Shown: piece after piece, positions 1 through 64,000 of the stretch | Layout of the letters: every line of letters begins with the position of its first letter | Position numbering within the stretch: position 1 is the stretch's first letter | NCBI RefSeq assembly: GCF_044324875.1 | Contig: NZ_CP172185.1 | Source of the DNA: Escherichia coli | Lineage (GTDB): Bacteria; Pseudomonadota; Gammaproteobacteria; Enterobacterales; Enterobacteriaceae | Length of the DNA stretch: 64,000 nucleotides | Strand: one strand, 5' to 3' | The notes under the pieces: generated by a model | What the model saw: the letters and a program-made list of their open reading frames with translations, nothing else | Told to the model about the DNA's origin: nothing | Databases searched by the model: none | Translations under genes and position numbers: made by a program

Positions 1-494
1 ACGAAGATTTCGATCTCCATATCTGGCACCTGATTGCGGATCTCTTCAATCTCTTCCAGTGACAGTTCGCGAGAGAGGATCACGCGGGTCAGACCCATTT
101 GCTGCCAGAATTTCACCGTCGCCCAGTTCACGGCGTTAGCCTGTACTGAGAGATGGATCGGCATTTCAGGGAAGTGCTCGCGCACCAGCATAATCAGCCC
201 TGGATCAGACATAATCAGCGCATCCGGCCCCATTTCCACCACCGGTTTCAGGTCACGGATAAAGGTTTTCAGCTTGGCGTTGTGCGGTGCAATGTTGACC
301 ACGACATAAAACTTTTTCCCCAGCGCGTGGGCTTCATTGATGCCGAGCTGAAGATTTTCGTGGTTAAATTCGTTGTTGCGCACACGCAGGGAGTAACGCG
401 GCTGGCCCGCATAAACAGCATCTGCGCCATAAGCGAAAGCGTAACGCATATTTTTCAGCGTTCCCGCCGGGGAAAGGAGTTCCGGTTTAAACAT
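1..494 (-). CDS. yegQ: U32 family peptidase YegQ, N-terminal part only (gene runs off the window start)
   Basis: Reverse complement from 494 reads ATG TTT AAA CCG GAA CTC CTT TCC CC = MFKPELLSP, and the frame stays open to position 1. N-terminus matches my recollection of YegQ. Not in the ORF track because there is no stop inside the window. Confidence 0.75.
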   Translation of the reverse strand, partial: MFKPELLSPAGTLKNMRYAFAYGADAVYAGQPRYSLRVRNNEFNHENLQLGINEAHALGKKFYVVVNIAPHNAKLKTFIRDLKPVVEMGPDALIMSDPGLIMLVREHFPEMPIHLSVQANAVNWATVKFWQQMGLTRVILSRELSLEEIEEIRNQVPDMEIEIF

Positions 495-695
495 AATTCT
501 CTCGTTCTGATGACAGGTCAGATCCGCTTCACCTGATGAAGCGGCCAGGGGAGTGCCCCCACTTTAAGGGCGGGCATTGTAGCGCAATCGTCGGGGTTGG
601 CTCCAGTGTAATTGTGATGAGCTTTTCGATGCCTGGCGTACAATTGACATCAGAATTGAGTATATTTACGACCGTGAATGCTAAGGAGTTAAAAC

Positions 696-1301
696 ATGTG
701 GATGTTAAAGAAGGGAATCACGCTGGCTCTGTTGGTTCTGTTTTCTCTGCCCGCTACTGCCGGTCTTTCGCTGGAGGAGACTGCTCGTAAGGTGATTATC
801 GGCTTTCAGCAAAAAGATGCTCAATTAATCAACTCGTTAATTGATAAAAAAACGGGGTTGTATGTTCTCTTCCAGCGTGGCGCTTCGATGGATGTCGAAA
901 ATTTTAAGTCAATTGATTTTAAAACGCCTGTTCCCGAGTATTTGCTGTGGCCTTCGGCAGGGGAACATATTCCGCGAGATGAAGAGTTTGATAAGAAAAC
1001 TATCCCGGAATTTGACTGTGAACGTGGCTGGAATAAGCACGGATATTTTATTAGCAGCAGCGATACACACCATAAAGTCAGCCGTAATTTGGTCTTCACG
1101 CAGATGTTTGGTTCACCGCGAAACACTATTTCTGATGCGCAGATTGCCGCAGCGCGTCGAATGGAGTACGGGGCCGTGCGTGTGGTCGCTGCGCCAGAAG
1201 GGGGTAGCGATGGACTGGTATTTTATTTAAGTCAACTTTACGGTTATGACCGTGACTGGTATCTGACGGTGGTGGATCAGATTGGTGATTGTGGGGCGTG
1301 A
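696..1301 (+). CDS. hypothetical exported protein (N-terminal signal peptide, two Cys in mature part), function unknown
   Basis: 201-aa ORF. AAGGAG Shine-Dalgarno about 6 nt upstream of ATG 696. N-terminus MWMLKKGITLALLVLFSLPATAGLS has a basic n-region, hydrophobic core and an A-x-G type cleavage site. No family recognised by eye. Confidence 0.55.
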   Translation: MWMLKKGITLALLVLFSLPATAGLSLEETARKVIIGFQQKDAQLINSLIDKKTGLYVLFQRGASMDVENFKSIDFKTPVPEYLLWPSAGEHIPRDEEFDKKTIPEFDCERGWNKHGYFISSSDTHHKVSRNLVFTQMFGSPRNTISDAQIAAARRMEYGAVRVVAAPEGGSDGLVFYLSQLYGYDRDWYLTVVDQIGDCGA

Positions 1302-1331
1302 TAAAGATTTATTCGCCCGCAAGCAGTGATG

Positions 1332-2732
1332 CTATTTAAAAGGTATGTAACCCCTTAATCTGTTGTGAAGTTCCGGATTGCGGGTAAAAAGCGCCTGAAG
1401 TTGCTGACGCTGAAGAGCATTCGGTTGAATGCCCGAAAGATTGAAATTGCGTTGCCATATCGCGAGCTGTTTACCTGCAAATTCTTCAGTTAGCTTGTGT
1501 TGCGATTGCAGAAGAAGAATTAAACCGTCCCATTTGTTCAAGTTATGATACAACCGACAATATGCGCAAGCATGTTTAACTGACGGTGCGTTTTCCAGCA
1601 ACTGACGTATTTCCTCGAACGTGAGCGGAACTCGACACCATACACAGATGTTAACCATAAATCGAAGCCCGGAGGCGTCCGGGTTAGCTAGTGTGGTCAG
1701 AATAATCCCTTTGACACCACCATCAGGATTGGCTTTCGCAAGAATATACATAGCGGCTAATCGCAGTGGGAATACATCCTGTGATAATCCCCATTCAGCC
1801 AGTTTTAAAATATTGGCATCATGAATGGAGTCCAGCCCGTATAAAGCTGCCCGGCGCTGTGAGGGAGTATATTCAGTCGAGGTGACAACATGACGCCAGA
1901 ATTGCGCAACATCCATGACGTCATTAAGCATGTTTTTAGCGCGTAGACGGATCAACATATTGTTATCCAGCAGTAATGCGCTGTACAGAGCCGGAGGAAT
2001 TTCTATAGCTCGGTCAGTAAGGCTAAACAACGTTGCTTGTCGAATACGCGGCCAGCGGTCTTTTAACAGACGAGTTAATACCGCTTCGCTTAACGATAAT
2101 TGTTGACGCAGCCAGTGGGTGACTGCCAGCATTCGTAAACCTTCGTCGGGCTGCTTGAGTATTAAAAGCAGCGAAGATTCATCATTAAAGTAGCCATATT
2201 CAATCAGCGTTTGTAATACTGCGCGGGAAAGTTTTTTATCAGGGCAAGTAAGCCAGCACGTTAATTGCGGGCGGTTATTTTCTTCCAGCAAGAAGCTCAG
2301 TATCTCGTTTACAAATGCACGATGATCGTAACGCTGGCATTGGAGAAGGTTACGTATCATGGGAAGATTAACCGCAAATGCCGCTGCATTCTTATCCTTC
2401 TTTAAATGACGTAACGCTATGGTTGCAGCAAGGCGAACCTCTTTTACCCAGTCATTAGCTGCAAGTAATAATTCTTCTATAGCTGCAACATCCTCTTTTT
2501 GTCCCAGACATTGCACGGCCTTTTCTCGTATATATCCATTGTGGTGATGGGTAAGCTGGCAAAGAACCAGAGTATCGTTGAGATCACAATCATGCGCTAT
2601 ATAATTGCCTGGATCGGCTATCATCGCCTGGAGTTGTTGCTGGATAAGAAATAATTCACAGTCAACAGAATTATTCATTTCGACGTTAAACAAAACCCTG
2701 CGTGTAAATAATGTACGCAATCCTTTGAGCAT
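1332..2732 (-). CDS. hypothetical HEAT/armadillo-like alpha-helical repeat protein with C-terminal paired CxxC motifs, function unknown
   Basis: 466-aa ORF with AGGA-type SD upstream of ATG at 2732. Repeated motifs of the form D/E..V(R/K)..A...L throughout (e.g. NDWVKEVRLAATIALRHL, PDEGLRMLAVTHWL). C-terminus has CVWC and CAYC about 23 residues apart. Locally lower GC than flanking core genes. An internal ATG at 2678 is an alternative start. Confidence 0.6.
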   Translation of the reverse strand: MLKGLRTLFTRRVLFNVEMNNSVDCELFLIQQQLQAMIADPGNYIAHDCDLNDTLVLCQLTHHHNGYIREKAVQCLGQKEDVAAIEELLLAANDWVKEVRLAATIALRHLKKDKNAAAFAVNLPMIRNLLQCQRYDHRAFVNEILSFLLEENNRPQLTCWLTCPDKKLSRAVLQTLIEYGYFNDESSLLLILKQPDEGLRMLAVTHWLRQQLSLSEAVLTRLLKDRWPRIRQATLFSLTDRAIEIPPALYSALLLDNNMLIRLRAKNMLNDVMDVAQFWRHVVTSTEYTPSQRRAALYGLDSIHDANILKLAEWGLSQDVFPLRLAAMYILAKANPDGGVKGIILTTLANPDASGLRFMVNICVWCRVPLTFEEIRQLLENAPSVKHACAYCRLYHNLNKWDGLILLLQSQHKLTEEFAGKQLAIWQRNFNLSGIQPNALQRQQLQALFTRNPELHNRLRGYIPFK

Positions 2733-2854
2733 AATTTTCCTTATCAGTTATGAGGAGAAAACTCATTTCATGATTAATAATTTCTTGAGGGATAGTAACT
2801 CTGTGGTGAGAGAAAATAAAGCCGGACGCCAACAACCCACGCCCGGCATCGTAA

Positions 2855-3187
2855 TTACGTATTGTCTTTCACCGTCTGGCTTGTGCCATTGGCTTTAACG
2901 GAGGCAATTCCGGTTTCACGAGATTGCGCGGTGGCGTACATCTGGCTGGAGCCGATAATTTGATGATTGGCGGCTTTCAGATTGAAATAGAATTTGCCGT
3001 TGCTTGCCGTTTTTTTCTCATAGCGTTCTTCTTGCGGGCTGTTGCTACGCACCGATGCGATGCCCTTTTCCGCAGAGGCTTTTGAGGTATACAGCTCGCT
3101 GGTGAGGATAGTCTCACCATTGCCCGCTTTTAGCACAAACCGGAACTGATTATCACTGCTCTTACTGAGTTCAAACCAACCAGCCAT
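2855..3187 (-). CDS. yegP: YegP (UPF0339/DUF1508 family small protein)
   Basis: ORF track 2855..3226 contains an internal Met giving MAGWFELSKSSDNQFRFVLKAGNGE (110 aa). ATG at 3187 is preceded by AAGGAG. Matches recalled YegP. Confidence 0.8.
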   Translation of the reverse strand: MAGWFELSKSSDNQFRFVLKAGNGETILTSELYTSKASAEKGIASVRSNSPQEERYEKKTASNGKFYFNLKAANHQIIGSSQMYATAQSRETGIASVKANGTSQTVKDNT

Positions 3188-3366
3188 AATGACTCCTTGA
3201 TTGAAATTGCGTATCGAAAACAGCATCTAAAAGAACTGTTTACCGATTAAAGTATGAGCGATTTTCAGGCGGTTGCCAGGGCGGAGAGATAATGTCAGTT
3301 TGCTGACCATGCGCGGGATAATGTTGCCGGATGCGGCGTGAATGCCTTCTCCGGCAGGTAAAAATG

Positions 3367-4089
3367 TTAAACGATGCGGCAGGCGTCGGCTTCCCAGCGG
3401 TAACCGACGCCGTAAACGGCACGGATAAAAGACTGTTCGGCGTCGAGAGATTCCAGCTTGCGACGCAGGTTTTTAATGTGGCTGTCGATGGTGCGGTCGG
3501 TTACTACGCGGTAGTCGTCATAAAGATGATTGAGCAATTGCTCGCGGGAGAACACTTTTCCTGGTTCATGAGAGAGCGTTTTCAACAGACGAAATTCCGC
3601 AGGCGTCAGGTCAAGCATTTTACCGCGCCATGAAGCCTGAAAACGACCTTCGTCGATAATCAACGGGCTTTCGGCATCCTGTTGCTGAAGTTCGCGTTGC
3701 GGTTTGCAACGGCGCAAAATGGTTTTGACGCGCGCTACCACTTCCCGTGGGCTGTACGGTTTGCAGATGTAGTCATCTGCGCCAATTTCCAGCCCCAGCA
3801 GGCGGTCGATCTCTTCGATTTTTGCTGTCACCATCACGATCGGAATGTCAGAAAAACGACGAATCTCCCGGCACAGCGTCAGGCCATCGGTGCCAGGAAG
3901 CATAAGATCCAACAGAATCAGATCCGGTGGTGTCTGGCGTACATATGGCAGTACCTGATCGCCGTGGCTAATCAACGTTGGCGCATAGCTCGCAGCACGC
4001 AGATAATCAATGAGTAACTGCCCCAGCTTCGGTTCATCTTCCACGATCAAAATACGCGGTGTGTTTTCGTCGATTGGTAACTCGGTCAT
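3367..4089 (-). CDS. baeR: OmpR-family response regulator BaeR
   Basis: 240-aa ORF with receiver domain ([13 protein letters not shown]..., [14 protein letters not shown]) and winged-helix C-terminus. Overlaps the upstream kinase gene stop by 4 bp. Confidence 0.95.
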
Positions 4090-5489
4090 ACTTCTCTCTG
4101 TAAATCCCGTTCCAGCGGTAACTCTACTGTAATGCTTACCCCGCCAAAAGGCGAATGGGCAGCAATAATGCGACCATTATGTGCTTCAACAATGTTCAGG
4201 CAAATCGCCAGCCCCAGCCCGGAACCGCCGCTGGCTCGGTTGCGGGAACCTTCGGTGCGATAAAAACGTTCAAACAATTTTTGTAGCTGATCGTCACTGA
4301 CGCCCGGCGCGCTGTCGGCAAAGGTCAGTCGCACCGTTTTGTCGTGCTGCTCGGCAGAGATTTTCAGGCTACCGCCGCTGTCAGTGTAGCGCAGGCTGTT
4401 TTCCAGTAAGTTATTGAATAACTGCATTAAACGGTCGCGATCGCCAAATACGGTAATACTGTCTGGCAGGGAAAATTGCAGTTTCAGGCCACGGCTGGCG
4501 AATCGTTCGCGAAATGCGCCGCCCGCCACTTCCAGCAGTGGGATCAAATCTACCGGTGCTTTTTGATAGGCGAGAGCGCCTTCATCAGACATCGACAACT
4601 GATGGAGATCGTCAACCAGTTTGGTCAGTGTACCGACCTCCGCCTGTAAAGACGCCACCGTCTCCGGCGTGAATTTACGCACGCCATCCTGAATGGCTTC
4701 CAGTTCACCGCGCAGCACCGCTAATGGCGTACGCAGTTCGTGAGAAATATCGGCCATAAAATCGCGCCGCATTTGCTGGTTTTTCTCCAGCGTGCTGGCA
4801 AGCTGGTTGAAGTCTTGCGCCAGTTTGCCCAGTTCATCTTCACTGGTGGGTGTCACGCGGGTAGTGAAATCGCCCGCCGCCAGTTTGTGCGTGCCGTCCA
4901 CCAGCCGTTTGACCGGGGCCAACAGACCACGCGCCAGCAGAAAGGTGGCGAGTGCCGCGAGTAACGTAGCCAGGGCGACAATCAGCCAGCTGGTTTGCCG
5001 CTGTTGTTTATCGAAATTGATATCAGTATTGCGGGTCAGTCGCTCAACAGGGGAGGCAATCACCGCACCCACTTCCGCACCGTTGACCAGAATGGGTCGC
5101 CGTGTACCGTCAGGTGGAATCGGCGCTCGCGGACCAACCAGCACTTTGTTGTTTTGATCGATCACCCAGAACTGAGTACGCCAGCCGTGCGGAGGCATAC
5201 CCGGGCCGGGTTTATCTTCCGAATTATCGTGTTCAAATGAACGCAGGATCTGAAAGACAAAGCGATCGTTGTTGCGCAGGAAGCGCCAGTTGCCATGCTG
5301 CGCATACTGCTCGCCAAGCGCATCACTTAACAGCTGTAATCGCTGTTCATTGCCGTGTTTGATGTAATCAATAAAGCCACGCTCAAAACTGATACGCACC
5401 GCCCAGTGCATACTGATCAGCAAGACAATGCAGGTGGCGAAAATCGCCAGAAACAGTTTGCCGGTAATACCGGGTCGCCAGAACTTCAT
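4086..5489 (-). CDS. baeS: envelope-stress sensor histidine kinase BaeS
   Basis: 467-aa ORF with N-terminal TM segment, HAMP, H-box (SHELRTPL) and HATPase motifs (GGSGLGLAI). Confidence 0.95.
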
Positions 5490-6901
5490 TGCGCGCTCCT
5501 TTTTCGCCGCGAAATAGCTACATTTTGATGCGTATCGTTCGGCACTCTGGCAAAGATGAACGCCGGAAGGGCGATGATAAACGCCATGCTAAGCCAGGTG
5601 TACATAAAGACGGTTTGTGTGGTGCCGCTGTCGACGCTGACATGCTGCGAACCAAAAAGTCCCAGCAACAGCCCGGCGATAGTGACGCCGATACTCATCG
5701 ACAATTGCATAATCATCGACAGCAGGCTGTTTCCGCTGCTCGCCAGATTGTCCGGGAGATCTTTCAGCGTCAGGGTGTTCATGGAGGAGAAACGGGTCGA
5801 GTTGACCATCCCTTGTAAAAACAGGACGAACGGCAAAACGTAGTACCAGCCCAACAGAGCGGTAGTCATAAACAATAGGGTGACCAGCGACAGACCCAGC
5901 GTGGTCGCTACCAGTACCCGACGATAACCAAAGCGATTCACTACCTGTACCACAATTCGCTTCATCCCCATGCTGCCGAGCACCATCGGGATCATCATCA
6001 GTCCGGCATGAAACGGTGAGAAGCCAAGGCCAATTTGCAGGAAAACCGGCGTCATAAAGGGCAACATGCCGCTACCGATACGTCCGGCAAAACTCCCCGC
6101 CAGGCCCAGCGAAAAGGTACGAGTACGGAACAGTTTCAGACTGAAAAGAGCGCGGTTGTTATTTCTGGCGTGCAGCAGATAAAGCACCAGTGCTACCACG
6201 CCAACTGCGACCAGGCCAGCAATCGCCAGCGGCGATAAACCTGTACCTTTACTGCCGTCCAGCGCCAGGGTTAATACCGCCATGCCAACCGCCAGCAATA
6301 AAAAGCCGGAGAGATCGAAGCGCCGCGTCTGCATGGTATAGTTCGGCATTAACATCAATGTGGCGATCGCGCCAATAATCCCCACCGGAATGTTGATTAA
6401 AAAGATCCAGTGCCACGACGCATATTCCACCAGCAGACCGCCGAGCGCCGGACCGAGCAGCGGACCGACCTGACCGGGTAACGTGACAAAGGTCATCGCC
6501 GCCATATACTGCTCGCGCGGTACGATTTTCATCACCGTCAACCTGCCGACCGGCACCATCATCGCACCGCCAACGCCCTGTAACGCGCGTGCCAGCAACA
6601 GTTCGTTCAGCGTGCCGGAAAGCGCGCAAAACAGTGAACCGAGAGTAAACAGTACGATGGCGGTAAAGAAAATATTGCGCACGCCGACTTTGTCCGCCAG
6701 CCAGCCGCTGGCGGGCAGCATCACCGCCACGGTCAGCACATAAGAGACAATGACCATGTGCATATGCAACGGACTTTCCCCGAGGCTTTGCGCCATTGAG
6801 GGAAGGGCGGTGTTTACGATGGTGGTGTCCAGCGACTGCATAAAGAAGCCGAAAGCCACAATCCACAATTGCCAGCGGGTGCTGTCGGGAAGATCTGTCA
6901 T
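5486..6901 (-). CDS. mdtD: MFS transporter MdtD
   Basis: 471-aa polytopic membrane protein with MFS-type motifs, located between mdtC and baeS as in the known mdtABCD-baeSR operon. Confidence 0.93.
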
Positions 6902-9900
6902 TTACTCGGTTACCGTTTGTTTAGGTTTACGCGAAAAACGCAGCCGCAGACGGTCGAAAAAGAGATACACCACCGGCGTGGTATACAGCGTCAGAAGCTG
7001 GCTCATTACCAGACCGCCGACAATGGTGATCCCCAGGGGTTGCCGCAGCTCCGAGCCGTCACCGCCCGACAATACCAGCGGCAGCGCACCAAACAGCGCC
7101 GCCAGGGTAGTCATCATAATCGGGCGAAAACGCAGCAGACAGGCCTGGAAAATAGCTTCCTGCGGCGTGAGGTTACCGTGCCGTTGGGCTTCAAGCGCAA
7201 AATCGACCATCATAATGGCGTTTTTCTTCACGATGCCGATTAATAGCATGATCCCTATCAGGGCGATTAGGCTGAACGGGGCATTGAACAGCTCCAGCGC
7301 CAACAGCGCTCCAACGCCCGCCGAGGGCAGGGTGGAGAGAATCGTCAGCGGATGTACGTAACTCTCGTAAAGGATACCCAGCACGATATACACCGTGGCG
7401 ATGGCGGCGATAATCAGGATCACCTGCGAGTTCATCGTCTCCTGGAACACCTGCGCCGTGCCGGCAAAACTACCGCGCACCGTCGAAGGCACACCAAGCT
7501 GGGTCATTGCGCGATCGATCGCCGCACTGGCGTCCGAGAGCGATTTCCCGGTCGGCAGGTTAAACGAAATGGTCGAGGCCGCCGATAATCCCTGATGATT
7601 CACCGACAGCGGAGCATTCGCCGGTTGCCATTTAGCGAAATACGACAGCGGGATCGCTTTTCCTTCGTTATTGATAACGAACATTTTTTCCAGCGCACTG
7701 ATGTCCTGGGTATAGCGCGGATCCACTTCCATCACCACTTTATACTGGTTCATCGGCTGGTAAATGGTCGAGATTTGTCGCTGACCGAAGGCGTTATTTA
7801 ACAGGCTGTTGGCGGCCTGCACGTCGATTCCCAGCCGTGCCATAGTGTCGCGGTCGTAAACCAGATTCATCTCCGCGCCGTTATCCTGCTGGTCGGAGTT
7901 CACGTCCGCCAGTTCCGGCAATGTCGCCAGTTTTTTGCGGATTTTCGGTTCCCATTCGCGCAGTGCCGCCAGGTCGTCGGACAGTAACGTGTACTGATAG
8001 CTGGCGTTCGACTGACGTCCGCCAACGCGAATATCCTGTACCGCCATCAGGAACAGATTCGCCCCTGGTTCTTTCGCCAGCTTCACGCGCAGACGGTCGA
8101 TAATTTGCTGCGCCGTTTCGCTGCGTTCGCCGCGTGGCTTGAGGGTGATAAACATCATCCCGCTGTTCACCCGCGAACCGCCGGTAAATCCGGTGACATT
8201 ATCCACTGCCGGATCGTCACGGATAATTTTCATGAAATCCTGCAACTTACCGCGCATCGCCTGAAACGAAATACTCTGATCCGCCTGTATCCCGCCCATC
8301 AACACGCCGGTGTCCTGCTCCGGGAAGAAGGTTTTCGGGATCGAGATATACAGCCAGATATTCAAAGCAATGGTGCCAAGCAGCACCACGCCCACCAGAC
8401 GGGTATGATTAAGCCCCCATTTCAGCGACTTACCATAGCCTTGTTGCAGGGCTACCAACATGCGACCAAAACCACGTAGTCGCTTTTGCTCGCGCGGCTT
8501 GCTGGCTTTTAGCATCCAGCCGCACATCATCGGCGTTAGCGTCAGGGAAACCAGCAACGAAATCCCAATGGCGACAGAAAGCGTCACGGCAAATTCGCGT
8601 AACAGTCGGCCCGGCAATCCGCCCATCAACAGCAGCGGCAGGAACACCGCCACCAGTGACAGACTCATCGACAGCACCGTAAAACCGACTTCGCGAGTGC
8701 CTTGCAGCGCGGCCTGTAGCGGTTTCATCCCCGCCTCCAGATGACGGGCGATGTTTTCCAGCACCACGATGGCGTCATCCACCACGAAACCAGTAGCGAT
8801 GGTGAGCGCCATTAACGAAAGATTATTGAGACTGAATCCGCACAGGTACATCGCCGCAAACGTACCAATCAGCGAAACCGGCACCGCAACGGCGGGAATA
8901 ATAGTGGCGCGACCCGAGCGCAGGAATAAAAAGACCACCAGAATGACCAGCGCCACCGAGATAATCAGCGTTTGCTCGACTTCCTCCAGCGAGGCGCGAA
9001 TAGTGGGGGAGCGATCCTGGGCAATTTGCAGATCAATCGCCGCCGGAATGGTCTCCTGCAACTCCGGTAATTTTGCCCGGATGCTGTCAACCGTCTGGAT
9101 AATATTGGCTTCCGGCAGCTTGCGGATCATCAGCAAAATAGCCGGTTTGGCGTTGGTCATCCCGGCGTTGCGCACATCCTGCACTGAGTCGGTCACCGTC
9201 GCCACATCGCCCAGACGAACCGCGCCGCCGTTGTTGTAATGAATAATCAGCGGCTGATATTCAGCGGCGGTTTTCAGTTCATCGTTAGTCTGGATCTGCC
9301 AGCGGTGAGTGCCATCTTCCAGCGCCCCCTGCGGTTTACGCACGTTGGCATTGCTGATGGCAGTGCGAACATCGTCCAGCGACACGCCCTGATTAAACAG
9401 CGCCTGCGGATTCAGCCCGACGCGTACGGCGGGCAGTGAGCTGCCGCCGACATCGACATCACCAACACCGTCGATTTGCGAAATCGTCGGAGCCAGCTGC
9501 GTCGAGGCGAAATCGTACAGTTCACCCTGCGAATAAGTATCGGATGTCAGCGTGAGGATCATTATTGGCGCATCCGACGGGTTCGCTTTGCGATAGGTCG
9601 GACGGCTTGGCATCCCGCTGGGCAGCAAACTTTGCGCGGCGTTGATCGCCGCTTGCACATCGCGCGCTGCGCCGTTGATATCGCGGTCAAAATCAAACTG
9701 CAAAATAATGCGCGTGCTGCCGAGCGAACTGCTGGAGGTCATTTCACTGACCCCGGCAATGCGCCCAAGTGAGCGCTCCAGCGGCGTGGCAACGGAAGAC
9801 GCCATTGTTTCTGGTGACGCACCGGGCAGCGAGGCGCTGACCATAATCACCGGAAAATCGACCTGCGGCAGCGGGGCGACCGGCAGCATACGGAAGCCCA

Positions 9901-9979
9901 GTATGCCGCACAGGGTAATGGCGACCGACAGTAAAATCGTCGCCACCGGGCGGTAAATGAAGAGGGCAAAAAACTTCAC
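6902..9979 (-). CDS. mdtC: RND multidrug efflux permease MdtC
   Basis: 1025-aa ORF with the typical RND/AcrB-family N-terminus [25 protein letters not shown] and 12-TM/large-loop architecture. Confidence 0.95.
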
Positions 9980-12900
9980 TTACGCCTCCTCTTCATGACG
10001 AGCAAAGCGGCTTTTGGTCCACAATGCCAGGCGGTCGAATAGCAGATAAATCACCGGCGTGGTGAACAGCGTCAGCACCTGGCTGACAATCAGACCGCCG
10101 ACCATGCCGATACCTAACGGACGACGCAGTTCCGCGCCGACCCCGGTACTCAACATCAGCGGCAGCGCGCCAAGCAGAGCCGCCAGGGTGGTCATCAGGA
10201 TCGGACGAAAACGCAACAGACAAGCCTGGTAGATTGCATCGCGCGGCGACATGCCTTGCTCGCGCTCAGCAGCCAGCGCGAAGTCGATCATCATGATGGC
10301 GTTCTTCTTCACGATACCGATCAGCAAAATAATGCCGATAATTGCAATCACATCCAGTTCGCTACCGGCAATCATTAACGCCAGCAGTGCGCCAACACCT
10401 GCCGTGGGTAGCGTCGAGAGAATGGTGATCGGGTGAATAAAGCTCTCGTACAGAATGCCGAGCACGATATACATCGCCACCACCGCCGCGACAATCAGCC
10501 AGACAGTGCTGCCCAGCGCCGACTGGAAAGCGAGGGTGCTGCCCTGGAACTGCGTGGTGATATCCACCGGCAGATTCAGCGTCTTTTCGGTGTCCATAAT
10601 CGCCTGCACCGCATCGCCCAGCGAATAGTTATCCGGCACGTTAAAGGAGATAGTCGTTACCGGGAACTGATCCAGATGGTTGATGGAGAGCGGCGCAAAA
10701 CGCTGCTCAATTTTGGCAATTGAGCTTAGCGGCACCACGCCGCCGTCGCTGCTGGTCAGGCGAATGGTATCCAGCGCCGCGAGGCCTGGGGTATTTTCGG
10801 TGTTGTGTTCCAGCACCACGCGATACTGGTTAGCCTGAGTATAAATAGTGGAAATCAGCCGCTGACCAAACGCGTTGTACAGGGCGTTATCGACATCCGC
10901 CATGCTGATCCCCAGACGGCTGGCGCTGTCGCGATCAACATTGACATACGCCACCAGCCCTTGGTCCTGCCAGTCGCTGGAGACATCAGAAAGCTGTGGC
11001 AACTGCTGGAGTTTTTCCATCAACTGTGGCACCCAGGTACTGAGCGCATCCAGTGACGTGGCCTGCAAGGTAAACTGGTACTGGGTGCGGCTGACCTGAG
11101 TATCGATGGTCAGGTCCTGCGTTGGTTGCAGGAAGAGATCGACGCCCGGCACTTTATCCACCGCCGTTTGCAGACGGGCGATGACTTTTTGCACCCGGTC
11201 ATCTCGTTCATCCAGTGGTTTGAGATTGATCTGTAAACGCGCACTGTTCAGCGACGGGTTAGTGCCATCAACGCCAACAAATGAGGTCAAACTTTGCACT
11301 GCCGGATCCTGCAAAATCACGTCCGCGACCTGGCGTTGCCGCTGGGCCATATTGGCAAAGGAGCTGGATTGCGGTGCCTGCAAAGTGCCCTGAATAATGC
11401 CGTTGTCCTGCACCGGGAAGAAACCTTTCGGAATGAACACCCACAGCAGCACGCTAAGCAGCAGCGTGCTGAGTGCCACGCTTAAGGTCAGCCACGGATG
11501 ATTCAGCACTTTCGCCAGTCCACGACCATAGGCGGCGATTATCCTGTCGAACATTTTCTCCGAGGCTCGGGAGAAGCGATTCTGTTTACGCAGCGACTCC
11601 TGGCTGAGCATCCGCGCGCACATCATCGGCGTCAGAGTCAGCGACACCACGGCTGAGATCAAAATCGCGACTGCCAGAGTAATAGCAAATTCGCGGAACA
11701 GTCGCCCGACGATATCGCCCATAAATAGCAGTGGGATCAACACTGCAATCAGTGAGAAGGTCAGCGAGATAATGGTAAAGCCGATTTCACCCGCGCCTTT
11801 GAGCGCCGCCGCCAACGGTTTTTCGCCTTTTTCGATATAGCGGGAAATGTTTTCGATCACCACGATGGCGTCATCGACCACAAATCCGGTGGCGATAGTT
11901 AACGCCATCAGCGTCAGGTTATTGATTGAAAAATCGAGAAACACCATGACCGCGAAGGTGCCGATTAACGACAGCGGCACTGCGACGCCGGGAATGATGG
12001 TCGCCGGAATATTACGCAAAAACAGGTAGATAATCATGACTACCAGCGCGATAGCCATCATCAATTCAAACTGAGTATCATCGACGGATGCGCGAATATT
12101 GGTGGTACGGTCAGAAAGTACTGTCACCTTCACCGATTTCGGCAGACTCTCGGTGAGCTGTGGCAGCATCTGCCGGATGCTGTCGGCGGTGGAGATAATG
12201 TTAGCACCGGGCTGGCGCTGAACATTCATCACAATGGCCTGTTCTTTGTTCGCCCACGCGCCGAGCCAGCTGTTTTCTGCTCCTTGCTCTACGGTTGCGA
12301 CATCGCCCAGACGAATCGGCGCGCCGTTCTGGTAGGCGATGATTAGCTGGCGATACTCTTCGGCGGATTGCATCTGGTCGTTAGCGGAAAGCGTAACCGC
12401 ACGGGAAGGGCCGTCGAGGCTACCTTTTGCCGAGTTAACGTTAGCGCCGGTAATGGCGGTGCGCACGGTTTCGCTGGTCAGGCCGAGGGCGGCAATCGCC
12501 TGAGCGTTAAGTTTGACGCGAACAGCCGGACGCTGGCCGCCGGAAAGCGTCACCAGGCCGACGCCGGAAATCTGCGAGATTTTCTGCGCGACGCGGGTTT
12601 CCACCATATCTTCCACTTGCGTCATCGGCATGGCGGTTGAGGTGACGGCGAGCGTCATGATTGGTGGATCTGCCGGGTTCACTTTGCTGTAAACCGGCGG
12701 GTTAGGCAGATCGCTCGGCAACAAGTTGGTCGCAGCGTTAATCGCGGCCTGCACTTCCTGCTCGGCGACATCGAGCGGTAATGTTAGCTGGAACTGCAAA
12801 GTGATAACTGACGCACCGCCGGAACTTTGCGACGACATCTGTTTCAGGCCAGACATCTGCCCAAACTGGCGTTCAAGCGGCGCGGTAACGGCAGAGGTCA

Positions 12901-13102
12901 TGACATCCGGGCTCGCACCTGGGTAGAGCGTGACTACCTGAATGGTCGGATAGTCCACTTCCGGCAGCGCCGAAACGGGCAGGGCTCGATAACCGATAAT
13001 CCCGGCGAGTAAGATCGCCACCATCAGCAGCGTGGTGGCGACAGGACGCATAATAAACAGGCGCGACGGGCCGCCTGTGCTGCTCGGGGGTAACACCTGC
13101 AT
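9980..13102 (-). CDS. mdtB: RND multidrug efflux permease MdtB
   Basis: 1040-aa ORF, RND family, immediately upstream of mdtC (adjacent stop and start). Confidence 0.95.
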
Positions 13103-14349
13103 CAGGAGCGTGCTCCTTTTTTCGCGTATTCGCGGCTGGTGGCTTTCTCTTCCGGAGTGGTGGCGCTCTGGGCTTCCACTACTTCCACTTTCGCCCCTTC
13201 GGTCAGGCGATCAATGCCGTCCGTCACTACGCGGTCGCCCGCAGAAATACCTGCGCGGATCACCACTTTCTGACTGTCCTGAATGCCCGGCGTCACCAGA
13301 TGTTTGCTGACCTTGTTTTCGCTATTCAGCACCCAGACAAAATGGCCTTCGTTGCCCATTTGCAGAGCGGCGGTGGGGATCACCACGGCGTTTTGTTCGG
13401 TGTCGACTAACATACGCGCGTTAACAAACTGATTGGGAAACAGCGCATCATCCTGATTATTAAAGCGGGCTTTCACTTTAATCGTACCGGTAGTGGCATC
13501 GATTTGGTTATCGAGACTTAACAGCGTGCCTTCACTTAATTTCTTCGAGTTGGTGCGATCCCAGGCTTCAACAACCAGCGGTTTTCCGGCTTTTTGCGCC
13601 TGTACTACGGTAGCGATATCGCTTTCCGGCAGGGTAAAGAGCAAATCGATAGGATGCGTCTGGGTGATCACCACGATCCCGGTGGTATCACCACTGGAGA
13701 TTTGGTTACCAACATCAACCTGCTTGAGACCAACGCGACCATCAACTGGTGCAGTAATACGGCTCCAGTCGAGTTGCAGCTGCGCGCTGGCGACGCTTGC
13801 TTCATCAGCCTTAATGGTGCCTTCGGTTTCACTGACCAGCGCTTGTTGGGCATCCAGTTCCTGACGAGATACGAGATTGGTTTTTGCCAGTTGCTGATAA
13901 CGCGCCAGGTCACGGCGGGCGTTGGCAAGCGTGGCTTTATCTTTTGCCAGTTGGCCCTGGGCTTGTGCTAATGCAACTTTGAACTGGCTGGGGTCAATTT
14001 CTGCCAGTAAATCGCCTGCTTTGACCTGCTGGCCTTCCTGGAAATGTAACGCTATCAGTTGGCCGTCCACGCGGCTGCGCACCGTAACGGTATTAGCGGC
14101 GGTAATGGTGCCAAGCCCGGTGAGGTAACGCGGAACTGCCTGTTCTACGGCGGTCGCCGCCTGAACCGGGGCTAATGGGCCGGAACGCATACCACGGCGA
14201 CCACCCGCTGGCGATTGCTGCGCTTGTTTCGTCGCCCCTGGGGCTGCACTCCGGGAGTCATTGCGGCCTTGCCAGAACCAGAATGCGGCGATGGCGGCGA
14301 TAACCACCACGATTACGATTACCCAACGGGATTTATAACTGCCTTTCAT
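13102..14349 (-). CDS. mdtA: RND efflux membrane-fusion (periplasmic adaptor) protein MdtA
   Basis: ORF track gives 13102..14496, but the internal ATG at 14349 yields [25 protein letters not shown] (415 aa), matching recalled MdtA. Long coiled-coil/lipoyl-type adaptor region. The N-terminal extension was rejected. Confidence 0.9.
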
Positions 14350-14402
14350 CGTTAAGAGTTTCTCTTCCTGAAACGTTTCGCGGAATGATACTAGTGTAGC
14401 CA

Positions 14403-14420
14403 GCCAATAAGGGAGAAAAA
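14403..14420 (-). promoter_or_regulatory. candidate BaeR-binding box in the mdtA promoter
   Basis: Minus strand reads TTTTTCTCCCTTATTGGC, a near match to the published BaeR box TTTTTCTCCATDATTGGC as I recall it, about 55-70 bp upstream of the mdtA start. Confidence 0.5.
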
Positions 14421-14585
14421 TGGAGGAATTATGAAACACTGTCGGGAATCGTCTGAATGACGGGCACATTTGCGAGCACGCATCCAGTAATAACACATGA
14501 AACTATTTTATCTACGCGTTAGCGATAGACTGCTTGCATGGCGAAAGGAGGTAAGCCGACGATTTCAGCGGGACGCTGAAACGGG

Positions 14586-14727
14586 AAAGCCCCTCCCGAG
14601 GAAGGGGCCTTAAATAAGGAAAGGGTCATGATGAAGTGGATCATCATCGTGGTGCTCTTAGTGATTAGCTACCCAGCATACTAAGACTACCAGGGCGGGG
14701 GAAACCCCGCTCTACCCTCACTCCTGA
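14586..14727 (-). ncRNA. Sib-type antisense sRNA (antitoxin) covering ibs copy 1; ends approximate
   Basis: Sib RNAs are known to be encoded fully antisense to ibs ORFs. A GC hairpin at 14589..14610 on the minus strand is followed by a short T run and could be the Sib terminator. The 5' end is not determinable from sequence. Confidence 0.45.
14628..14684 (+). CDS. Ibs-family type I toxin (18 aa, MMKWIIIVVLLVISYPAY)
   Basis: ATGATG start preceded by aaggaaaggg; 18 hydrophobic codons then TAA; sits inside repeat unit 1. Matches the Ibs toxin family pattern. Confidence 0.75.
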   Translation: MMKWIIIVVLLVISYPAY

Positions 14728-14913
14728 AAGTATGCCTTCACGATAAGATTGTCAATCTGCAGGCTTTGCAGTCTGCGATCCTGCCAGCAAATATTCTTTG
14801 CGAGACGTTACGCAATAATCACACTGGAAACTATTTTATCCGCAAGTCAGCGATAGACTGCATACAGGGCGAAAGGAGGTAAGTCGACGATTTCAGCGGG
14901 ACGCTGAAACGGG

Positions 14914-15055
14914 AAAGCCCCTCCCGAGGAAGGGGCCTTAAATAAGGAAAGGGTCATGATGAAGCTACTCATCATCGTGGTGCTCTTAGTCATAAGCTTC
15001 CCCGCTTACTAAGACTACCAGGGCGGGGGAAACCCCGCTCTACCCTCACTCCTGA
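14914..15055 (-). ncRNA. Sib-type antisense sRNA covering ibs copy 2; ends approximate
   Basis: Placed by position equivalence with copy 1 within repeat unit 2. Confidence 0.45.
14956..15012 (+). CDS. Ibs-family type I toxin (18 aa, MMKLLIIVVLLVISFPAY)
   Basis: Same architecture as copy 1, in repeat unit 2. Confidence 0.75.
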   Translation: MMKLLIIVVLLVISFPAY

Positions 15056-15242
15056 AATTATGCCTTCACGATAAGATTGTCAATCCGCAGGCTTTGCAGT
15101 CTGCGATCCTGCCAGCAAATATTCTTTGCGAGTCGTTACGCAATAATCACAGAGGAAACTATTTTGTTCACGCGTTAGCGATAGACTGCATTCAGGGCGA
15201 AAGGAGGTAAGCCGACGATTTCAGCGGGACGCTGAAACGGGA

Positions 15243-15385
15243 AACCCTCTCCCGGAGAAGAGGGCTTTTAATAAGGAAAGGGTTATGATGAAGCACGTCA
15301 TCATACTGGTGATACTCTTAGTGATTAGCTTCCAGGCTTACTAAGAACACCAGGGGGAGGGGGAAACCTCTCCCTAACCCTCACT
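15243..15385 (-). ncRNA. Sib-type antisense sRNA covering ibs copy 3; ends approximate
   Basis: Placed by position equivalence. Hairpin ccctctcccggagaagaggg replaces gcccctcccgaggaaggggc of unit 1 with compensatory changes. Confidence 0.45.
15285..15344 (+). CDS. Ibs-family type I toxin (19 aa, MMKHVIILVILLVISFQAY)
   Basis: Same architecture in repeat unit 3. Flanking hairpins differ in sequence from units 1-2 but keep complementarity. Confidence 0.75.
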   Translation: MMKHVIILVILLVISFQAY

Positions 15386-15564
15386 CCTGAAATTATGTCA
15401 CTCCGCCCTTAGTGTCAATCGACGGCTCTCCGTTCTTGCGAGGCGAATAGCAAAATTTTCTGCGCCGCCGGGCCTAATTCTGAAAGTTGCTTTGCCTGCT
15501 CATATTTCATTGTTGCAGTCGGTATGATACCGGACCTCAATAATTCTCTAAGAAAGGATTTCTT

Positions 15565-16224
15565 ATGAGCGAACAAATCACGTTTGCCACCAGCGATTTT
15601 GCCAGTAACCCGGAACCACGTTGCCCCTGCATTTTGCTGCTGGATGTTTCTGGTTCTATGAACGGTAGACCCATTAATGAACTTAACGCCGGATTGGTTA
15701 CCTTTCGCGATGAGCTGCTTGCCGATTCGCTGGCCTTAAAAAGAGTGGAACTCGGTATTGTGACGTTCGGCCCGGTGCATGTGGAACAACCCTTTACCAG
15801 CGCCGCTAATTTTTTCCCGCCCATCCTGTTTGCCCAGGGCGATACACCAATGGGGGCCGCCATTACCAAAGCCCTGGATATGGTTGAGGAGCGCAAACGT
15901 GAGTATCGCGCCAATGGTATTTCCTATTATCGCCCGTGGATTTTCCTGATCACCGATGGCGCTCCAACCGATGAGTGGCAGGCTGCCGCCAACAAAGTGT
16001 TTCAGGGGGAAGAAGATAAGAAGTTTGCCTTCTTTTCCATCGGTGTTCAGGGGGCGGATATGAAGACTTTGGCACAAATCAGCGTTCGTCAGCCTTTGCC
16101 ACTGCAGGGATTACAATTCCGTGAACTGTTTAGCTGGTTATCCAGTTCGCTGCGTTCGGTTTCCCGCTCCACGCCGGGAACGGAAGTTGTGCTGGAAGCG
16201 CCAAAAGGCTGGACGTCAGTGTGA
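15565..16224 (+). CDS. yegL: von Willebrand factor A (vWA) domain protein YegL
   Basis: 219-aa ORF with MIDAS-like motif near the N-terminus ([12 protein letters not shown]) and the conserved TDGAPTD motif. AGGA SD upstream. Confidence 0.9.
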
Positions 16225-16982
16225 GCTGGCGTCTGGTCTATGCATCAACCGTTGGAACGTCGCACATCAGCGCGGACTTGCCTTGCCAGGATGCCTGCCA
16301 GATGCAGGTTGCCTGGTTAAATGACCAGCAGCCATTATTGTCGGTATTTGTCGCTGATGGCGCAGGCAGCGTCTCGCAGGGTGGCGAAGGTGCGATGCTC
16401 GCCGTCAATGAAGCGATGGCTTATATGTCGCAAAAAGTGCAGGGCGGGGAATTGGGGCTTAATGATGTCCTCGCAACGGACATTGTGCTGACCATTCGTC
16501 AGCGACTTTTTGCCGAGGCGGAAGCCAAAGAATTAGCGGTTCGCGATTTTGCCTGCACGTTTTTGGGATTGATTTCATCAGCTAATGGCACCTTGATTAT
16601 GCAGATTGGCGATGGCGGCGTGGTGGTAGATTTGGGTCACGGTCTGCAATTGCCTCTCACGCCGATGGTGGGTGAATATGCCAACATGACGCACTTCATT
16701 ACCGATGACGATGCTGTTTCCAGACTGGAAACTTACACCAGCACTGGGCGTGCGCATAAAGTTGCAGCATTTACGGATGGTATCCAGCGACTGGCGTTAA
16801 ATATGCTGGATAATTCTCCTCATGTGCCTTTCTTTACCCCGTTTTTCAATGGACTGGCGTCAGCAACGCAGGAACAACTCGATTTATTACCTGAATTGTT
16901 AAAGCAGTTTTTGTCCAGCCCGGCGGTAAACGAGCGTACGGATGATGATAAAACGTTGGCACTGGCGCTGTGGTTACCATGA
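16221..16982 (+). CDS. pphC: PP2C-family Ser/Thr protein phosphatase PphC (YegK)
   Basis: 253-aa ORF. GTG start overlaps the yegL stop (GTGA). PP2C-like metal-binding motifs ([17 protein letters not shown]). Confidence 0.85.
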
Positions 16983-18919
16983 AACCCACTTTATATACTG
17001 CTACTGGTGAGTGCGTTACGCCAGGCCGTGAACTGGGAAAAGGTGGCGAAGGCGCGGTTTATGATATCGAGGAGTTTGTCGATAGCGTCGCCAAGATTTA
17101 TCACACGCCGCCACCCGCCTTAAAACAGGACAAACTTGCCTTTATGGCTGCGACAGCTGACGCGCAATTGTTGAATTATGTCGCCTGGCCGCAGGCAACG
17201 CTTCACGGTGGACGAGGCGGAAAGGTTATCGGTTTTATGATGCCAAAAGTTTCTGGTAAAGAACCGATTCATATGATCTATAGCCCGGCACATCGTCGCC
17301 AACGTTACCCTCATTGTGCGTGGGATTTTCTACTCTATGTTGCGCGCAATATTGCTTCATCTTTTGCTACGGTTCACGAGCACGGGCATGTCGTGGGTGA
17401 CGTAAACCAGAACAGCTTTATGGTAGGCCGTGACAGCAAAGTGGTGTTGATTGATAGCGACTCCTTTCAGATTAACGCCAATGGCACGCTGCATTTATGC
17501 GAAGTCGGCGTGTCGCATTTTACGCCGCCAGAGCTGCAAACCTTGCCATCATTTGTCGGCTTTGAACGCACCGCGAATCACGATAATTTTGGCCTTGCGT
17601 TGCTGATTTTTCACGTCTTGTTTGGTGGGCGGCATCCTTATTCCGGTGTAACGCTTGTCTCTGATGCGGGTAATGCACTGGAGACGGATATTGCCCATTT
17701 CCGTTATGCCTACGCGTCAGATAATCAGCGACGTGGTTTAAAACCGCCGCCACGATCTATTCCGCTGTCGATGTTACCGGGCGATGTTGAAACCATGTTT
17801 CAGCAGGCATTCACGGAAAGTGGCGTGGCAACCGGGCGTCCGACGGCAAAAGCGTGGGTTGCGGCACTTGATTTACTACGCCAACAGTTAAAGAAATGTA
17901 CCGTTTCGGCAATGCATGTTTACCCCGGTCATTTGACTGACTGCCCGTGGTGTGCGCTGGATAATCAAGGCGTTATCTATTTTATTGATCTCGGCGAAGA
18001 GGTCATTACCACCAGCGGTGATTTTGTGCTGGCGAAAGTCTGGGCGATGGTGATGGCGTCAGTAGCACCGCCAGCATTGCAACTGCCATTACCCGATCAT
18101 TTCCAACTGACTGGCAGGCCGCTTCCTTTAGGCCTGTTACGGCGCGAATACATCATTCTGATTGAGATCGCACTGTCAGCGTTATCGCTGTTGCTTTGCG
18201 GCCTTCAGGCAGAACCGCGTTATATTATTTTGGTTCCTGTGCTGGCGGCTATCTGGATTATTGGCAGCCTGACAAGCAAAGCGTACAAAGCAGAAATCCA
18301 GCAACGCCGTGAGGCGTTTAATCGCGCGAAAATGGACTATGACCATTTAGTCAGCCAGATCCAACGGTTGGGCGGGCTGGAAGGTTTTATCGCCAAACGG
18401 ACGATGCTCGAAAAAATGAAGGACGAAATTCTTGGGTTACCGGAAGAAGAAAAGCGCGATCTGGCAGCACTTCAGGACACCGCAAGGGAACGGCAGAAGC
18501 AGAAGTTTCTGGAGGGATTTTTTATTGATGTTGCCTCTATTCCCGGCGTTGGCCCTGCGCGTAAAGCGGCGTTACGGTCCTTTGGTATTGAAACGGCGGC
18601 AGACGTTACCCGACGGAGCGTTAAGCAAGTTAGAGGTTTTGGTGATCATCTGACCCAGGCGGTTATCGACTGGAAAGCGAGTTGCGAACGCCGTTTTGTT
18701 TTCAGGCCGAACGAAGCGGTAACGCCTGCAGACAGACAAGCGGTAATGGCAAAAATGGCCGCCAAACGACATCGGCTGGAATCGACGTTGACTGTCGGTG
18801 CGACAGAGTTGCAGCGATTCCGCCTTCATGCTCCAGCACGGACCATGCCGTTGATGGAACCGTTACGTCAGGCGGCAGAAAAACTGGCTCAGGCGCAGGC
18901 AGATTTAAGCCGCTGCTGA
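16979..18919 (+). CDS. yegI: eukaryotic-like Ser/Thr protein kinase YegI
   Basis: ATG at 16979 overlaps the pphC stop (ATGA) and gives [11 protein letters not shown]..., matching recalled YegI. Gly-rich loop GKGGEGAVYD and kinase-like core (HVVGDVNQNSFMV), then TM segments and a C-terminal helical region. The ORF-track start at 16970 is a GTG three codons upstream. Confidence 0.85.
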   Translation: MKPTLYTATGECVTPGRELGKGGEGAVYDIEEFVDSVAKIYHTPPPALKQDKLAFMAATADAQLLNYVAWPQATLHGGRGGKVIGFMMPKVSGKEPIHMIYSPAHRRQRYPHCAWDFLLYVARNIASSFATVHEHGHVVGDVNQNSFMVGRDSKVVLIDSDSFQINANGTLHLCEVGVSHFTPPELQTLPSFVGFERTANHDNFGLALLIFHVLFGGRHPYSGVTLVSDAGNALETDIAHFRYAYASDNQRRGLKPPPRSIPLSMLPGDVETMFQQAFTESGVATGRPTAKAWVAALDLLRQQLKKCTVSAMHVYPGHLTDCPWCALDNQGVIYFIDLGEEVITTSGDFVLAKVWAMVMASVAPPALQLPLPDHFQLTGRPLPLGLLRREYIILIEIALSALSLLLCGLQAEPRYIILVPVLAAIWIIGSLTSKAYKAEIQQRREAFNRAKMDYDHLVSQIQRLGGLEGFIAKRTMLEKMKDEILGLPEEEKRDLAALQDTARERQKQKFLEGFFIDVASIPGVGPARKAALRSFGIETAADVTRRSVKQVRGFGDHLTQAVIDWKASCERRFVFRPNEAVTPADRQAVMAKMAAKRHRLESTLTVGATELQRFRLHAPARTMPLMEPLRQAAEKLAQAQADLSRC

Positions 18920-18931
18920 GCCATTTTTCAA

Positions 18932-20284
18932 TTAACGAAACACCACTTCCGCCCAGCGTGCCAGCCCGGCGGTGACGGAGCCAAAGTCATCGCCGCCTGC
19001 AATCGGAATGCCCGGCAACTGTTCTGCCAGCGCTTTTTTAATCAGCGGTGAACGGGCGCTACCGCCGGTCAGATAGATAACATCCGGTTTTTCCTGGGCG
19101 TTATCCAGCGCCAGTTGCACCTGTTCCAGAATCCGCGCCAGTGGCTGGTTGAGGGCGCTTTCCAGCCCTTGCTGGCTAATCAGCGTAGCCAGTTCATCGC
19201 TGATAAACGGCAGTGAGGCGCGGGTTTCCGCTACGCTTGAAAGCGCAATTTTGCTCTCTTCTGCGCTACGTACCAGGCGATAGCTTAAACGCTGACGCCA
19301 GACTTTCTGTAACAGGGCCACTTTTTCCGGTTCGCGGGCATCGCGTACCAGATCGTTAAGCAGACGACCGTTGGCACTACTGTAGAAATCACTTTGCGCA
19401 GGTACGTCGTTGATGGCAACCGCATTCCACCACGGCAGAATCGGCAGGGCGATGCCTTTTTCGGTTTCGCCACCCATGCCCAGTAACGGCATCAGGTTTT
19501 TAAACGCCAGTGCGATATCCAGATCGTTACCGCCAATACGGCAACCACTGTGACCCAGCAGGCTGGCTTCACGATCGAGACGCGAACGCCACTGCGGCCC
19601 CATCAGCAGCAATGAACAGTCAGTCGTACCACCGCCGATATCCACCACCAGCACCCGTTTTTCTTCCTGCAAGGTGGCTTCGTAATCCAGCCCAGCCGCG
19701 ACCGGCTCGTACTGGAATACCACATCCTTAAACCCGGCACGCTTCGCCGCGCGTTCCAGAATCCCCTGCGCCTGGGTGTTTGCTTCATCGCCGCCCAGCC
19801 CCTGGAAGTTGATAGGGCGACCAATCACCGCCTGAGTAATCGCTTCTGGCAGCTGTGCCTGCGCCTGCTGGCGAATGTGCAACATCATTGCGCAGACCAG
19901 ATCCTCAAACAGCGCTACCTGCTGCGGTTTTAAGCCGCTGGCACCGAGGAACGATTTTGGTGATTTCACAAACCACACTTCTTCTGGATCATCAATGTAC
20001 TGTGCCAGTGAGGAAAGACCGAACTGCACGCTTTTCGCCGTAACATCGATATATTCTTCGCGGTTATAACGAATCGCCCGACGCAGCAGCGCCTGCGTTT
20101 CATCGTCGTCTGCCGGAACATCATGATGGCGGTACAGCCATTCGCTTACCGCTTCACGCGTTGGCGCGCAAAGCATTGAAGGCAGCAGCGTGCTGTCGTT
20201 TTCCATTTTCAGTAATTGCGGCTTACCGTCGCGCATGACCGCCACTGAACAGTTTGCTGTACCGTAATCAAAACCAATAAACAC
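18932..20284 (-). CDS. yegD: Hsp70/actin-fold ATPase family protein YegD
   Basis: Probable GTG start at 20284 giving (M)FIGFDYGTANCSVAV (450 aa), matching recalled YegD. Hsp70 phosphate-binding motifs (VDIGGGTTDCS). The ORF-track extension to 20347 is probably not translated. Confidence 0.85.
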   Translation of the reverse strand: MFIGFDYGTANCSVAVMRDGKPQLLKMENDSTLLPSMLCAPTREAVSEWLYRHHDVPADDDETQALLRRAIRYNREEYIDVTAKSVQFGLSSLAQYIDDPEEVWFVKSPKSFLGASGLKPQQVALFEDLVCAMMLHIRQQAQAQLPEAITQAVIGRPINFQGLGGDEANTQAQGILERAAKRAGFKDVVFQYEPVAAGLDYEATLQEEKRVLVVDIGGGTTDCSLLLMGPQWRSRLDREASLLGHSGCRIGGNDLDIALAFKNLMPLLGMGGETEKGIALPILPWWNAVAINDVPAQSDFYSSANGRLLNDLVRDAREPEKVALLQKVWRQRLSYRLVRSAEESKIALSSVAETRASLPFISDELATLISQQGLESALNQPLARILEQVQLALDNAQEKPDVIYLTGGSARSPLIKKALAEQLPGIPIAGGDDFGSVTAGLARWAEVVFR

Positions 20285-20417
20285 GAAATAATCCCCATGC
20301 CGGTGAAGAAGGGGCGTGACTTTAGCGAAATGTTGCCGTCGCGACAACCGGAATATGAAAGCAAAGCGTAACGTCTGAATAACGTTTATGCTGAAAGCGG
20401 ATTAACAAGGAGATGCG

Positions 20418-21275
20418 ATGTATACCCTGAACTGGCAGCCGCCGTATGACTGGTCGTGGATGTTGGGATTTCTCGCCGCCCGTGCGGTGAACGGTGTGGA
20501 AACGGTCGCTGACGATTATTATGCCCGTAGTCTGGCGGTGGGCGAATATCGCGGCGTGGTGACTGCTATTCCGGATATAGCCCGCCATACTCTGCACATA
20601 AATTTAAGTGCAGGTTTAGAACCAGTTGCCGCAGAGTGTCTGGCGAAAATGAGCCGCCTGTTTGATCTGCAATGTAACCCGCAGATTGTTAACGGTGCGT
20701 TGGGCAAGTTAGGCGCGGCGCGGCCCGGATTGCGTTTACCCGGCAGTGTTGATGCTTTTGAGCAGGGCGTGCGGGCGATTTTAGGCCAGCTGGTGAGCGT
20801 GGCGATGGCGGCAAAATTGACCGCCAGAGTGGCACAGCTTTATGGCGAACGGCTGGATGATTTTCCGGATTATGTCTGCTTCCCCACGCCTCAGCGGCTG
20901 GCAGCAGCCGACCCGCAGGCATTAAAAGCGTTAGGTATGCCGTTGAAACGGGCAGAGGCGCTGATTAATCTGGCAAATGCGGCGCTGGAGGGCACCTTAC
21001 CAATGACAATTCCGGGCGACGTAGAGCAAGCGATGAAAACGCTGCAAACTTTTCCGGGTATCGGGCGCTGGACGGCGAATTATTTCGCCTTACGTGGCTG
21101 GCAGGCGAAAGATGTTTTCCTGCCGGATGATTATCTGATTAAACAGCGATTTCCGGGAATGACACCGGCACAAATCCGCCGTTATGCCGAACGCTGGAAG
21201 CCCTGGCGTTCTTATGCGCTGTTGCATATCTGGTATACGGAAGGCTGGCAACCAGACGGAACGGACGAATTGTAG
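20418..21275 (+). CDS. alkA: 3-methyladenine DNA glycosylase II AlkA
   Basis: 285-aa ORF beginning MYTLNWQPPYDWSWMLGFLAARAV, with helix-hairpin-helix glycosylase fold. Matches recalled AlkA. Confidence 0.95.
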   Translation: MYTLNWQPPYDWSWMLGFLAARAVNGVETVADDYYARSLAVGEYRGVVTAIPDIARHTLHINLSAGLEPVAAECLAKMSRLFDLQCNPQIVNGALGKLGAARPGLRLPGSVDAFEQGVRAILGQLVSVAMAAKLTARVAQLYGERLDDFPDYVCFPTPQRLAAADPQALKALGMPLKRAEALINLANAALEGTLPMTIPGDVEQAMKTLQTFPGIGRWTANYFALRGWQAKDVFLPDDYLIKQRFPGMTPAQIRRYAERWKPWRSYALLHIWYTEGWQPDGTDEL

Positions 21276-21297
21276 GCCTGATACGCCGCATCAGGCG
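21273..21297. repeat. REP-like palindrome, probable bidirectional terminator between convergent alkA and dgcE
   Basis: gcctgatacgccgcatcaggc is an imperfect palindrome of the REP family, sitting between two convergent stop codons. Confidence 0.6.
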
Positions 21298-21312
21298 ATG
21301 GGGAAGCACGCC

Positions 21313-24300
21313 TCAGTTAATCGCGAAATAACTGCTATTCACCAGCAAATCCAGCGGTTGGGCATCGGCAAACACATCGCCATAAATCAGATCGACGCCG
21401 ATGCCAGAAAGCGTATCCATCACCAGGGGTAAAACTACTGGCCCGGCGATGGTCTTCATCCCGAGCCGCTGAGCGTGCCCCTGAATGATCGTAATCAGCA
21501 TCTCATCCATCAAATTTCCCTGCACATTGGCGCATAACTCACCATCAAGTAGCAGGTAATCTGCCATATTCGCTTTCAGCGAGTTGAAGATTTGCAGATC
21601 GCGGCCCACCTGACTGAATACGATCCGACATCCCGCCAGCCGCAGTTTTTGCACGCTTTCTGCGTGATCTAAAATCGCGTCTGCCGGAATAATCAGATGT
21701 AATAACCGTGGTGGTAGAGGGCTATTTTCCAGCTGCTCAATTAGTTCATTCACCAGCGTGGCGCTACTCAAACCGGCAACGGAAAGCGGGAGGGCGATGC
21801 TTATACCTTTACTGGCAACCGCTTTGGCGGCCTGCTGGAAAAAATCGTGGAATACCCGTCGGTCAAGAGCATGGCTAAGTGCCGGATCGCTGAAGCTACG
21901 ACGAAATGTTTGTTCATCAATAATCTCGCCTTCGCAACTCCAGAGCTTAAGTGAAATCAGCCACAAATTACGCGCTTGCGGGATCCGCGGCGAAGCGACA
22001 CCGTGGGCGATCATCATCAACTGATTCTCTTTAATCATCCGCCACTGTTCATCAAGCGATATCGCCGCCCGTTCGCTATGTGCGGCAGCTTGCTGCGGTT
22101 CGTAAATCGTCACCCGGCCCCGGCCACCATTTTTGGAGGCATAACAGGCGATATCAGCCTGCGACATCACTTCAGCCGCCTGATGATTGTTGTCATCAAT
22201 CAAGGTAATCCCGGCACTGGCACCTACCCGATGTACACGTCCTTCCCAGATAAAGTGATAGTCATTCACGGCGCTGATAATGCGTGTAGCGATAAAACGC
22301 GCACTTTCGACATTACAATCTGGCAGCAGCAGACCAAATTCATCGCCACCGAGTCGCGCCAGCACGTCGCTGGAGCGCAGCATACTCAGCATCAACGACG
22401 CCAGTTCGCGCAGCAAAGCGTCGCCAGCGGCGTGCCCGGCGCTGTCATTCACCGCTTTAAAGCGATCAAGATCGATAAACACCAGTGCATGTCGCTGATG
22501 TGTACTGTTTACCGTTTGCAGCAGGATACGCAGTTGCTTCTCAAAACTGGCGCGATTGGCGAGATGCGTCAGTGCATCATGGGAGGCGCTGTAGCTCAGC
22601 TGGCGCAGCATTTTGCGTGATTCGGTGACGTCCTGAATCACCAGAACCGAGCCTATATTGCTGCCGTCCAGAGTACTTAACGGCGTAATACTGTAATGCA
22701 CGTCGTAGCTGCCGCCGCTCCGGCAGTGCAACACCACATCTTGTTCAATCGCGGAACGTGAGGTGTCGGCACTGTAAATGTTCTCCATTAATGGTCCGTT
22801 GTCGCCAAAAGTAATATGCAACACCGTCAGGAGTGGAACACCTAACGCTTCTTCCTGCGTCCAGCCGCTCATCTTCTCCGCCACCGGATTCATAAAGGTA
22901 ATTTTCATTGCCATATCAATACAGACCACGGCTTCGCCGATGGAATCCAGCGTTATGTGCAGGCGCTCTTTTTCCTGAAACAATGCCTCGTTAAGATGTT
23001 TCACTTCGGTCATATCCATATTAATGCCGAGCAGGCGTTCGACTTCGCCTTCTTTATTCAGTACCCGGTTAGCGAGGGCGCGGATATGGCGGATGCCATC
23101 TTTCACGGCAATGCGAAATTCCAGCTTAAAGGGCGAGCGTGATTGCAACGAATCACGAATCACTTTTTCGGCATGCTGGCGATCTTCCGGCAGCACGCAC
23201 TCGTACCACACCTGCCAGTTCGGTTTGATATGCGGAGGAATTTCATACAGCTCGAACATCCGCTTATCCCAGCTAAAAATATTCGGCTTTAGCTCCCACT
23301 CCCAGATGCCAATCCCGCCCGCTTCGTTAGCCAGCGTGATGCGCTCCATCAGTTGCTGGTTCACCTGTTCGGTGCGTTTTAGCTCGTTAATGTCTTCAAT
23401 CTGAGCGATAAAATAGAGCGGCGTGCCATCGGTGTGGCGCACCAGTGAGACGGCAAGCAACGCCCAGACAACATCGCCATTGCGGTTGTAGTAGCGTTTT
23501 TCCATGGAATAGGTGTTTATTTCACCGCTGATCAGCTTTTCAACCTGTTGCAGATCTTTATTGAGATCCTCCGGCCAGGTCAGTTGCTGAAAGGTGAGTC
23601 CGCGCAGTTCTTCCTGACTGTAACCGAGAAACTGGCAGAGTGCTTTGTTGGATTGCAGCCATTGCCCTTCGGTGCCCACTAATGCCATGCCGATGGCGGA
23701 ATATTCCATGGCGTTACGAAAACGGGTTTCGCTTTCGGAAATGTGTTTGCGTTCCGCACGAAAGGCATACATCACCATGGTCATGATGTTGGCGGGCAGC
23801 AGGATCAGCAAAAACGGTAGCCACGGCATATGGCTCATCAGGTATGTACGCGGCGTAGCAAGCAGGGAGGGATCAGCGGCCATCATCAGTGACACCATCA
23901 TCACCGTGGTAAGGAAGATCAAAAAGGCTTCCATTCGTGGCAGGCGCACGGCGCTCCACATCAACAGCACAATAATGAAAGTAAAAGGCCACGGCAGATA
24001 CAGCATCGAAAGCCAGCTTAACGTCAGTGTGATGGCTAACGTGAGCAGCGACTCAAAAAGCAACCGTGGGTTGCGATGGCGCAGCAGATAGTGTGGTTTA
24101 AATAACAATCCCAGCGGCACCAGTGCCAGTGCGCCGATGGATTCTGACAGTACCCATATCAAAAATGCCCTGAGAGGATCGTCTCCGGGCGTCAGCAGGA
24201 TAACCAGAACACCCCCCAACAGAGGCGGAACAATGGCGCTGCCGAGTGCCAGACGCAGCCAGTCAGCCAGATTTTGCAATGGGTTATACCACGGCAGCAA

Positions 24301-24630
24301 TTTACGCAGTAGCACTGCCCCGACCACGGCTTCAACAATATTGATGGTCGTCCAGGTCATGTTCAGCGAGCTGGTGGAAAAAAGCAGGATGGATGCGGCG
24401 ATATTTCCCAGCGAGCAGCTCAGCGCAATTCCCGGCCACATGCGCCCGGCATGGCGATAAAACGCCACCATCATGATGGACGTCGGGAACCACAATGGGG
24501 CGAGTTGGGTGCCAAACTGCGAAAGCTCAAGCGAGAAAAGGGTAAAGATAAACGAGACTAAACCTAAACTGACCAGGTGAAGCAGCGGGTGGGGCAGGGC
24601 AATTAATACATGCTGTGATTGTTTGCTCAT
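21313..24630 (-). CDS. dgcE: diguanylate cyclase DgcE (YegE): MASE1 membrane domain, PAS domains, GGDEF and degenerate EAL
   Basis: 1105-aa ORF with N-terminal polytopic region, PAS-like segments, GGDEF motif (RLGGDEFGLLL) and a C-terminal EAL-like domain. Confidence 0.92.
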   Translation of the reverse strand: MSKQSQHVLIALPHPLLHLVSLGLVSFIFTLFSLELSQFGTQLAPLWFPTSIMMVAFYRHAGRMWPGIALSCSLGNIAASILLFSTSSLNMTWTTINIVEAVVGAVLLRKLLPWYNPLQNLADWLRLALGSAIVPPLLGGVLVILLTPGDDPLRAFLIWVLSESIGALALVPLGLLFKPHYLLRHRNPRLLFESLLTLAITLTLSWLSMLYLPWPFTFIIVLLMWSAVRLPRMEAFLIFLTTVMMVSLMMAADPSLLATPRTYLMSHMPWLPFLLILLPANIMTMVMYAFRAERKHISESETRFRNAMEYSAIGMALVGTEGQWLQSNKALCQFLGYSQEELRGLTFQQLTWPEDLNKDLQQVEKLISGEINTYSMEKRYYNRNGDVVWALLAVSLVRHTDGTPLYFIAQIEDINELKRTEQVNQQLMERITLANEAGGIGIWEWELKPNIFSWDKRMFELYEIPPHIKPNWQVWYECVLPEDRQHAEKVIRDSLQSRSPFKLEFRIAVKDGIRHIRALANRVLNKEGEVERLLGINMDMTEVKHLNEALFQEKERLHITLDSIGEAVVCIDMAMKITFMNPVAEKMSGWTQEEALGVPLLTVLHITFGDNGPLMENIYSADTSRSAIEQDVVLHCRSGGSYDVHYSITPLSTLDGSNIGSVLVIQDVTESRKMLRQLSYSASHDALTHLANRASFEKQLRILLQTVNSTHQRHALVFIDLDRFKAVNDSAGHAAGDALLRELASLMLSMLRSSDVLARLGGDEFGLLLPDCNVESARFIATRIISAVNDYHFIWEGRVHRVGASAGITLIDDNNHQAAEVMSQADIACYASKNGGRGRVTIYEPQQAAAHSERAAISLDEQWRMIKENQLMMIAHGVASPRIPQARNLWLISLKLWSCEGEIIDEQTFRRSFSDPALSHALDRRVFHDFFQQAAKAVASKGISIALPLSVAGLSSATLVNELIEQLENSPLPPRLLHLIIPADAILDHAESVQKLRLAGCRIVFSQVGRDLQIFNSLKANMADYLLLDGELCANVQGNLMDEMLITIIQGHAQRLGMKTIAGPVVLPLVMDTLSGIGVDLIYGDVFADAQPLDLLVNSSYFAIN

Positions 24631-24947
24631 TACCGCTTTATCCGCAAGACCAGGTCGCCAGTATTCGTTTCTGTGTTTATGCTAGTACAAAAGTTTTACA
24701 TTTTATATGCGAATTGCTCATAAAGTGACGTAAAGGCGGATAATTTGCGCAACTTCGTATAACAATTTTTACCTTGCATTAAAACTGAACAACGTAATTT
24801 GCCACCGGGAATTATTCGTCAACAATTACTCTGAGCGCGCGGCAACGCTATTCGACTGGTATCAGGCGGATGAAATCCCTATAATTGCCGCGTTTGGCGC
24901 TTCGTCGCCCCCTTCCTAACATCCAGGTTAATCAGGTCGCTAAATAT

Positions 24948-25589
24948 ATGACTGATCAGTCTCATCAGTGCGTCATTATCGGTATCGCTGGCGCATCGGC
25001 TTCCGGCAAGAGTCTTATTGCCAGTACCCTTTATCGTGAATTACGTGAGCAAGTCGGTGATGAACACATCGGCGTAATTCCCGAAGACTGCTATTACAAA
25101 GATCAAAGCCATCTGTCGATGGAAGAACGCGTTAAGACCAACTACGACCATCCCAGCGCGATGGATCACAGCCTGTTGCTTGAGCATTTACAAGCGTTGA
25201 AACGCGGCTCGGCAATTGACCTGCCGGTTTACAGCTATGTTGAACATACGCGTATGAAAGAAACGGTGACGGTTGAGCCGAAGAAAGTCATCATTCTCGA
25301 AGGCATTTTGCTGCTAACGGATGCGCGTTTGCGTGACGAACTTAACTTCTCAATTTTCGTTGATACCCCGCTGGATATCTGCCTGATGCGCCGCATCAAG
25401 CGTGACGTTAACGAGCGTGGGCGTTCAATGGATTCAGTGATGGCGCAATATCAAAAAACCGTGCGTCCGATGTTCCTGCAATTCATTGAGCCTTCTAAAC
25501 AATATGCGGACATTATCGTGCCGCGCGGCGGGAAAAACCGCATCGCCATCGATATATTGAAAGCGAAAATAAGTCAGTTCTTTGAATAA
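24948..25589 (+). CDS. udk: uridine/cytidine kinase Udk
   Basis: Internal ATG at 24948 gives [25 protein letters not shown] (213 aa) with a P-loop. The upstream extension in the ORF track was rejected. Confidence 0.93.
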
Positions 25590-25680
25590 GCTTGATAAAT
25601 TGTGTACCGTTCAGTGATAACCTGGTATGCCCTTGACGTAATTGGCGTTAAGGGAGTGATGCACGAAAGGAGAAAATGCC

Positions 25681-26262
25681 ATGCGTCTGTGTGACCGAGA
25701 TATTGAAGCCTGGCTTGATGAAGGCCGTTTGTCGATCAACCCACGTCCGCCAGTGGAGCGTATTAATGGCGCGACGGTGGATGTGCGCCTGGGCAATAAA
25801 TTTCGTACCTTCCGTGGTCACACGGCAGCGTTTATCGATCTGAGCGGTCCCAAAGATGAAGTGAGCGCCGCGCTTGACCGCGTGATGAGCGATGAGATCG
25901 TACTCGATGAAAGCGAGGCGTTTTATCTTCACCCAGGAGAGCTGGCGCTGGCGGTGACGCTGGAGTCGGTGACGCTGCCAGCCGATCTGGTGGGATGGCT
26001 GGACGGTCGTTCCTCACTGGCGCGTCTGGGGCTTATGGTGCACGTCACCGCGCACCGTATCGATCCGGGCTGGTCTGGCTGTATTGTGCTGGAGTTCTAC
26101 AACTCCGGTAAGCTGCCGCTGGCGCTGCGTCCGGGCATGTTAATTGGTGCGCTGAGCTTTGAGCCGCTTTCCGGCCCGGCGGCGCGACCTTACAACCGCC
26201 GTGAAGATGCGAAATATCGCAACCAGCAGGGCGCGGTAGCCAGCCGAATCGATAAAGACTAA
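25681..26262 (+). CDS. dcd: dCTP deaminase Dcd
   Basis: 193-aa ORF beginning [17 protein letters not shown], a dUTPase-fold deaminase. Confidence 0.95.
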
Positions 26263-26283
26263 TTCAGGCCCATTGAGGATACC

Positions 26284-28137
26284 ATGAGACGATTTCTGAC
26301 GACGCTGATGATACTCCTGGTCGTGCTGGTGGCCGGGTTATCTGCGTTAGTGTTGCTGGTGAATCCGAATGATTTCCGCGACTATATGGTCAAGCAAGTT
26401 GCTGCACGTAGCGGTTATCAATTGCAGCTCGACGGGCCACTGCGTTGGCACGTCTGGCCGCAACTTAGTATCCTCTCCGGGCGAATGTCTCTCACTGCCC
26501 AGGGCGCGAGCCAGCCACTGGTTCGCGCAGACAACATGCGTCTGGACGTGGCGCTTTTACCACTGCTGAGTCATCAACTGAGCGTTAAGCAGGTGATGCT
26601 AAAAGGGGCAGTGATTCAACTGACGCCGCAGACGGAAGCGGTGCGCAGTGAAGACGCTCCGGTTGCACCGCGCGACAATACCTTGCCGGATCTGTCAGAC
26701 GATCGCGGATGGTCGTTTGATATATCCAGTCTTAAGGTGGCGGACAGCGTGCTGGTGTTCCAGCATGAAGATGACGAGCAGGTGACAATCCGCAATATTC
26801 GCCTGCAAATGGAACAAGATCCCCAACATCGTGGTTCATTTGAGTTCTCCGGGCGGGTTAATCGCGATCAGCGCGATCTCACGATATCCCTTAACGGTAC
26901 GGTAGATGCTTCTGATTATCCGCATGATTTAACGGCGGCTATTGAACAAGTTAACTGGCAGTTGCAGGGTGCAGATTTACCAAAACAAGGTATTCAGGGG
27001 CAGGGGAGTTTCCAGGCCCAGTGGCAGGAGTCACATAAACGCCTTTCATTTAACCAAATTAGTTTGACCGCCAATGACAGTACGCTGAGCGGGCAAGCAC
27101 AGGTCACACTGACAGAGAAACCGGAATGGCAGCTGAGACTGCAATTTCCGCAACTGAATCTTGACAACCTCATCCCGCTTAATGAAACAGCGAACGGTGA
27201 AAACGGTGCCGCGCAGCAGGGGCAGAGCCAATCAACGTTGCCGCGCCCGGTCATTTCTTCGCGTATTGATGAACCGGCCTATCAGGGACTGCAAGGCTTT
27301 ACGGCTGATATTTTGTTGCAGGCCAGTAACGTGCGCTGGCGCGGAATGAATTTTACAGATGTTGCCACGCAAATGACCAACAAGTCGGGTTTGCTGGAAA
27401 TTACTCAACTGCAGGGCAAACTTAACGGTGGACAGGTTTCACTGCCGGGCACGCTGGACGCGACATCAATAAATCCGCGGATAAACTTCCAGCCACGGCT
27501 GGAAAACGTTGAGATTGGTACCATTCTGAAGGCGTTTAACTATCCGATTTCGTTGACCGGAAAGATGTCACTGGCTGGTGATTTCTCCGGTGCTGACATA
27601 GATGCCGACGCATTCCGCCATAACTGGCAAGGACAGGCACATGTCGAAATGACCGACACGCGCATGGAAGGGATGAACTTCCAGCAGATGATTCAGCAAG
27701 CGGTAGAACGTAATGGTGGTGATGTGAAGGCCGCTGAAAACTTCGATAACGTAACGCGTCTTGACCGCTTTACCACCGATTTGACGTTGAAGGATGGCGT
27801 CGTGACGTTAAACGACATGCAAGGTCAATCGCCCATGCTGGCGCTTTCCGGGGCTGGTACGTTGAATCTGGCGGAGCAAACCTGTGACACCCAGTTTGAT
27901 ATTCGGGTCGTGGGGGGCTGGAACGGGGAAAGCAAACTGATTGATTTCCTCAAAGAAACGCCAGTACCGCTGCGGGTTTATGGCAACTGGCAGCAACTCA
28001 ATTACAGTCTGCAAGTGGATCAGTTACTGCGCAAACATCTACAGGACGAAGCGAAACGTCGCCTGAATGACTGGGCCGAGCGGAATAAAGATTCCCGCAA
28101 TGGCAAAGATGTGAAGAAGTTGCTGGAGAAGATGTAG
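26284..28137 (+). CDS. asmA: outer-membrane assembly/lipid transport protein AsmA
   Basis: 617-aa ORF with N-terminal membrane anchor MRRFLTTLMILLVVLVAGLSALVLL and a long periplasmic AsmA-like domain. Confidence 0.93.
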   Translation: MRRFLTTLMILLVVLVAGLSALVLLVNPNDFRDYMVKQVAARSGYQLQLDGPLRWHVWPQLSILSGRMSLTAQGASQPLVRADNMRLDVALLPLLSHQLSVKQVMLKGAVIQLTPQTEAVRSEDAPVAPRDNTLPDLSDDRGWSFDISSLKVADSVLVFQHEDDEQVTIRNIRLQMEQDPQHRGSFEFSGRVNRDQRDLTISLNGTVDASDYPHDLTAAIEQVNWQLQGADLPKQGIQGQGSFQAQWQESHKRLSFNQISLTANDSTLSGQAQVTLTEKPEWQLRLQFPQLNLDNLIPLNETANGENGAAQQGQSQSTLPRPVISSRIDEPAYQGLQGFTADILLQASNVRWRGMNFTDVATQMTNKSGLLEITQLQGKLNGGQVSLPGTLDATSINPRINFQPRLENVEIGTILKAFNYPISLTGKMSLAGDFSGADIDADAFRHNWQGQAHVEMTDTRMEGMNFQQMIQQAVERNGGDVKAAENFDNVTRLDRFTTDLTLKDGVVTLNDMQGQSPMLALSGAGTLNLAEQTCDTQFDIRVVGGWNGESKLIDFLKETPVPLRVYGNWQQLNYSLQVDQLLRKHLQDEAKRRLNDWAERNKDSRNGKDVKKLLEKM

Positions 28138-28157
28138 GTTACCAGGTGACCTGTCCT

Positions 28158-28194
28158 GTAGGCCTGATAAGACGCGTAAAGCGTCGCATCAGGC
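28158..28194. repeat. REP element downstream of asmA
   Basis: gtaggcctgataagacgcg...gcgtcgcatcaggc palindromic REP consensus. Confidence 0.7.
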
Positions 28195-28429
28195 GTTCGT
28201 GGCGGCACCATTATATTCTGAATATGTAAGATCGAAGGCTGTTCCGTTCACTTGATGTTCCTCGCTACTATGGAACGCTCAAGCCGGTGAACGTGCCAGG
28301 GTGGCTCAATCTCCACCACCCTGGCAACCCGGACCCACACCCCCGCTGTGATGTCCGTTTACCACAGACAATGCTTCATTGCTGAAGTTATAAGGCGTTA
28401 CGCAGCATTGGGTAAAATGGCCGATACCA

Positions 28430-30013
28430 TCACACCTCGTACTCCATCTCGCTATCCTTACGCAGCGGTATAATCTGCACCTTCTGCACGCGATGGCTTT
28501 CCACCTGCAACGTTTTAAGCAAATAATCCCCCACCTGAACTTCTTCGCCAGGTTTTGGAATACGCTGCAAATATTCCATCAGCAGCCCGGCAATGGTGTG
28601 ATATTCGCGTTTCTCATCCAGCGGTAGCGGCACATATTGCACCAGATCTTCCAGTGGCATATGACCATTCGCCGTCCAGGAACCGTCGGCGTTTTTCTGA
28701 ATATCATGGCGGGCGTCGATCTCTTCCACTTCGTTCGGCAAGTTACCGGCAATAGTTTCCGTGACGTCACTTAATGTCACAATCCCTTCCACCGAGCCAA
28801 ACTCATCCACTACAAAAGCAAAGTGCGTGCGGGCATTACGGAACTGCTCCAGGGCAGGTAACAACGGCAAGGTTTCCGGGAACACCAGCGGCTGGCGAAT
28901 CAACACCCGCAGGTTGAGCGGTTCGCCGCGCAGAGACTGTTGTAGCAGGTCGATAACGTGAACAACACCGAGCAAATCTTCTGCGTCATCACCGTCGGTA
29001 ACCACCAACCGCGTATGCTGATTTCGCTCCAGCAACTGGCGGATTTCTTCTTCCGGCGCGTTGAGATCGATATGCTCAATATCGTGGCGCGACGTCATAA
29101 TGCTGCTGACGGTACGCTGGTTAAGATTAAGTACCCGCTCAATCATCCGCCGTTCCTGCGGATTAAAGATCTGCTGGTTACCATGATCCACCAGCATGGA
29201 CGCGGTTTCGGCGTCCAGTTCCGCATCTTCTTTTTGCCCGCTAAGCAGGCGCATTACCGCTTCGGTAGTCCGCTGGCGCAGCGTCTGGTTAGCGGAAAGA
29301 AAACGTCGCCGGTTAAAGATAGCCAACTGATTGAGCGCCTCGATCATCACCGAGAAACCAATAGCAGCGTACAGGTAGCCTTTCGGAATGACGAAGCCGA
29401 AACCTTCTGCCACCAGGCTAAAGCCAATCATCAACAGGAAGCTTAAGCAGAGAATAACGATCGTCGGGTGACTGTTAACAAATTGCGTTAACGGCTTGCT
29501 GGCCATCAACATCAGGCTAATAGCGATAACGACGGCGGCCATCATGACCAGTAAATGGTCGACCATCCCGACGGCGGTAATCACCGAGTCGAGTGAGAAG
29601 ATGGCGTCCAGTACCACAATTTGTGTCACCACCCCCCAGAACTTCGCACCTTTGCGTTGCGTGGGGTTATTGCTGTCTTTCCCTTCCAGCCGTTCGTTCA
29701 GCTCCATCGTGGCTTTGAACAGCAGGAAGAAACCACCAAACAGCATGATTAAGTCGCGGGCGCTAAAGGTAAACGAGCGAAAGCTGAATAGCGGTTGTGT
29801 CAGGGTGACCAGCCAGGAGATTGACGCCAGCAGTAACAGGCGCATTAACATCGCCAGCAGCAGCCCGGTAACCCGTGCGCGGTCGCGCTGCTTCGGCGGT
29901 AGTTTTTCGGCGAGGATGGCAATAAAGACCAGGTTATCAATGCCGAGGACCAGTTCGATCACAATCAGCGTGATTAACCCGGCCCAGATAGACGGATCGG
30001 CAATCCATTCCAT
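28430..30013 (-). CDS. yegH: TerC-family membrane domain fused to CBS/CorC domains, YegH (UPF0053)
   Basis: ATG at 30013 gives [34 protein letters not shown] (527 aa), matching recalled YegH. The ORF-track N-terminal extension was rejected. Confidence 0.88.
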
Positions 30014-30454
30014 AGTAAGTACAAAACCTATTCGTTGTATGACAAATGTCACAATTCGATCATGGATAAATCGGGGCAAAAATGCAATGTTGCAGCACTA
30101 TTTATCTCATATTATTTGAGGGTAATAACCTCACATTATCCCTGAATTAAAAGTGGTAATAATAAAATATTATTTAAGAAATATCGCATGTGGAGACGCA
30201 ATATTAAATATTGTCAACCTAAAGAAACTCCTAAAAACCATATTGAATGACACTTAATATAATTCTTAAAAATAGCCAATTGCCGAATTGTTACCTTGCC
30301 TGCTATTCCGTTAGCTGTAACACTTCCTCCTGCATTATTGGAGAGCCAATATTCAATTACCATAATGTCACCTTATATTCGGAAGTTAATTTCCGTAATA
30401 ACCCTTTCTCATCAACGACTGCATGCTGAGAGGGTGTGAAAAATTAAACTAAAT

Positions 30455-30493
30455 CAGTGTATTGGTAGCTAAAAAGCCAGGGGCGGTAGCGTG
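30455..30493 (+). promoter_or_regulatory. JUMPstart element with ops site (RfaH-dependent antitermination) in the colanic acid operon leader
   Basis: cagtgtattggtagctaaaaagccaggggcggtagcgtg contains the ops core GGCGGTAGCGTG (30482..30493), about 180 bp upstream of wza. Confidence 0.8.
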
Positions 30494-30671
30494 TCTGGAT
30501 GCCTGAAAGACCAGTCTGAATTATTCTGTCAATAGCCTGCGGATGAAATCAATTTTTTTAGGACTGATGCCAGTTAAATTTTTATTCAATTAACTGCAAG
30601 GTAAATGTGCATGGCGACATTGCTATTAATAGTGCACAGGATAATTACTCTGCCAAAGTGATAAATAAACA

Positions 30672-31811
30672 ATGATGAAATCCAAAATGAAATTGATGCC
30701 ATTATTGGTGTCAGTAACCTTGATAAGCGGTTGCACAGTACTTCCGGGCAGCAATATGTCGACGATGGGTAAAGACGTCATCAAACAGCAGGACGCTGAT
30801 TTCGATCTCGACAAAATGGTGAATGTTTATCCGTTGACCCCGCGCCTGATTGATCAATTACGTCCACGACCCAATGTAGCGCGCCCCAATATGACGCTGG
30901 AAAGTGAGATCGCGAATTACCAGTATCGCGTCGGGCCGGGGGACGTTCTTAATGTCACCGTCTGGGATCACCCGGAACTCACCACGCCAGCCGGTCAGTA
31001 CCGCAGCTCCAGCGACACCGGCAACTGGGTACAGCCTGACGGCACTATGTTTTATCCGTATATCGGCAAAGTTCACGTGGTGGGGAAAACGCTCGCTGAA
31101 ATCCGCAGTGATATTACCGGGCGCTTAGCGACGTACATCGCTGACCCGCAGGTGGACGTTAATATCGCCGCCTTCCGCTCGCAAAAAGCCTATATCTCCG
31201 GCCAGGTGAATAAATCCGGCCAACAGGCGATCACCAACGTGCCACTGACCATTCTCGACGCCATCAACGCCGCAGGTGGCCTGACCGACACCGCTGACTG
31301 GCGCAACGTGGTGTTAACACACAATGGTCGTGAAGAACGCATTTCATTGCAGGCGCTGATGCAAAACGGCGACCTCAATCAGAATCGACTGCTTTATCCT
31401 GGCGATATTCTCTACGTGCCGCGTAATGATGATCTGAAAGTGTTTGTGATGGGTGAAGTGAAGAAACAGAGCACCCTGAAAATGGACTTTAGCGGCATGA
31501 CCCTGACTGAAGCCCTTGGTAATGCTGAAGGCATCGACATGACCACCTCCAACGCCAGCGGCATCTTTGTCATTCGTCCGCTGAAAGGCGAGGGTGGGCG
31601 TAACGGCAAGATTGCCAATATCTACCAGCTGGATATGTCCGATGCCACGTCGCTGGTGATGGCGACAGAATTCCGCCTGCAACCTTATGACGTGGTGTAT
31701 GTCACCACCGCACCGGTTTCCCGCTGGAACCGTCTGATCAATCAGTTGCTGCCAACTATTAGCGGTGTCCGTTACATGACGGATACAGCCAGCGACATTC
31801 ATAACTGGTAA
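30672..31811 (+). CDS. wza: outer-membrane polysaccharide export lipoprotein Wza
   Basis: 379-aa ORF with lipoprotein signal [21 protein letters not shown] and polysaccharide export domain. Matches recalled Wza. Confidence 0.95.
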
Positions 31812-31816
31812 TCGTC

Positions 31817-32260
31817 ATGTTTAACAACATTTTAGTTGTCTGTGTCGGCAATATTTGCCGTTCCCCGACGGCGGAACGCTTACTGCAACGTTATCACCCG
31901 GAGCTAAAAGTGGAGTCCGCTGGACTCGGCGCGCTGGTCGGAAAGGGCGCTGATCCTACCGCTATCAGCGTCGCCGCAGAACATCAACTGTCTCTGGAAG
32001 GTCATTGCGCACGGCAAATCAGCCGCCGTCTGTGTCGCAACTACGACCTGATTTTGACCATGGAAAAGCGCCATATCGAACGCTTATGCGAGATGGCACC
32101 GGAGATGCGCGGCAAAGTGATGCTGTTTGGTCACTGGGATAACGAACGTGAAATCCCCGATCCGTATCGCAAAAGCCGGGAAACGTTTGTAGCGGTGTAC
32201 ACATTACTTGAACGGTCTGCCCGCCAGTGGGCGCAGGCATTGAACGCAGAGCAGGTATAA
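31817..32260 (+). CDS. wzb: low-molecular-weight protein-tyrosine phosphatase Wzb
   Basis: 147-aa ORF with CVGNICRSP active-site motif. Confidence 0.95.
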   Translation: MFNNILVVCVGNICRSPTAERLLQRYHPELKVESAGLGALVGKGADPTAISVAAEHQLSLEGHCARQISRRLCRNYDLILTMEKRHIERLCEMAPEMRGKVMLFGHWDNEREIPDPYRKSRETFVAVYTLLERSARQWAQALNAEQV

Positions 32261-32262
32261 GA

Positions 32263-34425
32263 ATGACAGAAAAAGTAAAACAACATGCCGCTCCGGTAAC
32301 GGGCAGTGATGAAATCGATATTGGTCGCCTGGTCGGCACCGTCATTGAAGCGCGCTGGTGGGTGATTGGCATCACCGCCGTATTTGCCCTCTGTGCCGTG
32401 GTTTACACCTTCTTCGCCACGCCGATTTATAGTGCCGACGCACTGGTACAAATCGAGCAAAACAGCGGCAATTCGTTAGTGCAGGACATTGGTTCGGCAT
32501 TAGCCAACAAACCGCCAGCATCGGACGCCGAGATCCAGTTGATTCGTTCGCGCCTGGTGCTTGGTAAAACGGTGGACGATCTCGACCTCGATATTGCGGT
32601 GAGCAAAAACACGTTCCCGATTTTCGGTGCGGGCTGGGATCGCCTGATGGGACGCCAGAACGAGACGGTAAAAGTGACCACCTTTAACCGCCCGAAAGAG
32701 ATGGCGGATCAGGTGTTTACGCTTAATGTGCTGGACGATAAAAACTACACTCTGAGCAGCGATGGCGGCTTTAGCGCCCGTGGGCAAGCGGGCCAGATGC
32801 TGAAAAAAGAAGGCGTCACACTGATGGTTGAAGCCATTCACGCCAGCCCGGGCAGTGAGTTTACCGTCACCAAATACTCCACGCTGGGGATGATCAACCA
32901 ACTGCAAAACAGCCTGACGGTAACGGAGAACGGCAAAGATGCTGGCGTTTTGAGCCTGACTTATACTGGAGAAGATCGCGAACAGATCCGCGACATTCTT
33001 AACAGTATCGCTCGTAACTATCAGGAACAAAATATTGAGCGCAAATCGGCGGAAGCGTCGAAAAGCCTCGCTTTCCTCGCGCAACAGTTACCGGAAGTAC
33101 GTAGCCGCCTCGATGTTGCCGAAAACAAACTGAATGCCTTCCGTCAGGATAAAGATTCAGTTGATCTGCCGCTGGAAGCGAAAGCGGTGCTCGATTCGAT
33201 GGTGAACATCGACGCGCAGTTGAACGAACTGACCTTTAAAGAAGCGGAAATCTCCAAGCTGTACACCAAAGTTCACCCGGCGTATCGCACGCTGCTGGAG
33301 AAACGGCAGGCGCTGGAAGACGAAAAAGCCAAACTTAATGGTCGCGTAACGGCGATGCCGAAAACCCAGCAGGAAATTGTGCGCCTGACCCGCGATGTCG
33401 AGTCTGGGCAGCAGGTCTATATGCAACTGCTGAATAAAGAGCAGGAGCTGAAAATCACCGAAGCCAGCACCGTCGGTGATGTGCGCATTGTTGACCCGGC
33501 AATCACCCAGCCTGGTGTGCTAAAACCGAAGAAAGGGCTGATTATCCTTGGGGCGATTATCCTCGGCCTGATGCTCTCTATCGTGGGTGTGCTGCTGCGC
33601 TCGTTGTTTAATCGCGGTATCGAAAGCCCGCAGGTGCTGGAAGAACACGGTATCAGCGTCTATGCCAGCATCCCGCTGTCGGAATGGCAGAAAGCGCGCG
33701 ATAGCGTCAAAACCATCAAAGGGATTAAACGCTATAAACAGAGCCAGCTACTGGCGGTGGGGAATCCAAGCGATCTGGCGATTGAAGCCATTCGCAGTCT
33801 GCGTACCAGTCTGCACTTCGCGATGATGCAGGCACAGAACAATGTGTTGATGATGACAGGGGTTAGCCCGTCAATCGGTAAAACCTTTGTCTGCGCCAAC
33901 CTGGCGGCGGTGATCAGCCAGACCAATAAACGGGTGTTGTTGATCGACTGCGATATGCGCAAAGGCTACACCCACGAGCTGTTGGGCACCAATAACGTCA
34001 ATGGCCTGTCGGAAATTCTGATTGGTCAGGGCGATATTACTACCGCAGCTAAACCGACCTCTATTGCCAAATTTGACCTGATCCCGCGCGGTCAGGTGCC
34101 GCCAAATCCTTCTGAACTGTTGATGAGCGAACGCTTTGCCGAACTGGTGAACTGGGCGAGTAAAAACTATGACCTGGTGTTGATTGATACGCCGCCGATT
34201 CTGGCAGTGACCGATGCGGCAATTGTTGGTCGTCATGTCGGAACCACGTTAATGGTGGCGCGTTATGCGGTCAACACCTTGAAAGAAGTGGAAACCAGTC
34301 TGAGCCGCTTTGAGCAAAACGGTATTCCGGTGAAAGGGGTGATTTTGAACTCCATCTTCCGCCGCGCCAGCGCGTATCAGGATTATGGCTATTACGAATA
34401 CGAATATAAGTCGGACGCGAAATAA
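32263..34425 (+). CDS. wzc: tyrosine autokinase/polysaccharide co-polymerase Wzc
   Basis: ATG at 32263 gives MTEKVKQHAAPVTGSDEIDIG (720 aa). Walker A (SPSIGKT) and C-terminal Tyr-rich tail (YQDYGYYEYEYKSD). Confidence 0.95.
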   Translation: MTEKVKQHAAPVTGSDEIDIGRLVGTVIEARWWVIGITAVFALCAVVYTFFATPIYSADALVQIEQNSGNSLVQDIGSALANKPPASDAEIQLIRSRLVLGKTVDDLDLDIAVSKNTFPIFGAGWDRLMGRQNETVKVTTFNRPKEMADQVFTLNVLDDKNYTLSSDGGFSARGQAGQMLKKEGVTLMVEAIHASPGSEFTVTKYSTLGMINQLQNSLTVTENGKDAGVLSLTYTGEDREQIRDILNSIARNYQEQNIERKSAEASKSLAFLAQQLPEVRSRLDVAENKLNAFRQDKDSVDLPLEAKAVLDSMVNIDAQLNELTFKEAEISKLYTKVHPAYRTLLEKRQALEDEKAKLNGRVTAMPKTQQEIVRLTRDVESGQQVYMQLLNKEQELKITEASTVGDVRIVDPAITQPGVLKPKKGLIILGAIILGLMLSIVGVLLRSLFNRGIESPQVLEEHGISVYASIPLSEWQKARDSVKTIKGIKRYKQSQLLAVGNPSDLAIEAIRSLRTSLHFAMMQAQNNVLMMTGVSPSIGKTFVCANLAAVISQTNKRVLLIDCDMRKGYTHELLGTNNVNGLSEILIGQGDITTAAKPTSIAKFDLIPRGQVPPNPSELLMSERFAELVNWASKNYDLVLIDTPPILAVTDAAIVGRHVGTTLMVARYAVNTLKEVETSLSRFEQNGIPVKGVILNSIFRRASAYQDYGYYEYEYKSDAK

Positions 34426-34435
34426 CGAGATCCGC

Positions 34436-34500
34436 TGTCGGATGCGATGCTGACGCATCTTATCCGACCTCCGTTCACGCCGCATCCGGCAACAGAACCC
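34436..34500. repeat. REP element between wzc and wcaA
   Basis: cggatgcgatgctgacgcatcttatccgacc...gccgcatccggca REP-type palindromes. Confidence 0.65.
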
Positions 34501-34553
34501 GTAAACAAGCTTATAAACCGGCAGAACATCTCGACACTCCGGGAGAACAACCT

Positions 34554-35393
34554 ATGAAAGACAATCCGCTGATCTCAATCTATATGCCGACCTGGAATCG
34601 CCAACAACTGGCGATTCGGGCGATAAAATCGGTCCTGCGCCAGGACTATAACAACTGGGAGATGATCATCGTGGATGATTGCTCCACCTCCTGGGAACAA
34701 CTCCAACAGTACGTCACCGCCCTCAACGATCCGCGTATCACTTACATTCACAACGACATTAACAACGGGGCGTGCGCGGTACGTAACCAGGCGATTATGC
34801 TGGCGCAAGGGGAATATATCACCGGGATCGATGATGATGATGAATGGACCCCCAACCGTCTGAGCGTCTTCCTCGCCCATAAACAGCAACTGGTCACACA
34901 CGCCTTTTTGTACGCTAACGACTACGTTTGCCAGGGCGAAGTCTATTCCCAACCGGCAAGTTTGCCACTGTATCCCAAATCGCCGTATTCACGCCGCCTG
35001 TTCTACAAACGCAATATCATTGGCAATCAGGTCTTTACCTGGGCGTGGCGTTTCAAAGAGTGTTTGTTCGATACCGAACTGAAAGCGGCACAGGATTACG
35101 ACATTTTCCTGCGGATGGTGGTGGAGTATGGCGAACCGTGGAAAGTGGAAGAGGCGACGCAGATCCTGCATATCAATCACGGTGAAATGCAGATCACCTC
35201 GTCACCGAAAAAATTCTCCGGATACTTCCACTTTTACCGTAAGCACAAAGACAAATTTGACCGCGCCAGCAAAAAATATCAGCTGTTTACCCTCTACCAG
35301 ATCCGCAATAAACGCATGACCTGGCGCACTTTGCTGACGCTGCTGTCGGTGCGTAACGGCAAACGTCTGGCTGATGGTATTCGGGGGCGCTAA
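34554..35393 (+). CDS. wcaA: colanic acid GT2 glycosyltransferase WcaA
   Basis: 279-aa ORF; GT2 signatures (ISIYMPTWNR, DDDDEW); position in the cluster. Confidence 0.9.
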   Translation: MKDNPLISIYMPTWNRQQLAIRAIKSVLRQDYNNWEMIIVDDCSTSWEQLQQYVTALNDPRITYIHNDINNGACAVRNQAIMLAQGEYITGIDDDDEWTPNRLSVFLAHKQQLVTHAFLYANDYVCQGEVYSQPASLPLYPKSPYSRRLFYKRNIIGNQVFTWAWRFKECLFDTELKAAQDYDIFLRMVVEYGEPWKVEEATQILHINHGEMQITSSPKKFSGYFHFYRKHKDKFDRASKKYQLFTLYQIRNKRMTWRTLLTLLSVRNGKRLADGIRGR

Positions 35394-35395
35394 AG

Positions 35396-35884
35396 ATGCT
35401 GGAAGATCTGCGCGCCAACAGCTGGAGTTTACGCCCGTGCTGCATGGTTCTTGCCTATCGCGTCGCTCATTTTTGTTCGGTGTGGCGCAAAAAGAACGTC
35501 CTCAACAATCTGTGGGCGGCCCCGCTGTTGGTGCTGTATCGCATTATTACCGAATGCTTTTTCGGTTATGAAATCCAGGCCGCCGCGACCATTGGCCGCC
35601 GCTTTACTATCCATCACGGTTACGCCGTAGTGATCAATAAAAACGTGGTAGCGGGGGATGATTTCACCATTCGCCACGGCGTCACTATCGGCAATCGTGG
35701 TGCCGATAACATGGCATGTCCACACATTGGCAACGGCGTCGAACTCGGTGCCAACGTCATTATTCTTGGTGATATCACGATTGGTAACAACGTCACCGTG
35801 GGCGCGGGCAGCGTGGTGCTCGACTCTGTCCCGGACAACGCGCTGGTGGTGGGAGAAAAAGCGCGAGTGAAGGTAATTAAATGA
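35396..35884 (+). CDS. wcaB: colanic acid acetyltransferase WcaB (hexapeptide-repeat)
   Basis: 162-aa ORF with left-handed beta-helix hexapeptide repeats (IGNRG..., IGNNVTVGAGSVV). Confidence 0.9.
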   Translation: MLEDLRANSWSLRPCCMVLAYRVAHFCSVWRKKNVLNNLWAAPLLVLYRIITECFFGYEIQAAATIGRRFTIHHGYAVVINKNVVAGDDFTIRHGVTIGNRGADNMACPHIGNGVELGANVIILGDITIGNNVTVGAGSVVLDSVPDNALVVGEKARVKVIK

Positions 35885-37098
35885 ATATTCTGCAATTTAA
35901 TGTGCGACTGGCGGAAGGCGGGGCAGCAGGTGTGGCGTTAGATCTCCACCAGCGCGCGCTGCAACAGGGGCTGGCGTCACATTTTGTCTACGGCTACGGC
36001 AAAGGCGGCAAAGAGAGCGTCAGCCATCAGAACTATCCGCAGGTCATCAAACATACGCCGCGGATGACCGCGATGGCGAACATTGCGTTGTTTCGTCTGT
36101 TTAATCGCGATCTGTTTGGCAATTTCAATGAGTTATATCGCACTATTACCCGCACACCGGGTCCGGTGGTCCTGCATTTTCATGTGCTGCACAGCTACTG
36201 GTTGAATCTTAACAGCGTGGTGCGCTTTTGCGAAAAAGTGAAAAACCATAAACCGGATGTCACTCTGGTCTGGACGCTGCACGACCACTGGAGCGTTACC
36301 GGACGCTGCGCCTTTACCGACGGTTGCGAAGGCTGGAAAACGGGCTGCCAGAAATGCCCGACCTTAAATAATTATCCGCCGGTGAAGATTGATCGCGCAC
36401 ACCAACTGGTGGCGGGCAAACGGCAGTTATTCCGTGAGATGCTGGCACTGGGCTGTCAGTTTATTTCCCCCAGCCAGCATGTGGCTGACGCTTTCAATAA
36501 CCTGTACGGTCCAGGGCGTTGCCGGATTATCAATAACGGTATTGATATGGCAACCGAAGCGATTTTGGCGGACTTGCCTCCGGTACGCGAAACCCAGGGC
36601 AAGCCGAAAATCGCGGTGGTGGCGCATGATCTGCGTTACGACGGCAAAACTAACCAGCAACTGGTACGCGAGATGATGGCGCTGGGTGACAAAATCGAAC
36701 TGCATACTTTCGGTAAGTTCTCACCGTTCACCGCTGGTAATGTGGTCAATCACGGCTTTGAAACCGACAAACGTAAACTGATGAGCGCGCTCAACCAGAT
36801 GGATGCGCTGGTATTCAGTTCTCGCGTCGATAACTACCCGCTGATTTTGTGTGAGGCGTTATCGATTGGCGTGCCGGTGATTGCCACCCATAGCGATGCG
36901 GCGCGTGAAGTGCTGCAAAAATCCGGTGGTAAAACCGTCAGCGAAGAAGATGTGCTGCAGCTGGTGCAGTTAAGCAAACCGGAAATCGCACAGGCGATAT
37001 TTGGTACCACGCTGGCTGAGTTCAGCCAGCGCAGCCGCGCCGCCTACAGTGGACAACAGATGCTGGAGGAGTATGTCAACTTCTATCAGAATCTGTAG
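35881..37098 (+). CDS. wcaC: colanic acid GT4 glycosyltransferase WcaC
   Basis: 405-aa ORF; start overlaps the wcaB stop; position in the cluster. Confidence 0.9.
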   Translation: MNILQFNVRLAEGGAAGVALDLHQRALQQGLASHFVYGYGKGGKESVSHQNYPQVIKHTPRMTAMANIALFRLFNRDLFGNFNELYRTITRTPGPVVLHFHVLHSYWLNLNSVVRFCEKVKNHKPDVTLVWTLHDHWSVTGRCAFTDGCEGWKTGCQKCPTLNNYPPVKIDRAHQLVAGKRQLFREMLALGCQFISPSQHVADAFNNLYGPGRCRIINNGIDMATEAILADLPPVRETQGKPKIAVVAHDLRYDGKTNQQLVREMMALGDKIELHTFGKFSPFTAGNVVNHGFETDKRKLMSALNQMDALVFSSRVDNYPLILCEALSIGVPVIATHSDAAREVLQKSGGKTVSEEDVLQLVQLSKPEIAQAIFGTTLAEFSQRSRAAYSGQQMLEEYVNFYQNL

Positions 37099-38290
37099 CT
37101 ACCTGCTGCTGCCGCTGATTTACCTGTTGGTTAACGTCAAAATCGCCCAGCTTGGCGAAAGTTTCCCCATCACCATCGTCACTTTTTTACCTGTCTTGTT
37201 ACTGCTGTTTTTAGAACGCATCAGCGTTAAAAAATTGATGATTGCCTTAGGGATTGGTGCGGGACTCACGGCGTTTAACTATCTGTTTGGTCAGTCGTTG
37301 GATGCCAGTAAATACGTCACTTCAACCATGCTGTTTGTCTATATTGTGATCATTATTGGCATGGTGTGGAGTATTCGCTTTAAAACGATTTCGCCACACA
37401 ACCATCGCAAGATATTACGTTTCTTTTATCTGGTGGTCGGGTTGGTGGTGGCGCTGGCGGCGGTGGAGATGGCGCAAATTATCCTCACCGGCGGCAGCAG
37501 TATTATGGAATCGATTTCGAAATATCTGATTTACAGCAACAGCTATGTGCTGAATTTCATCAAATTCGGCGGCAAGCGCACGACAGCACTTTATTTCGAA
37601 CCGGCATTTTTCGCTCTGGCATTAATCTCAATTTGGCTCAGCATCAAACAGTTTGGTATCAAAACCCCTAAAACCGATGCTATGATTCTCGCAGGGATAA
37701 TATTATCCGGATCGTTTTCAGGGGTTATGACCTTTATCCTGTTTTATTTGCTGGAGTGGGCATTTCAATATCTGAATAAAGAGGCGATTAAGAAAAAGTT
37801 ACCGTTAGCATTGATTTCTCTGGCTGTATTCCTGGTTGGTGTGGTAATCGCGTTTCCTTATATTTCCACCCGTCTGGGCGATTTAGGTACGGAAGGATCG
37901 TCATCATATTATCGTATTGTCGGTCCGCTGGTGATGGTCGGTTATTCTTTGACCCATATTGACGGTGTAGTCAGATTTGGCTCACTTTATGAATATGTCG
38001 CATCATTCGGAATATTTAACGGTGCGGATGTCGGAAAAACCATAGACAATGGTTTGTATCTGCTGATTATTTATTTTTCCTGGTTCGCGGTGTTTTTATC
38101 ACTGTGGTACATGGGGAAAGTGATAAAAATGATGATCAACGCTTTTGGTGATAACCGCAATTTTCGCGTGCAATTATATCTTTTTACTCCGGTATCGCTG
38201 TTTTTTACCGGTTCGATATTTAGCCCGGAATATGCATTTTTAATCGTCTGTCCGTTTATTTTGCGAAAAGCGTTAAATATTACGAGGTAA
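37073..38290 (+). CDS. wcaD: colanic acid polymerase WcaD
   Basis: ATG at 37073 gives [28 protein letters not shown] (405 aa), a polytopic membrane protein. Overlaps the wcaC 3' end in another frame. The upstream TTG extension was rejected. Confidence 0.88.
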
Positions 38291-38300
38291 GAATAAGAAC

Positions 38301-39047
38301 ATGTTGCTTAGCATAATCACTGTCGCGTTTCGTAACCTCGAAGGGATAGTCAAAACACACGCCTCGCTGGCGCATCTGGCGCAGGCGGACGATATCAGCT
38401 TCGAATGGATTGTTGTCGATGGCGGTTCCAATGATGGCACCCGTGAGTATCTGGAAAATCTCAATGGTATCTTTAACCTACGCTTTGTCAGCGAGCCAGA
38501 TAATGGTATCTACGACGCCATGAACAAAGGCATTGCGATGGCACAAGGCAAGTTCGCGCTGTTTCTCAACTCGGGCGATATTTTTCATCAGGATGCCGCA
38601 AATTTTGTCCGTAAGTTAAAAATGCAAAAAGATAACGTGATGATCACCGGCGATGCGCTGCTGGATTTTGGCGACGGGCATAAAATTAAACGTAGCGCCA
38701 AACCGGGTTGGTATATTTATCACAGCCTGCCCGCCAGTCATCAGGCGATATTTTTTCCGGTATCCGGCTTGAAAAAATGGCGTTATGACCTGGAATATAA
38801 AGTTTCTTCCGACTACGCGCTGGCAGCCAAAATGTATAAAGCCGGTTATGCATTTAAAAAACTCAATGGCCTGGTGTCTGAATTTTCTATGGGTGGAGTA
38901 TCTACCACCAATAATATGGAATTATGTGCTGACGCCAAAAAAGTCCAACGGCAGATATTGCACGTGCCTGGCTTTTGGGCTGAATTATCCTGGCATTTAC
39001 GCCAACGTACTACCTCAAAGACGAAAGCCTTATATAACAAAAGCTGA
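38301..39047 (+). CDS. wcaE: colanic acid GT2 glycosyltransferase WcaE
   Basis: 248-aa ORF; GT2-like N-terminus ([23 protein letters not shown]). Confidence 0.9.
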
Positions 39048-39062
39048 ATATAAGGGAAAACG

Positions 39063-39611
39063 ATGCAGGATTTAAGTGGTTTCTCGGTACCGAAAGGGTT
39101 CCGGGGCGGCAACGCTATTAAAGTGCAATTGTGGTGGGCAGTACAGGCAACATTATTTGCCTGGTCGCCGCAAGTATTGTATCGCTGGCGGGCTTTTTTA
39201 TTACGTTTATTCGGCGCAAAAATAGGAAAAAACGTAGTTATTCGTCCGTCAGTAAAAATTACCTATCCGTGGAAATTAACTTTAGGTGATTACGCGTGGG
39301 TCGGCGATGAGGTCAATTTATATACCCTCGGTGAAATAACCATTGGCGCACATTCTGTGATATCGCAAAAAAGTTATTTATGCACCGGTAGCCACGACCA
39401 TGCAAGTCAACATTTCACCATTAACGCCACGCCTATTGTGATTGGCGAGAAATGCTGGCTGGCGACAGATGTTTTTGTTGCCCCTGGCGTCACGATCGGC
39501 GACGGCACCGTCGTGGGTGCGCGAAGCAGTGTTTTTAAATCGCTTCCGGCAAATGTGGTTTGCCGGGGGAATCCCGCAGTGGTGATACGCGAACGCGTTG
39601 AAACTGAATAA
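39063..39611 (+). CDS. wcaF: colanic acid acetyltransferase WcaF (hexapeptide-repeat)
   Basis: 182-aa ORF with hexapeptide repeat region. Confidence 0.9.
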   Translation: MQDLSGFSVPKGFRGGNAIKVQLWWAVQATLFAWSPQVLYRWRAFLLRLFGAKIGKNVVIRPSVKITYPWKLTLGDYAWVGDEVNLYTLGEITIGAHSVISQKSYLCTGSHDHASQHFTINATPIVIGEKCWLATDVFVAPGVTIGDGTVVGARSSVFKSLPANVVCRGNPAVVIRERVETE

Positions 39612-39637
39612 ATTCAAAAAATACAGAGGAATAAGAC

Positions 39638-40759
39638 ATGTCAAAAGTCGCTCTCATCACCGGTGTAACCGGACAAGACGGTTCTTACCTGGCAGAGTTT
39701 CTGCTGGAAAAAGGTTACGAGGTGCATGGTATTAAGCGTCGTGCATCGTCATTCAACACCGAGCGCGTGGATCACATTTATCAGGATCCGCACACCTGCA
39801 ACCCGAAATTCCATCTGCATTATGGCGACCTGAGTGATACCTCCAACCTGACGCGTATTTTGCGTGAAGTGCAGCCGGATGAAGTGTACAACCTGGGCGC
39901 AATGAGCCACGTTGCGGTTTCTTTTGAGTCACCGGAATATACCGCAGACGTCGATGCGATGGGTACGCTACGCCTGCTGGAGGCGATCCGCTTCCTCGGT
40001 CTGGAAAAGAAAACCCGTTTCTATCAGGCTTCCACCTCTGAACTGTACGGTCTGGTGCAGGAAATTCCGCAGAAAGAGACCACGCCGTTCTACCCGCGAT
40101 CTCCGTATGCGGTCGCCAAACTGTACGCCTACTGGATCACCGTTAACTACCGCGAATCCTACGGCATGTACGCCTGTAACGGTATTCTCTTCAACCATGA
40201 ATCCCCGCGCCGCGGCGAAACCTTCGTTACCCGCAAAATCACCCGCGCAATCGCCAACATCGCTCAGGGGCTGGAGTCGTGCCTGTACCTCGGCAATATG
40301 GATTCCCTGCGCGACTGGGGCCATGCCAAAGACTACGTAAAAATGCAGTGGATGATGCTGCAACAGGAACAGCCGGAAGATTTCGTTATCGCGACCGGCG
40401 TTCAGTACTCCGTGCGTCAGTTCGTGGAAATGGCGGCAGCACAGCTGGGTATCAAACTGCGCTTTGAGGGCACGGGCGTTGAAGAGAAGGGTATTGTGGT
40501 TTCCGTCACCGGGCATGACGCGCCGGGCGTGAAACCGGGTGATGTGATTATCGCCGTTGACCCGCGTTACTTCCGTCCGGCAGAAGTTGAAACGCTGCTC
40601 GGTGACCCGACCAAAGCGCACGAAAAACTGGGCTGGAAACCGGAAATCACCCTCAGAGAGATGGTGTCTGAAATGGTGGCTAATGACCTCGAAGCGGCGA
40701 AAAAACACTCTCTGCTGAAATCTCACGGCTACGACGTGGCGATCGCGCTGGAGTCATAA
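39638..40759 (+). CDS. gmd: GDP-mannose 4,6-dehydratase
   Basis: 373-aa ORF with SDR N-terminus [31 protein letters not shown]; matches recalled Gmd. Confidence 0.95.
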
Positions 40760-40761
40760 GC

Positions 40762-41727
40762 ATGAGTAAACAACGCATTTTTATCGCTGGCCATCGCGGG
40801 ATGGTCGGTTCTGCCATCAGGCGGCAGCTCGAACAGCGCGGTGATGTGGAACTGGTATTACGCACCCGCGACGAGCTGAACCTGCTGGACAGCCGCGCCG
40901 TGCATGATTTCTTTGCCAGCGAACGTATTGACCAGGTCTATCTGGCGGCGGCGAAAGTGGGCGGCATTGTTGCCAACAACACGTATCCGGCGGATTTCAT
41001 CTACCAGAACATGATGATTGAGAGCAACATCATTCACGCCGCGCATCAGAACGACGTGAACAAACTGCTGTTTCTCGGATCGTCCTGTATCTACCCGAAA
41101 CTGGCAAAACAGCCGATGGCAGAAAGCGAGTTATTGCAGGGTACGCTGGAGCCGACCAACGAGCCTTACGCCATTGCCAAAATCGCCGGGATCAAACTGT
41201 GCGAATCTTACAATCGCCAGTACGGACGCGATTACCGCTCGGTCATGCCGACCAACCTGTACGGGCCGCACGACAACTTCCACCCGAGTAACTCGCATGT
41301 GATCCCTGCATTGCTGCGTCGCTTCCACGAGGCGACGGCACAGAATGCGCCGGACGTGGTGGTGTGGGGCAGCGGTACGCCGATGCGCGAATTTCTGCAT
41401 GTCGATGATATGGCGGCGGCGAGCATTCATGTCATGGAGCTGGCGCACGAAGTCTGGCTGGAGAACACCCAGCCGATGCTGTCGCACATTAACGTCGGCA
41501 CGGGCGTTGACTGCACTATCCGCGAGCTGGCGCAAACCATCGCCAAAGTGGTGGGTTACAAAGGTCGGGTGGTTTTTGATGCCAGTAAACCGGATGGTAC
41601 ACCGCGCAAACTGCTGGATGTGACGCGCCTGCATCAGCTTGGCTGGTATCACGAAATCTCACTGGAAGCGGGGCTTGCCAGCACTTACCAGTGGTTCCTT
41701 GAGAATCAAGACCGCTTTCGGGGGTAA
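40762..41727 (+). CDS. fcl: GDP-L-fucose synthase (GDP-4-keto-6-deoxymannose 3,5-epimerase/4-reductase)
   Basis: 321-aa ORF with [19 protein letters not shown] Rossmann N-terminus. Confidence 0.95.
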
Positions 41728-41729
41728 TG

Positions 41730-42209
41730 ATGTTTTTACGTCAGGAAGACTTTGCCACGGTAGTGCGCTCCACACCGCTTGTCTCTCTCGACTTTATTGT
41801 TGAGAACAGTCGCGGCGAGTTTCTGCTTGGCAAAAGAACCAACCGCCCGGCGCAGGGTTACTGGTTTGTGCCGGGAGGGCGCGTGCAGAAAGACGAAACG
41901 CTGGAAGCCGCATTTGAGCGGCTGACGATGGCGGAACTGGGGCTACGTCTGCCGATAACAGCAGGCCAGTTTTACGGTGTCTGGCAGCACTTTTATGACG
42001 ATAACTTCTCCGGCTCGGATTTTACCACTCACTATGTGGTGCTCGGTTTTCGCATCAGAGTCGCGGAAGATGAGCTGTTACTGCCGGATGAGCAGCATGA
42101 CGATTACCGCTGGCTGACGCCGGACGCGTTGCTCGCCAGTGACAATGTTCACGCTAACAGCCGCGCCTATTTTCTCGCTGAGAAGCGTGCCGGAGTACCC
42201 GGATTATGA
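41730..42209 (+). CDS. gmm: GDP-mannose mannosyl hydrolase (Nudix)
   Basis: ATG at 41730 gives [24 protein letters not shown] (159 aa); Nudix fold. Confidence 0.9.
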
Positions 42210-43429
42210 AAATACTGGTCTACGGCATTAACTACTCGCCGGAGTTAACCGGCACCGGCAAGTACACCGGCGAGATGGTGGAATGGCTGGCAGCACAAGG
42301 TCATGAGGTGCGGGTTATTACCGCGCCGCCTTACTACCCGCAGTGGCAGGTGGGCGAGAACTATTCCGCCTGGCGGTACAAACGGGAAGAGGGGGCCGCC
42401 ACGGTGTGGCGCTGCCCGCTGTACGTGCCAAAACAGCCGAGCACCCTGAAACGCCTGTTGCATCTCGGTAGTTTTGCCGCCAGCAGTTTCTTTCCTCTGA
42501 TGGCGCAACGTCGCTGGAAGCCGGATCGCATTATCGGCGTGGTGCCAACGCTGTTTTGCACGCCGGGAATGCGCCTGCTGGCGAAACTCTCTGGTGCGCG
42601 TACCGTGCTGCATATTCAGGATTACGAAGTGGACGCCATGCTGGGGCTGGGCCTTGCCGGAAAAGGCAAAGGCGGCAAAGTGGCACTGCTGGCGACGGCG
42701 TTCGAACGTAGCGGACTGCATAACGTCGATAACGTCTCCACGATTTCGCGCTCGATGATGAATAAAGCCATCGAAAAAGGCGTGGCGGCGGAAAACGTCA
42801 TCTTCTTCCCCAACTGGTCGGAAATTGCCCGTTTTCAGCATGTCGCAGAGGCCGATGTTGATGCCCTTCGTAACCAGCTTGGCCTGCCGGATAACAAAAA
42901 AATCATTCTTTACTCCGGCAATATTGGTGAAAAGCAGGGGCTGGAAAACGTTATTGAAGCTGCCGATCGCCTGCGTGATGAACCGCTGATTTTTGCCATT
43001 GTCGGGCAGGGCGGCGGCAAAGCGTGGCTGGAAAAAATGGCGCAGCAGCGTGGACTGCACAATATGCAATTTTTTCCGCTGCAATCGTATGACGCTTTAC
43101 CCGCACTGCTGAAGATGGGCGATTGCCATCTGGTGGTGCAAAAACGCGGCGCGGCAGATGCCGTATTACCGTCGAAACTAACCAATATTCTGGCAGTAGG
43201 CGGTAACGCGGTGATTACCGCAGAGGCCCACACAGAACTGGGGCAGCTTTGCGAAACCTTTCCGGGCATTGCGGTTTGCGTAGAACCGGAATCGGTCGAG
43301 GCGCTGGTGGCGGGGATCCGTCAGGCGCTCCTGCTGCCCAAACACAACACGGTGGCACGTGAATATGCCGAACGCACGCTCGATAAAGAGAACGTGTTAC
43401 GTCAATTTATAAATGATATTCGGGGATAA
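42206..43429 (+). CDS. wcaI: colanic acid GT4 glycosyltransferase WcaI
   Basis: 407-aa ORF; start overlaps the gmm stop; position in the cluster. Confidence 0.9.
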
Positions 43430-43431
43430 TT

Positions 43432-44868
43432 ATGGCGCAGTCGAAACTCTATCCAGTTGTGATGGCAGGTGGCTCCGGTAGCCGCTTATGGCCGCTTTCC
43501 CGCGTACTTTACCCCAAGCAGTTTTTATGCCTGAAAGGCGATCTCACCATGCTGCAAACCACCATCTGCCGCCTGAACGGCGTGGAGTGCGAAAGCCCGG
43601 TGGTGATTTGCAATGAGCAGCACCGCTTTATTGTCGCGGAACAGCTGCGTCAACTGAACAAACTTACCGAGAACATTATTCTCGAACCGGCAGGGCGAAA
43701 CACGGCACCTGCCATTGCGCTGGCGGCGCTGGCGGCAACACGTCATAGCCCGGAGAGCGACCCGTTAATGCTGGTATTGGCGGCGGATCATGTGATTGCC
43801 GATGAAGACGCGTTCCGTGCCGCCGTGCGTAATGCCATGCCATATGCCGAAGCGGGCAAGCTGGTGACCTTCGGCATTGTGCCGGATCTACCAGAAACCG
43901 GTTATGGCTATATTCGTCGCGGTGAAGTATCTGCGGGTGAGCAGGATACGGTGGCCTTTGAAGTGGCGCAGTTTGTCGAAAAACCGAATCTGGAAACCGC
44001 TCAGGCCTATGTGGCAAGCGGCGAATATTACTGGAACAGCGGTATGTTCCTGTTCCGCGCCGGACGCTATCTCGAAGAACTGAAAAAATATCGCCCGGAT
44101 ATTCTCGACGCCTGTGAAAAAGCGATGAGCGCCATCGATCCGGATCTCGATTTTATTCGTGTGGATGAAGAAGCGTTTCTCGCCTGCCCGGAAGAGTCGG
44201 TGGATTACGCAGTCATGGAACGTACGGCAGATGCTGTTGTGGTGCCGATGGATGCGGGCTGGAGCGATGTCGGTTCCTGGTCCTCTTTATGGGAGATCAG
44301 CGCCCACACCGCCGAGGGCAACGTTTGCCACGGCGATGTGATTAATCACAAAACTGAAAACAGCTATGTGTATGCCGAATCTGGCCTGGTCACCACCGTC
44401 GGGGTGAAAGATTTGGTGGTAGTGCAGACCAAAGATGCGGTGCTGATTGCTGACCGTAACGCGGTGCAGGATGTGAAAAAAGTGGTCGAGCAGATCAAAG
44501 CCGATGGTCGCCATGAGCATCGGGTGCATCGCGAAGTGTATCGTCCGTGGGGCAAATATGACTCTATCGACGCGGGCGACCGCTACCAGGTGAAACGCAT
44601 CACCGTGAAACCGGGCGAAGGCTTGTCGGTACAGATGCACCATCACCGCGCGGAACACTGGGTAGTGGTCGCGGGAACGGCAAAAGTCACCATTGATGGT
44701 GATATCAAACTGCTTGGTGAAAACGAGTCCATTTATATTCCGCTGGGGGCGACGCATTGCCTGGAAAACCCGGGGAAAATTCCGCTCGATTTAATTGAAG
44801 TGCGCTCCGGCTCTTATCTCGAGGAGGATGATGTGGTGCGCTTCGCGGATCGCTACGGGCGGGTGTAA
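43432..44868 (+). CDS. cpsB: mannose-1-phosphate guanylyltransferase (colanic acid copy)
   Basis: 478-aa ORF with [13 protein letters not shown] nucleotidyltransferase motif and C-terminal cupin ([17 protein letters not shown]). Confidence 0.95.
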
Positions 44869-44995
<127 letters not shown>

Positions 44996-45060
44996 TAACG
45001 ACAAAAACAAAATTGGCCGTTTCGGTCAGGGCCAACTATTGCCTGAAAAAGGGTAACGAC

Positions 45061-46431
45061 ATGAAAAAATTAACCTGCTTTAAAGCCTATGATATTCGCG
45101 GGAAATTAGGCGAAGAACTGAATGAAGATATTGCCTGGCGTATTGGGCGTGCCTATGGCGAATTTCTCAAACCGAAAACCATTGTGTTAGGCGGTGATGT
45201 CCGCCTCACCAGCGAAATCTTAAAACTGGCGCTGGCAAAAGGTTTACAGGATGCGGGTGTCGATGTGCTGGATATTGGCATGTCCGGCACCGAAGAGATC
45301 TATTACGCCACGTTCCATCTCGGCGTGGATGGCGGCATCGAAGTCACTGCCAGCCATAATCCGATGGATTACAACGGCATGAAGCTGGTACGCGAAGGGG
45401 CTCGCCCGATCAGCGGCGATACCGGACTGCGCGACGTCCAGCGTCTGGCAGAAGCCAATGACTTCCCTCCTGTCGATGAAACCAAACGCGGTCGCTATCA
45501 GCAAATCAATCTGCGTGATGCTTACGTTGATCACCTGTTCGGTTATATCAACGTCAAAAACCTCACGCCGCTCAAGCTGGTGATTAACTCCGGGAACGGC
45601 GCAGCGGGTCCGGTAGTTGACGCCATTGAAGCCCGCTTTAAAGCCCTCGGCGCACCTGTGGAATTGATCAAAGTGCACAACACGCCGGACGGCAATTTCC
45701 CCAACGGTATTCCTAACCCGCTGCTGCCGGAATGCCGCGACGACACCCGCAATGAGGTCATCAAACACGGCGCGGATATGGGCATTGCCTTTGATGGCGA
45801 TTTTGACCGCTGCTTCCTGTTTGACGAAAAAGGGCAGTTTATCGAGGGCTACTACATTGTCGGCCTGCTGGCAGAAGCGTTCCTCGAAAAAAATCCTGGC
45901 GCGAAGATCATCCACGATCCACGTCTCTCCTGGAACACCGTTGATGTGGTGACTGCTGCTGGCGGCACGCCGGTAATGTCGAAAACCGGACACGCCTTTA
46001 TTAAAGAACGTATGCGCAAGGAAGACGCCATCTATGGTGGCGAAATGAGCGCTCACCATTACTTCCGCGATTTCGCTTACTGCGACAGCGGCATGATCCC
46101 GTGGCTGCTGGTCGCCGAACTGGTGTGCCTGAAAGGAAAAACGCTGGGCGAACTGGTGCGCGACCGGATGGCAGCGTTTCCGGCAAGCGGTGAGATCAAC
46201 AGCAAACTGGCGCACCCCGTTGAGGCGATTAACCGCGTCGAACAGCATTTTAGCCGCGAGGCGCTGGCGGTGGATCGCACCGATGGCATCAGCATGACCT
46301 TTGCCGACTGGCGCTTTAATCTGCGCTCCTCCAACACCGAACCGGTGGTGCGGTTGAATGTGGAATCGCGCGGTGATGTGCCGCTGATGGAAGCGCGAAC
46401 GCGAACTCTGCTGGCGTTGCTGAACGAGTAA
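45061..46431 (+). CDS. cpsG: phosphomannomutase (colanic acid copy)
   Basis: ATG at 45061 gives [29 protein letters not shown] (456 aa) with phosphohexomutase active-site Ser motif (TASHNP). The upstream extension was rejected. Confidence 0.93.
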
Positions 46432-46485
46432 TGTCGGATCTTCCCTTACCCCACTGCGGGTAAGGGGCTAATAACAGGAACAACG

Positions 46486-47880
46486 ATGACAAATCTAAAA
46501 AAGCGCGAGCGAGCGAAAACCAATGCATCGTTAATCTCTATGGTGCAACGCTTTTCAGATATCACCATCATGTTTGCCGGACTATGGCTGGTTTGCGAAG
46601 TGAGCGGCCTGTCATTCCTCTACATGCACCTGTTGGTGGCGCTGATTACGCTGGTGGTGTTCCAGATGCTGGGTGGCATCACCGATTTTTATCGCTCATG
46701 GCGAGGTGTTCGGGCAGCGACAGAATTTGCCCTGCTGCTACAAAACTGGACCTTAAGCGTGATTTTCAGCGCCGGACTGGTGGCGTTCAACAATGATTTC
46801 GACACGCAACTGAAAATCTGGCTGGCGTGGTATGGGCTGACCAGCATCGGACTGGTGGTTTGCCGTTCATGTATTCGCATTGGGGCGGGCTGGCTGCGTA
46901 ATCATGGCTATAACAAGCGTATGGTCGCCGTAGCGGGGGATTTAGCCGCCGGACAAATGCTGATGGAGAGCTTCCGTAATCAGCCGTGGTTAGGGTTTGA
47001 AGTGGTGGGCGTATACCACGACCCAAAACCGGGCGGCGTTTCTAACGACTGGGCGGGCAATCTGCAACAGCTGGTAGAGGATGCAAAAGCGGGCAAGATT
47101 CATAACGTCTATATCGCGATGCAGATGTGCGACGGCGCGCGCGTGAAAAAACTGGTCCATCAACTGGCGGACACCACCTGTTCGGTGCTGCTGATCCCCG
47201 ATGTCTTTACCTTCAACATTCTCCATTCCCGTATCGAAGAGATGAACGGCGTACCGGTGGTGCCGCTTTACGACACACCGCTTTCCGGGGTTAACCGCCT
47301 GCTCAAACGTGCGGAAGACATTGTGCTGGCGACGCTTATCCTGCTGCTGATCTCCCCGGTGCTGTGTTGCATTGCGCTGGCGGTGAAACTCAGTTCACCT
47401 GGGCCGGTTATTTTCCGCCAGACTCGCTACGGCATGGACGGCAAACCGATCAAAGTGTGGAAGTTCCGTTCCATGAAAGTGATGGAGAACGACAAAGTGG
47501 TGACTCAGGCGACGCAGAACGATCCGCGCGTCACCAAAGTGGGGAATTTTCTACGCCGCACCTCGCTGGATGAATTGCCGCAGTTTATTAATGTGCTGAC
47601 CGGGGGGATGTCGATTGTCGGTCCGCGTCCGCATGCGGTGGCGCATAACGAACAGTATCGCCAGCTCATTGAAGGCTACATGCTGCGCCATAAGGTGAAA
47701 CCGGGCATTACCGGCTGGGCGCAGATTAACGGCTGGCGCGGCGAAACCGACACGCTGGAGAAAATGGAAAAACGCGTCGAGTTCGACCTTGAGTACATCC
47801 GCGAATGGAGCGTCTGGTTCGATATCAAAATCGTTTTCCTGACGGTGTTCAAGGGCTTCGTTAACAAAGCGGCATATTGA
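46486..47880 (+). CDS. wcaJ: undecaprenyl-phosphate glucose-1-phosphate transferase WcaJ
   Basis: 464-aa ORF with N-terminal TM segments and C-terminal bacterial sugar transferase domain (SIVGPRPH). Confidence 0.93.
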   Translation: MTNLKKRERAKTNASLISMVQRFSDITIMFAGLWLVCEVSGLSFLYMHLLVALITLVVFQMLGGITDFYRSWRGVRAATEFALLLQNWTLSVIFSAGLVAFNNDFDTQLKIWLAWYGLTSIGLVVCRSCIRIGAGWLRNHGYNKRMVAVAGDLAAGQMLMESFRNQPWLGFEVVGVYHDPKPGGVSNDWAGNLQQLVEDAKAGKIHNVYIAMQMCDGARVKKLVHQLADTTCSVLLIPDVFTFNILHSRIEEMNGVPVVPLYDTPLSGVNRLLKRAEDIVLATLILLLISPVLCCIALAVKLSSPGPVIFRQTRYGMDGKPIKVWKFRSMKVMENDKVVTQATQNDPRVTKVGNFLRRTSLDELPQFINVLTGGMSIVGPRPHAVAHNEQYRQLIEGYMLRHKVKPGITGWAQINGWRGETDTLEKMEKRVEFDLEYIREWSVWFDIKIVFLTVFKGFVNKAAY

Positions 47881-47881
47881 T

Positions 47882-49360
47882 ATGAGCTTACGTGAAAAAA
47901 CCATCAGCGGCGCGAAGTGGTCGGCGATTGCCACGGTGATCATCATCGGCCTCGGGTTGGTGCAGATGACCGTGCTGGCGCGGATTATCGACAACCACCA
48001 GTTCGGCCTGCTGACTGTGTCGCTGGTGATCATCGCGCTGGCAGATACGCTTTCTGACTTCGGTATCGCTAACTCCATTATTCAGCGAAAAGAAATCAGC
48101 CACCTTGAACTCACCACGCTGTACTGGCTGAACGTTGGGCTGGGGCTTGTGGTGTGCGTGGCGGTGTTTTTGTTGAGTGATCTCATTGGTGACATGCTGA
48201 ATAACCCGGACCTGGCACCCTTGATTAAAACATTGTCGCTGGCGTTTGTGGTGATCCCCCACGGGCAACAGTTCCGCGCGTTGATGCAGAAGGAGCTGGA
48301 GTTCAACAAAATCGGCATGATCGAAACCAGCGCGGTGCTGGCGGGCTTCACTTTTACGGTGGTTAGCGCCCATTTCTGGCCGCTGGCGATGACCGCGATC
48401 CTCGGTTATCTGGTCAATAGTGCGGTAAGAACGCTGCTGTTTGGCTACTTTGGCCGCAAAATTTATCGCCCCGGTCTGCATTTCTCGCTGGCGTCGGTGG
48501 CACCGAACTTACGCTTTGGTGCCTGGCTGACGGCGGACAGCATCATCAACTATCTCAACACCAACCTTTCAACGCTGGTGCTGGCGCGTATTCTCGGCGC
48601 GAGTGTGGCAGGGGGGTACAACCTGGCGTACAACGTGGCCGTTGTGCCGCCGATGAAACTGAACCCCATCATCACCCGCGTGTTGTTTCCGGCGTTTGCC
48701 AAAATTCAGGACGACACCGAAAAGCTGCGCGTCAACTTCTACAAGCTGCTGTCGGTGGTGGGGATTATCAACTTTCCGGCGCTGCTCGGGCTGATGGTGG
48801 TGTCAAATAACTTTGTACCGCTGGTCTTTGGTGAGAAGTGGAACAGCATTATTCCGGTGCTGCAATTGCTGTGTGTGGTGGGGCTGCTGCGCTCAGTGGG
48901 GAACCCGATTGGTTCGCTGCTGATGGCGAAAGCGCGGGTCGATATCAGCTTTAAATTCAACGTATTCAAAACCTTTCTGTTTATTCCGGCGATTGTTATT
49001 GGTGGGCAGATGGCGGGCGCAATCGGCGTCACGCTTGGCTTCCTGCTGGTGCAGATTATCAACACCATTCTGAGCTATTTCGTGATGATTAAACCGGTGC
49101 TCGGTTCCAGTTATCGCCAGTACATCCTGAGTTTGTGGCTGCCGTTTTATCTCTCGCTGCCGACGCTGGTGGTTAGTTCTGCGCTGGGCATTGTGCTGAA
49201 AGGGCAACTGGCGCTGGGGATGCTGTTGGCGGTGCAAATAGCCGCGGGCGTGCTGGCGTTTGTGGTGATGATTGTGCTGTCGCGCCATTCGCTGGTGGTG
49301 GAAGTGAAGCGTCAGTTTTGTCGCAGCGAAAAAATGAAAATGCTTTTACGGGCGGGGTGA
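47882..49360 (+). CDS. wzxC: colanic acid repeat-unit flippase WzxC
   Basis: 492-aa polytopic MOP-family membrane protein; position in the cluster. Confidence 0.93.
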   Translation: MSLREKTISGAKWSAIATVIIIGLGLVQMTVLARIIDNHQFGLLTVSLVIIALADTLSDFGIANSIIQRKEISHLELTTLYWLNVGLGLVVCVAVFLLSDLIGDMLNNPDLAPLIKTLSLAFVVIPHGQQFRALMQKELEFNKIGMIETSAVLAGFTFTVVSAHFWPLAMTAILGYLVNSAVRTLLFGYFGRKIYRPGLHFSLASVAPNLRFGAWLTADSIINYLNTNLSTLVLARILGASVAGGYNLAYNVAVVPPMKLNPIITRVLFPAFAKIQDDTEKLRVNFYKLLSVVGIINFPALLGLMVVSNNFVPLVFGEKWNSIIPVLQLLCVVGLLRSVGNPIGSLLMAKARVDISFKFNVFKTFLFIPAIVIGGQMAGAIGVTLGFLLVQIINTILSYFVMIKPVLGSSYRQYILSLWLPFYLSLPTLVVSSALGIVLKGQLALGMLLAVQIAAGVLAFVVMIVLSRHSLVVEVKRQFCRSEKMKMLLRAG

Positions 49361-49387
49361 ATGGTTGTTTTCGGTTCCGACAACGGT

Positions 49388-49672
49388 TGCCGGATGCGGC
49401 GTGAACGCCTTATCCGTCCTACGGCTCTGTGCTCGGGTCTTGTAGGCCTGATAAGACGCGCCAGCGTCGCATCAGGCACTAAATGCCGGATGCGGCGTAA
49501 AACGCCTTATCCATCCTACGGTTCTGTGCTCGGGACCTGTAGGCCTGATAAGACGCGTCAGCGTCGCATCAGGCACTGAATGCTGGATGCGGCGTGAACG
49601 CCTTATCCGGCCTACGGTTCTGTGCTCGGGTCTTGTAGGCCTGATAAGACGCGCCAGCGTCGCATCAGGCAA
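49388..49672. repeat. BIME cluster: three tandem ~95-bp units of paired REP elements between wzxC and wcaK
   Basis: Three near-identical copies of gccggatgcggcgtgaacgccttatccg.cctacgg.tctgtgctcggg.cttgtaggcctgataagacgcg.cagcgtcgcatcaggca. Confidence 0.85.
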
Positions 49673-49731
49673 AAAACGGCAACGAACACAACAAACACAG
49701 CCTCACCTGGCATCAAATTTATGAGGAAAAA

Positions 49732-51012
49732 ATGAAATTACTTATTCTGGGCAACCACACTTGCGGCAATCGTGGCGACAGCGCCATCTTGCGCGGCTTA
49801 CTTGATGCCATCAACATCCTCAATCCACATGCCGAAGTGGACGTGATGAGCCGCTATCCTGTCAGTTCTTCCTGGCTGCTCAACCGCCCGGTAATGGGCG
49901 ATCCGCTGTTCCTGCAAATGAAACAACACAACAGCGCGGCGGGCGTTGTCGGGCGCGTTAAAAAAGTCCTCCGTCGCCGCTACCAGCATCAGGTATTGCT
50001 CTCACGCGTCACCGACACTGGCAAGCTGCGTAATATCGCCATCGCCCAGGGATTCACTGACTTCGTGCGCCTGCTGTCAGGTTACGACGCCATTATTCAG
50101 GTCGGCGGATCGTTTTTTGTCGATCTCTACGGCGTGCCGCAGTTTGAACATGCGCTTTGCACATTTATGGCGAAAAAGCCGCTGTTTATGATTGGTCACA
50201 GCGTCGGCCCCTTCCAGGATGAGCAATTTAACCAACTGGCGAACTACGTTTTCGGTCACTGTGACGCGCTGATCCTGCGCGAGTCGGTTAGCCTCGATCT
50301 AATGAAACGCAGCAATATCACCACTGCAAAAGTGGAACATGGCGTCGATACCGCGTGGCTGGTCGATCACCACACAGAAGATTTCACCGCCAGCTATGCC
50401 GTCCAACACTGGCTGGACGTTGCCGCACAACAGAAAACGGTAGCAATTACCTTGCGCGAACTGGTACCGTTCGACAAACGTCTCGGCACCACTCAACAAG
50501 CGTATGAAAAAGCCTTTGCCGGGGTGGTCAATCGCATTCTCGACGAAGGATATCAGGTGATTGCGCTCTCCACCTGTACGGGTATCGACAGCTATAACAA
50601 AGACGACCGCATGGTGGCGCTCAATCTGCGCCAGCATATCAGCGATCCTGCCCGTTACCACGTAGTGATGGATGAACTCAACGATCTGGAAATGGGCAAA
50701 ATTCTCGGTGCCTGTGAACTCACCGTCGGTACGCGCCTGCACTCCGCCATTATCTCAATGAACTTTGCCACTCCGGCGATTGCCATCAACTATGAACATA
50801 AATCCGCCGGGATTATGCAACAGCTGGGACTGCCAGAGATGGCGATTGATATCCGTCATTTACTGGACGGCAGCCTGCAAGCGATGGTTGCGGATACCTT
50901 AGGCCAACTTCCGGCGCTGAACGCACGACTTAACGAAGCTGTCAGTCGTGAGCGTCAGACAGGAATGCAGATGGTGCAATCTGTGCTTGAGCGCATCGGG
51001 GAGGTGAAATGA
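49732..51012 (+). CDS. wcaK: colanic acid pyruvyl transferase WcaK
   Basis: 426-aa ORF beginning MKLLILGNHTCGNRGDSAIL; position in the cluster. Confidence 0.92.
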   Translation: MKLLILGNHTCGNRGDSAILRGLLDAINILNPHAEVDVMSRYPVSSSWLLNRPVMGDPLFLQMKQHNSAAGVVGRVKKVLRRRYQHQVLLSRVTDTGKLRNIAIAQGFTDFVRLLSGYDAIIQVGGSFFVDLYGVPQFEHALCTFMAKKPLFMIGHSVGPFQDEQFNQLANYVFGHCDALILRESVSLDLMKRSNITTAKVEHGVDTAWLVDHHTEDFTASYAVQHWLDVAAQQKTVAITLRELVPFDKRLGTTQQAYEKAFAGVVNRILDEGYQVIALSTCTGIDSYNKDDRMVALNLRQHISDPARYHVVMDELNDLEMGKILGACELTVGTRLHSAIISMNFATPAIAINYEHKSAGIMQQLGLPEMAIDIRHLLDGSLQAMVADTLGQLPALNARLNEAVSRERQTGMQMVQSVLERIGEVK

Positions 51013-52229
51013 AGGTCGGCTTCTTTTTACTGAAATTTCCGCTGTCGTCGGAAACCTTCGTCCTCAATCAAATTACCGCGTTTATTGATATGGGCTTTGA
51101 AGTGGAGATTGTCGCGCTGCAAAAAGGTGACACACAAAACACCCACGCGGCATGGACGAAATACAACCTTGCCGCAAGAACCCGCTGGTTACAGGACGAA
51201 CCTACGGGCAAAGTGGCGAAGCTGCGCCACCGTGCCAGCCAGACCTTACGCGGCATTTATCGTAAAAATACCTGGCAGGCGCTCAACCTCAAACGCTATG
51301 GTGCCGAGTCGCGGAACCTGATTTTGTCTGCCATTTGCGGCCAGGTCGCAACACCGTTTCATGCCGATGTCTTTATCGCTCATTTTGGTCCGGCAGGGGT
51401 AACCGCAGCAAAACTACGCGAACTGGGTGTCATTCGCGGCAAAATTGCCACTATCTTCCACGGCATTGATATCTCCAGTCGGGAAGTGCTCAACCACTAC
51501 ACTCCCGAATATCAGCAACTGTTCCGCCGTGGCGACCTGATGTTACCGATAAGCGATCTGTGGGCCGGAAGGCTGCAAAAAATGGGCTGTCCGAGGGAAA
51601 AAATCGCCGTATCGCGTATGGGCGTGGACATGACGCGCTTTAGCCCGCGCCCGGTGAAAGCGCCCGCAACGCCGCTGGAAATCATTTCCGTCGCACGCTT
51701 AACCGAGAAAAAAGGCCTGCATGTGGCGATTGAAGCCTGCCGTCAGTTGAAAGAGCAGGGCGTGGCATTTCGCTATCGCATCCTCGGCATTGGCCCGTGG
51801 GAACGACGCCTGCGCACCCTCATCGAACAATATCAACTGGAAGATGTGGTGGAGATGCCGGGCTTTAAACCGAGCCATGAAGTGAAAGCGATGCTCGACG
51901 ACGCGGATATCTTCCTGTTGCCATCGGTAACGGGCGCGGATGGCGATATGGAAGGCATTCCGGTCGCGCTGATGGAAGCGATGGCGGTCGGCATTCCGGT
52001 GGTTTCTACTCTGCATAGCGGAATACCGGAACTGGTCGAGGCCGATAAATCCGGCTGGCTGGTGCCTGAGAACGATGCTCGCGCACTGGCGCAACGACTG
52101 GCGGCGTTTAGCCAACTGGACACCGACGAACTGGCTCCGGTCGTCAAACGAGCGCGCGAAAAAGTCGAACACGATTTTAACCAGCAGGTGATTAATCGAG
52201 AACTCGCCAGCTTGCTGCAAGCTTTATAG
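51009..52229 (+). CDS. wcaL: colanic acid GT4 glycosyltransferase WcaL
   Basis: 406-aa ORF; overlaps the wcaK stop; GT4 EX7E-type region. Confidence 0.92.
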
Positions 52230-52239
52230 AGGAGAACGT

Positions 52240-53634
52240 ATGCCATTTAAAAAACTCTCCCGACGCACCTTCCTGACGGCAAGCTCCGCGCTTGCCTTCC
52301 TCCATACCCCTTTCGCTCGCGCACTTCCCGACCAACAGAGCGTTAACATTAACGACTACAACCCTCACGACTGGATCGCCTCATTTAAACAAGCCTTCAG
52401 CGAAGGACAAACAGTCGTCGTGCCTGCCGGATTCGTTTGTGACAATATCAACACCGGCATCTTCATCCCTCCCGGCAAAACGTTACACATCCTTGGAAGC
52501 CTGCGCGGCAACGGCAGAGGGCGATTTGTCTTACAGGACGGCAGCCAGGTGACAGGGGAGGAGGGCGGCAGTATGCATAACATCACCCTGGATGTGCGTG
52601 GTTCTGACTGCACCATCAAAGGGCTGGCGATGAGCGGTTTCGGCCCGGTAACGCAGATTTATATCGGCGGCAAAAACAAACGGGTTATGCGTAACCTGAC
52701 CATCGATAACCTGACCATTAGCCACGCTAATTACGCCATCTTACGTCAGGGATTTCATAACCAGATTATCGGTGCCAACATCACCAATTGTAAGTTCAGC
52801 GACTTACAGGGGGACGCCATTGAATGGAACGTGGCGATTAACGACAGTGATATTTTGATCTCCGACCACATCATCGAGCGCATCAACTGTACCAACGGCA
52901 AAATCAACTGGGGAATCGGCATAGGCCTTGCGGGGAGTACTTATGATAATAACTACCCGGAAGACCAGGCAGTGAAAAACTTTGTCGTGGCGAATATCAC
53001 GGGATCGGATTGTCGACAACTGATCCATGTTGAAAATGGTAAACATTTTGTTATTCGTAATATCAAAGCCCGCAATATCACGCCGGATTTCAGTAAGAAA
53101 GCAGGTATTGATAACGCCACGGTCGCTATTTACGGTTGTGACAATTTCGTGATTGATAATATTGAAATGATTAATAGCGCCGGGATGTTAATCGGTTATG
53201 GGGTAATTAAAGGCAAATATCTCTCGATACCGCAAAATTTCCGAGTGAATAATATTCAGCTGGATAACACCCACCTTGCTTACAAATTGCGCGGTATCCA
53301 AATCTCTGCCGGGAATGCTGTCTCCTTTGTGGCACTGACTAACATTGAGATGAAGCGTGCCTCGTTGGAGTTACACAACAAACCGCAACATCTTTTTATA
53401 CGAAATATCAAAGTGATGCAGGAATCCTCTGTTGGACCCGCATTGAGCATGAACTTCGACATGCGCAAAGACGTTCGCGGCGTCTTTATGGCGAAAAAAG
53501 AAACACTGCTGTCTCTTGCAAATGTTCATGCGGTGAATGAAAGAGGGCAAAGCTCCGTCGATATCGACAGGGTTAATCACCATATTGTTAATGTGGAAAA
53601 GATTAACTTTAGATTGCCAGAACGGAGAGAGTAG
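52240..53634 (+). CDS. wcaM: colanic acid biosynthesis protein WcaM (secreted, beta-helix-like)
   Basis: 464-aa ORF with Tat/Sec-like N-terminus [21 protein letters not shown]; position in the cluster. Confidence 0.9.
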
Positions 53635-53808
53635 ATTTGCGACCATTCCTGGAAAAATGGAGCCATACTTAGGAACAATGCTACTGCAATCCACAACGAA
53701 GCGGCGTAACATCACAAGTAATTCAGTAATCAATTCAGGGTAATTGATGCTGGCGAAAAAAATCGAACAAGCTATAATTCAGCAACCATTTTACAGGTGG
53801 ATGAAATA

Positions 53809-54702
53809 ATGACGAATTTAAAAGCAGTTATTCCTGTAGCGGGTCTTGGGATGCATATGTTGCCTGCCACTAAGGCGATTCCCAAAGAGATGCTACCGAT
53901 CGTCGACAAGCCAATGATTCAGTACATTGTTGACGAGATTGTGGCTGCAGGGATCAAAGAAATCCTCCTGGTAACTCACGCGTCCAAGAACGCGGTCGAA
54001 AACCACTTCGACACCTCTTATGAATTAGAATCTCTCCTTGAACAGCGCGTGAAGCGTCAACTACTGGCGGAAGTGCAGTCCATCTGTCCGCCGGGCGTGA
54101 CCATTATGAACGTGCGTCAGGGCGAACCTTTAGGTTTGGGCCACTCCATTTTATGTGCACGACCTGCCATTGGTGACAACCCATTTGTCGTGGTACTGCC
54201 AGACGTTGTTATCGATGACGCCAGCGCCGATCCGCTACGCTATAACCTTGCTGCCATGATTGCGCGCTTCAACGAAACGGGCCGCAGCCAGGTGCTGGCA
54301 AAACGTATGCCGGGTGACCTCTCTGAATACTCCGTCATTCAGACCAAAGAACCACTGGATCGTGAAGGTAAAGTCAGCCGCATCGTCGAATTTATCGAAA
54401 AACCGGATCAGCCGCAGACGCTGGACTCAGACATCATGGCCGTTGGTCGCTATGTGCTTTCTGCCGATATTTGGCCGGAACTTGAACGCACGCAACCTGG
54501 TGCATGGGGGCGTATTCAGCTGACTGATGCTATTGCCGAACTGGCGAAAAAACAGTCCGTTGATGCCATGCTGATGACCGGCGACAGCTACGACTGCGGT
54601 AAAAAAATGGGCTATATGCAGGCGTTTGTGAAGTATGGACTGCGCAACCTGAAGGAAGGGCCAAAGTTCCGTAAGAGCATTGAGAAGTTGCTCGGGGAAT
54701 AG
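53809..54702 (+). CDS. galF: UTP-glucose-1-phosphate uridylyltransferase regulatory subunit GalF
   Basis: ATG at 53809 gives [39 protein letters not shown] (297 aa). The upstream GTG extension was rejected. Confidence 0.95.
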
Positions 54703-54962
54703 ATCCCAAGCCAATGTAACAATAATTTAGATAAATAGCGGCAGCTAACATCCCGGCGTCTATGCTTTAAACAAAGGAATGTTACTGTCGTTTTTCTTTT
54801 TAAAACAAAGAATAACAACGAGTTAACCTACTAAGTTTAATCTATTTTTTGTTGGATTTATCCTTGTTTCTGACAGCATTTGGTAAGACAATTGGCGTTT
54901 GAATTTAAGATAGCTTTGCGATAGCTAGCGGGGCGGGGTACATCTTTGGCATTTTGCTAGTG

Positions 54963-54996
54963 CACTGGTAGCTGTTAAGCCAGGGGCGGTAGCGTG
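54963..54996 (+). promoter_or_regulatory. JUMPstart element with ops site upstream of the O-antigen gene cluster
   Basis: cactggtagctgttaagccaggggcggtagcgtg contains the ops core GGCGGTAGCGTG (54985..54996), in the galF to O-antigen intergenic region. Confidence 0.85.
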
Positions 54997-55095
54997 GTAA
55001 GATTGTGTTTATATGATGCGTTCTCAAAATAAGAAATAATAATCCTGACTATTTTTATACTATTGATAATATCTGAAATAAACTTAAGAGCAAAC

Positions 55096-56100
55096 ATGAA
55101 AGTAATTGTAAATAATTTTTTTGATGGTATTTTGAAAAGAGGAATACCGATCTATACTTCTGAACTTGTGCAAAAGTTAAGAGACAATAATGTTCAGGTT
55201 ATTTATGTTGCATGTCCAAAAGCATTCCATAAGCTGCCTTCATGGTTTCTGAATGTTCTTTTTATAATAGTAGAGCAGCTTTTAATACCAATTATGGGTA
55301 TATTTTATAGAACTAAGTATAATATATATCCCTATAATAGTAGTTCCATCATTGACTTGTTATTAGGTAAGGCAATTGTTATAATTCATGACTTCATTAG
55401 TCTTAAGAAAAATAAACGAAATCTTGCTGCCATTTATGTGAAAGTCTGTATTTATTTTTCATCTTTTTTAGCAAAGAAAGTAATATTTATTTCTCAAAGC
55501 ACTCAGCGAGTATCTAAGAGAATATCGCTATTTAAGTGTATAGAATCTATCCTGCTCCCAAATCCATTTTTCTCATTTGAGAAAATTGCTAATGTTACCG
55601 AAATAAAAGATCTTGGATATTTACTTCTAGTTTCAGGTTTAGGGGATAATAAGGATCTAGGCACAGCTCTGGACTATTATTTTTCAATCCCAAGGGAAGA
55701 AAGAATACCATTAAAAATATTAGGTTGTGGGAATGGTATTAGCAAGGTTAACGACTTAATTGATGGGCGGGATACAGATAAAGAAATTGAAATTATTGGT
55801 TTTGTTTCTTTAGAGGAAGTCGTCAAACTATATTGTAATTCTAAAATTGTTTGGGCTCATTCGCTTGCCGAGGGGTATGGAAGGACTTTAGCTGAAGCAA
55901 AACTCACATGCAAAAATGTTATATGCACACGGATCTCTGCTTTCCGCGAACAAAAGGATTCGAATATTTTCTTTTATACTTACTATTCTGAGTATTATGA
56001 AGTCTATTCATACTTGGTAGATAATTCACCCAGTGTCGAAAGGAAAGCTCTGCATGAACATATTTTATTTGAAAATGAATTGAGAAAGATTTATGAGTAA
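55096..56100 (+). CDS. O-antigen glycosyltransferase, probable GT4 family
   Basis: ATG at 55096 (MKVIVNNFFDG..., preceded by TAAGAG) chosen over the ORF-track start at 55063. EX7E-like region AHSLAEGYGRTLAEA. Very AT-rich codon usage. Confidence 0.75.
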   Translation: MKVIVNNFFDGILKRGIPIYTSELVQKLRDNNVQVIYVACPKAFHKLPSWFLNVLFIIVEQLLIPIMGIFYRTKYNIYPYNSSSIIDLLLGKAIVIIHDFISLKKNKRNLAAIYVKVCIYFSSFLAKKVIFISQSTQRVSKRISLFKCIESILLPNPFFSFEKIANVTEIKDLGYLLLVSGLGDNKDLGTALDYYFSIPREERIPLKILGCGNGISKVNDLIDGRDTDKEIEIIGFVSLEEVVKLYCNSKIVWAHSLAEGYGRTLAEAKLTCKNVICTRISAFREQKDSNIFFYTYYSEYYEVYSYLVDNSPSVERKALHEHILFENELRKIYE

Positions 56101-57295
56101 TATTGATATAAATAAGAAACAGATATTAGTTTTGACTCCACGGTTCCCGTTTCCTGTCATTGGTGGGGATCGATTACGTATCTATAAGATCTGTAAAGAA
56201 CTGTCTAAGCATTATGATCTTACGTTGCTGAGTCTGTGTGATAAACGCGAAGAGCTCAACTATGAATATGATCGTGAAGTTTTTAGTAGTGTTCACAGAG
56301 TATATCTTTCAAAGAAAAAATCTATTTTAAATGTCATATTCTCTTTGTTTTCAAATACTCCCCTACAGATTGGGTATTATAAATCTAAAGAATTTGAAGA
56401 TAAACTTAAGCAGTTATTACCTGAACATTCTGCAACTCTTTCACATTTGATAAGGGTTGGTGATTATGTGAAAGAGAATAAAGATATAAATTTTTTAGAG
56501 ATGACCGATGCCATTTCACTTAATTATAAACGAGTAAAGGAAAAAGCATCTTTATTGAGTTTAAAAACATTTGTATATTCTTTTGAACAAAAAAGACTCG
56601 AACGATATGAGCGAACTATAAATAACAAGTTCAGCTTGACTACTTTGGTATCACAGGTTGACTCCGATTATTTATATCCAGACCGTCCGAATAATGTATT
56701 AGTCTGTGGAAATGGTGTTGATGCCGTTAGCTTACCTTTTTCAGAACGAAAAATAGCTAAAGATAAAAAGATAACCCTTGTATTTATAGGTAATTTATAT
56801 TCTTTGCAAAATATGGATGGTGTGAGATGGTTCACCAAGGAAGTTTTACCATTTCTTAACAAGCATGGTAATTTTGAATTTAAGGTCATCGGACGTATTA
56901 CAGATAAAGATAAGAGTTGGTTAGAAAGCCAGCCTGGCGTTGTTGTCACAGGTGAAGTTGATAGCATAACTTATGCAGCAGCTGATGGGCATATTGGTGT
57001 ATGTCCTATTAGATTAGGGGCAGGTATCCAAAATAAGGTACTTGAATATATGGCGTTGGGATTACCTTGTATCTCTTCTACTGTAGGCTTTGAAGGCTTG
57101 GGAGCAGAGGAGGGTAAGGAGATTTATGTTGCCAATACAAAAGAAGAATATTTACGTGTATTAAATTATTTTATAACAAATCTGGATAAATATACCGAAA
57201 CAGCATTAGTTGCGAAAAAGTTTATCGGTGAGAATTTTTCATGGGAAGCTAAATTGAGCCCATATATCCAGAAAATTAAGGAGTCTGTTAAATAA
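56093..57295 (+). CDS. O-antigen glycosyltransferase, GT4 family
   Basis: 400-aa ORF; start overlaps the previous gene. GT4 C-terminal region ([33 protein letters not shown]). Confidence 0.8.
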
Positions 57296-57296
57296 A

Positions 57297-58712
57297 ATGA
57301 TTATCCCAATTATTATGGCCGGTGGTTCTGGTACTCGCTTATGGCCTCTTTCGCGTTCGTTATACCCGAAACAATTTTTATCATTGATTAATGAAAATAG
57401 TTTGCTCCAGGAAACGTTGAAGAGACTTGATGGATTAAATTGTTTGCCTCCTGTCATTGTTAGCAATAATGAGCATAGATTTATTGTTGCTGAACAATTG
57501 CGACAGTTCGGTGTGGATGACTTCCAGATTATTCTAGAACCTGTAGGTAGAAATACTGCGCCCGCCGTTGCGCTGGCTGCTCTAAAGTCTCTAGAACTCC
57601 ATGGCGATCATCATATGCTGGTTCTTGCTGCTGACCATGCTATTCAGGATATTGAAGCCTTCCATGCAGCTGTTTTAGCTGCAGAACAAGAGTCCGTTGA
57701 CAATAAGTTAGTGACTTTTGGCATCGTCCCGACCAAACCTGAAACTGGGTATGGCTATATTAAAAAGGGCGAACAAGTTAAAAACTCTGTATTTAAAGTA
57801 AATTCTTTCGTCGAAAAACCTGATTTAGAAACGGCTAAAAATTATCTCGAACAAAAATGCTATTTGTGGAATAGTGGTATGTTCATGTTCAAGGCGAGCG
57901 TATATTTAGATGAATTGAAAAAATTTCGCCCTGATATTTTAGCAGCGTGTAAAGAGTCGCTTTCCAGTGCTAGTACTGATCTAGATTTTATCAGATTAAA
58001 TTCTGATGTCTTTGCAGAATGTCCCGATGAGTCAATTGATTATGCGGTAATGGAAAAAACTCAGGATTGTGTAGTTATTCCACTTGATGCTGACTGGAGT
58101 GACATCGGTTCATGGACATCACTTTGGGAAATATCAGAGAAAGATGAACATGAAAACGTATCGCATGGCGATGTAATTAACTATAACAGCAGGAACAACT
58201 ACATTTACTCTGAAGGTTCACTGATCAGCACTGTAGGAGTTAATAACCTTATTATAGTTCAAACTAAAGATGCGCTCCTGGTAGCACAGCAAGACAACGT
58301 ACAAGACATAAAGAAGATTGTCGAAATTCTTAAAAAGCAAAAACGTAGCGAACATATATCCCATCGCGAAGTCTATCGTCCTTGGGGACGTTATGATTCT
58401 GTAGAACGTGGCGACCGTTATCAGGTAAAGCGTATTACCGTTAAGCCTGGTGAATGTCTCTCAACACAAATGCATCATCATCGAGCTGAGCATTGGGTGG
58501 TTGTCGCTGGTACTGCAAAGGTGACTTGCGGCGAACGCACTTTTTTCGTCACTGAAAATGAGTCAACTTTCATACCAATTGGCACAGTTCATACCTTGGA
58601 AAATCCAGGAAAGATACCATTAGAAGTAATTGAGATTCAGTCGGGTGTATATCTAGGTGATGATGATATTGTGCGCCTAAGTGATAAATATGGTCGTGTT
58701 GAGGATAAATAA
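57297..58712 (+). CDS. manC: mannose-1-phosphate guanylyltransferase (O-antigen copy)
   Basis: 471-aa ORF; N-terminus [28 protein letters not shown] and C-terminal cupin nearly identical in motif to cpsB, but in AT-rich codon usage. Confidence 0.9.
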
Positions 58713-58716
58713 TTAT

Positions 58717-60138
58717 ATGAATATTACCAATGATGTAATTAAAAATAGCGGAATTGCATTTGGTACAAGTGGTGCTCGTGGATTAGTGAAAGATTTTACA
58801 CCCAACGTGTGTGCTGCATTCACTTATGCTTTTATCGATGTAATGATGAAGGATTTTTCTTTTAAAGAGGTTGCGCTCGCAATAGATAATCGCCCAAGCA
58901 GCTATGCTATGGCACAAGCTTGCGCAGCAGCATTGTTGGAATGTAGTATTAAACCTATTTACTACGGTGTAATTCCAACTCCAGCTTTGGCAAATCAAGC
59001 GATTGCCGATGGGATTCCTGCAATAATGGTTACTGGAAGTCATATTCCATTTGATAGAAATGGTTTGAAATTCTATCGTCCAGACGGGGAAATTTCAAAA
59101 GAAAATGAGAACAGCATTATACATGCTGAAAAAGAGTATCCTGATGTAACTGTATTGCCAGAATTACAATGTTCAAAGCGTGCCGCTGATACTTATATCG
59201 AGAGAAACACTTCAATTTTTTCAAATATATTTAAAGGTAAACGTATCGGGATTTATGAACATTCAAGTGCGGGACGGGATCTTTATTCAGAAATATTCAG
59301 TAAGCTTGGTGCTGAAGTTGTAAGTATTGGTAGAAGTGATGAGTTTGTGCCTATTGATACTGAAGCAGTATCAAAAGAAGATGAAGAAAAAGCTTTACAC
59401 TGGTCATCTGAGTATGACCTCGATATGATTTTTTCTACCGATGGTGATGGCGATCGTCCTTTGGTTGCTGACGAAAATGGCGTTTGGTTACGGGGTGATA
59501 TATTAGGACTATTTTGCTCAAAGGCAATGAATATTGAAGCGGTAGCTGTACCTGTAAGTTGTAATACGGTTATTCAGACTTGCGGGTGGTTTAATCATGT
59601 AACGCTGACTAAAATTGGTTCACCATACGTCATTTCAGCGTTTGATTCTCTGAATAATAGTTTTGATAGGGTTGCAGGGTTTGAGGCTAACGGTGGGTAT
59701 CTTTTAGGTAGCGATGTAAATTATAACAGCGGTATGATTAAAGCGCTTCCAACAAGAGATGCTGTTTTGCCTGCTTTAATGGTACTGGCACTGGCTATAA
59801 AAAATAATGTGACTATTTCAAAACTCTTGGCGGAGTTGCCACCACGATTTACCTACTCAAATAGAGTTCAAAATTTTGCAACAAGCAAAAGTAAAAGCAT
59901 TATCGCGTCAGCTCAAGAAAATCCTCAAGAATTTATCGAAAGAATAGGCTTTGTCGATCTTCATGTACAATCGGTGGATACAATTGACGGGTTAAGATTG
60001 ACACTAAGTGATGGTTCAATAATCCATTTGCGACCGTCAGGCAACGCACCTGAATTGCGATGCTATGCAGAAGCAGATAACATAATAAAAGCTGAAAAAT
60101 TAGTGTTAGAAGTTTTGCATAAAGTTACTCTTTTGTAA
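58717..60138 (+). CDS. manB: phosphomannomutase-type phosphohexomutase (O-antigen copy)
   Basis: ATG at 58717 gives [29 protein letters not shown]...; active-site region [17 protein letters not shown]. The ORF-track start at 58681 is a GTG inside manC. Gene symbol assigned by function and cluster context, not by match to a specific known locus. Confidence 0.8.
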
Positions 60139-60321
60139 AAAAATATAAACTTTTTTCTACTCTTGAGCGGTTTGTCATTTAACCGCTCAGTAATAGATTG
60201 TTTATAAATTGTTTATATTTAGCATTGGTGTTTTTATTTGCGTTCATCCCGAATAAGAGATTGTAAAATTAACTGTTTCTTATTTTTCAAATGAGTTACT
60301 TCACTAGTAAAGCTAATTACT

Positions 60322-61653
60322 ATGCATAAGCAATATTATTCATTATTGTGCAATAAAATACAGTTTAAACATCTGGCTATATATTTTTCTGTATTTCTTT
60401 CACTATCCTCATGTTTCTTGTGGGGAGGGGCGGATACATTTGTATCGCAAGTGTATATTGATATTTTAGCCACTATATCTACAGCGCTATTAGTTGTTTT
60501 GATGTTCTATTATTATATTAATAGAGTTCGCTATTTATCACTAACCTTACTTTTTGCATTCGTTTTTTCTTTGATTATTGGTTTGCCATCGATTTATCTT
60601 TACTATTTTAAAAACGCAAATCATGGGTTTGAAATAATTTGTATCTGGGGGATGTTGATCAATTCCATCCTTTACTTGCAAACAACAGAGACTGTCATAA
60701 AAGAAGAAAAAAGATATTTAACTAGTTTATTTTATATTTTGTTTTCTATTGTTGCACTGTGTCAATTATACAAAATATTAATTTATCTTATGTTTATATT
60801 GAATTCAGGAGAAGGGCATTTAGCAATTTATACTGAAAGCGAAGAATTGCTATCCCAAGTTCCATTTTTTATTCGTGCTATTAGTGGTTTTGCAGTTGTA
60901 ATGTCATTGTCCACTTTTTATTTTAAAACACCGACCTACATTAAAGTTATTGCATTTGTTTTACTTGCATCTGATTTAGCTATTGGAATACGTAATAAGT
61001 TTTTCTTTTCAGTGATTTGTATTTTTATACTATATATGTACTCTAATGAGTATAGAGTAAGAAATTTATTTAAGCAACTCTCAAAACCAATATTTCTCAT
61101 CGCCGGTTTTTTATGCTTCTCGATGGTATCGTATTTCCGTGAAGGGTACCAAATCGATTTTATGATTTATATTGGCATTGTTTTAGATTCGCTATCCTCT
61201 ACTCTTGGGGGGATGCAGAATTTGTTTGATATGCAATCATCAGGATGGGATCAACTTCATCCCGCTGTGGTATTCACACAAGTATTACCGCTAAGCGGTC
61301 TTGGTTTTCTTGATGATCAACAAATCGCAAAAGATTTTTCAATAATTGTTTTAGGTGATGTATCCTCTGGTATTGCGTTGTCATCTTCAGGATTGTTAGA
61401 GTCATCGTTGCTGAGTCTAAACTTGGGAGTGATTATTTATTTACTGTATTTATCAGGGGTGATGCTTTTTATTAAATGGGGACTAAATAATCAACGGATA
61501 ATAATAAACTTTGTTGCCATCTCCATGATATCTGGATTTTTTTATGCTGTTCGTGGTGAACTGATTTTGCCATTGGCTTTTCTTCTAAAATCATTGCCGA
61601 TTGTTCTTATATCTCCATTACTTGTTAAAAATAAAATTTATCATGGTCAGTAA
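60322..61653 (+). CDS. wzy: probable O-antigen polymerase (Wzy-type polytopic membrane protein)
   Basis: 443-aa strongly hydrophobic, very AT-rich ORF with about 10-12 predicted TM segments and no MOP-family N-terminal motif. Assigned by exclusion and cluster context. Confidence 0.6.
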   Translation: MHKQYYSLLCNKIQFKHLAIYFSVFLSLSSCFLWGGADTFVSQVYIDILATISTALLVVLMFYYYINRVRYLSLTLLFAFVFSLIIGLPSIYLYYFKNANHGFEIICIWGMLINSILYLQTTETVIKEEKRYLTSLFYILFSIVALCQLYKILIYLMFILNSGEGHLAIYTESEELLSQVPFFIRAISGFAVVMSLSTFYFKTPTYIKVIAFVLLASDLAIGIRNKFFFSVICIFILYMYSNEYRVRNLFKQLSKPIFLIAGFLCFSMVSYFREGYQIDFMIYIGIVLDSLSSTLGGMQNLFDMQSSGWDQLHPAVVFTQVLPLSGLGFLDDQQIAKDFSIIVLGDVSSGIALSSSGLLESSLLSLNLGVIIYLLYLSGVMLFIKWGLNNQRIIINFVAISMISGFFYAVRGELILPLAFLLKSLPIVLISPLLVKNKIYHGQ

Positions 61654-61694
61654 GTGGTTTATTTTTCGACCAGGATCTCACCAGTAGGCATGAC

Positions 61695-62930
61695 ATGATC
61701 AAAGAAATTTTCTCCGATGGCATTTTTTCGCTATTTAATAAAATATGTTACTTCGGTTTTAAAACACTTGCAATAATTCTGATTACTCGTTCCTTAGGAG
61801 AAGATGTAGGCGGAGAGTTCATTTTTTTAGTTGGTTTTCTCGAAGTCCTTCGGGTGGTTACTGATTTTGGTGTGGATCTGTTTGTTATAAAAAAATATAA
61901 TGATTCTACAGATAAAATAAAACTATTAAATGTAACGTTTGCACAAAAAATTCTTTCTGGAGTAATTGTTTTACTACTGTTTTGTTTGTATTCTTTTGTT
62001 CAGGGTTATCAATATAATGTCTATATTCCTATTGTGTTAGCCTTACCTGTTGCTTTATTTTTTAATTTCTCAAATAGCTATTTTCAATCTCTCAATTCCA
62101 ATAAATCTCTCACGTTTCCGATCGCAATTGCATCTATTGCAACGTGTACGATCTTCGCTATTCAGTATTTTTTAAACGTTAAATTTAACGCATGGGATTA
62201 CCTGTGTGTTGAACTATTATTCGTATCGCTGGTTACACTAAAACTATTCGTTAGTGTCAAGTTTAGGTTTATTAGAACGTCAGCTTTTGATGTGCTAATG
62301 TCAATTCTTTCTTTATATAAATATACATTAAGTATAGGTCTTACAGCTGTTGTTGTAATTATTTATAGCCGTATAGATAATTTTTATCTCAAGACATTTG
62401 CCCCAGGGGATCTTGCAGCATATGGCCAGATATTTAGGATGGTTGATCCACTGGTTATGGTTTCTTCTGTATTTTCTACAGTTGCCTATGCAAGATTTTG
62501 CCGAATTAACTTACAAGAAAAAAATGCTTTTACTAAGGTGTTTCAGTTCCTGTTATGTATTGTGGCATATGGCGTGCTGAGTTCATTAGTTTATTTCTTT
62601 ATAATAAAATACCTGGGTCATTTTGTATTGATTTCTAATGTTAATAATGATTTCTTGATAATGATGTTCTTGATTGTTGCATGTGTGAAATGTATCAATG
62701 GTGGTACAACTGCAATAATTCAGTCACAGGGGTTTTATAAAGTGGGTTTGTATGTTTCGTATGTTTGCATTTTGACATCGATACCAACTATGTATTTCTT
62801 AATAATGAAGTACGGTGTTAAAGGTGCTGCTATGACGATTCTGCTTGTAGAGTGTATTAGTTTCATATTACTTCTCTGCAGCTTTTTTATGATAAAAAAG
62901 ATGCGTCCTAAAAAAACATTCGAAATGTAA
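61695..62930 (+). CDS. wzx: probable O-antigen flippase (Wzx, MOP family)
   Basis: 411-aa polytopic membrane ORF with N-terminal FNKICYFGFKTLAIILITRSLGEDVGGEF resembling the Wzx/polysaccharide-biosynthesis-protein N-terminal motif. Confidence 0.65.
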   Translation: MIKEIFSDGIFSLFNKICYFGFKTLAIILITRSLGEDVGGEFIFLVGFLEVLRVVTDFGVDLFVIKKYNDSTDKIKLLNVTFAQKILSGVIVLLLFCLYSFVQGYQYNVYIPIVLALPVALFFNFSNSYFQSLNSNKSLTFPIAIASIATCTIFAIQYFLNVKFNAWDYLCVELLFVSLVTLKLFVSVKFRFIRTSAFDVLMSILSLYKYTLSIGLTAVVVIIYSRIDNFYLKTFAPGDLAAYGQIFRMVDPLVMVSSVFSTVAYARFCRINLQEKNAFTKVFQFLLCIVAYGVLSSLVYFFIIKYLGHFVLISNVNNDFLIMMFLIVACVKCINGGTTAIIQSQGFYKVGLYVSYVCILTSIPTMYFLIMKYGVKGAAMTILLVECISFILLLCSFFMIKKMRPKKTFEM

Positions 62931-63082
62931 TCAATGAGTCCTCTTTGAATAGAATTAGTTTGTTCTATTTATGAACACTTAGCTTGAGTAAGTTCTAACA
63001 TAGATTACTAATTGTTTGATACTATCTGCTTTACAAGCATAACCGCGTATGTCGCGGTGACCACACCTGACAGGAGTATGTA

Positions 63083-64000
63083 ATGTCCAAGCAACAGATC
63101 GGCGTCGTCGGTATGGCAGTGATGGGGCGCAACCTGGCGCTCAACATCGAAAGCCGTGGTTATACCGTCTCCGTCTTCAACCGCTCCCGCGAAAAAACTG
63201 AAGAAGTTGTTGCCGAGAACCCGGGTAAGAAACTGGTTCCTTATTACACGGTGAAAGAGTTTGTCGAGTCTCTTGAAACCCCTCGTCGCATCCTGTTAAT
63301 GGTGAAAGCAGGTGCAGGCACGGATGCTGCTATTGATTCCCTCAAACCATATCTCGATAAAGGTGACATCATCATTGATGGTGGTAACACCTTCTTCCAG
63401 GACACTATTCGTCGTAATCGTGAGCTTTCAGCAGAGGGCTTTAACTTCATCGGTACCGGTGTTTCCGGCGGTGAAGAGGGGGCGTTGAAAGGACCTTCCA
63501 TCATGCCTGGTGGGCAGAAAGAAGCCTATGAACTGGTTGCACCAATTCTGACCAAAATCGCCGCAGTAGCTGAAGACGGTGAGCCATGCGTTACCTATAT
63601 TGGTGCCGATGGCGCAGGTCACTATGTGAAGATGGTTCACAACGGTATTGAATACGGCGATATGCAGCTGATTGCTGAAGCCTATTCTCTGCTAAAAGGT
63701 GGCCTGAACCTCACCAACGAAGAACTGGCGCAGACTTTTACCGAGTGGAATAACGGTGAACTGAGCAGCTACCTGATCGACATCACCAAAGATATCTTCA
63801 CCAAAAAAGATGAAGACGGTAACTACCTGGTTGATGTGATTCTGGATGAAGCAGCAAACAAAGGTACGGGCAAATGGACCAGCCAGAGTGCGCTGGATCT
63901 CGGCGAACCGCTGTCGCTGATAACCGAGTCTGTGTTTGCACGTTATATCTCTTCTCTGAAAGATCAGCGCGTTGCCGCGTCTAAAGTTCTCTCTGGCCCG
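63083..64000 (+). CDS. gnd: 6-phosphogluconate dehydrogenase (decarboxylating), 5' part (gene runs off the window end)
   Basis: CAGGAG SD then ATG at 63083 gives [35 protein letters not shown]..., the classical Gnd N-terminus with Rossmann motif. No stop before the window end. Confidence 0.95.

Follow-up and report, generated by a model that had tools for sequence, protein, structure and literature searches.

A basic HEAT-repeat protein of Escherichia coli from a large uncharacterised family: a possible stand-alone remnant of an RNA/tRNA-damage response

The open reading frame at 1332..2732 (minus strand, stop codon included) of the 64-kb stretch of E. coli DNA analysed here (the window) is a real gene, and the HEAT-repeat protein that it encodes belongs to a large, uncharacterised family that is widely scattered across bacteria. 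The explanation we tentatively prefer, as a leading possibility rather than a probable conclusion, is that the product is a basic, cytoplasmic HEAT solenoid, that its family takes part in the response to RNA/tRNA damage, and that the copy in E. coli is a remnant that stands alone. The role of the family is proposed because of the gene neighbourhoods of relatives, and the same neighbourhoods are the source from which we infer binding to RNA or to an enzyme, as well as any function in E. coli.

The gene is already annotated as coding for a HEAT-repeat protein. Its product of 466 amino acids, given in the original prediction, was confirmed by the open reading frame list and by the corresponding RefSeq CDS; the strand, which that prediction omitted, is the minus strand. 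This CDS, from strain N3 (WP_116836481, 'HEAT repeat domain-containing protein'), encodes a protein 98.7% identical to that of the window. An AAGGA ribosome-binding site is located 7 nt 5' of the ATG. Among intact alleles, dN/dS is 0.18-0.26 (about 0.2), which indicates that the gene is under purifying selection. The only NCBIfam match was a spurious one of 16 bits to a fumarate reductase model, and an identity from this source was rejected.

An AlphaFold2 model, a check proposed together with the original prediction, returned an all-helical repeat fold without beta strands (pLDDT 94). The DSSP helices of this model, the repeat period and the matches to HEAT_2, alphaRep and YibA delimit about 12 predicted two-helix HEAT-like (PBS-type) repeats at residues 54-428 (1449..2573, minus strand). 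Pfam HEAT_2 matched the window protein with E 8e-5 and was also matched by 114 of the 129 family members, whereas the family profile matched the alphaRep designed HEAT-like proteins with E 3e-49 and YibA with E 4e-7. Judged by these profile matches and the modelled helices, the alpha-solenoid repeats are genuine and far above chance, as originally proposed; the repeat length of 35-40 residues did not stand, the mean period being 31.5 amino acids (~31; range 28-41, 12 repeats). The four peptides that were quoted earlier correspond to the second helices of repeats 2, 5, 6 and 9 and contain the D-x3-R-x2-A motif. Residues 1-17 (2682..2732, minus strand) form a predicted disordered N-terminus, with pLDDT below 50 and poor alignment among homologues. 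No transmembrane segment or signal peptide was found in the 466-residue protein (Kyte-Doolittle maximum of 1.07 in a 19-residue window), again in agreement with the prediction. No solved structure matched the protein over its full length (TM-scores of at most 0.3), and the superposition on YibA covered only 171 of the 466 residues. Structurally, the protein is most similar to YibA, alphaRep binders, adaptins and PP2A-A. HEAT-like solenoids mostly bind proteins, and these nearest structures are consistent with a generic protein-protein scaffold unrelated to RNA, such that the RtcB, tRNA and HNH linkage described below would be a property of some subfamilies only and the partner of the E. coli protein would be encoded elsewhere. 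We regard this explanation as plausible, although on the unlikely side.

The family was represented by 1,305 representative proteins with full-length alignments at E<1e-10, with a family length of approximately 440-540 amino acids. The best 50 AFDB matches were all uncharacterised, nearly all of them named only as HEAT-repeat or PBS-lyase proteins, and the source names of the family clusters were all 'HEAT repeat domain-containing protein' or hypothetical. In an alignment of 129 sequences, we identified two signatures and a C-terminal cap. In the NDWVKEVR signature (residues 93-100; 2433..2456, minus strand), N93 and D94 are near-invariant and W95 is invariant; in the CQRYDH signature (residues 132-137; 2322..2339, minus strand), R134 and H137 are near-invariant, and C132 is found in 68 of the 129 sequences. 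The motif RxNDWV[PAS][QE][VI]R retrieved 494 relatives in metagenomes. The cap, at residues 385-466 (1335..1580, minus strand), is family-specific and includes the invariant W401 (LNKWDGLILLL) and the near-invariant W426 (WQRNFN). The (near-)invariance of these polar and aromatic residues across phyla suggests that the family shares one conserved ligand instead of having partners that differ between lineages, and argues against the generic scaffold. The uniformly basic character of the family points in the same direction: the median pI is 9.2, 97% of members have a pI above 7.5, and the value for the E. coli protein is 8.8, which fits nucleic-acid binding.

Profile and structure searches detected no Ro/TROVE match, RNA-binding domain or catalytic motif, and homology to Ro60 was rejected given the lack of a TROVE match. 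One may also consider a HEAT-repeat enzyme, for example, a glycosylase of the AlkD type that acts on alkylated nucleic acid, or a metalloenzyme resembling DOHH, that would use D94/W95, R134/H137 and W401/W426. However, there was no significant match to Pfam DNA_alkylation (PF08713) or to AlkD structures; an AlkD-like activity was discarded for this reason, and we consider the enzyme explanation very improbable. In PADLOC, the window protein matched HEAT-ARM_XIII only (1.8e-7), which is a repeat-level similarity, and assignment to a known defence system was therefore rejected. A phage or prophage origin was likewise rejected: neither IMG/VR, searched with the family motif, nor a set of 50,697 phage records nor PHROG gave a match.

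The original prediction combined the HEAT scaffold with a C-terminal zinc-ribbon-like CxxC...CxxC knuckle and a role in immunity, as an effector or as a sensor; we give this model next to no credence. The two pairs are present, C363-VW-C366 at nt 1635-1646 and C389-AY-C392 at nt 1557-1568, so that the complete stretch spans residues 363-392 (1557..1646, minus strand); the gap between them is exactly 22 residues, compared to the predicted distance of about 23. The four cysteines are kept in the window protein and in relatives with at least 85% identity and, being placed on helices of neighbouring repeats, may form a lineage-specific structural metal site. However, the full quartet was found in only 3 of the 129 aligned family members, all from this E. 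coli/Shigella clade with at least 85% identity, and is missing from the syntenic homologues with 60% and 38% identity that occupy the same genomic slot. Furthermore, alignment columns 363 and 392 usually contain L, I, V or F and are hydrophobic core positions. In the AlphaFold2 model, the pairs are located within or at the end of helices 356-365 and 385-397, and there are no beta hairpins or knuckles carrying CxxC; thus, the pairs do not form a zinc ribbon. The PADLOC model of the candidate defence protein HEAT_CxxC_PD-DEXK (PDLC01150) was not matched by the window protein at E<=1, a threshold at which HEAT-ARM_XIII was the sole match, and two distant relatives reached an E of about 1e-3 only. 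The cysteines are thus unconserved in homologues, an outcome that the original prediction had itself named as refuting, and a zinc-ribbon or zinc-knuckle module was rejected on this non-conservation together with the helical secondary structure. We conclude that the two pairs arose recently, by substitution in a single clade, and are a local quirk.

The neighbours of 88 family loci were surveyed by ORF calling and neighbour clustering, and RtcB was the top recurrent neighbour cluster. In a tblastn census of the same loci, RtcB was found in 12, RtcA in 3, and an HNH gene directly upstream and co-oriented in 12; NCBIfam confirmed RtcA (E 3e-111 and 4e-136) and RtcB, and Pfam confirmed HNH. Co-oriented arrays of 2-10 tRNA genes, detected using ARAGORN and Rfam, are located directly upstream of the HNH-HEAT pair or, in locus L026, of the HEAT gene itself, and the trio of tRNA array, HNH and RtcB flanks HEAT-family genes in loci L029-L032, L036, L093 and L101. 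The gene orders are shuffled (RtcB-RtcA-HEAT, RtcB-HEAT-RtcA, HNH-HEAT-RtcB and RtcB-tRNAs-HNH-HEAT). Lineages were defined at the level of 50% identity; co-oriented linkage to RtcB/RtcA, a tRNA array and/or HNH was observed in 6 of 43 lineages, 31 of which had usable flanks, and the HEAT proteins of the six linked lineages are mutually 26-49% identical. Relatives in at least five lineages, not including the window copy, are placed in rtcBA operons. The closest relative outside Enterobacterales among the sampled loci resides in an RtcB-HEAT-RtcA locus (E 8e-33, full length). We found no published account of a link of this HEAT family to RtcB/RtcA, tRNA arrays or HNH in the literature searched.

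The recurrence of this adjacency, with shuffled order, in six deep lineages speaks against the generic scaffold, which in turn is favoured by the absence of RNA-repair neighbours from about 80% of the sampled lineages, where the contexts are unrelated (ABC transporters, a sigma-factor-like gene, DUF4132, Macro/PARG), and by the stand-alone position of the gene in all Enterobacterales loci. No RtcB, RtcA, HNH or tRNA gene was found near the window copy, the whole 64-kb window contains 0 tRNA genes, and none of these four neighbours was found among the Enterobacterales relatives examined. It should be noted that the E. coli protein has only 23-28% identity to the RtcB-linked members, and its function may therefore have diverged.

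Under the RNA/tRNA-damage explanation that we prefer, the ligand of the solenoid would be either RNA (broken or misfolded tRNA, for example) or an enzyme that repairs RNA or cleaves tRNA, and the protein would work beside RtcB-type repair; this role would be functionally analogous to, and not homologous with, that of the HEAT-ring protein Ro60/Rsr of rtcBA operons. A more detailed proposal, which we put forward as speculative and rather doubtful as a whole, is that of an undescribed RNA-damage component: the solenoid would recognise tRNAs that are cleaved or misfolded, or else the HNH/RtcB enzymes that act on them, and would either hand them over to RtcB for repair or protect the tRNA pool against anticodon nucleases, being Ro60-like yet of independent origin, with the E. 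coli protein as an orphan that affects how well the cell tolerates ribotoxins or translation inhibitors.

The HNH genes upstream of relatives may also be read as toxins. In such a case, the protein would be an orphan immunity protein or antitoxin, in which the solenoid neutralises a nuclease toxin (this HNH, or an incoming interbacterial effector), and the E. coli copy would be kept in a known hot spot of immunity islets; we consider this improbable. At about 100 family loci, no toxin, effector or sensor partner was found beside the HEAT-family gene. There was no recurrent toxin-like neighbour cluster in the 88 loci, and no polymorphic toxin, Rhs, VgrG or PAAR with HEAT in the immunity position among the loci examined; an FHA gene in Paraburkholderia has the HEAT gene at its 5' end and not behind its toxin tip. 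RtcB-RtcA-HEAT operons exist without HNH. The protein is basic, unlike typical nuclease inhibitors, which tend to be acidic. The synteny between genera and the normal dS favour vertical inheritance over islet cargo, and a study of the corresponding Salmonella locus sets the resident end genes apart from the immunity genes (PMC7400221).

Of 5,426 complete E. coli genomes, 39 have a full-length HEAT gene, and in each of them it occupies the yegP-yegQ (trhP) slot downstream of baeSR; this low frequency bears out the expectation that the gene is outside core E. coli. The slot (618..2815, unstranded) is variable and extends from the region upstream of yegQ/trhP to the yegP terminator; it was delimited by blastn break-points relative to the empty, ParDE, HEAT-only and other variants. 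The GC content of the slot is 0.42-0.46, compared to 0.51-0.58 in the flanks. Its length is approximately 21 bp in K-12-like strains, and its variants in E. coli are empty, ParDE, PcfJ/DUF1266/DUF4034 and HEAT. Homologues with 38-60% identity fill the same baeR-HEAT-yegQ slot in other Enterobacteriaceae, and the dS values of the HEAT gene and its flanking genes are similar; both observations indicate an old resident gene rather than a recent import. From these sequence comparisons, the E. coli copy is most likely a stand-alone remnant, inherited vertically, that is disappearing from most lineages. The tRNA-modification gene trhP adjoins the HEAT gene in Enterobacteriaceae only, and this proximity may be a coincidence.

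The position of the gene directly downstream of baeR and co-oriented with it in several genera raises the question of whether it belongs to the Bae envelope-stress regulon and shares a transcript with mdtABCD-baeSR-yegP. There is a 4-nt overlap in Phytobacter between the baeR stop codon and the longest ORF that contains the HEAT gene, and no sigma-70-like promoter for the HEAT gene was found on the minus strand of the yegP-HEAT intergenic region (2733..2833, minus strand). However, this region starts with a yegP terminator-like hairpin (2821-2833), followed by the ribosome-binding site of the HEAT gene. There is no BaeR box upstream of the HEAT gene; the single match within the window, at 14403-14420, is presumably in the mdtA promoter region, judging by its position. 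In addition, the protein is cytoplasmic, without envelope-related features, and relatives outside Enterobacteriaceae are unlinked to baeSR. Membership in the regulon is therefore a most improbable explanation.

The other gene of the slot, at 696..1301 (plus strand), codes for a secreted hypothetical protein of 201 amino acids and is convergent with the HEAT gene. Co-occurrence of the two genes, a check raised with the original prediction, failed across genomes: the 696..1301 gene is present in 304 genomes, mostly without HEAT, compared to 39 for the HEAT gene, which is also found without this neighbour. An obligate pairing was thus rejected, and the neighbour represents an independent indel module. 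Its high-identity allele (at least 95%) occurs in only 6 of the 304 carriers and adjoins HEAT in the three such loci examined (the window, N3/L001 and L007). In other genera, each of the two genes is found alone in the slot, including a homologue of the 201-residue protein with 55% identity in Klebsiella aerogenes. This protein had no match in Pfam, NCBIfam, PHROG or PADLOC.

The combination of HEAT scaffold and zinc knuckle, as first flagged, is mostly ordinary. The result worth keeping is at the family level, namely, a basic uncharacterised solenoid that recurs beside RtcB/RtcA, tRNA arrays and HNH. If this link is functional, the family is a candidate partner for bacterial RtcB repair and for supernumerary tRNA arrays, both of which are poorly understood, and the natural E. 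coli carriers offer an easy genetic system for the RNA-damage idea. The baeR/yegP-yegQ slot in Escherichia brings together old decaying resident genes and mobile cargo.

Among the known systems, the chromosomal slot, which is variable in E. coli, is the same as the hot spot upstream of yegQ that carries SAIDI-1 and other cargo (Barretto & Fowler 2020, PMC7400221). Resident non-islet genes of unknown function were reported at this locus in several gamma-proteobacteria; the HEAT gene is undescribed in that paper, in which the only HEAT-repeat protein, SPC1578, matches PRK09687 (PMC7400221). SPC1578 appears to belong to a family different from that of the window protein. PRK09687 is presumably a YibA-type model. 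As distinct from SAIDI-1, no immunity function is indicated for the HEAT gene. Ro binds misfolded or damaged RNA and is a HEAT-ring protein often carried by rtcBA operons (PMC3854526). Ro60/Rsr is a helical HEAT-type protein encoded in the RtcB/RtcA operons of a minority of taxa; the operon positions of relatives of the window protein are equivalent, and some of the loci also carry tRNA or tRNA-like genes. The difference is in the TROVE HEAT-ring and the C-terminal vWA domain of Ro60/Rsr, which the window protein does not share. Long tRNA arrays of cyanobacteria have conserved HNH and rtcB neighbours, and translational stress co-induces these neighbours (Santamaria-Gomez et al. 2021, PMC8421152). 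The same clustering of tRNA array, HNH and RtcB surrounds some HEAT-family genes; however, no HEAT-repeat protein is mentioned in that paper (PMC8421152), the arrays beside HEAT-family genes are shorter (2-10 tRNAs visible on contigs), and the E. coli window has no tRNA array, HNH or RtcB. Also close are the PBS-type HEAT proteins (HEAT_2/HEAT_PBS; YibA, PDB 1oyz; alphaRep), which have the same two-helix repeats. Compared to YibA, with at most 8 repeats, the window protein has about 12, and its family differs from YibA and alphaRep in having NDW and RxxH signatures of its own and a non-repeat, Trp-containing C-terminal cap.

The reading frame at 1332..2732 on the minus strand, taken from the ORF list, is a real and intact gene: it encodes 466 aa, has an AAGGA ribosome-binding site 7 nt ahead of the ATG, and lies directly downstream of a terminator-like hairpin of yegP (2821-2833). 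The product is a cytoplasmic, basic HEAT-like solenoid. It matches Pfam HEAT_2 (E 8e-5), and a 129-member family profile recovers the alphaRep designed HEAT-like proteins (E 3e-49) and E. coli YibA (4e-7). The AlphaFold2 model built from the 129-member alignment is all helical (mean pLDDT 94, pTM 0.85), with disorder at residues 1-17 and about 12 helix pairs thereafter; that these repeats constitute an enzyme appears very improbable. The alpha-solenoid repeats of the original prediction hold, and each of its four quoted peptides is the second helix of a repeat (numbers 2, 5, 6 and 9), but the period is 31.5 residues rather than 35-40. No transmembrane segment or signal peptide was found, in agreement with the prediction, given that all 19-residue Kyte-Doolittle windows score at most 1.07. 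It should be noted that RefSeq already lists this CDS, in E. coli N3, under the name 'HEAT repeat domain-containing protein', and the initial finding was partly right and largely ordinary.

The two Cys pairs, from which a C-terminal zinc-ribbon-like knuckle had been predicted, exist in the window protein (CVWC at residues 363-366, CAYC at 389-392). In the alignment, none of the four Cys is retained in the 60% and 38% identical homologues from the same slot, and the complete quartet occurs in 3/129 family members, all from the E. coli/Shigella clade. Among the 129 members, columns 366 and 389 are usually R, H, A or K, and columns 363 and 392 are usually L/I/V/F, the mark of buried helix positions. 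The AlphaFold2 model places the Cys inside helices 356-365 and 385-397 or at their ends, and it contains no beta hairpin. Because the Cys are unconserved and set in helices with no hairpin, the predicted knuckle fails: the pairs are neither a zinc ribbon nor a family feature, and the zinc-knuckle model is scarcely credible, although a structural metal site restricted to the E. coli/Shigella lineage is conceivable. Of the Cys residues, C132 alone is partly conserved (68/129 members); it belongs to the family motif C-x-R-x-x-H. The sole other aligned sequence with at least two CxxC motifs is the 579-aa family protein P0040, in which a C-terminal extension (residues about 500-579) combines hydrophobic segments with a genuine-looking CPRC...CTHC pair.

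Any match to the HEAT gene was detected in 96 of 5,426 complete E. coli genomes and a full-length match in 39, and all copies examined are located in the slot between yegP and yegQ. Some are disrupted by IS1, whereas others have two CDS annotations beneath one match, which suggests a split gene. The position between baeR and yegQ is shared by 60%, 41% and 38% identical homologues in other Enterobacteriaceae, including Phytobacter, with flanking proteins that share 77-95% identity with their counterparts in the window. Intact E. coli alleles show a dS of 0.02-0.21, comparable to that of yegP, baeR and baeS; dN/dS is 0.18-0.35 overall and 0.18-0.26 in pairs differing by more than 1%, compared to 0.00-0.09 for these three neighbors. 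The same-slot homologues in other genera, the neighbor-like dS and the dN/dS values therefore identify an old resident gene that is subject to genuine, though relaxed, purifying selection and is being lost repeatedly; its distribution in Escherichia is old, decaying and confined to one locus. The cross-genus synteny and flank-like dS argue against a recent islet import. An unannotated fragment on the 43-kb E. coli plasmid NZ_CP083887.1 (14857-15156, H104) matches residues 366-465 of the HEAT protein at 85% identity; thus, part of the gene has moved onto a plasmid.

The gene order in the window is mdtC, mdtD, baeS, baeR, yegP, HEAT, a convergent gene for a 201-aa protein, and the start of yegQ/trhP; membership of the HEAT gene in the Bae regulon is very unlikely. 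The published BaeR box (TTTTTCTCCCTTATTGGC) has a sole match in the window, with one mismatch, at 14403-14420 (-), presumably in the mdtA promoter region. The longest yegP ORF (2855-3226, minus strand) has 123 aa from the ATG at 3226, and RefSeq annotates 110 aa (333 nt) from an internal ATG preceded by a better ribosome-binding site (AAGGAG).

Break-points against other genomes place the variable slot at about 618-2815, from the yegQ upstream region to the yegP terminator. Using this interval and loci L001-L004 and L015-L017, we distinguished the following E. coli variants: (i) empty, about 21 bp, as in K-12-like strains; (ii) ParDE; (iii) a ParD remnant with HEAT; (iv) HEAT alone; (v) IS1-disrupted HEAT; (vi) HEAT with the 201-aa gene; and (vii) PcfJ/DUF1266/DUF4034 genes with the 201-aa gene. 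In E. coli, the yegP-yegQ (trhP) slot is a hot spot of mosaic composition. In Salmonella, the same locus upstream of yegQ is occupied by SAIDI-1, an islet composed of orphan immunity genes of the T6SS/CDI type, and at the locus ends lie resident genes of unknown function that are present at the locus in other gamma-proteobacteria (Barretto and Fowler 2020, PMC7400221). Between baeR and HEAT, L006, a 60%-identity relative (7280-7996), and L007, Escherichia sp. MOD1-EC7003 (3125-3922), encode a secreted protein of 238 aa that gives a weak TPR_12 match; neither locus has a yegP match. This protein fits the description of Salmonella t0736 as a TPR protein (PMC7400221) and is possibly its homologue. 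In L007, this gene and the HEAT gene (3870-5329) are each broken into two ORFs, consistent with pseudogenes.

The product of the 201-aa gene (696-1301, plus strand) is secreted, as its clear Sec-type signal peptide shows (MWMLKKGITLALLVLFSLPATA|G); Pfam, NCBIfam, PHROGs and PADLOC contain no match to it. The gene is found in 304/5,426 E. coli genomes, most of them B2 strains that lack HEAT; the allele is about 88% identical in nearly all of these genomes, among them the B2 strains UTI89, CFT073 and LF82. In ZJ3920, the sole such locus examined, it adjoins the PcfJ/DUF1266/DUF4034 genes in the same slot, and in Klebsiella aerogenes a 55% homologue stands alone between baeR and yegQ. The suggested co-occurrence with HEAT is not borne out, and the two genes are independent.

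A word-index search recovered close relatives only, and an exhaustive profile search was used for the wider family. It shows the HEAT protein to be a member of a large uncharacterized family (2,935 representatives at E<=1e-3; 1,305 at E<=1e-10), aligned full-length over proteins of 430-560 aa, some of them extended by about 100 aa at the N-terminus. No published name was found in the literature covered, which leaves aside Burroughs and Aravind 2016, reportedly the key survey of RNA-repair systems, where the family may already be described. For gene neighborhoods, we retrieved 80 metagenomic loci by the family motif RxNDWV[PAS][QE][VI]R, added loci obtained earlier, called ORFs on all loci and clustered the neighbors.

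The top recurrent neighbor is the RNA ligase RtcB: in a tblastn census of 88 loci, RtcB was found in 12 and the RNA 3'-phosphate cyclase RtcA in 3, both confirmed by NCBIfam (RtcA E 3e-111 and 4e-136). An HNH endonuclease gene (Pfam HNH_5, 7e-16) lies directly upstream of HEAT and co-oriented with it in 12/88 loci; that the HEAT protein is an orphan that neutralizes a nuclease of the HNH or another type, as an antitoxin or immunity protein, is unlikely. ARAGORN and Rfam detected co-oriented arrays of 2-10 tRNAs directly upstream of the HNH-HEAT pair in seven loci (L029-L032, L036, L093, L101), and two tRNA genes just 5' of HEAT in L026. Layouts vary (RtcB-RtcA-HEAT; RtcB-HEAT-RtcA; HNH-HEAT-RtcB; RtcB-tRNAs-HNH-HEAT-band 7), with GC content from 0.42 to 0.62. 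The RtcB-HEAT-RtcA locus L023 holds, among all sampled loci, the best non-Enterobacterales match to the E. coli protein (E 8e-33, full length). Just 3' of HEAT, ARAGORN also reports a tRNA-like gene (L030 6453-6526; L031 5991-6064; L032 2529-2602; L036 3211-3283) with an aberrant anticodon loop and a 2-nt 'anticodon'; both copies scanned with Rfam (L031, L036) score as tRNA at about 50-52 bits, and the gene might encode either an unusual tRNA or a regulatory RNA that resembles one.

At 50% identity the 88 proteins form 43 lineages, 31 with usable flanks, and linkage to RNA-repair or tRNA genes was found in 6, between which the HEAT proteins are only 26-49% identical. RtcB represents roughly one gene in thousands and is missing from many genomes; hence, by a rough estimate, chance adjacency to HEAT should be well below 1%. 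Other lineages have contexts that are unrelated or particular to the lineage (ABC transporters, a sigma-factor-like gene, DUF4132, Macro/PARG), and a generic protein scaffold is a possible, if rather doubtful, reading. Individual cases include P0041, on a metagenome contig, which shares its orientation with Macro and PARG-like genes (reversal of ADP-ribosylation); L107, downstream of a gene for a 1,235-aa DUF4132 protein; and L021/L009 (Affinibrenneria), divergent from a gene for a Schlafen-type helicase (DUF2075).

We tentatively propose that the family may act in RNA or tRNA damage responses, with the solenoid serving as an RNA-binding or enzyme-binding scaffold and the E. coli copy as a stand-alone member. 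Adjacency to trhP, the tRNA U34 hydroxylation gene adjoining the slot, is suggestive, yet confined to one bacterial family. The added value is a testable family-level link to RtcB, RtcA, tRNA arrays and HNH, undescribed as far as the literature covered shows (Burroughs and Aravind 2016 aside). In cyanobacteria, long tRNA arrays lie next to rtcB and a conserved HNH gene, are co-induced with them under translational stress, and have been proposed to maintain the tRNA pool under attack by toxin RNases; that paper does not mention a HEAT protein (Santamaria-Gomez et al. 2021, PMC8421152). Many rtcBA operons encode Ro, whose HEAT repeats form a ring and which binds RNA that is damaged or misfolded (Das and Shuman 2013, PMC3854526); the likeness that we propose between the present family and Ro60 of these operons would be one of function, not of homology.

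Follow-up and report, generated by a model that had tools for sequence, protein, structure and literature searches.

At promoters controlled through a Pho box, tandem direct repeats take the place of the -35 element upstream of a good -10 hexamer, and PhoB and OmpR contact RNA polymerase in this region of the promoter. For BaeR, which belongs to the same regulator family, Nishino et al. in 2005 reportedly drew a consensus from expression data and not from footprints, and Baranova and Nikaido in 2002 are said to have shown a gel shift. The consensus, 5'-TTTTTCTCCATDATTGGC-3', is credited to Nishino et al. 2005 in two later papers (PMC3799227 and PMC3915751), in which genomes were scanned with it for BaeR targets (e.g., Salmonella sodA and Erwinia acrD). 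A footprint-derived BaeR box, TCTNCANAA, which is 9 nt long with 7 specified positions, is attributed to Yamamoto et al. 2008 in PMC3799227. Our search of the literature for a footprint or direct-repeat account of BaeR sites returned a single paper (PMC10052836), which concerns DzrR. This OmpR-family regulator, most closely related among characterised proteins to AdeR, has the domain architecture of BaeR (REC plus Trans_reg_C), and its DNase I footprint covers two CTCCAT repeats 11 bp apart. Binding in vivo has been mapped by ChIP-exo in MG1655 under ethanol stress; of the 21 BaeR peak rows, the two that stand highest by signal-to-noise belong to mdtA, namely peak_5 (2153931-2153967, S/N 10.96) and peak_6 (2153972-2153998, S/N 14.99) (PMC7657598, Data Set S2).

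In the window, by which we mean the whole 64,000-nt stretch of Escherichia coli DNA that was analyzed, the minus strand from 14420 to 14403 reads TTTTTCTCCCTTATTGGC. This 18-mer agrees with the Nishino consensus at 17 of 18 positions, the sole mismatch being a C for A at position 10, and a consensus search allowing up to three mismatches found no other site in the 64 kb. By chance, at the base composition of the window, 2.9e-4 matches with at most one mismatch would be expected on both strands of the 64 kb; over an E. coli genome the figure was 0.02, and for the 300 nt ahead of a single given gene it was 7e-7. With the mdtA ATG at 14349-14347 on the minus strand, the box lies in the sense orientation at -71 to -54 relative to this codon, upstream of a BaeR-activated gene and on the same strand. 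The first-pass annotation had pointed to a minus-strand sequence just upstream of mdtA that closely matches the BaeR consensus, and direct reading of the sequence agreed on both counts; its description of the box as near-consensus was slightly too modest, as the 18-mer is the reference mdtA site of K-12.

The same 18-mer occurs in K-12 MG1655 at 2153945-2153962, which means that we are looking at the reference mdtA site itself and that mdtA ordinarily has C at position 10. All 53 nt from the box to the mdtA ATG are identical between the window and K-12, the nearest difference being one SNP about 24 nt upstream of the box (14444, C here and A in K-12). The whole box falls inside peak_5 (PMC7657598), and our statement that BaeR occupies it in vivo is taken from this peak on the identical K-12 sequence. 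Expression data for a K-12 baeR knockout under ethanol showed log2 changes of -4.0 for mdtA, -3.8 for mdtB, -3.6 for mdtC, -3.4 for mdtD/iceT, and -4.6 for baeS, i.e., drops of about 10- to 25-fold (PMC7657598). Since mdtA through mdtD and baeS all depend on BaeR, control of the whole operon is supported, autoregulation included. As the BaeR operator of the mdtA promoter, the 18-mer has already been described, and it is unchanged relative to K-12; the autoregulated envelope-stress control of mdtABCD-baeSR that had been proposed from the sequence gains support from the K-12 identity, peak_5, and the knockout RNA-seq (PMC7657598).

The genes that this operator would serve are all present downstream (Table 1). 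The stop and start codons of neighbors among the six ORFs touch or overlap, and the region is 100% identical to that of E. coli O158:H23 strain CFIAFB20140388, in which mdtA, mdtB, mdtC, mdtD, baeS, and baeR are annotated. MdtA, MdtD, BaeS, and BaeR scored above NCBIfam equivalog or subfamily cut-offs; for BaeR the match to equivalog NF007982 (450 bits against a cut-off of 380) indicates that the cognate winged-helix response regulator is present, and PhoB was its third-best NCBIfam match. With six full ORFs, touching or overlapping junctions, and gene names that agree with the annotation, the operon is intact, as the first reading had it, and the strain carries an intact BaeSR-MdtABCD envelope-stress and efflux circuit.

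Table 1. Positions in the window of the mdtA operator, its promoter, and neighboring genes
Feature	Position	Strand	Remarks
BaeR box, Nishino register	14403..14420	-	1 mismatch; identical in K-12; within K-12 ChIP-exo peak_5
Candidate half-site R1, TTTCATAATTC	14426..14436	-	Outside the 18-mer; 1.1-2.0 bits per column in 79 unique Enterobacteriaceae sequences
Candidate half-site R2, CTCCATTTTTC	14415..14425	-	Most conserved element; 11 bp after R1
Candidate half-site R3, CTCCCTTATTG	14405..14415	-	Core of the BaeR box; 10 bp after R2
Putative -10, TATCAT (5/6 to TATAAT)	14385..14390	-	In CTAAACTAGTATCATT; 1.6-2.0 bits; predicted
Equivalent of K-12 peak_5	14398..14434	-	Coordinates carried over by K-12 alignment
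Equivalent of K-12 peak_6	14367..14393	-	From K-12 alignment; over core promoter and likely start site
mdtA	13102..14349	-	415 aa; ORF, annotation of identical genome, NCBIfam
mdtB	9980..13102	-	1040 aa; ORF, annotation of identical genome
mdtC	6902..9979	-	1025 aa; ORF, annotation of identical genome
mdtD/iceT	5486..6901	-	471 aa; ORF, annotation of identical genome, NCBIfam
baeS, sensor kinase	4086..5489	-	467 aa; ORF, annotation of identical genome, NCBIfam
baeR, response regulator	3367..4089	-	240 aa; ORF, annotation of identical genome, NCBIfam
Sib RNAs	14613-14755, 14941-15083, 15270-15418	-	Rfam SIB_RNA
Ibs ORFs, e.g.	14629-14685	+	Three Ibs toxins annotated in identical genome

On the other side of the promoter, between yegL and mdtA, there are three tandem modules of Sib antitoxin RNA and Ibs toxin (139-150 bits each against Rfam SIB_RNA). 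K-12 has two modules here, sibA/ibsA and sibB/ibsB, and strains differ in the number of modules in this type I toxin-antitoxin array (1-8 matching places per genome). In K-12 the start of the mRNA for the mdtA-proximal ibs toxin follows TAATAACACAGGAAACTATTTTATCTACGCGTTAGCGATAGACTGCTTGCA (Kim 2012 supplement), which corresponds with one mismatch to plus-strand sequence of the window ending near 14538 (14488-14538). This placement puts the divergent ibs promoter roughly 70-130 nt from the BaeR box and separate from it.

Within E. coli the promoter hardly varies. Of 5426 complete genomes, 5416 have a 66-nt segment of it, with identity never below 95%, and 5293 E. coli records match the window exactly over a 40-mer that takes in the box and its upstream neighbor. 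The 18-mer itself was near-invariant across 5409 genomes, and the sole other common allele, TTTTTCTCCCTGATTGGC (116 of about 5416 genomes), carries a T to G change at 14409, the degenerate D position of the consensus. Some natural variants were seen further out: Escherichia albertii has TTAGC and a divergent E. coli group (the E69 lineage) has TTGAC, each with one G of TTGGC changed, and these two lineages together with one further locus have TAACAT instead of TATCAT as the -10-like hexamer. These natural variants of TTGGC and of the hexamer could be ready-made tests of both elements.

A different distribution of conserved positions appeared across genera. From a scan with MdtA using one genome per species we collected 80 Enterobacteriaceae loci with 79 unique upstream sequences from about 20 genera (including Escherichia, Citrobacter, Enterobacter, Klebsiella, Raoultella, Kluyvera, Lelliottia, Atlantibacter, Buttiauxella, and Cedecea), and when these were anchored on the -10-like hexamer the alignment was gap-free. 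Among the 79 sequences the zone 14436-14416 (TTTCATAWTTCCTCCATTTTT) was almost invariant, with 1.6-2.0 bits in most columns; the zone 14415-14403 (CTCCCTTATTGGC), which is the 3' 13 nt of the box, was variable (0.2-1.0 bits); and position 14402 and the zone 14399-14384, which contains the -10-like hexamer, were almost invariant again. Across genera only the 5' TTTTT of the 18-mer is conserved. The full 18-mer is kept in Escherichia only, Citrobacter typically having TTTTTCTCCCTTGTTCGC (3 mismatches), and elsewhere the best match to the consensus has, in most genera, at least five mismatches and lies about 10 bp upstream, on an invariant CTCCAT. In every aligned species CTCCA and TATCAT were separated by 30 nt. 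Most of the operator's deeply conserved core (14436-14416) is outside the 18-mer, and beyond Escherichia and Citrobacter the orthologous mdtA promoter shows no conservation at 13 of the 18 consensus positions. A further block at 14445-14458 on the minus strand, cATTCAGACgATTCC, showed 1.0-1.5 bits across genera; it lies upstream of the repeats described below and outside peak_5, holds an imperfect repeat (ATTCAGAC and ATTCCCGAC), and coincides with a -35-like TTCAGA.

In the 130-nt promoter there are exactly three instances of the motif YTYCMT, starting at 14436 (TTTCAT), 14425 (CTCCAT), and 14415 (CTCCCT), from which we infer a division into three phased, CTNCAT-like direct half-sites, R1, R2, and R3, with spacings of 11 and 10 bp. 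As 11-mers, R1 and R2 are identical at 7 of 11 positions and R2 and R3 at 8 of 11. At least two similar direct half-sites 10-11 bp apart are expected of an operator of the OmpR/PhoB type, and such half-sites are found at mdtA. The BaeR box opens with the T-rich tail of R2 (5 nt), and in this register the published 18-mer consists of that tail, R3, and GC. R3 is conserved only in Escherichia and partly in Citrobacter, while R2 is the invariant CTCCAT onto which the best matches of other genera fall. The 18-mer probably covers no more than the promoter-proximal end of a longer operator made of tandem repeats, and given the poor conservation of the consensus across genera, a half-site model of CTNCAWWWTT at 10-11 bp may transfer better between them.

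Two other BaeR targets were compared with mdtA. The sequence upstream of K-12 spy carries TTTTTCTCCATAATTGGC and that upstream of acrD carries TTTTTCTCCACGATTGGC, and alignment of the three boxes gave 15 of 18 positions common to these unlinked targets. Both boxes have TTTTTCTCC-N3-ATTGGC identical to mdtA, and the differences are in the core, which is CTCCCT in mdtA, CTCCAT in spy, and CTCCAC in acrD. Placement differs as well: the spy box is about 139 nt before the spy ATG and well upstream of its core promoter, whereas a -10-like hexamer follows the mdtA and acrD boxes after 12-14 nt. A phylogenetic footprint upstream of spy, for which the protein search yielded mainly Salmonella, covered E. 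coli, Salmonella, and Citrobacter; in all three, AATTGGCG, a segment of the box, was invariant, and two substitutions fell in the CTCCAT core.

The ChIP-exo peaks at spy form a two-peak pattern like that of mdtA, with peak_1 on the core promoter. A perfect match to the Nishino consensus at 1825764-1825781 is flanked, and not covered, by the spy peaks at 1825677-1825711 and 1825823-1825843. The second of these, peak_2, reads CATAATCTCTGCAAAATCATC; taken with the two bases 5' of the peak, it has TTCATAAT-NN-CTNCA in common with R1-R2 of mdtA (13 of 15 positions), the TTCATAAT part being within R1. Peak_2 has an 11-bp direct repeat of its own (CTTCATAATCT and CTGCAAAATCA, 8 of 11 identical) and contains TCTGCAAAA, a perfect match to the Yamamoto box. 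At the specified positions of that box the mdtA half-sites matched at 5 of 7 for R3 (TCTCCCTTA), 4 of 7 for R2 (CCTCCATTT), and 5 of 7 for R1 (GTTTCATAA). In the BaeR ChIP-exo peaks at tnaA and intF we found neither CATAAT-NN-CTNCA nor a phased CTNCAT.

The arrangement of these elements suggests how the operator may work. The candidate -10, TATCAT, begins 12 nt after the box, and neither the promoter scan nor the alignment found a recognisable -35 before it. Two genome-wide data sets were consulted for the mdtA start: the Cappable-seq supplement had no entry near 21539xx-21540xx, and the only start assigned to mdtA in the Kim 2012 data is 646 nt upstream and by its position is a Sib sRNA start. 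This is unsurprising for a promoter that is silent without induction; because no mapped transcription start was found, the mechanism of activation is one that we infer. Transcription would be expected to start near 14378, about 7 nt after the -10, which would place the box at about -42 to -25, R3 at about -37 to -27, R2 at about -47 to -37, and R1 at about -58 to -48. In our model BaeS would phosphorylate BaeR, an OmpR/PhoB-type regulator, under envelope stress, and phospho-BaeR would bind head-to-tail on the tandem half-sites R1, R2, and R3. The repeats would then sit just upstream of and over the position of the absent -35, ahead of a good -10, and bound BaeR would recruit RNA polymerase; peak_6, which covers the equivalent of 14393-14367, would fit a crosslink through polymerase at the core promoter. 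Since baeS and baeR are the last genes in the same transcript, activation would amount to positive autoregulation. The 11-bp direct repeats of spy peak_2 and of the DzrR box (PMC10052836) fit this picture; against it stand the weak conservation of 14415-14403 beyond Escherichia and Citrobacter, the lack of overlap between the spy peaks and the Nishino-register box, and the match of R3 to TCTNCANAA at just 5 of 7 specified positions. We put the probability of this explanation as a whole, i.e., the known BaeR operator acting through tandem repeats that replace the -35 and activate mdtABCD-baeSR, with putative half-sites, -10, start site, and polymerase contact, at about 0.9.

The conservation pattern also allows for R1 and R2 (14436-14415, TTTCATAATTCCTCCATTTTTC) to be the primary, ancestral BaeR dimer site, with CTCCCTTATTGGC a lineage-specific accessory, either a third half-site or a tuning of the spacer or -35 region. 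The near invariance of 14436-14416 beside the variable 14415-14403 in the 79 sequences from about 20 genera favors it, as do the best consensus matches of Enterobacter, Klebsiella, Raoultella, Kluyvera, and others, which fall on R2 with at least five mismatches; the 13 of 15 positions that spy peak_2 has in common with R1-R2, together with its perfect match to TCTNCANAA; and the 11-bp period of R1 and R2, which is that of the DzrR box (PMC10052836). However, the identity of TTTTTCTCC-N3-ATTGGC at three unlinked E. coli targets is hard to explain without selection, the center of peak_5 (about 14416) lies between R2 and R3 and not between R1 and R2, and the AATTGGCG segment is invariant upstream of spy in the three genera. 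We regard a primary role for the upstream pair as a tentative proposal, somewhat short of even odds, and we would place at a similar level the narrower statement that the conserved BaeR element is the 11-bp repeat pair TTTCATAWTTC-CTCCATTTTT (14436-14416) and that CTCCCTTATTGGC is a recent third half-site of Escherichia and Citrobacter. If true, this would mean that the common consensus over-weights lineage-specific positions and misses BaeR sites in other Enterobacteriaceae. The upstream pair and the textbook box can both be accommodated if BaeR occupies R1, R2, and R3 together.

The conserved sequence that overlaps the box and extends upstream of it could in principle have a role unrelated to BaeR, either as a second sigma-70 promoter or in the translation of a tiny ORF on the plus strand, as its ribosome-binding site and start; we consider this very unlikely. 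On the mdtA strand the promoter scan did identify TTCAGA-N18-CATAAT (14457-14428, 9 of 12 matches) with both hexamers in conserved columns, but one such match is within the expectation from shuffled sequences (0.5 +/- 0.7), and this candidate was rejected as not significant. A start from it would moreover leave the box inside the leader, at odds with BaeR as an activator, and the BaeR peak at spy has the same CATAAT without a -35-like hexamer at an 18-nt spacer upstream. As for the ORF, the reverse complement of the repeats reads GGAGGAATT-ATG-AAA, which is Shine-Dalgarno-like and opens a 9-codon frame behind GGAGG (14431-14460, plus strand, MKHCRESSE), and its first nine residues are loosely similar across genera; however, its length ranged from 6 to more than 100 codons, so the position of the stop is not conserved, and there was no third-position conservation pattern, nor any pattern by codon position that would mark it as a gene. 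We rejected it; the frame probably arises incidentally from the conserved DNA motif. That the box is a chance resemblance, or a site of some other envelope-stress regulator such as CpxR, is scarcely credible: CpxR has been reported to influence mdtA (background in PMC10052836; RegulonDB list), but the chance expectation is that given above (2.9e-4 per window), a search of 14350-14600 found no GTAAA-N5-GTAAA at two or fewer mismatches, and CpxR ChIP-exo lists no peak at mdtA against two for BaeR (PMC7657598). A CpxR site is excluded by the consensus search and the ChIP-exo data.

Read as a BaeR operator of tandem half-sites, the mdtA promoter can be set beside each of the described systems. The Yamamoto 2008 box TCTNCANAA is equivalent to the initial eight bases of such a half-site preceded by a T, and its CTNCA core recurs in mdtA at a phasing of 10-11 bp, TCTCCCTTA being the counterpart within the 18-mer. 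The DzrR box of Dickeya and Burkholderia, N5-CTCCATC-N2-A-N-CTCCAT-N2-T, is likewise built of direct CTCCAT repeats about one helical turn apart and likewise lies upstream of RND efflux pump genes (desAB), but DzrR is not an orthologue of BaeR (deletion of baeR had no effect there) and is reported to act independently of phosphorylation (PMC10052836). With Pho box promoters, whose regulator PhoB is of the same family, mdtA would share a like arrangement, as predicted above, while differing in the sequence of the half-sites and in having three phased half-sites instead of two. The closest counterpart is the BaeR site of K-12 mdtA (yegM), which has the same 18-mer at the same -71 to -54 position and the same operon downstream.

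Follow-up and report, generated by a model that had tools for sequence, protein, structure and literature searches.

The mdtA-yegL interval of Escherichia coli is where K-12 carries two small type I toxin-antitoxin pairs, ibsA/sibA and ibsB/sibB. In the window (the whole stretch of 64,000 nucleotides of E. coli DNA that was analysed), the original prediction placed three such units at this site, and the locus raises the question of what the additional unit represents and whether its Sib RNA and Ibs peptide are distinct from those of the neighboring unit.

A three-unit ibs/sib array between mdtA and yegL

Tandem Repeats Finder reported one array at 14488-15397, with a period of 328, 2.8 copies, 89% matches and a score of 1422, and a MAFFT alignment gave a mean column identity of 88% across the three units. 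Together with three matches to the Rfam SIB_RNA model (described below), these results bear out the idea of three tandem Ibs/Sib units of ~328 bp each, which are arranged head-to-tail between mdtA and yegL. The span first given for them, 14494-15480, needs correction at both ends, as it starts about 6 bp late and ends about 60 bp too far: the homology of unit 3 reaches the -35 box of Sib (TTGACA) at 15413-15418 and stops there, and the true extent is 14488-15418. The array and its flanks are:

13102..14349, - strand: mdtA, left flank of the array
14488..15418, unstranded: three-unit ibs/sib tandem array (Tandem Repeats Finder and unit alignment)
14488-14815: array unit 1
14816-15143: array unit 2
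15144-15418: array unit 3, which ends at its own Sib -35 box
15565..16224, + strand: yegL (vWA-domain protein), right flank of the array

Both flanking genes are those found at the ibsA-ibsB locus of K-12, and comparison with the K-12 record confirmed that this is the site in question and that K-12 has two copies there. On alignment to K-12, the sibA and sibB RNAs are 99.3% identical, and no residue differs in the IbsA and IbsB peptides. By this near-identity, unit 3 is K-12 ibsA/sibA (b4667/b4436) and unit 2 is K-12 ibsB/sibB (b4668/b4437), with the same locus, flanks, promoters and fold. Whereas K-12 has two units, the window adds a third one adjoining mdtA, and the same comparison identifies this mdtA-proximal unit 1 as an additional sibB-like copy, 92.6% identical to K-12 sibB. 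The window sibA terminator also has one extra G-C pair compared with that of K-12 (GAGAGGG vs GAGAGGC). Considering that K-12 sibA and sibB map to 15382-15239 and 15047-14912, respectively, the orientation of the window is opposite to that of K-12. Alignment with ibsC, ibsD, and ibsE further separated each unit into a family-wide core module of ~200 bp, from the 5'-UTR hairpin (CAGC...GCTG) to the Sib -35 box, and a spacer of the other ~130 bp that is particular to the sibA/B locus.

Ibs peptides and Sib RNAs of the three units

All three ibs ORFs are intact and encode hydrophobic peptides of 18-19 aa with the pattern MMK..II..LL.IS...Y, and a Shine-Dalgarno sequence (AAGGAAAGGG) is located 3-4 nt upstream of the ATG in each of them. 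The three peptides as quoted in the original prediction proved to be exact to the letter:

14628..14684, + strand: unit 1 ibs ORF, MMKWIIIVVLLVISYPAY, extra IbsB-like copy (RefSeq WP_100249716.1)
14956..15012, + strand: unit 2 ibsB ORF, MMKLLIIVVLLVISFPAY, identical to K-12 IbsB (WP_001386899.1)
15285..15344, + strand: unit 3 ibsA ORF, MMKHVIILVILLVISFQAY, identical to K-12 IbsA (WP_010723109.1)

The W-containing peptide of unit 1 had been considered a novel Ibs variant, which is not the case: it is already in RefSeq under the accession given above, an exact copy of the 71-bp region round its ORF is carried by 129 of the 5,426 complete genomes, and Ibs peptides of O157, Nissle 1917, and PRO_A-1370 likewise have W at position 4. 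RefSeq names the identical ORFs of E. coli GMF054 'type I toxin-antitoxin system Ibs family toxin' or IbsA. In the K-12 record, IbsB is described as no more than a 'putative toxic peptide', and for units 1 and 2, whose peptides are of the IbsB type, toxicity is assumed here by homology.

Each ibs ORF lies wholly within a Sib RNA encoded on the opposite strand. Three matches to Rfam RF00113 (SIB_RNA) were detected on the - strand, with 149.5, 143.5, and 139.2 bits (gathering score 56), each covering positions 1-147 of the model, which starts at the Sib -35 box; the + strand scored only 20-23 bits with the same model. In unit 1, Sib spans the entire ibs ORF and the Shine-Dalgarno sequence. The features of the Sib strand, with putative promoters, are:

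14584..14719, - strand: Sib RNA of unit 1, sibB-like, 92.6% identical to K-12 sibB (RF00113, 139.2 bits; fold z = -5.07)
14912..15047, - strand: SibB RNA of unit 2, 99.3% identical to K-12 sibB (RF00113, 143.5 bits)
15239..15382, - strand: SibA RNA of unit 3, 99.3% identical to K-12 sibA (RF00113, 149.5 bits)
14720..14755, - strand: putative Sib promoter of unit 1 (-35 TTGACA at 14755-14750, 17-nt spacer, -10 TACTTT at 14732-14727, start at 14719)
15048-15083, - strand: putative SibB promoter (unit 2)
15383-15418, - strand: putative SibA promoter (unit 3)
14586..14611, - strand: Sib terminator hairpin of unit 1 (11-bp stem, CUCG loop, then UUUCCC)
14914-14939, - strand: SibB terminator hairpin (unit 2)
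15242-15267, - strand: SibA terminator hairpin (unit 3)
14695..14710, - strand: Sib 5' hairpin of unit 1 (GCGGGG-UUUC-CCCCGC)
15023-15038, - strand: SibB 5' hairpin (unit 2)
15355-15374, - strand: SibA 5' hairpin (unit 3)

The Sib promoters (TTGACA-17 nt-TA(A/C)TTT) are identical to the K-12 sibA and sibB promoters, the one of unit 1 matching that of K-12 sibB exactly, and they are tentatively assigned by this homology; their -10 elements, TAATTT or TACTTT, match the consensus at only 3/6 positions. For this reason they were missed by a generic promoter/terminator scan, which found no more sites than in shuffles and picked up only 1/3 terminators, on the wrong strand, and which was not taken as evidence. 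A generic consensus scan of the array yielded no ibs promoter, and the sequence ahead of the 5'-UTR hairpin contained no convincing sigma-70 site in any of the units; judging from alignment with ibsD/E, the ibs start site should lie near 14560-14565.

A GC-rich 11-bp hairpin followed by UUU is present at every annotated Sib 3' end. The three Sib RNAs share a predicted fold composed of an outer stem, the 5' hairpin, a long central hairpin (its loop being TRD1), an AUGAUGA/UCAUCAU hairpin (its loop being P6), and the 11-bp terminator hairpin, and Sib-length segments fold much better than shuffled sequences (z = -4.4 to -5.2; 0/200 shuffles as good). On the basis of family model and fold, we assign the three units to the Ibs/Sib type I toxin-antitoxin family.

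Proposed working of the array

Our main reading, to which we give a probability of about 0.93, is that the region represents a natural allele, three units long, of the ibs/sib type I toxin-antitoxin array on the chromosome, with the mechanism published for the family and with a length that changes by recombination between units. The anatomy of the array, its family, its near-identity to K-12, its RNA structure, and its frequency among strains were observed directly in this analysis. Sib RNAs are known to be ~140 nt long and constitutive and to cover the ibs ORF in full together with its ribosome-binding site, and both the repression of ibs by Sib and the toxicity of Ibs on overproduction have been reported for K-12 members (PMC2943612, PMC4147584); we take expression, repression, and toxicity in the present array from this literature.

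Following the published mechanism, the + strand of each unit would give the mRNA for an 18-19-aa hydrophobic Ibs peptide, and the - strand would give a Sib RNA of ~136-144 nt from its own sigma-70 promoter to its own hairpin terminator. Sib would pair with the ibs mRNA first via TRD1, which lies in the ORF, and TRD2, which lies where translation starts and is aided by the P6 loop; this pairing would block translation and lead to degradation of the mRNA (in which RNase III is implicated), and the membrane-damaging Ibs peptide would not be made. In this reading, the array itself becomes longer, shorter, or rearranged through recombination between units, which explains why strains have from one to at least five of them.

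Divergence of units 1 and 2 at recognition sites

Units 1 and 2 differ at 24/328 positions (92.7% identical). The recognition sites of SibC have been defined as TRD1 at +46 to +68 (P5 loop) and TRD2 at +99 to +115, the latter being aided by the P6 loop (PMC2943612), and the P6 and TRD sites of the array were transferred from this definition:

14610..14628, unstranded: TRD2 equivalent (Shine-Dalgarno/start region), identical in units 1 and 2
14637..14640, unstranded: P6-loop equivalent (ibs codons 4-5), 4/4 bases different between units 1 and 2
14656..14678, unstranded: TRD1 equivalent (ibs codons 10-17), five differences between units 1 and 2, four of them synonymous

Along the 136 nt of the Sib transcript, every one of the nine differences between the two units is located in either the P6 loop or the TRD1 equivalent. 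Such a concentration in 27/136 nt has a hypergeometric P of 1.4e-7, or of 3.3e-5 when the a-priori target set also includes the unchanged TRD2 (46 nt in all). On the other hand, the two units share 53 contiguous identical bases (14584-14636), which cover the Sib terminator, the TRD2 equivalent, the Shine-Dalgarno sequence, and the start codon. With TRD2 identical and this block in common, the two units may plausibly cross-repress each other to some extent.

The shared block bears on the strongest of the competing explanations, namely that unit 1 is a redundant by-product of unequal crossing-over, in other words a neutral variation in copy number in which units 1 and 2 could stand in for each other with both Sib and Ibs. 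Such a by-product would be in keeping with the highly polymorphic length of the array and with the overall similarity of the two units, including their TRD2 equivalents. Moreover, contiguous helices of 22-25 bp through one recognition domain sufficed for repression (PMC2943612), so the Sib RNA of unit 1 could repress the ibs of unit 2, and the reverse. However, the restriction of all nine transcript differences to TRD1 and P6, with P values as low as those given above, is at odds with interchangeable copies. Of the five differences in TRD1, four are synonymous, and the pattern looks like divergence at the level of RNA recognition and not like random drift. TRD2 also requires contact with the P6 loop (PMC2943612), yet P6 differs at every base between the two units. 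Considering both sides, we regard full redundancy of unit 1 as possible but rather unlikely.

The same sites vary among strains, whose alleles form mosaics of them. The P6 types (TCCA, GTAG, and GTAT) and the TRD1 types (Y, F, and W alleles) are combined among strains in all four possible pairings, which points to recombination between units. The mdtA-proximal units are IL..Y then WI..F in O157, LL..Y then LL..F in KO11FL, and WI..Y then LL..F in the window, and unit 1 of the window (WI..Y) corresponds to the P6 loop of O157 unit 2 joined to the TRD1 of O157 unit 1. It is conceivable, if doubtful at present, that the array acts as a small recombination-driven specificity generator, in which the P6 loop and TRD1 would be reassorted among units so that new, partly insulated Sib/ibs pairs may arise, with the shared TRD2 providing back-up cross-repression. 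To our knowledge, there is no explicit earlier description of a modular shuffling of recognition sites at the population level. Han et al. (2010) proposed that duplicated Sib/ibs pairs have diverged at TRD1 and TRD2 for target discrimination.

Hairpin pairing and covariation in the Sib family

The third unit had also been noted for hairpin sequences that differ from those of the first two and nevertheless preserve base pairing, which was confirmed by folding. On the Sib strand, the terminator reads GGCCCCUUC-CUCG-GGAGGGGCU in units 1-2 and GCCCUCUUC-UCCG-GGAGAGGGU in unit 3, and the corresponding 5' hairpins are GCGGGG-UUUC-CCCCGC and GGGAGAGG-UUUC-CCCCUCCC. Pairing is kept in both hairpin types except for one A-C mismatch in the 5' hairpin of unit 3, which would be a G-U pair on the ibs strand. 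The strings originally quoted for the 5' hairpin (gcgggggaaaccccgc; gggagggggaaacctctccc) match the sequence letter for letter at 14695-14710, 15023-15038, and 15355-15374. The second hairpin is real, but its arms had been quoted as a mixture of both strands; the correct + strand sequence is gcccctcccgaggaaggggc for units 1-2 and ccctctcccggagaagaggg for unit 3. This 11-bp terminator with a tetraloop is present in all three units and is continuous only on the - strand.

The paired differences had been read as direct covariation evidence for a selected RNA structure. We examined this across a set of Sib homologues from E. coli strains, species representatives, and K-12 sibC, sibD, and sibE, in which 55 distinct sequences were aligned and the genera Escherichia, Citrobacter, Salmonella, Kluyvera, Pseudocitrobacter, and Phytobacter were sampled. 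The matches listed by a contig pattern scan were mostly chance ones in unrelated phyla, and only those 34 loci (L014-L122) that BLAST matched to Sib were used. RNAalifold predicted 33 pairs, 12 of them with double-sided changes, in a structure that was predicted from the same alignment as the one on which it was tested and on which 98.4% of cells are paired. Column shuffles gave 5.2 ± 1.0 compensatory pairs (0/500 reached 12), and structures slid by 1-3 columns gave only 1-2.

Covariation is seen at each of the five pairs of the 5' hairpin (e.g., GC->AU in 20, GC->CG in 20, and AU->GC in 23 sequences). The terminator is strongly conserved and shows a few independent double changes, which were found in sibC, E. 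albertii, and Escherichia sp. E1V33. In 53/55 Sib sequences, one of its pairs is U-G; on the ibs strand this position would form a C-A mismatch, and the terminator hairpin is accordingly assigned to Sib. The terminator counts are slightly pessimistic because MAFFT misplaces a one-base indel in the sibA terminator, so that three sibA rows were scored as broken at columns 137/151; these rows do pair when folded alone.

A different origin of the paired hairpin differences would be the exchange of whole cassettes by gene conversion instead of stepwise compensation, in which case they would have little bearing on selection. Exchange of this kind does occur: O157 sibA has a sibB-type terminator (L005:1341-1489), Escherichia sp. 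E1V33 has a sibA-like terminator in a sibB-like unit (L103:1794-1940), and the combinations of P6-loop and TRD1 types among strains agree with it. Since terminator types swap between units as blocks, the sibA/sibB contrast within the window is essentially one comparison of two alleles and does not amount to many independent compensatory events. Nevertheless, cassette exchange accounts for the distribution of alleles but not for every allele being a good hairpin. The same stems have undergone different double-sided changes in independent lineages (sibC; E. albertii L016; the 5' hairpin types of sibB, of sibA/Citrobacter, and of sibC/D/E), and covariation over the whole structure exceeds that in the shuffled and slid controls. 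We therefore consider it improbable that gene conversion deprives the paired differences of their bearing on selection. The reading of covariation as a sign of selected RNA structure is supported by the alignment at the level of the Sib family, where the inference is right, and within the window it comes down to the single two-allele comparison.

Copy number in E. coli

The region 14300-15620 (1,321 bp) is 100% identical to E. coli GMF054, in which RefSeq annotates three Ibs toxins, and three-unit arrays are annotated in O157:H7, KO11FL, and EC11 as well. As in the window, the arrays of O157:H7, KO11FL/W, EC11, and GMF054 have three units with a spacing of 328/329 bp and a yegL-proximal ibsA. 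A 105-bp query for the inter-unit junction was found in 5,299/5,426 complete genomes, which accordingly have two units or more, with a total of 8,864 matches. Among 60 junction-bearing genomes taken as a spread sample, where the number of units was taken as the junction count plus one, 30 had two units, 23 had three (~38%), six had four, and one had five. When 40 of 5,422 matching records were sampled at even spacing, rows 1-16 (including O157 and KO11FL) were three-unit arrays, rows 17-32 (including K-12 derivatives) were two-unit arrays, and the rest included one-unit and four-unit arrays.

It could be argued that the third unit is an assembly artefact from a collapsed or expanded tandem repeat, as 328-bp repeats exceed short-read length and mis-assembly is possible, but nothing else speaks for it and its chance is vanishingly small: the three units are mutually distinct (24 differences between units 1 and 2) and do not resemble a duplicated read pile, the three-unit structure was found in 16/16 of the first rows of the 40-record sample from unrelated strains and in about 38% of the 60 sampled genomes, and one complete genome is identical over the whole 1,321 bp. 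For practical purposes the artefact is refuted and the three-unit form survives. The suggestion that triplication is unusual fails on the same counts, the three-unit form being a common allele, present in about one third or more of sequenced E. coli. The two-copy state of K-12 is one allele among several, and two- and three-unit arrays are both common. Fozo et al. (2010, PMC2887945) reported seven Ibs genes in O157 Sakai and five in K-12 and discussed lineage-specific duplications of ibs.

Relation to known systems and significance

The other K-12 members, ibsC/sibC and ibsD-ibsE/sibD-sibE (RF00113), have the same ~200-bp core, secondary structure, and peptide pattern as the units of the window. 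They differ in being located at other chromosomal sites without the ~130-bp inter-unit spacer and in the sequences of TRD1, P6, J1/7, and the 5' hairpin. According to the same paper (PMC2887945), ldrABC/rdlABC and the zorO-orzO system of O157 likewise combine a small hydrophobic toxin with a regulatory RNA and are likewise arranged in tandem in one intergenic region with a copy number that varies among strains. The ldr/rdl and zorO-orzO sequences are unrelated to those of ibs/sib, and Sib covers the complete toxin ORF whereas Rdl and Orz do not.

The locus, the family, its mechanism, tandem duplication, and copy-number variation are already known from the literature and RefSeq, and the array in the window, as a common three-copy allele of a textbook chromosomal type I toxin-antitoxin system, has little import beyond its correct annotation. 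Modular reassortment of recognition sites among units would be a modest extension of the proposal of Han et al. (2010). Anyhow, the natural variation among units sits on experimentally defined recognition sites, and these units may thus serve as ready-made variants for the specificity of Sib/ibs pairs.

Hairpins of the ibs/sib units

Several short hairpins were located in the array, with the following window coordinates:

14563-14579, 14891-14907 and 15220-15236, plus strand: hairpin of 7-8 bp (TTTCAGCG-GGA-CGCTGAAA), one immediately past each Sib terminator
15355-15374, just 3' of the ibs stop codon: Sib 5' hairpin of unit 3 (variable positions at columns 22/36 and 20/40 in our alignment of 55 distinct Sib sequences)

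Alignment reveals that the hairpin beyond the Sib terminators is conserved and that its CAGC/GCTG core is common to ibsC, ibsD, and ibsE. According to the ibsD alignment, this element would be positioned at the extreme 5' end of the ibs mRNA. As for the Sib 5' hairpin, E. coli sibA and the sibD and sibE types have one position at which the Sib strand shows an A-C mismatch and the ibs mRNA strand a G-U pair; in other family members it is the Sib strand that carries the G-U. This hairpin may therefore be under selection on either transcript.

Other RNA elements in the window

An Rfam scan of the window, from which matches above threshold were kept, detected the following elements:

30455-30493, plus strand: first JUMPstart element
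54958-54996, plus strand: second JUMPstart element
45007-45056, plus strand: algC RNA motif
49445-49612, minus strand: two adjacent copies of naRNA4 (REP-derived)

These matches agree with the colanic-acid and O-antigen gene clusters, which are located past yegL in E. coli.

Broken and possibly recombined copies in other genomes

Two incomplete copies were observed. Enterobacteriaceae bacterium UBA5654 (locus L116, 6601-6681) retains just the 3' half of a Sib/ibs module, which begins with the P6 hairpin and extends through the terminator, and unrelated sequence occupies the place of the 5' half; the copy is a truncated relic. The sibD-like copy of Escherichia whittamii (NZ_JACSQI010000008.1; locus L101, 5828-5972) is interrupted within the terminator and turns into GGGCTGTCTCTTAT near the contig end. 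Because the latter sequence is similar to the Nextera/Tn5 mosaic end, this break is probably adapter carry-over in the assembly rather than biology.

The mdtA-yegL intervals of strains 19AR0253 and Nissle 1917 each contain two units and lack ibsA. Their yegL-proximal unit has a sibA-type promoter flank (TTGACAC/ACAAGGG...GTGACATAATTT) fused to a sibB-like body, an arrangement consistent with inter-unit recombination causing deletion. Among neighboring genes, yegL of E. coli EC11 (locus L010, 2446-3071) and yegI of PRO_A-1370 (locus L003, 4324-4465) are annotated as frameshifted pseudogenes.

Sequence comparison also revealed mosaics at the Sib 3' end. The sibA copy of E. coli O157 180-PT54 (locus L005, 1341-1489) carries a sibB-type J1/7 region and terminator (TTTAAGGCCCCTTCCTCGGGAGGGGC) on a sibA body, and a sibB-like unit of Escherichia sp. 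E1V33 (locus L103, 1794-1940) has a sibA-like terminator (AAACCCTCTTCTTCGGGAGAGGGT). Given these two terminator mosaics, the Sib 3' end appears to have been swapped among adjacent units.

Follow-up and report, generated by a model that had tools for sequence, protein, structure and literature searches.

What does a three-gene phosphorylation module held at one chromosomal site by nearly every Escherichia coli strain do, and is its compact form the original one? We addressed both questions in a window of 64,000 nucleotides, the whole stretch of E. coli DNA that was analyzed (contig NZ_CP172185.1), which carries the genes yegL, pphC, and yegI. The sequence-only reading of this window likened these genes to TerY-P triads, which comparative genomics had proposed as stress or phage-response signaling modules.

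An Uninterrupted, Translationally Coupled Operon

Three intact ORFs, defined by ORF calls and translation, lie on the + strand, as do all features mapped below: yegL (15565–16224), encoding a 219-aa vWA/MIDAS protein from an ATG start; pphC, also called yegK (16221–16982), encoding a 253-aa PP2C phosphatase from a GTG start; and yegI (16979–18919), encoding a 646-aa atypical Hanks-type Ser/Thr kinase from an ATG. Read directly from the sequence, the GTG start of pphC overlaps the yegL stop in GTGA at 16221–16224, and the yegI ATG overlaps the pphC stop in ATGA at 16979–16982. The RefSeq annotation of the closest complete genome gives the identical three genes with identical 4-nt overlaps, confirming the earlier description of three same-direction genes with overlapping stop and start codons. 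These genes make up the yegL-pphC-yegI operon of E. coli, here uninterrupted. An in-frame GTG is also present at 16970, ahead of the yegI ATG.

This packing extends far beyond E. coli. Among 73 homologous loci that carry the full triad and represent many phyla, 54 share the 4-nt overlap between the vWA stop and the PP2C start, and in 69 the PP2C and kinase genes lie −20 to +24 nt apart. Such recurrence shows that the tight packing is not a product of chance.

A promoter/terminator consensus scan returned no sigma-70 consensus upstream of yegL and nothing convincing after yegI. Three ibs/sib type I toxin-antitoxin copies directly adjoin yegL on its upstream side.

The operon, its coupling, its interruption in K-12, and the enzyme activities are already in the literature, so that finding them here adds nothing new in itself: Layout, coupling, and kinase and phosphatase activity have been published (Rajagopalan & Dworkin 2018 and 2020; RNA Biol 2026), and the K versus B layouts, the ATGA overlap, YegI autophosphorylation, and its reversal by PphC are described in 10.1101/303594 and 10.1101/819920 and repeated in PMC13232886. 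E. coli B REL606 has the same genes, chromosomal site, ATGA overlap, and 646-aa YegI as the window. The two differ only in alleles—the window's pphC is largely closer to that of K-12, with REL606 differing by up to 22/150 nt—and upstream, where REL606 has four ibs/sib copies to the window's three.

Domain Architecture of the Three Proteins

YegL matches Pfam VWA (E 2e-9) and retains an intact MIDAS motif (D27-x-S29-x-S31, T94, and D131). Its C-terminal tail is rich in serine and includes the family-invariant residues W191, L192, S193, S195, S200, and S202 (nt 16135–16170); MIDAS and tail residues alike are invariant in a 62-sequence alignment. PphC matches PP2C_2 (E 1e-51), with D46, D186, G187, D242, and D243 conserved among 54 homologues. 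D46 is the catalytic residue mutated in earlier work (10.1101/303594), and with REL606 proteins PphC dephosphorylates autophosphorylated YegI (10.1101/303594, 10.1101/819920).

The sole Pfam match of YegI is HHH_5 at residues 515–551, with no Pkinase match at E up to 10; fold and profile evidence was therefore used to recognize the kinase. Its kinase domain covers approximately residues 1–302 (nt 16979–17884). Kinase elements are recognizable as a G-rich loop (G20–G25), K39, D141/N143, and D159/D161, all of which, together with E185, are invariant in a 58-sequence alignment. The family profile matches the PDB kinases TTK, RSK, and PknE at E 1e-6 to 2e-4, and the AF2 model (pLDDT 92.8) returns BRAF, LCK, and PknB as top Foldseek matches, with E ~1e-7 and a target-length-normalized TM-score of ~0.7. 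Profile and structure model thus support a protein-kinase fold for YegI. Its set of canonical motifs is incomplete, with a published count of only 7/10 conserved kinase residues (10.1101/819920).

Biochemistry has established YegI as an inner-membrane kinase that autophosphorylates with second-order kinetics, for which S162 (nt 17462–17464) is an important site, and experiment places both termini in the cytoplasm (10.1101/819920). The published functional residues—K39, D141, and S162 of YegI and D46 of PphC—are all present in the window translations and conserved in the family.

Beyond the kinase domain, YegI carries a motif resembling a zinc knuckle, C307-x5-H313-x8-C322-x2-C325 (17897–17953), invariant in the 58-sequence alignment and a putative metal-binding site. 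A transmembrane hairpin follows at approximately residues 389–433 (18143–18277), marked by two hydrophobic stretches and by modeled helices at 388–408 and 418–430. The cytoplasmic C-terminal module (18284–18916) is modeled as an antiparallel coiled-coil stalk with a helix-hairpin-helix (HhH) domain at its tip; the HHH_5 match there (nt 18521–18631) is weak (E 1e-3), and the tip is a candidate DNA-binding element. Pfam, profile, and structure model together show that the initial assignment of vWA/MIDAS, PP2C, and kinase domains, the last with a membrane/helical C-terminal half, was right.

yegJ Predates the Triad at Its Chromosomal Site

The sequence-only reading placed an extra gene, yegJ, between pphC and yegI in K-12, and proposed that the window carries a directly coupled and presumably ancestral form. 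Locus annotation, alignment, and BLAST breakpoints (window 16973/17024 versus 4074/4860 in the K-12 locus, L001) establish the difference: yegJ sits in K-12 on the opposite strand, within an AT-rich segment (37% GC) of 785 bp that takes the place of 50 bp in the window. This 50-bp junction segment (16974–17023) comprises the last 3 pphC codons, the overlap, and the first 15 yegI codons. The three genes are otherwise ~96% identical between K-12 and the window. At the junction, PphC ends ALWAE in K-12 and ALWLP in the window, and YegI starts MKTNIKVFTSTGELTTL in K-12, whereas the window protein has a different 15-residue start. Translational coupling of phosphatase and kinase, intact in the window through the ATGA at 16979–16982, is lost in K-12. 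The uninterrupted form is the majority arrangement, found in about two thirds of E. coli strains (3471 of 5426 complete genomes, with the yegJ segment in 1934).

For the module as a whole, the expectation of an ancestral coupled form held. No yegJ homologue occurs in any of the 80 triad loci listed (77 from other genera and 3 from non-K-12 Escherichia), and the order vWA-PP2C-kinase is shared by bacteria of different phyla and by archaea. Together with the tight packing in 69/73 loci, this comparison indicates that the coupled order vWA-PP2C-kinase is the ancestral form of the module.

The history of yegJ is a different matter. Orthologues of yegJ occupy the same yegD-mdtA interval in triad-less Enterobacteriaceae and have diverged as much as the flanking genes; because they sit there without the triad and have diverged like their neighbors, yegJ predates the triad at this chromosomal position. 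The earlier suggestion that yegJ is an extra gene stands for K-12, but describing it as inserted there is too simple. A recent foreign insertion was rejected on the synteny with outgroups and on a divergence equal to that of flanking genes, and derivation of the uninterrupted form by deletion from the K-12 form was rejected because the 785-bp segment does not contain the 50-bp junction. The greater age of yegJ corrects the published view of it as a K-strain-specific insertion.

A Mobile Family under Purifying Selection in Escherichia

In 5400 of 5426 E. coli genomes, at least 80% of the locus is covered, at 95–98% nucleotide identity, with shared flanks (mdtA/mdtB, yegD, alkA, and dgcE) and a fixed position between mdtABCD-baeSR and yegD. 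Purifying selection acts on all three genes in Escherichia: Across E. coli and a divergent lineage, dN/dS is 0.03–0.14 for yegL and yegI and 0.12–0.22 for pphC, and within Escherichia it is 0.03–0.08 for yegL. Every family-invariant residue is kept in the window's three proteins.

These values bear on the reading of the operon as a dispensable leftover from an old acquisition, silent and slowly decaying in Escherichia. Such decay would be in keeping with a literature in which no condition giving robust expression of the operon is known, with recurrent yegI mutations in long-term evolution lines (2018 paper, Rajagopalan, Nagle & Dworkin), and with damaged copies: a yegI nonsense codon in one cryptic-clade Escherichia genome, a frameshift in another, and fragmented triad copies in some E. 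coli assemblies. The low dN/dS of all three genes, the retention of all family-invariant residues, and the near-complete coverage of the locus argue against it, and we regard a decaying remnant as improbable.

The family counts 9610 representative homologues, and the loci compared span Proteobacteria, Paenibacillus, Frankia, Planctomycetota, and Methanoregula. Identity among close homologues falls from 90% or more in Escherichia to 63% in Klebsiella and Burkholderiales. Among the matches listed, the triad in Enterobacteriaceae appears confined to Escherichia and distant Klebsiella copies, where absence from Salmonella and Citrobacter is read mainly from this 90%/63% identity gap and the statement leaves E. 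albertii and E. fergusonii aside. By these comparisons Escherichia seems to have acquired the triad later, by horizontal transfer. It also rides on plasmids: 83 plasmid records carry it, 46 of them conjugative, and the plasmids are large. Phage carriage was considered and rejected, as phage genomes gave one weak partial match. Clustering of flanking ORFs from 80 loci yielded no conserved fourth gene, only antisense artefacts and lineage-restricted neighbors.

Relationship to TerY-P and Defense Systems

The resemblance to TerY-P triads proposed in the initial reading holds at the level of architecture only, namely vWA, PP2C, and kinase genes in one operon. PADLOC models provide no usable match: YegL reaches its "TerY" model at E 0.013 (13 bits), PphC matches none at E up to 10, and YegI gives only generic kinase matches, to the kinase regions of PD-T4-6 and MkoA. 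Filing the operon under the PADLOC TerY-P family was therefore rejected. Judged by their homologues and plasmid records, YegI-type triads form a large mobile family for which PADLOC models give no significant match.

As cited in later work, Anantharaman et al. 2012 defined TerY-P triads near tellurite-resistance loci and proposed them as a metal-sensing phospho-switch; the definition includes a kinase C-terminally fused to a zinc ribbon or OB fold and an association with ter genes or with DNA restriction/processing systems. This origin, together with the invariant MIDAS residues of YegL, would suit a Ter-type sensor of metal or tellurite stress, in which the YegL MIDAS senses metal and the kinase and phosphatase relay the signal. 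However, annotated neighbors of the E. coli locus include no ter genes, the 80 loci share no conserved neighbor family, and the identifiable neighbors are restriction and defense genes; we consider metal sensing highly improbable.

TerY-P triads in which the kinase is joined to a different nucleic-acid-binding domain are reported to protect against T7-like phages. The TerY-P system of Gao et al. 2020, as cited in later work, consists like yegLKI of vWA, PP2C, and Ser/Thr kinase genes and is found in defense islands. Its kinase has a C-terminal domain of nucleic-acid-binding type, as YegI putatively does; that domain is an OB fold, whereas YegI has the zinc knuckle, transmembrane hairpin, coiled coil, and HhH instead. 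A Gao-type TerY-P is also active in Pseudomonas aeruginosa (Costa et al. 2024), a species from which a "variant TerY-P" has been cloned as well. The TerY-P genes of type II/III-A CoCoNuT systems, which are McrBC-like, likewise run vWA-PP2C-kinase and place a zinc ribbon after the kinase where YegI has its C-H-C-C motif. Unlike them, the YegI-type triad stands alone without conserved partners and adds the membrane hairpin and HhH stalk.

A search for the triad in defense islands, proposed in the initial reading, recovered defense neighbors. In 7 of 33 non-redundant loci such genes lie close by, with 8 of 40 large ORFs located ≤3 genes from the triad giving strong matches to defense genes: Avs2, JetC, JetA, HsdR, HsdM, GajA and GajB, and PDC-S01. 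These represent Wadjet, Gabija, Avs2, type I restriction-modification, and the PADLOC candidate PDC-S01. In one followed-up locus a complete JetABC set directly follows the triad kinase; follow-up also confirmed HsdM and HsdS as neighbors, and a Rhizobium plasmid carries GajB and a DUF262/HEC-05 protein near the triad. The other 26 of the 33 sampled loci have no strong defense neighbor, and in a small control set from one genome 0/10 window ORFs matched defense genes. Annotated neighbors of the E. coli locus itself include no recognized defense system or restriction genes.

Bacterial Hanks kinase/PP2C pairs, such as PknB/PstP, commonly regulate physiology. YegI and PphC may likewise form an endogenous signaling pair that regulates host proteins under envelope, stationary-phase, or other stress, with YegL as an adaptor. 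Like PknB/PstP and PrkC/PrpC, YegI/PphC combines a kinase fold, an adjacent co-transcribed phosphatase, trans-autophosphorylation, and phosphatase action on the kinase. YegI differs from these kinases in falling below Pfam Pkinase detection, in lacking several canonical residues and an extracellular sensor domain, and in always being partnered with a vWA gene. In favor of such a role, the locus belongs to the E. coli core and neighbors both BaeSR/MdtABCD, an envelope-stress locus, and yegD, an Hsp70-like gene; weak expression in stationary phase has been reported (10.1101/819920); and purifying selection is what a maintained cellular function typically shows. Against such a role, the listed matches show a restricted range within Enterobacteriaceae, the triad looks horizontally acquired and rides conjugative plasmids, no host gene is a conserved neighbor, and defense systems often adjoin it. 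Restricted range, mobility, and defense neighbors suggest that an autonomous accessory module fits better than a host regulatory circuit, and we hold the endogenous pair to be a serious but rather unlikely explanation.

A Candidate Phospho-Switch with a Protective Output

On these grounds we propose that yegLKI may be a TerY-P-like phospho-switch whose likeliest output is to protect the cell from phage or other foreign DNA, a reading for which we judge the case to be evenly balanced. At rest, PphC would hold YegI off. A cue from incoming or aberrant DNA would be sensed by the HhH tip of the YegI stalk, perhaps with the zinc knuckle, whereupon YegI molecules would gather at the membrane and phosphorylate each other and then their targets. 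The leading candidate for such a target is YegL, through its invariant Ser-rich tail; phosphorylated YegL could then engage an effector or target via its metal site, with protection against phage or other foreign DNA as the outcome. The literature searched contained no experimental link between yegLKI and phage, and a near-universal, fixed E. coli locus is unlike a typical variable defense island, which counts against the defense reading. The PADLOC result, the lack of a known condition for robust expression and of a sigma-70 consensus upstream, the weak HhH match, and the 26 loci without a strong defense neighbor weigh on the same side. In favor of a link to DNA, overproduction of YegL or YegI has been reported to increase DNA damage in E. 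coli.

A broader and more tentative proposal is that yegLKI is a working member of a widespread, unrecognized TerY-P-like immune class, in which a membrane-anchored kinase would read foreign DNA with an HhH-tipped coiled-coil stalk and phosphorylate a MIDAS protein. This possibility includes the yegJ split as an ancient, maintained polymorphism of single origin, with the older yegJ nested inside, that would tune the module by uncoupling it. A defense function, if true, would assign a role to a near-universal E. coli gene set and define a new TerY-P class. The recurrence of so large a mobile family beside Wadjet, Gabija, Avs, and restriction systems makes the question of function testable, and the coupled and uncoupled forms provide a natural haplotype pair for functional comparison.

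Architecture and Conservation of the yegL-pphC-yegI Operon

The identity and architecture of the operon are near certain. Three genes run in one direction on the plus strand: yegL (15565–16224; 219 aa, ATG start), pphC (16221–16982; 253 aa, GTG start), and yegI (16979–18919; 646 aa from its ATG, or 649 aa as a mechanical ORF from an in-frame GTG at 16970). Their stop and start codons overlap as GTGA (16221–16224) and ATGA (16979–16982), both read straight from the sequence, and pphC and yegI are directly coupled with no yegJ segment between them, as the sequence-only reading had described. Its vWA/MIDAS and PP2C assignments are borne out by Pfam (VWA, 2e-9; PP2C_2, 1e-51). The window allele keeps all YegL MIDAS residues (D27, S29, S31, T94, D131), the family-invariant residues of the Ser-rich YegL tail (W191, L192, S193, S195, S200, S202), and those of PphC (D46, D186, G187, D242, D243).

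For YegI, Pfam returns no kinase model; its sole match is HHH_5 at residues 515–551 (E 1e-3). The kinase assignment made from sequence holds despite this: A profile of 58 YegI homologues matches the eukaryote-type PDB kinases TTK, RSK, and PknE (E 1e-6 to 2e-4), Foldseek places the AlphaFold model (mean pLDDT 92.8) closest to PknB, BRAF, and LCK (E ~1e-7), and the G-rich loop, K39, D141/N143, D159/D161/S162, and E185 are family-invariant. The models place the kinase domain at about residues 1–302, a small Zn-knuckle-like element at 307–325 followed by a linker, two hydrophobic helices at about 389–433, and an antiparallel coiled-coil stalk tipped by a helix-hairpin-helix (HhH) domain (about 515–582), in agreement with the proposed membrane/helical C-terminal half. 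The window allele retains the catalytic residues, the invariant C307-H313-C322-C325 motif, and the conserved HhH signature.

Much of this is published. Earlier papers describe the ATGA overlap (REL606, O157:H7) and the yegJ interruption of K strains, together with the PP2C activity of PphC (lost in D46N), YegI autophosphorylation (K39 and D141 mutants, S162, second-order kinetics) and its reversal by PphC, and a YegI membrane hairpin of two helices with both termini cytoplasmic; the authors found no condition giving expression (Rajagopalan, Nagle, Dworkin, bioRxiv 10.1101/303594, J Bacteriol 2018; Rajagopalan, Dworkin, 10.1101/819920, FEBS Lett 2020). A 2026 paper restates the gene layout (PMC13232886). 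The feature is thus real and was correctly read, and since layout, overlap, and activities are in print, every point raised was already known and the finding as first written contains nothing new. What we add is a defence-island association of a family missed by defence-annotation models, and evidence that yegJ was at the site before the triad. Within Escherichia, dN/dS is 0.03–0.08 for yegL, 0.08–0.14 for yegI, and 0.12–0.22 for pphC, and the three genes are therefore maintained by selection; these values make a silent remnant an improbable description of the operon.

Two Arrangements of the pphC-yegI Junction

Alignment with NEB Turbo, a K-12 derivative (locus L001), places yegJ (153 aa, opposite strand) between pphC and yegI; the window lacks it, so K-12 does have the extra gene that the sequence-only reading had described for it. 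Homology breaks at window positions 16973/17024 and L001 positions 4074/4860, leaving 50 bp in the window versus 785 bp in K-12. A clean yegJ insertion is ruled out in favor of replacement: The PphC C-terminus and the YegI N-terminus are both altered. The last PphC residues are ALWLP in the window but ALWAE in K-12, and K-12 YegI begins MKTNIKVFTSTGELTTL, differing from the window's first 15 residues; the two N-termini are strongly diverged, yet their homology is recognisable. The uninterrupted junction is likewise ruled out as a deletion derivative, the 50-bp junction not being a subset of the 785 bp. With 37% GC, the K-12 segment is rich in AT; the triad has 52%. Among 5426 complete E. coli genomes, 3471 carry the uninterrupted junction (e.g., ST131, O157:H7, REL606) and 1934 (~36%) the yegJ segment nested between pphC and yegI; the window shows the majority arrangement, the commoner of two known forms.

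A HMMER search of 1.84 billion representative proteins found 9610 YegI homologues (3200 with E ≤ 1e-30), the best 150 of which are mostly full-length. Scanning one genome per species gave at least 80 loci, a sample rather than a census; those listed span Beta- and Gammaproteobacteria, Desulfobacterota, Paenibacillus, Frankia, Georgenia, Planctomycetota, Acidobacteriota, Chlorobi, Synergistota, and Methanoregula. Among the 80 loci listed, all those long enough to judge keep the order vWA-PP2C-kinase, none carries a yegJ homologue, and no fourth gene is conserved. The vWA stop overlaps the PP2C start by 4 nt in 54/73 loci, PP2C-to-kinase spacing is −20 to +24 nt in 69/73, and three non-K-12 Escherichia representatives share the window's junction sequence. 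Because of this tight, yegJ-free packing and the shared junction, the uninterrupted operon is, as judged from sequence comparison, the ancestral state of the module, as had been presumed.

An Older Occupant of the yegD-mdtA Site

The history of the site itself appears different. The nearest non-E. coli YegJ proteins are 73–76% identical, and in Superficieibacter electus and a metagenomic relative (L088 and L086, 6001–6462 in each) yegJ orthologues lie between yegD and mdtA in the K-12 orientation, with no trace of the triad in either. Nucleotide identity to these orthologues is 74–75% for yegJ and 77–79% for both mdtA and yegD, comparable divergence that fits vertical descent. This is unexpected evidence that yegJ predates the triad at the site, and such triad-free orthologues contradict the published view of yegJ as a gene confined to K strains and without relatives. 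YegI identity, by comparison, is 90–97% among Escherichia homologues (from E. coli, E. marmotae, and Escherichia sp.) in a database clustered at 90% identity, the next best being those of Klebsiella spallanzanii and K. aerogenes (61–63%) and of Burkholderiales (60%); this drop points to the Escherichia lineage having gained the triad horizontally.

The haplotype with yegJ has a single origin: An ST69 strain with a diverged yegJ allele shares K-12's junction points and YegI N-terminus, although its insert is about 5% different from that of K-12. Further E. coli alleles of this insert diverge by as much as ~9%, more than the 2–5% seen in the flanks; both haplotypes are therefore old.

K-12 YegJ (L001 4148–4609) is a DUF2314 protein (Pfam, 3e-25) whose N-terminus, MKKILLMLSLLFFTTAGFS, resembles a Sec signal peptide. 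It has been reported to bind the N-terminal domain of RNase E and, on overproduction, to be toxic (PMC13232886). A Sec-like N-terminus would fit poorly with a cytoplasmic RNase E partner role and better with membrane damage upon overproduction.

Likeness to TerY-P Triads, and Defence Neighbourhoods

TerY-P triads (vWA, PP2C, kinase) were defined through comparative genomics, and a form with an OB-fold-fused kinase protects E. coli against T7-like phages. In Pseudomonas aeruginosa, a version of the triad defends against Autographiviridae and the culture does not collapse; triads with a zinc ribbon after the kinase form an embedded part of CoCoNuT systems. In common with these, the yeg triad has the three-gene architecture and a predicted nucleic-acid-binding appendage on the kinase. 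The proposed TerY-P match thus stands for architecture but not for model membership: PADLOC models gave no significant match to the yeg triad, which is why we regard it as a distinct class outside the modelled family, one that probably works similarly. Ter-type metal sensing seems very improbable.

Forty large ORFs within three genes of the triad at 33 non-redundant loci were compared with PADLOC. Strong, near full-length matches were obtained for 8/40, in 7/33 loci: Avs2 (1119 bits), JetC (1236), JetA (760), HsdR (398), HsdM (903), GajA (715), GajB (732), and PDC-S01 (583), which PADLOC lists as a candidate and which has not been validated as a system. For four more ORFs the matches were ambiguous. 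A complete JetABC begins 164 nt past the kinase stop in Caenimonas, HsdM and HsdS lie near the triad in Duganella, and on a Rhizobium rhizogenes plasmid the triad is flanked by GajB and a DUF262/HEC-05 protein. At the same threshold, 10 large ORFs of the window matched nothing; because this control is small, the co-occurrence with defence islands, suggested as a check from the sequence, should be taken as an association rather than as a calibrated enrichment. Plasmids carry the family too: YegI homologues occur in 83 plasmid records, 46 predicted conjugative, with megaplasmids of Pseudomonas and plasmids of Agrobacterium and Rhizobium among them, and are essentially absent from phage genomes.

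A Candidate Membrane Switch

Published work has membrane-anchored YegI activating through intermolecular autophosphorylation, reversed by co-translated PphC. In the mechanism that we propose, the HhH-tipped stalk, perhaps with the Zn knuckle, would sense a cue related to DNA at the inner membrane, YegI would cluster and so become active, and the invariant Ser tail of YegL would be the prime candidate substrate. The YegL MIDAS site might then engage a target, PphC would reset the switch, and the output would be defence against phage or other DNA entering the cell, favored as most consistent with family mobility and neighbourhoods. We give the package as a whole an even chance; taken separately, the defence output falls somewhat short of even odds, and the DNA-sensing step is more doubtful still. 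An endogenous stress-signalling role is a less likely alternative. Both YegL and YegI are among proteins that raise DNA damage when overproduced (Xia et al., bioRxiv 10.1101/354589). In E. coli itself no recognised defence system adjoins the triad, although three ibs/sib type I toxin-antitoxin copies are its direct upstream neighbours.

Locus Surroundings and Strain Variation

The triad lies in the order mdtB, mdtA (minus), three Sib antitoxin RNAs, triad, yegD (minus), alkA, dgcE (minus), flanks that indicate an E. coli-type chromosome. The locus is almost universal in E. coli, and the best match to the window among the 5426 genomes is only 98.3% for the triad locus (15400–19100) and 98.9% for mdtB (9980–13102), which suggests a source lineage with few representatives in that set, perhaps Shigella or an atypical E. 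coli. Between mdtA and yegL, three tandem minus-strand Sib RNAs (14613–14755, 14941–15083, 15270–15418; Rfam SIB_RNA, 139–150 bits) give three ibs/sib type I toxin-antitoxin copies; copy number varies by strain, the K-12 derivative having two and REL606 and FDAARGOS_1286 four each. The convergent yegI and yegD ends are 12 bp apart (18919–18932) with no terminator-like hairpin found between them, so either gene could be read through into the other; yegD is induced upon yegJ overexpression (PMC13232886).

Allele classes of pphC run deep: REL606 differs from K-12 at up to 22/150 nt, over stretches where the window equals K-12. Synonymous divergence is inflated (dS 0.29–0.31 within E. coli, 0.83 versus strain E69; neighbouring genes 0.08–0.18), and the classes are independent of yegJ status in comparison with NEB Turbo and REL606 (L092). 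RefSeq labels them differently ("PphC" versus "PP2C family").

In the cryptic-clade Escherichia representatives, yegI has a putative nonsense codon after residue 460 in MOD1-EC7003 (L003 ~7381–7383) and a putative frameshift near residue 513 in E1V33 (L004 ~6040–6060), with yegL and pphC intact in both. About 30 kb from the REL606 triad, a P2-like prophage beside yegQ/yegR (L092 ~32707–36398) contains, by annotation, an "ABC-three component system" and an AAA ATPase, probably a phage-borne defence cassette.

Follow-up and report, generated by a model that had tools for sequence, protein, structure and literature searches.

In the window examined here, which is the whole 64-kb stretch of Escherichia coli DNA analysed, yegD and the kinase gene yegI face each other tail to tail. 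The TGA stop codon of yegI lies at positions 18917-18919 on the plus strand and the TAA stop codon of yegD at positions 18934-18932 on the minus strand, and re-reading of the coordinates confirmed the distance of 12 bp between these opposite-strand stops that had been given in the initial annotation. The features of the locus are collected in Table 1. The genes, the GTG start of yegD and the 12-bp junction are all part of the existing RefSeq annotation and represent known, ordinary biology. The PGAP start of yegI is the ATG at 16979, which overlaps the pphC stop within an ATGA, as opposed to the GTG at 16970 that opens the longest ORF.

Table 1. Features of the yegD-yegI locus, in plus-strand order. 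Positions refer to the window.
Feature	Positions	Strand	Basis or comment
Inserted cassette, ~3,486 bp	15446-18931	+	yegL, yegK/pphC, yegI, candidate terminator hairpin and gap
yegL, vWA	15565-16224	+	Pfam VWA 8.7e-10
yegK/pphC, PP2C	16221-16982	+	Pfam PP2C_2 1.1e-51
yegI, Ser/Thr kinase with C-terminal helix-hairpin-helix region	16979-18919	+	Start per PGAP; weak Pfam HhH match
Plus-strand A5, U5 for a yegD-sense transcript	18879-18883	-	Within yegI codons GAA-AAA
Hairpin, candidate bidirectional intrinsic terminator	18885-18923	.	8-bp outer stem (TGGCTCAG/CTGAGCCA) and 5-bp inner stem
12-bp gap	18920-18931	.	Cassette-derived DNA separating the yegI and yegD stops
T5 tract	18924-18928	+	U-tract for a yegI-sense transcript; lineage-variable, decayed in the E. 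albertii scar
yegD CDS, 450 codons and TAA	18932-20284	-	ORF; identical length by PGAP; Pfam HSP70; NCBIfam NF008673
yegD GTG start codon	20282-20284	-	Codon conservation; family N-termini align at the GTG
GGGGA, Shine-Dalgarno-like motif	20292-20296	-	7 nt upstream of the yegD GTG
TAAAGT, candidate -10 box of a yegD promoter	20319-20324	-	Invariant in 7 Enterobacteriaceae
TTGTCG, candidate -35 box of a yegD promoter	20342-20347	-	First three bases are the upstream in-frame TTG
alkA	20418-21275	+	Divergent from yegD; syntenic neighbour conserved in Enterobacteriaceae

The yegD-yegI arrangement is nearly universal across E. coli. At least 80% of a 1.8-kb junction query was present in 5,388 of 5,426 complete E. 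coli genomes, and an identical yegD of 1,353 nt with an identical gap was annotated in three E. coli genomes (RefSeq/PGAP). The gap measured 12 bp throughout E. coli, with adjacency in ~99% of genomes, as well as in E. marmotae and the cryptic clades. Its size is statistically unremarkable: the four convergent gene pairs in the 64-kb region are separated by 12, 37, 451 and 512 bp, and in Salmonella and Citrobacter the genes of the neighbouring pair dgcE/alkA overlap by 33 bp.

The yegD product matched the equivalog model NF008673 over its full length (residues 1-450 to profile positions 1-450 of 450; 808 bits versus a cutoff of 331), and this is its likeness to the YegD family (NF008673 / PRK11678, 'molecular chaperone'). 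The Pfam HSP70 match (E=1.5e-24) covered only the N-terminal part of the profile, with the best stretch at 2-205 of 599. All three superfamily motifs of the Hsp70/actin fold were present, namely phosphate-1 (DxGT), phosphate-2 (DxGGGTxD) and adenosine (GGxxxxP), and the ATPase motifs were intact at residues 6-9 (DYGT), 215-222 (DIGGGTTD), 251-254 (GGND) and 404-412 (LTGGSARSP). Across 19 family members, D6, G8, T9, D215, G217-T220, D222, G251, G252, D254, G407 and G408 were invariant. The alignments of YegD to the nucleotide-binding domain of DnaK stopped at about DnaK residue 357, and the DnaK and HscA equivalog models reached at most 85 bits on YegD, relative to cutoffs of 620-1019. Unlike DnaK, HscA and HscC, the 450-residue protein carries no C-terminal substrate-binding domain (beta-sandwich and helical lid) by the profile and DnaK alignments. 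yegD is a stand-alone gene for a predicted ATPase of the Hsp70 fold that consists of the nucleotide-binding domain only. To our knowledge, neither a solved structure nor an established function exists for any member of the YegD family.

Translation of yegD from the GTG at 20284, which was already proposed in the initial annotation, is well supported by the comparison with orthologues. The GTG is in frame and exactly 21 codons below the first in-frame ORF start, a TTG at 20347-20345, in agreement with the earlier estimate of an upstream extension of about 21 residues. GTG was found at the start codon of yegD in all Enterobacteriaceae compared, and the corresponding codon is ATG in Providencia, Aeromonas, Colwellia, Pseudoalteromonas and Amphritea. 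PGAP calls the same start, the large YegD protein clusters (8,268, 2,367 and 1,805 members) consist of proteins of 450 residues, and longer gene calls are singletons. In the 19 family members, sharing 36-90% identity, the N-terminus lies 2-9 residues before the invariant motif G4-D6-G8-T9. The GGGGA motif is invariant in an alignment of seven Enterobacteriaceae. Initiation at the GTG would produce the N-terminal peptide (f)Met-Phe-Ile-Gly-Phe-Asp-Tyr-Gly, i.e. (f)MFIGFDYGTANCSVAVMR.

Initiation at the TTG, by which yegD would encode a protein of 471 residues with a 21-residue N-terminal extension, is highly improbable. In Escherichia the ORF does extend uninterrupted to the TTG, and a few automated public gene calls exceed 450 residues, but a direct reading of the sequence revealed no similar Shine-Dalgarno motif before the TTG, and in other genera the extension is broken by in-frame stops (at -2, -3, -13, -16 and -17 codons relative to the start in distant orthologues) or by frame-shifting indels (not multiples of three, upstream of the start in Citrobacter and Enterobacter). 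A comparable extension was seen in none of the 19 family members compared, the curated model NF008673 has 450 positions, and the TTG itself sits within a conserved promoter-like hexamer. Two alternative downstream starts, M17 and M26, were rejected because either would delete the invariant phosphate-1 motif.

The upstream TTG would instead be a part of the -35 box of a putative yegD promoter. A conserved sigma-70-like promoter, TTGTCG-17 nt-TAAAGT, probably transcribes yegD: in the alignment of the seven Enterobacteriaceae, TTGTCG or TTGTTG is followed by a 17-nt spacer, fixed in length and variable in sequence, and by the invariant TAAAGT. Each hexamer matches the consensus in only 4 of 6 positions, and with 8 of 12 matches the pair was missed by a generic promoter scan with a threshold of 9. 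Sequestration of the Shine-Dalgarno GGGG by CCCC (20313-20310) was dropped on account of weak folding support. Duplex folding of RyhB with the yegD leader identified no specific site, as shuffled targets paired equally well or better, and neither the junction nor the leader matched an Rfam family.

On the other side of the junction, removal of the cassette from the window recreates the empty site of Salmonella and Citrobacter. The GC content of the cassette is 0.515, compared to ~0.555 in the flanking genes. Since its removal restores the empty site, the cassette was inserted directly against the yegD stop codon. The history of the junction can be traced as follows: In an ancestor shared by E. 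coli, E. marmotae and E. albertii, a mobile cassette of ~3.5 kb, encoding vWA, PP2C phosphatase and Ser/Thr kinase proteins and resembling TerY-P, was inserted 1-2 nt downstream of the yegD stop. The 3' end of the cassette carries a strong hairpin with an A5 upstream and a T5 downstream. The 12-bp convergent junction is, by this comparison of occupied and empty sites, a historical by-product of a single insertion, the tight fit of yegD and yegI being due to the arrival of a mobile three-gene cassette immediately behind yegD.

The hairpin is built from the last 11 codons of yegI, its TGA stop and the first four bases of the gap. Owing to its internal loop it was missed by a generic terminator scan, which was replaced by folding, by a custom scan with shuffles and by comparative alignment. 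Folding yielded -27.6 kcal/mol on the plus strand and -26.6 kcal/mol on the minus strand (z ~-3.6), and none of 200 shuffled sequences was as good. A scan of the 64 kb for an A-tract, a hairpin and a T-tract in succession returned two elements only, of which the junction hairpin was the strongest and was located exactly on the junction; shuffled sequences contained a mean of 0.75 matches, and one in 20 held an equally strong one. The hairpin sequence was unique in the window and is coding, and an origin from a REP-like repeat was rejected on these grounds. In Salmonella, no terminator-like element was found until ~175 nt past the yegD stop.

A stable G+C-rich hairpin with a U5 on each strand at convergent gene ends, the hallmark used here for bidirectional terminators, is thus present at the junction. 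As either strand reads the hairpin and then a U-tract, the element is most likely one shared bidirectional intrinsic terminator, a prediction made from the sequence. Transcripts of yegI would end at ~18928, ahead of the yegD stop codon, and transcripts of yegD at ~18877, after ~14 antisense yegI codons, so that the two mRNAs would have roughly 50 nt of complementarity at their 3' ends. The earlier statement that the junction leaves no room for independent terminators is therefore misleading: separate terminators are not needed, because one hairpin over the yegI stop, flanked by A5 and T5, can serve both directions. Ju et al. 2019 reported overlapping bidirectional terminators for convergent gene pairs of E. 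coli. As far as they are summarised in bioRxiv 10.1101/2022.10.23.513370, these likewise consist of a single hairpin between or over convergent gene ends with U-rich sequence on both strands and give complementary mRNA 3' segments. The yegD-yegI hairpin differs in lying mostly inside the yegI coding sequence and not in an intergenic region. If active as predicted, it exemplifies a terminator that consists mostly of a gene's final codons and serves both neighbours. Neither yegD nor yegI had entries in the accessible supplements on 3'-ends (TRS), N-terminomics, in vitro TSS, Cappable-seq TSS and Ribo-RET; both genes are weakly expressed.

The outer stem of the hairpin is invariant in triad-bearing Escherichia and is missing from the cassettes of Klebsiella, Piscinibacter and Chromobacterium, despite the conserved C-terminal peptide of the kinase. 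In the alignment of six distinct Escherichia sequences, 94.9% of the cells were paired. In one E. albertii genome the triad was deleted, yegD was intact and the hairpin was kept in the scar. Here the yegD-sense hairpin folded at -22.7 kcal/mol (z = -2.0) and was followed by GUUUUCUC, the retained U-tract of the yegD side, and the former yegI-sense strand folded at -17.8 kcal/mol (z = -0.3) and had no U-tract.

These patterns bear on the alternative that the hairpin is a mere by-product of yegI coding, and that transcripts are ended either by head-on collision of polymerases, a mechanism suggested for many convergent pairs of E. coli, or by Rho acting on antisense RNA that is not translated; we consider this alternative rather unlikely. 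Its 5' arm and loop encode the peptide LAQAQADL, conserved throughout the cassette family, so a part of the hairpin conservation is coding constraint. The 3' arm, however, combines the stop codon and non-coding bases with a C-terminal tail specific to the lineage, and is gone in the three cassettes named above. No covariation supports the structure, as no pair changed on both sides among the six distinct sequences; compensatory substitutions are lacking because the diversity in Escherichia (92% identical) is too low. The U-tracts of E. marmotae, AUCCUUC and AGUUUCUCC, are degenerate and weak, but an A5 and a T5 flanking both sides in E. coli are unlikely by chance, and in E. albertii, where the yegI coding constraint is lifted, both the hairpin and its U-tract on the yegD side are still there. 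In the model published for E. coli (bioRxiv 10.1101/2022.10.23.513370), many bidirectional terminators are weak alone, act as pause sites for collisions and differ from intrinsic terminators, whereas the hairpin and U-tracts at yegD-yegI look canonically intrinsic. Collisions require substantial convergent traffic, which is lacking at this silent locus. Co-option of the cassette hairpin as yegD's own terminator would explain why hairpin and yegD-side U-tract survived in the E. albertii scar. In E. coli, the overlap of ~50 nt might then turn yegD and the kinase operon into a true excludon, the induction of one side (e.g. of yegD in iron limitation via RyhB) dampening the other; the proposal as a whole, co-option included, is doubtful.

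It had also been suggested that the tight packing reflects transcriptional interference or a functional link between yegD and the triad. With respect to transcription, the yegD and yegI transcripts must overlap, and overlapping transcription of the pair has already been published: ExcludonFinder (PMC12288877) lists yegD-yegI among 165 convergent excludons of MG1655, with overlap in at least 50% of 58 RNA-seq samples. The entry is based on coverage only, and the overlap is trivial, since any use of a terminator across a 12-bp gap gives overlapping transcripts and makes the call nearly automatic. The step from packing to a link found no support. Of the 79 species loci outside E. coli that contain a YegD relative, none had the triad within 10 kb, and none of the five yegLKI cassettes outside Escherichia, those of Klebsiella, Piscinibacter, Chromobacterium and two metagenomic contigs, had an HSP70 gene within 8 kb. 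The co-occurrence analysis that the initial annotation had called for thus found yegD and the triad occurring independently. In Salmonella, Citrobacter, Enterobacter, Superficieibacter and E. albertii, yegD occupies the corresponding syntenic site and the triad is absent from it. Clustering of flanking ORFs across 45 YegD-family loci revealed no conserved neighbour of YegD, only synteny at the genus level.

A coupling of YegD to YegL-YegK-YegI, either through excludon repression or with YegD serving the kinase system as client, regulator or chaperone, is accordingly quite improbable. Besides the excludon listing, it could draw on the adjacency and constant gap maintained in E. coli, E. marmotae and the cryptic clades. 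Against this stand the lack of co-occurrence outside Escherichia in either direction and the E. albertii genome that dropped the triad and retained an intact yegD. Both sides of the junction are barely expressed in the tested conditions, so collisions between polymerases should be rare. In K-12, overexpression of yegJ, located inside the triad, raised yegD mRNA ~8-fold; yegJ is wholly missing from the window, and its effect leaves some room for a regulatory connection at the level of the locus in strains that carry it. The explanation of the locus as a whole, combining the GTG start, the putative promoter, the cassette insertion and the shared terminator, is considered likely.

The importance of the junction itself is slight, as annotation and transcript overlap were already known. 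It is a cautionary example in which tight convergent packing marks the landing point of a cassette after a host stop codon and not a functional partnership, and those who study YegI/PphC and YegD may best treat them as independent. Of the cassette proteins, YegI has kinase activity and is dephosphorylated by PphC according to the literature. The TerY-P triad, composed of a vWA protein, a PP2C phosphatase and a Ser/Thr kinase, was described by Anantharaman et al. 2012 and Gao et al. 2020, as cited in PMC10542128. To the extent that it is portrayed there, yegL-yegK-yegI resembles it in the order of the three domains, in the compact operon with partly overlapping gene ends, in mobility and in the defence-gene surroundings elsewhere; the vWA, PP2C and kinase genes indeed form one such operon in the window. 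The TerY-P kinase in that account has a C-terminal zinc ribbon or OB fold, whereas YegI has a helix-hairpin-helix-like region, for which a weak Pfam HhH match below the cutoff (E=3.8e-4) was the sole hit. Neither a zinc ribbon nor an OB fold was found by Pfam, and PADLOC left YegK and YegL unmatched and gave only weak kinase-core matches for YegI, and did not identify the triad as a known defence system. Three or four of the five cassettes outside Escherichia sit among defence or mobile genes, and this recurrent placement in other bacteria is the better lead on the function of the cassette.

The convergent junction of yegD and yegI is an ordinary one and has been annotated before. The window is E. 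coli chromosomal DNA, and a 1.8-kb junction query matched 5,417 of the 5,426 complete E. coli genomes with 97-99% identity. Its genes run mdtB-mdtA-(ibs/sib copies)-yegL-yegK(pphC)-yegI, followed by yegD on the opposite strand, alkA and dgcE. The stop codons, the 12-bp gap and the GTG position in the initial annotation were exact on recheck, and the length of yegD (1,353 nt) and the gap were identical in the PGAP annotation of strain 7/2, MG1655 and a yegJ-less O158:H23 strain. The additions made here are modest: a proposed shared terminator made from the last yegI codons, an insertion-then-deletion history accounting for the 12-bp gap, and the reading of an upstream TTG as part of a candidate promoter.

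Coordinates of features at the yegD-yegI junction and at the yegD start.
Feature	Position	Strand	Remark
A5 tract	18879-18883		ahead of hairpin
yegI stop TGA	18917-18919	+	read in sequence
yegI-yegD gap, 12 bp	18920-18931		
T5 tract	18924-18928		after hairpin
yegD stop TAA	18934-18932	minus	read in sequence
yegD start GTG	20284	minus	in frame
TTG, first in-frame start of the yegD ORF	20347	minus	exactly 21 codons above GTG

The statement that the gap leaves no room for independent terminators was literally true and still misleading, since one hairpin with U-tracts in both directions spans the junction. This hairpin, at 18885-18923 (TGGCTCAG GC GC A GGC AGATTTAA GCC GC TG CTGAGCCA), folds with -27.6 kcal/mol in the yegI-sense and -26.6 kcal/mol in the yegD-sense RNA (z ~ -3.6; 0/200 shuffles fold as well). 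Its stem is built from the last yegI codons, the TGA stop and the first bases of the gap, and with the A5 tract before it and the T5 tract after it both strands read the hairpin followed by UUUUU. A generic terminator scan missed it because of an internal loop. A custom scan of all 64 kb, which required a hairpin of <= -14 kcal/mol on both strands preceded by an A-tract and followed by a T-tract, yielded two elements only, of which the junction hairpin was the strongest (core -23.1 and -22.4 kcal/mol) and lay exactly on the convergent junction; in 20 dinucleotide shuffles the average was 0.75 hits per 64 kb, with equal strength reached in 1/20. The junction hairpin sequence occurs as a single copy in the window and matched no Rfam family. 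The other element, at 27200-27259 inside the asmA coding region (-16.2 and -16.5 kcal/mol), is within the strength range of the shuffled controls and is probably due to chance.

As judged from sequence and folding, 18885-18923 is most likely a shared bidirectional intrinsic terminator, with terminator function itself rated as somewhat probable. The yegI transcripts would then end just short of the yegD stop codon, those of yegD would run antisense through about 14 yegI codons before ending, and the 3' ends of the two mRNAs would be complementary over ~50 nt. Such an element falls in a known class, the overlapping bidirectional terminators of convergent E. coli genes (Ju et al. 2019, via bioRxiv 10.1101/2022.10.23.513370). 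The yegD-yegI pair is among the published convergent excludons (ExcludonFinder, PMC12288877), a listing which a shared bidirectional terminator would make close to automatic; the transcript overlap is trivial and was published before. The junction locus is silent, and a search of accessible supplements found no RNA 3' ends for it.

The origin of the gap may be traced by comparison with related genomes. Salmonella enterica and Citrobacter freundii have the order dgcE-alkA-yegD-ibs-mdtA without yegLKI, and their homology to E. coli ends exactly at the yegD stop codon. In silico removal of 15446-18931 (3,486 bp, GC 0.515 vs ~0.555 in the flanking genes) restores the empty site of these genomes (TAA, 1-2 nt, CGCCTCGCAAG...TTGACA). 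The triad is thus, very likely, an insertion that abuts the yegD stop codon, with the 12 bp of the gap made up of cassette DNA. The identical arrangement, the 12-bp gap included, occurs in E. marmotae and two cryptic Escherichia lineages. On the yegD strand of Salmonella the first terminator-like element lies ~175 nt downstream, at the Sib sRNA, so until the cassette arrived yegD lacked a terminator of its own. The yegI 3' ends of the Klebsiella, Piscinibacter and Chromobacterium cassettes have no outer stem and conserve the C-terminal peptide LAQAQADL, which makes the full hairpin a feature of the Escherichia version only.

A yegLKI deletion scar was found in the E. albertii type strain NBRC 107761 (locus L007, 11351-11500). 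For ~82 bp beyond the yegD stop the homology is continuous and takes in the hairpin; the next match is to the first 50-70 nt of yegL. The yegL 5' end is thus fused to what remains of yegI, its last ~70 nt with the hairpin. The yegD-sense RNA of the scar folds with -22.7 kcal/mol (z = -2.0), followed by GUUUUCUC, and keeps the yegD-side U-tract, whereas on the former yegI-sense strand the fold is poor at -17.8 kcal/mol (z = -0.3) and the U-tract is gone. This asymmetry, in one genome, would fit a hairpin now serving yegD.

The GTG start proposed for yegD was backed by six independent lines, and translation from it is almost certain. The resulting 450 aa are the size of the big Escherichia, Salmonella and Citrobacter clusters (8,268, 2,367 and 1,805 members), longer calls being singletons, and the curated NCBIfam equivalog NF008673 (450 positions) covers residues 1-450 with 808 bits (cutoff 331). 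When 19 family members with 36-90% identity were aligned, all 19 started 2-9 residues ahead of the invariant G4-D6-G8-T9 phosphate-binding motif, like DnaK, and none carries the ~21-residue N-terminal extension that the TTG would give. The codon at the start position is GTG in all Enterobacteriaceae orthologues and ATG in Providencia, Aeromonas, Colwellia, Pseudoalteromonas and Amphritea. In-frame stops are present 2, 3, 13, 16 and 17 codons ahead of the start in five of the genera compared (Amphritea, Colwellia, Aeromonas/Pseudoalteromonas, Providencia, Superficieibacter), and Citrobacter and Enterobacter have indels that are not multiples of three between the TTG and GTG positions. A GGGGA motif is located 7 nt upstream of the GTG; none like it precedes the TTG.

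The TTG probably makes up the first half of the yegD -35 box. In the alkA-yegD intergenic alignment TTGTCG (20347-20342) and TAAAGT (20324-20319) are essentially invariant, and the 17-nt spacer is constant in length and freely variable in sequence, which is the signature of a sigma-70 promoter. From this pattern we infer that yegD is transcribed from TTGTCG-17 nt-TAAAGT, and a TTG within the -35 box would be absent from the yegD mRNA. Accessible supplements contained no TSS, Ribo-RET or N-terminomic record of yegD. A block at 20350-20368 (+ strand GGAATATGAAAGCAAAGCG), 2 nt from the candidate -35 hexamer (20342-20347), is highly conserved across Enterobacteriaceae. It resembles the AAAGCAAA region bound by Ada in the promoter of the divergent alkA gene; the alkA and yegD promoters would then be back to back, and Ada binding there might influence yegD. 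The yegD leader at 20291-20327 (minus; GCTAAAGTCACGCCCCTTCTTCACCGGCATGGGGAT) is also nearly invariant across Enterobacteriaceae, exceeding the conservation at yegD synonymous sites. RyhB is a published activator of yegD, acting on translation; a crude duplex prediction of its pairing with the leader scored no better than shuffled controls.

A functional link between YegD and the triad, which had been suggested from the tight packing, was not supported, as co-occurrence fails in both directions. With a YegD family profile, 79 loci at species level were recovered, ranging from Escherichia to Alpha- and Betaproteobacteria and Flavobacterium; a tblastn search (1e-5) of the 10 kb around those outside E. 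coli gave no relative of YegI, YegK or YegL, and the Enterobacteriaceae among the 79 retain alkA, dgcE and mdtA synteny. Conversely, YegI homologues with 58-62% identity were present in Klebsiella spallanzanii, Piscinibacter aquaticus, Chromobacterium haemolyticum and two long metagenomic contigs, each in a compact vWA-PP2C-kinase unit as in E. coli, and no HSP70-family gene was located within 8 kb of any of the five. When the flanking ORFs of 45 YegD-family loci were clustered, no conserved partner appeared beyond genus-level synteny; YegD behaves as a stand-alone gene. All ATPase motifs are intact in its Hsp70/actin-fold nucleotide-binding domain, but the protein lacks a substrate-binding domain and is therefore not to be classed with the canonical Hsp70 chaperones; no structure is solved for any family member.

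Three or four of the five non-Escherichia cassettes (L086, L087, L088 and L093; K. spallanzanii, P. aquaticus, C. haemolyticum and a metagenomic contig) have defence or mobile surroundings. The neighbours form four sets: GmrSD, SymE and type I RM; SLFN-like helicase, ScoMcrA/NOV_C, BrxR and JetB; AbiH, KAP NTPase and Tn7-like TniQ/TniB; and HsdR/HsdM with Mrr. These neighbourhoods suggest a conflict or defence role for the cassette, which PADLOC models did not recognise as a system. The domain composition of YegL, YegK and YegI is that of the TerY-P triad, and PphC dephosphorylates YegI in vitro; the C-terminus of the YegI kinase, however, is helix-hairpin-helix-like, whereas that of the TerY-P kinase is a zinc ribbon or OB fold.

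A residual hint of a connection at the level of the locus comes from yegJ, whose overexpression from a plasmid in K-12 raised yegD mRNA ~8-fold. In K-12 and strain 7/2 this gene separates pphC from yegI and is encoded on the other strand. It is absent from the window, where pphC and yegI overlap in an ATGA at 16979-16982 (yegK/yegI junction 16970-16982), and this contiguous layout is common to 3,471 of 5,426 complete E. coli genomes.

Close convergent spacing is normal for the yegD/alkA/dgcE locus: alkA and dgcE, 37 bp apart in the window, share a 33-bp overlap in Salmonella and Citrobacter, and this pair is likewise among the published MG1655 excludons. Their gap (21276-21312) holds a REP-like palindrome (GCCTGATACGCCGCATCAGGC) without U-tracts and with an unremarkable folding z-score. 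The ibs/sib type I toxin-antitoxin unit is repeated in tandem between mdtA and the cassette (~14500-15445), with three copies in the window; K-12 MG1655 has two annotated, Salmonella and Citrobacter have one.
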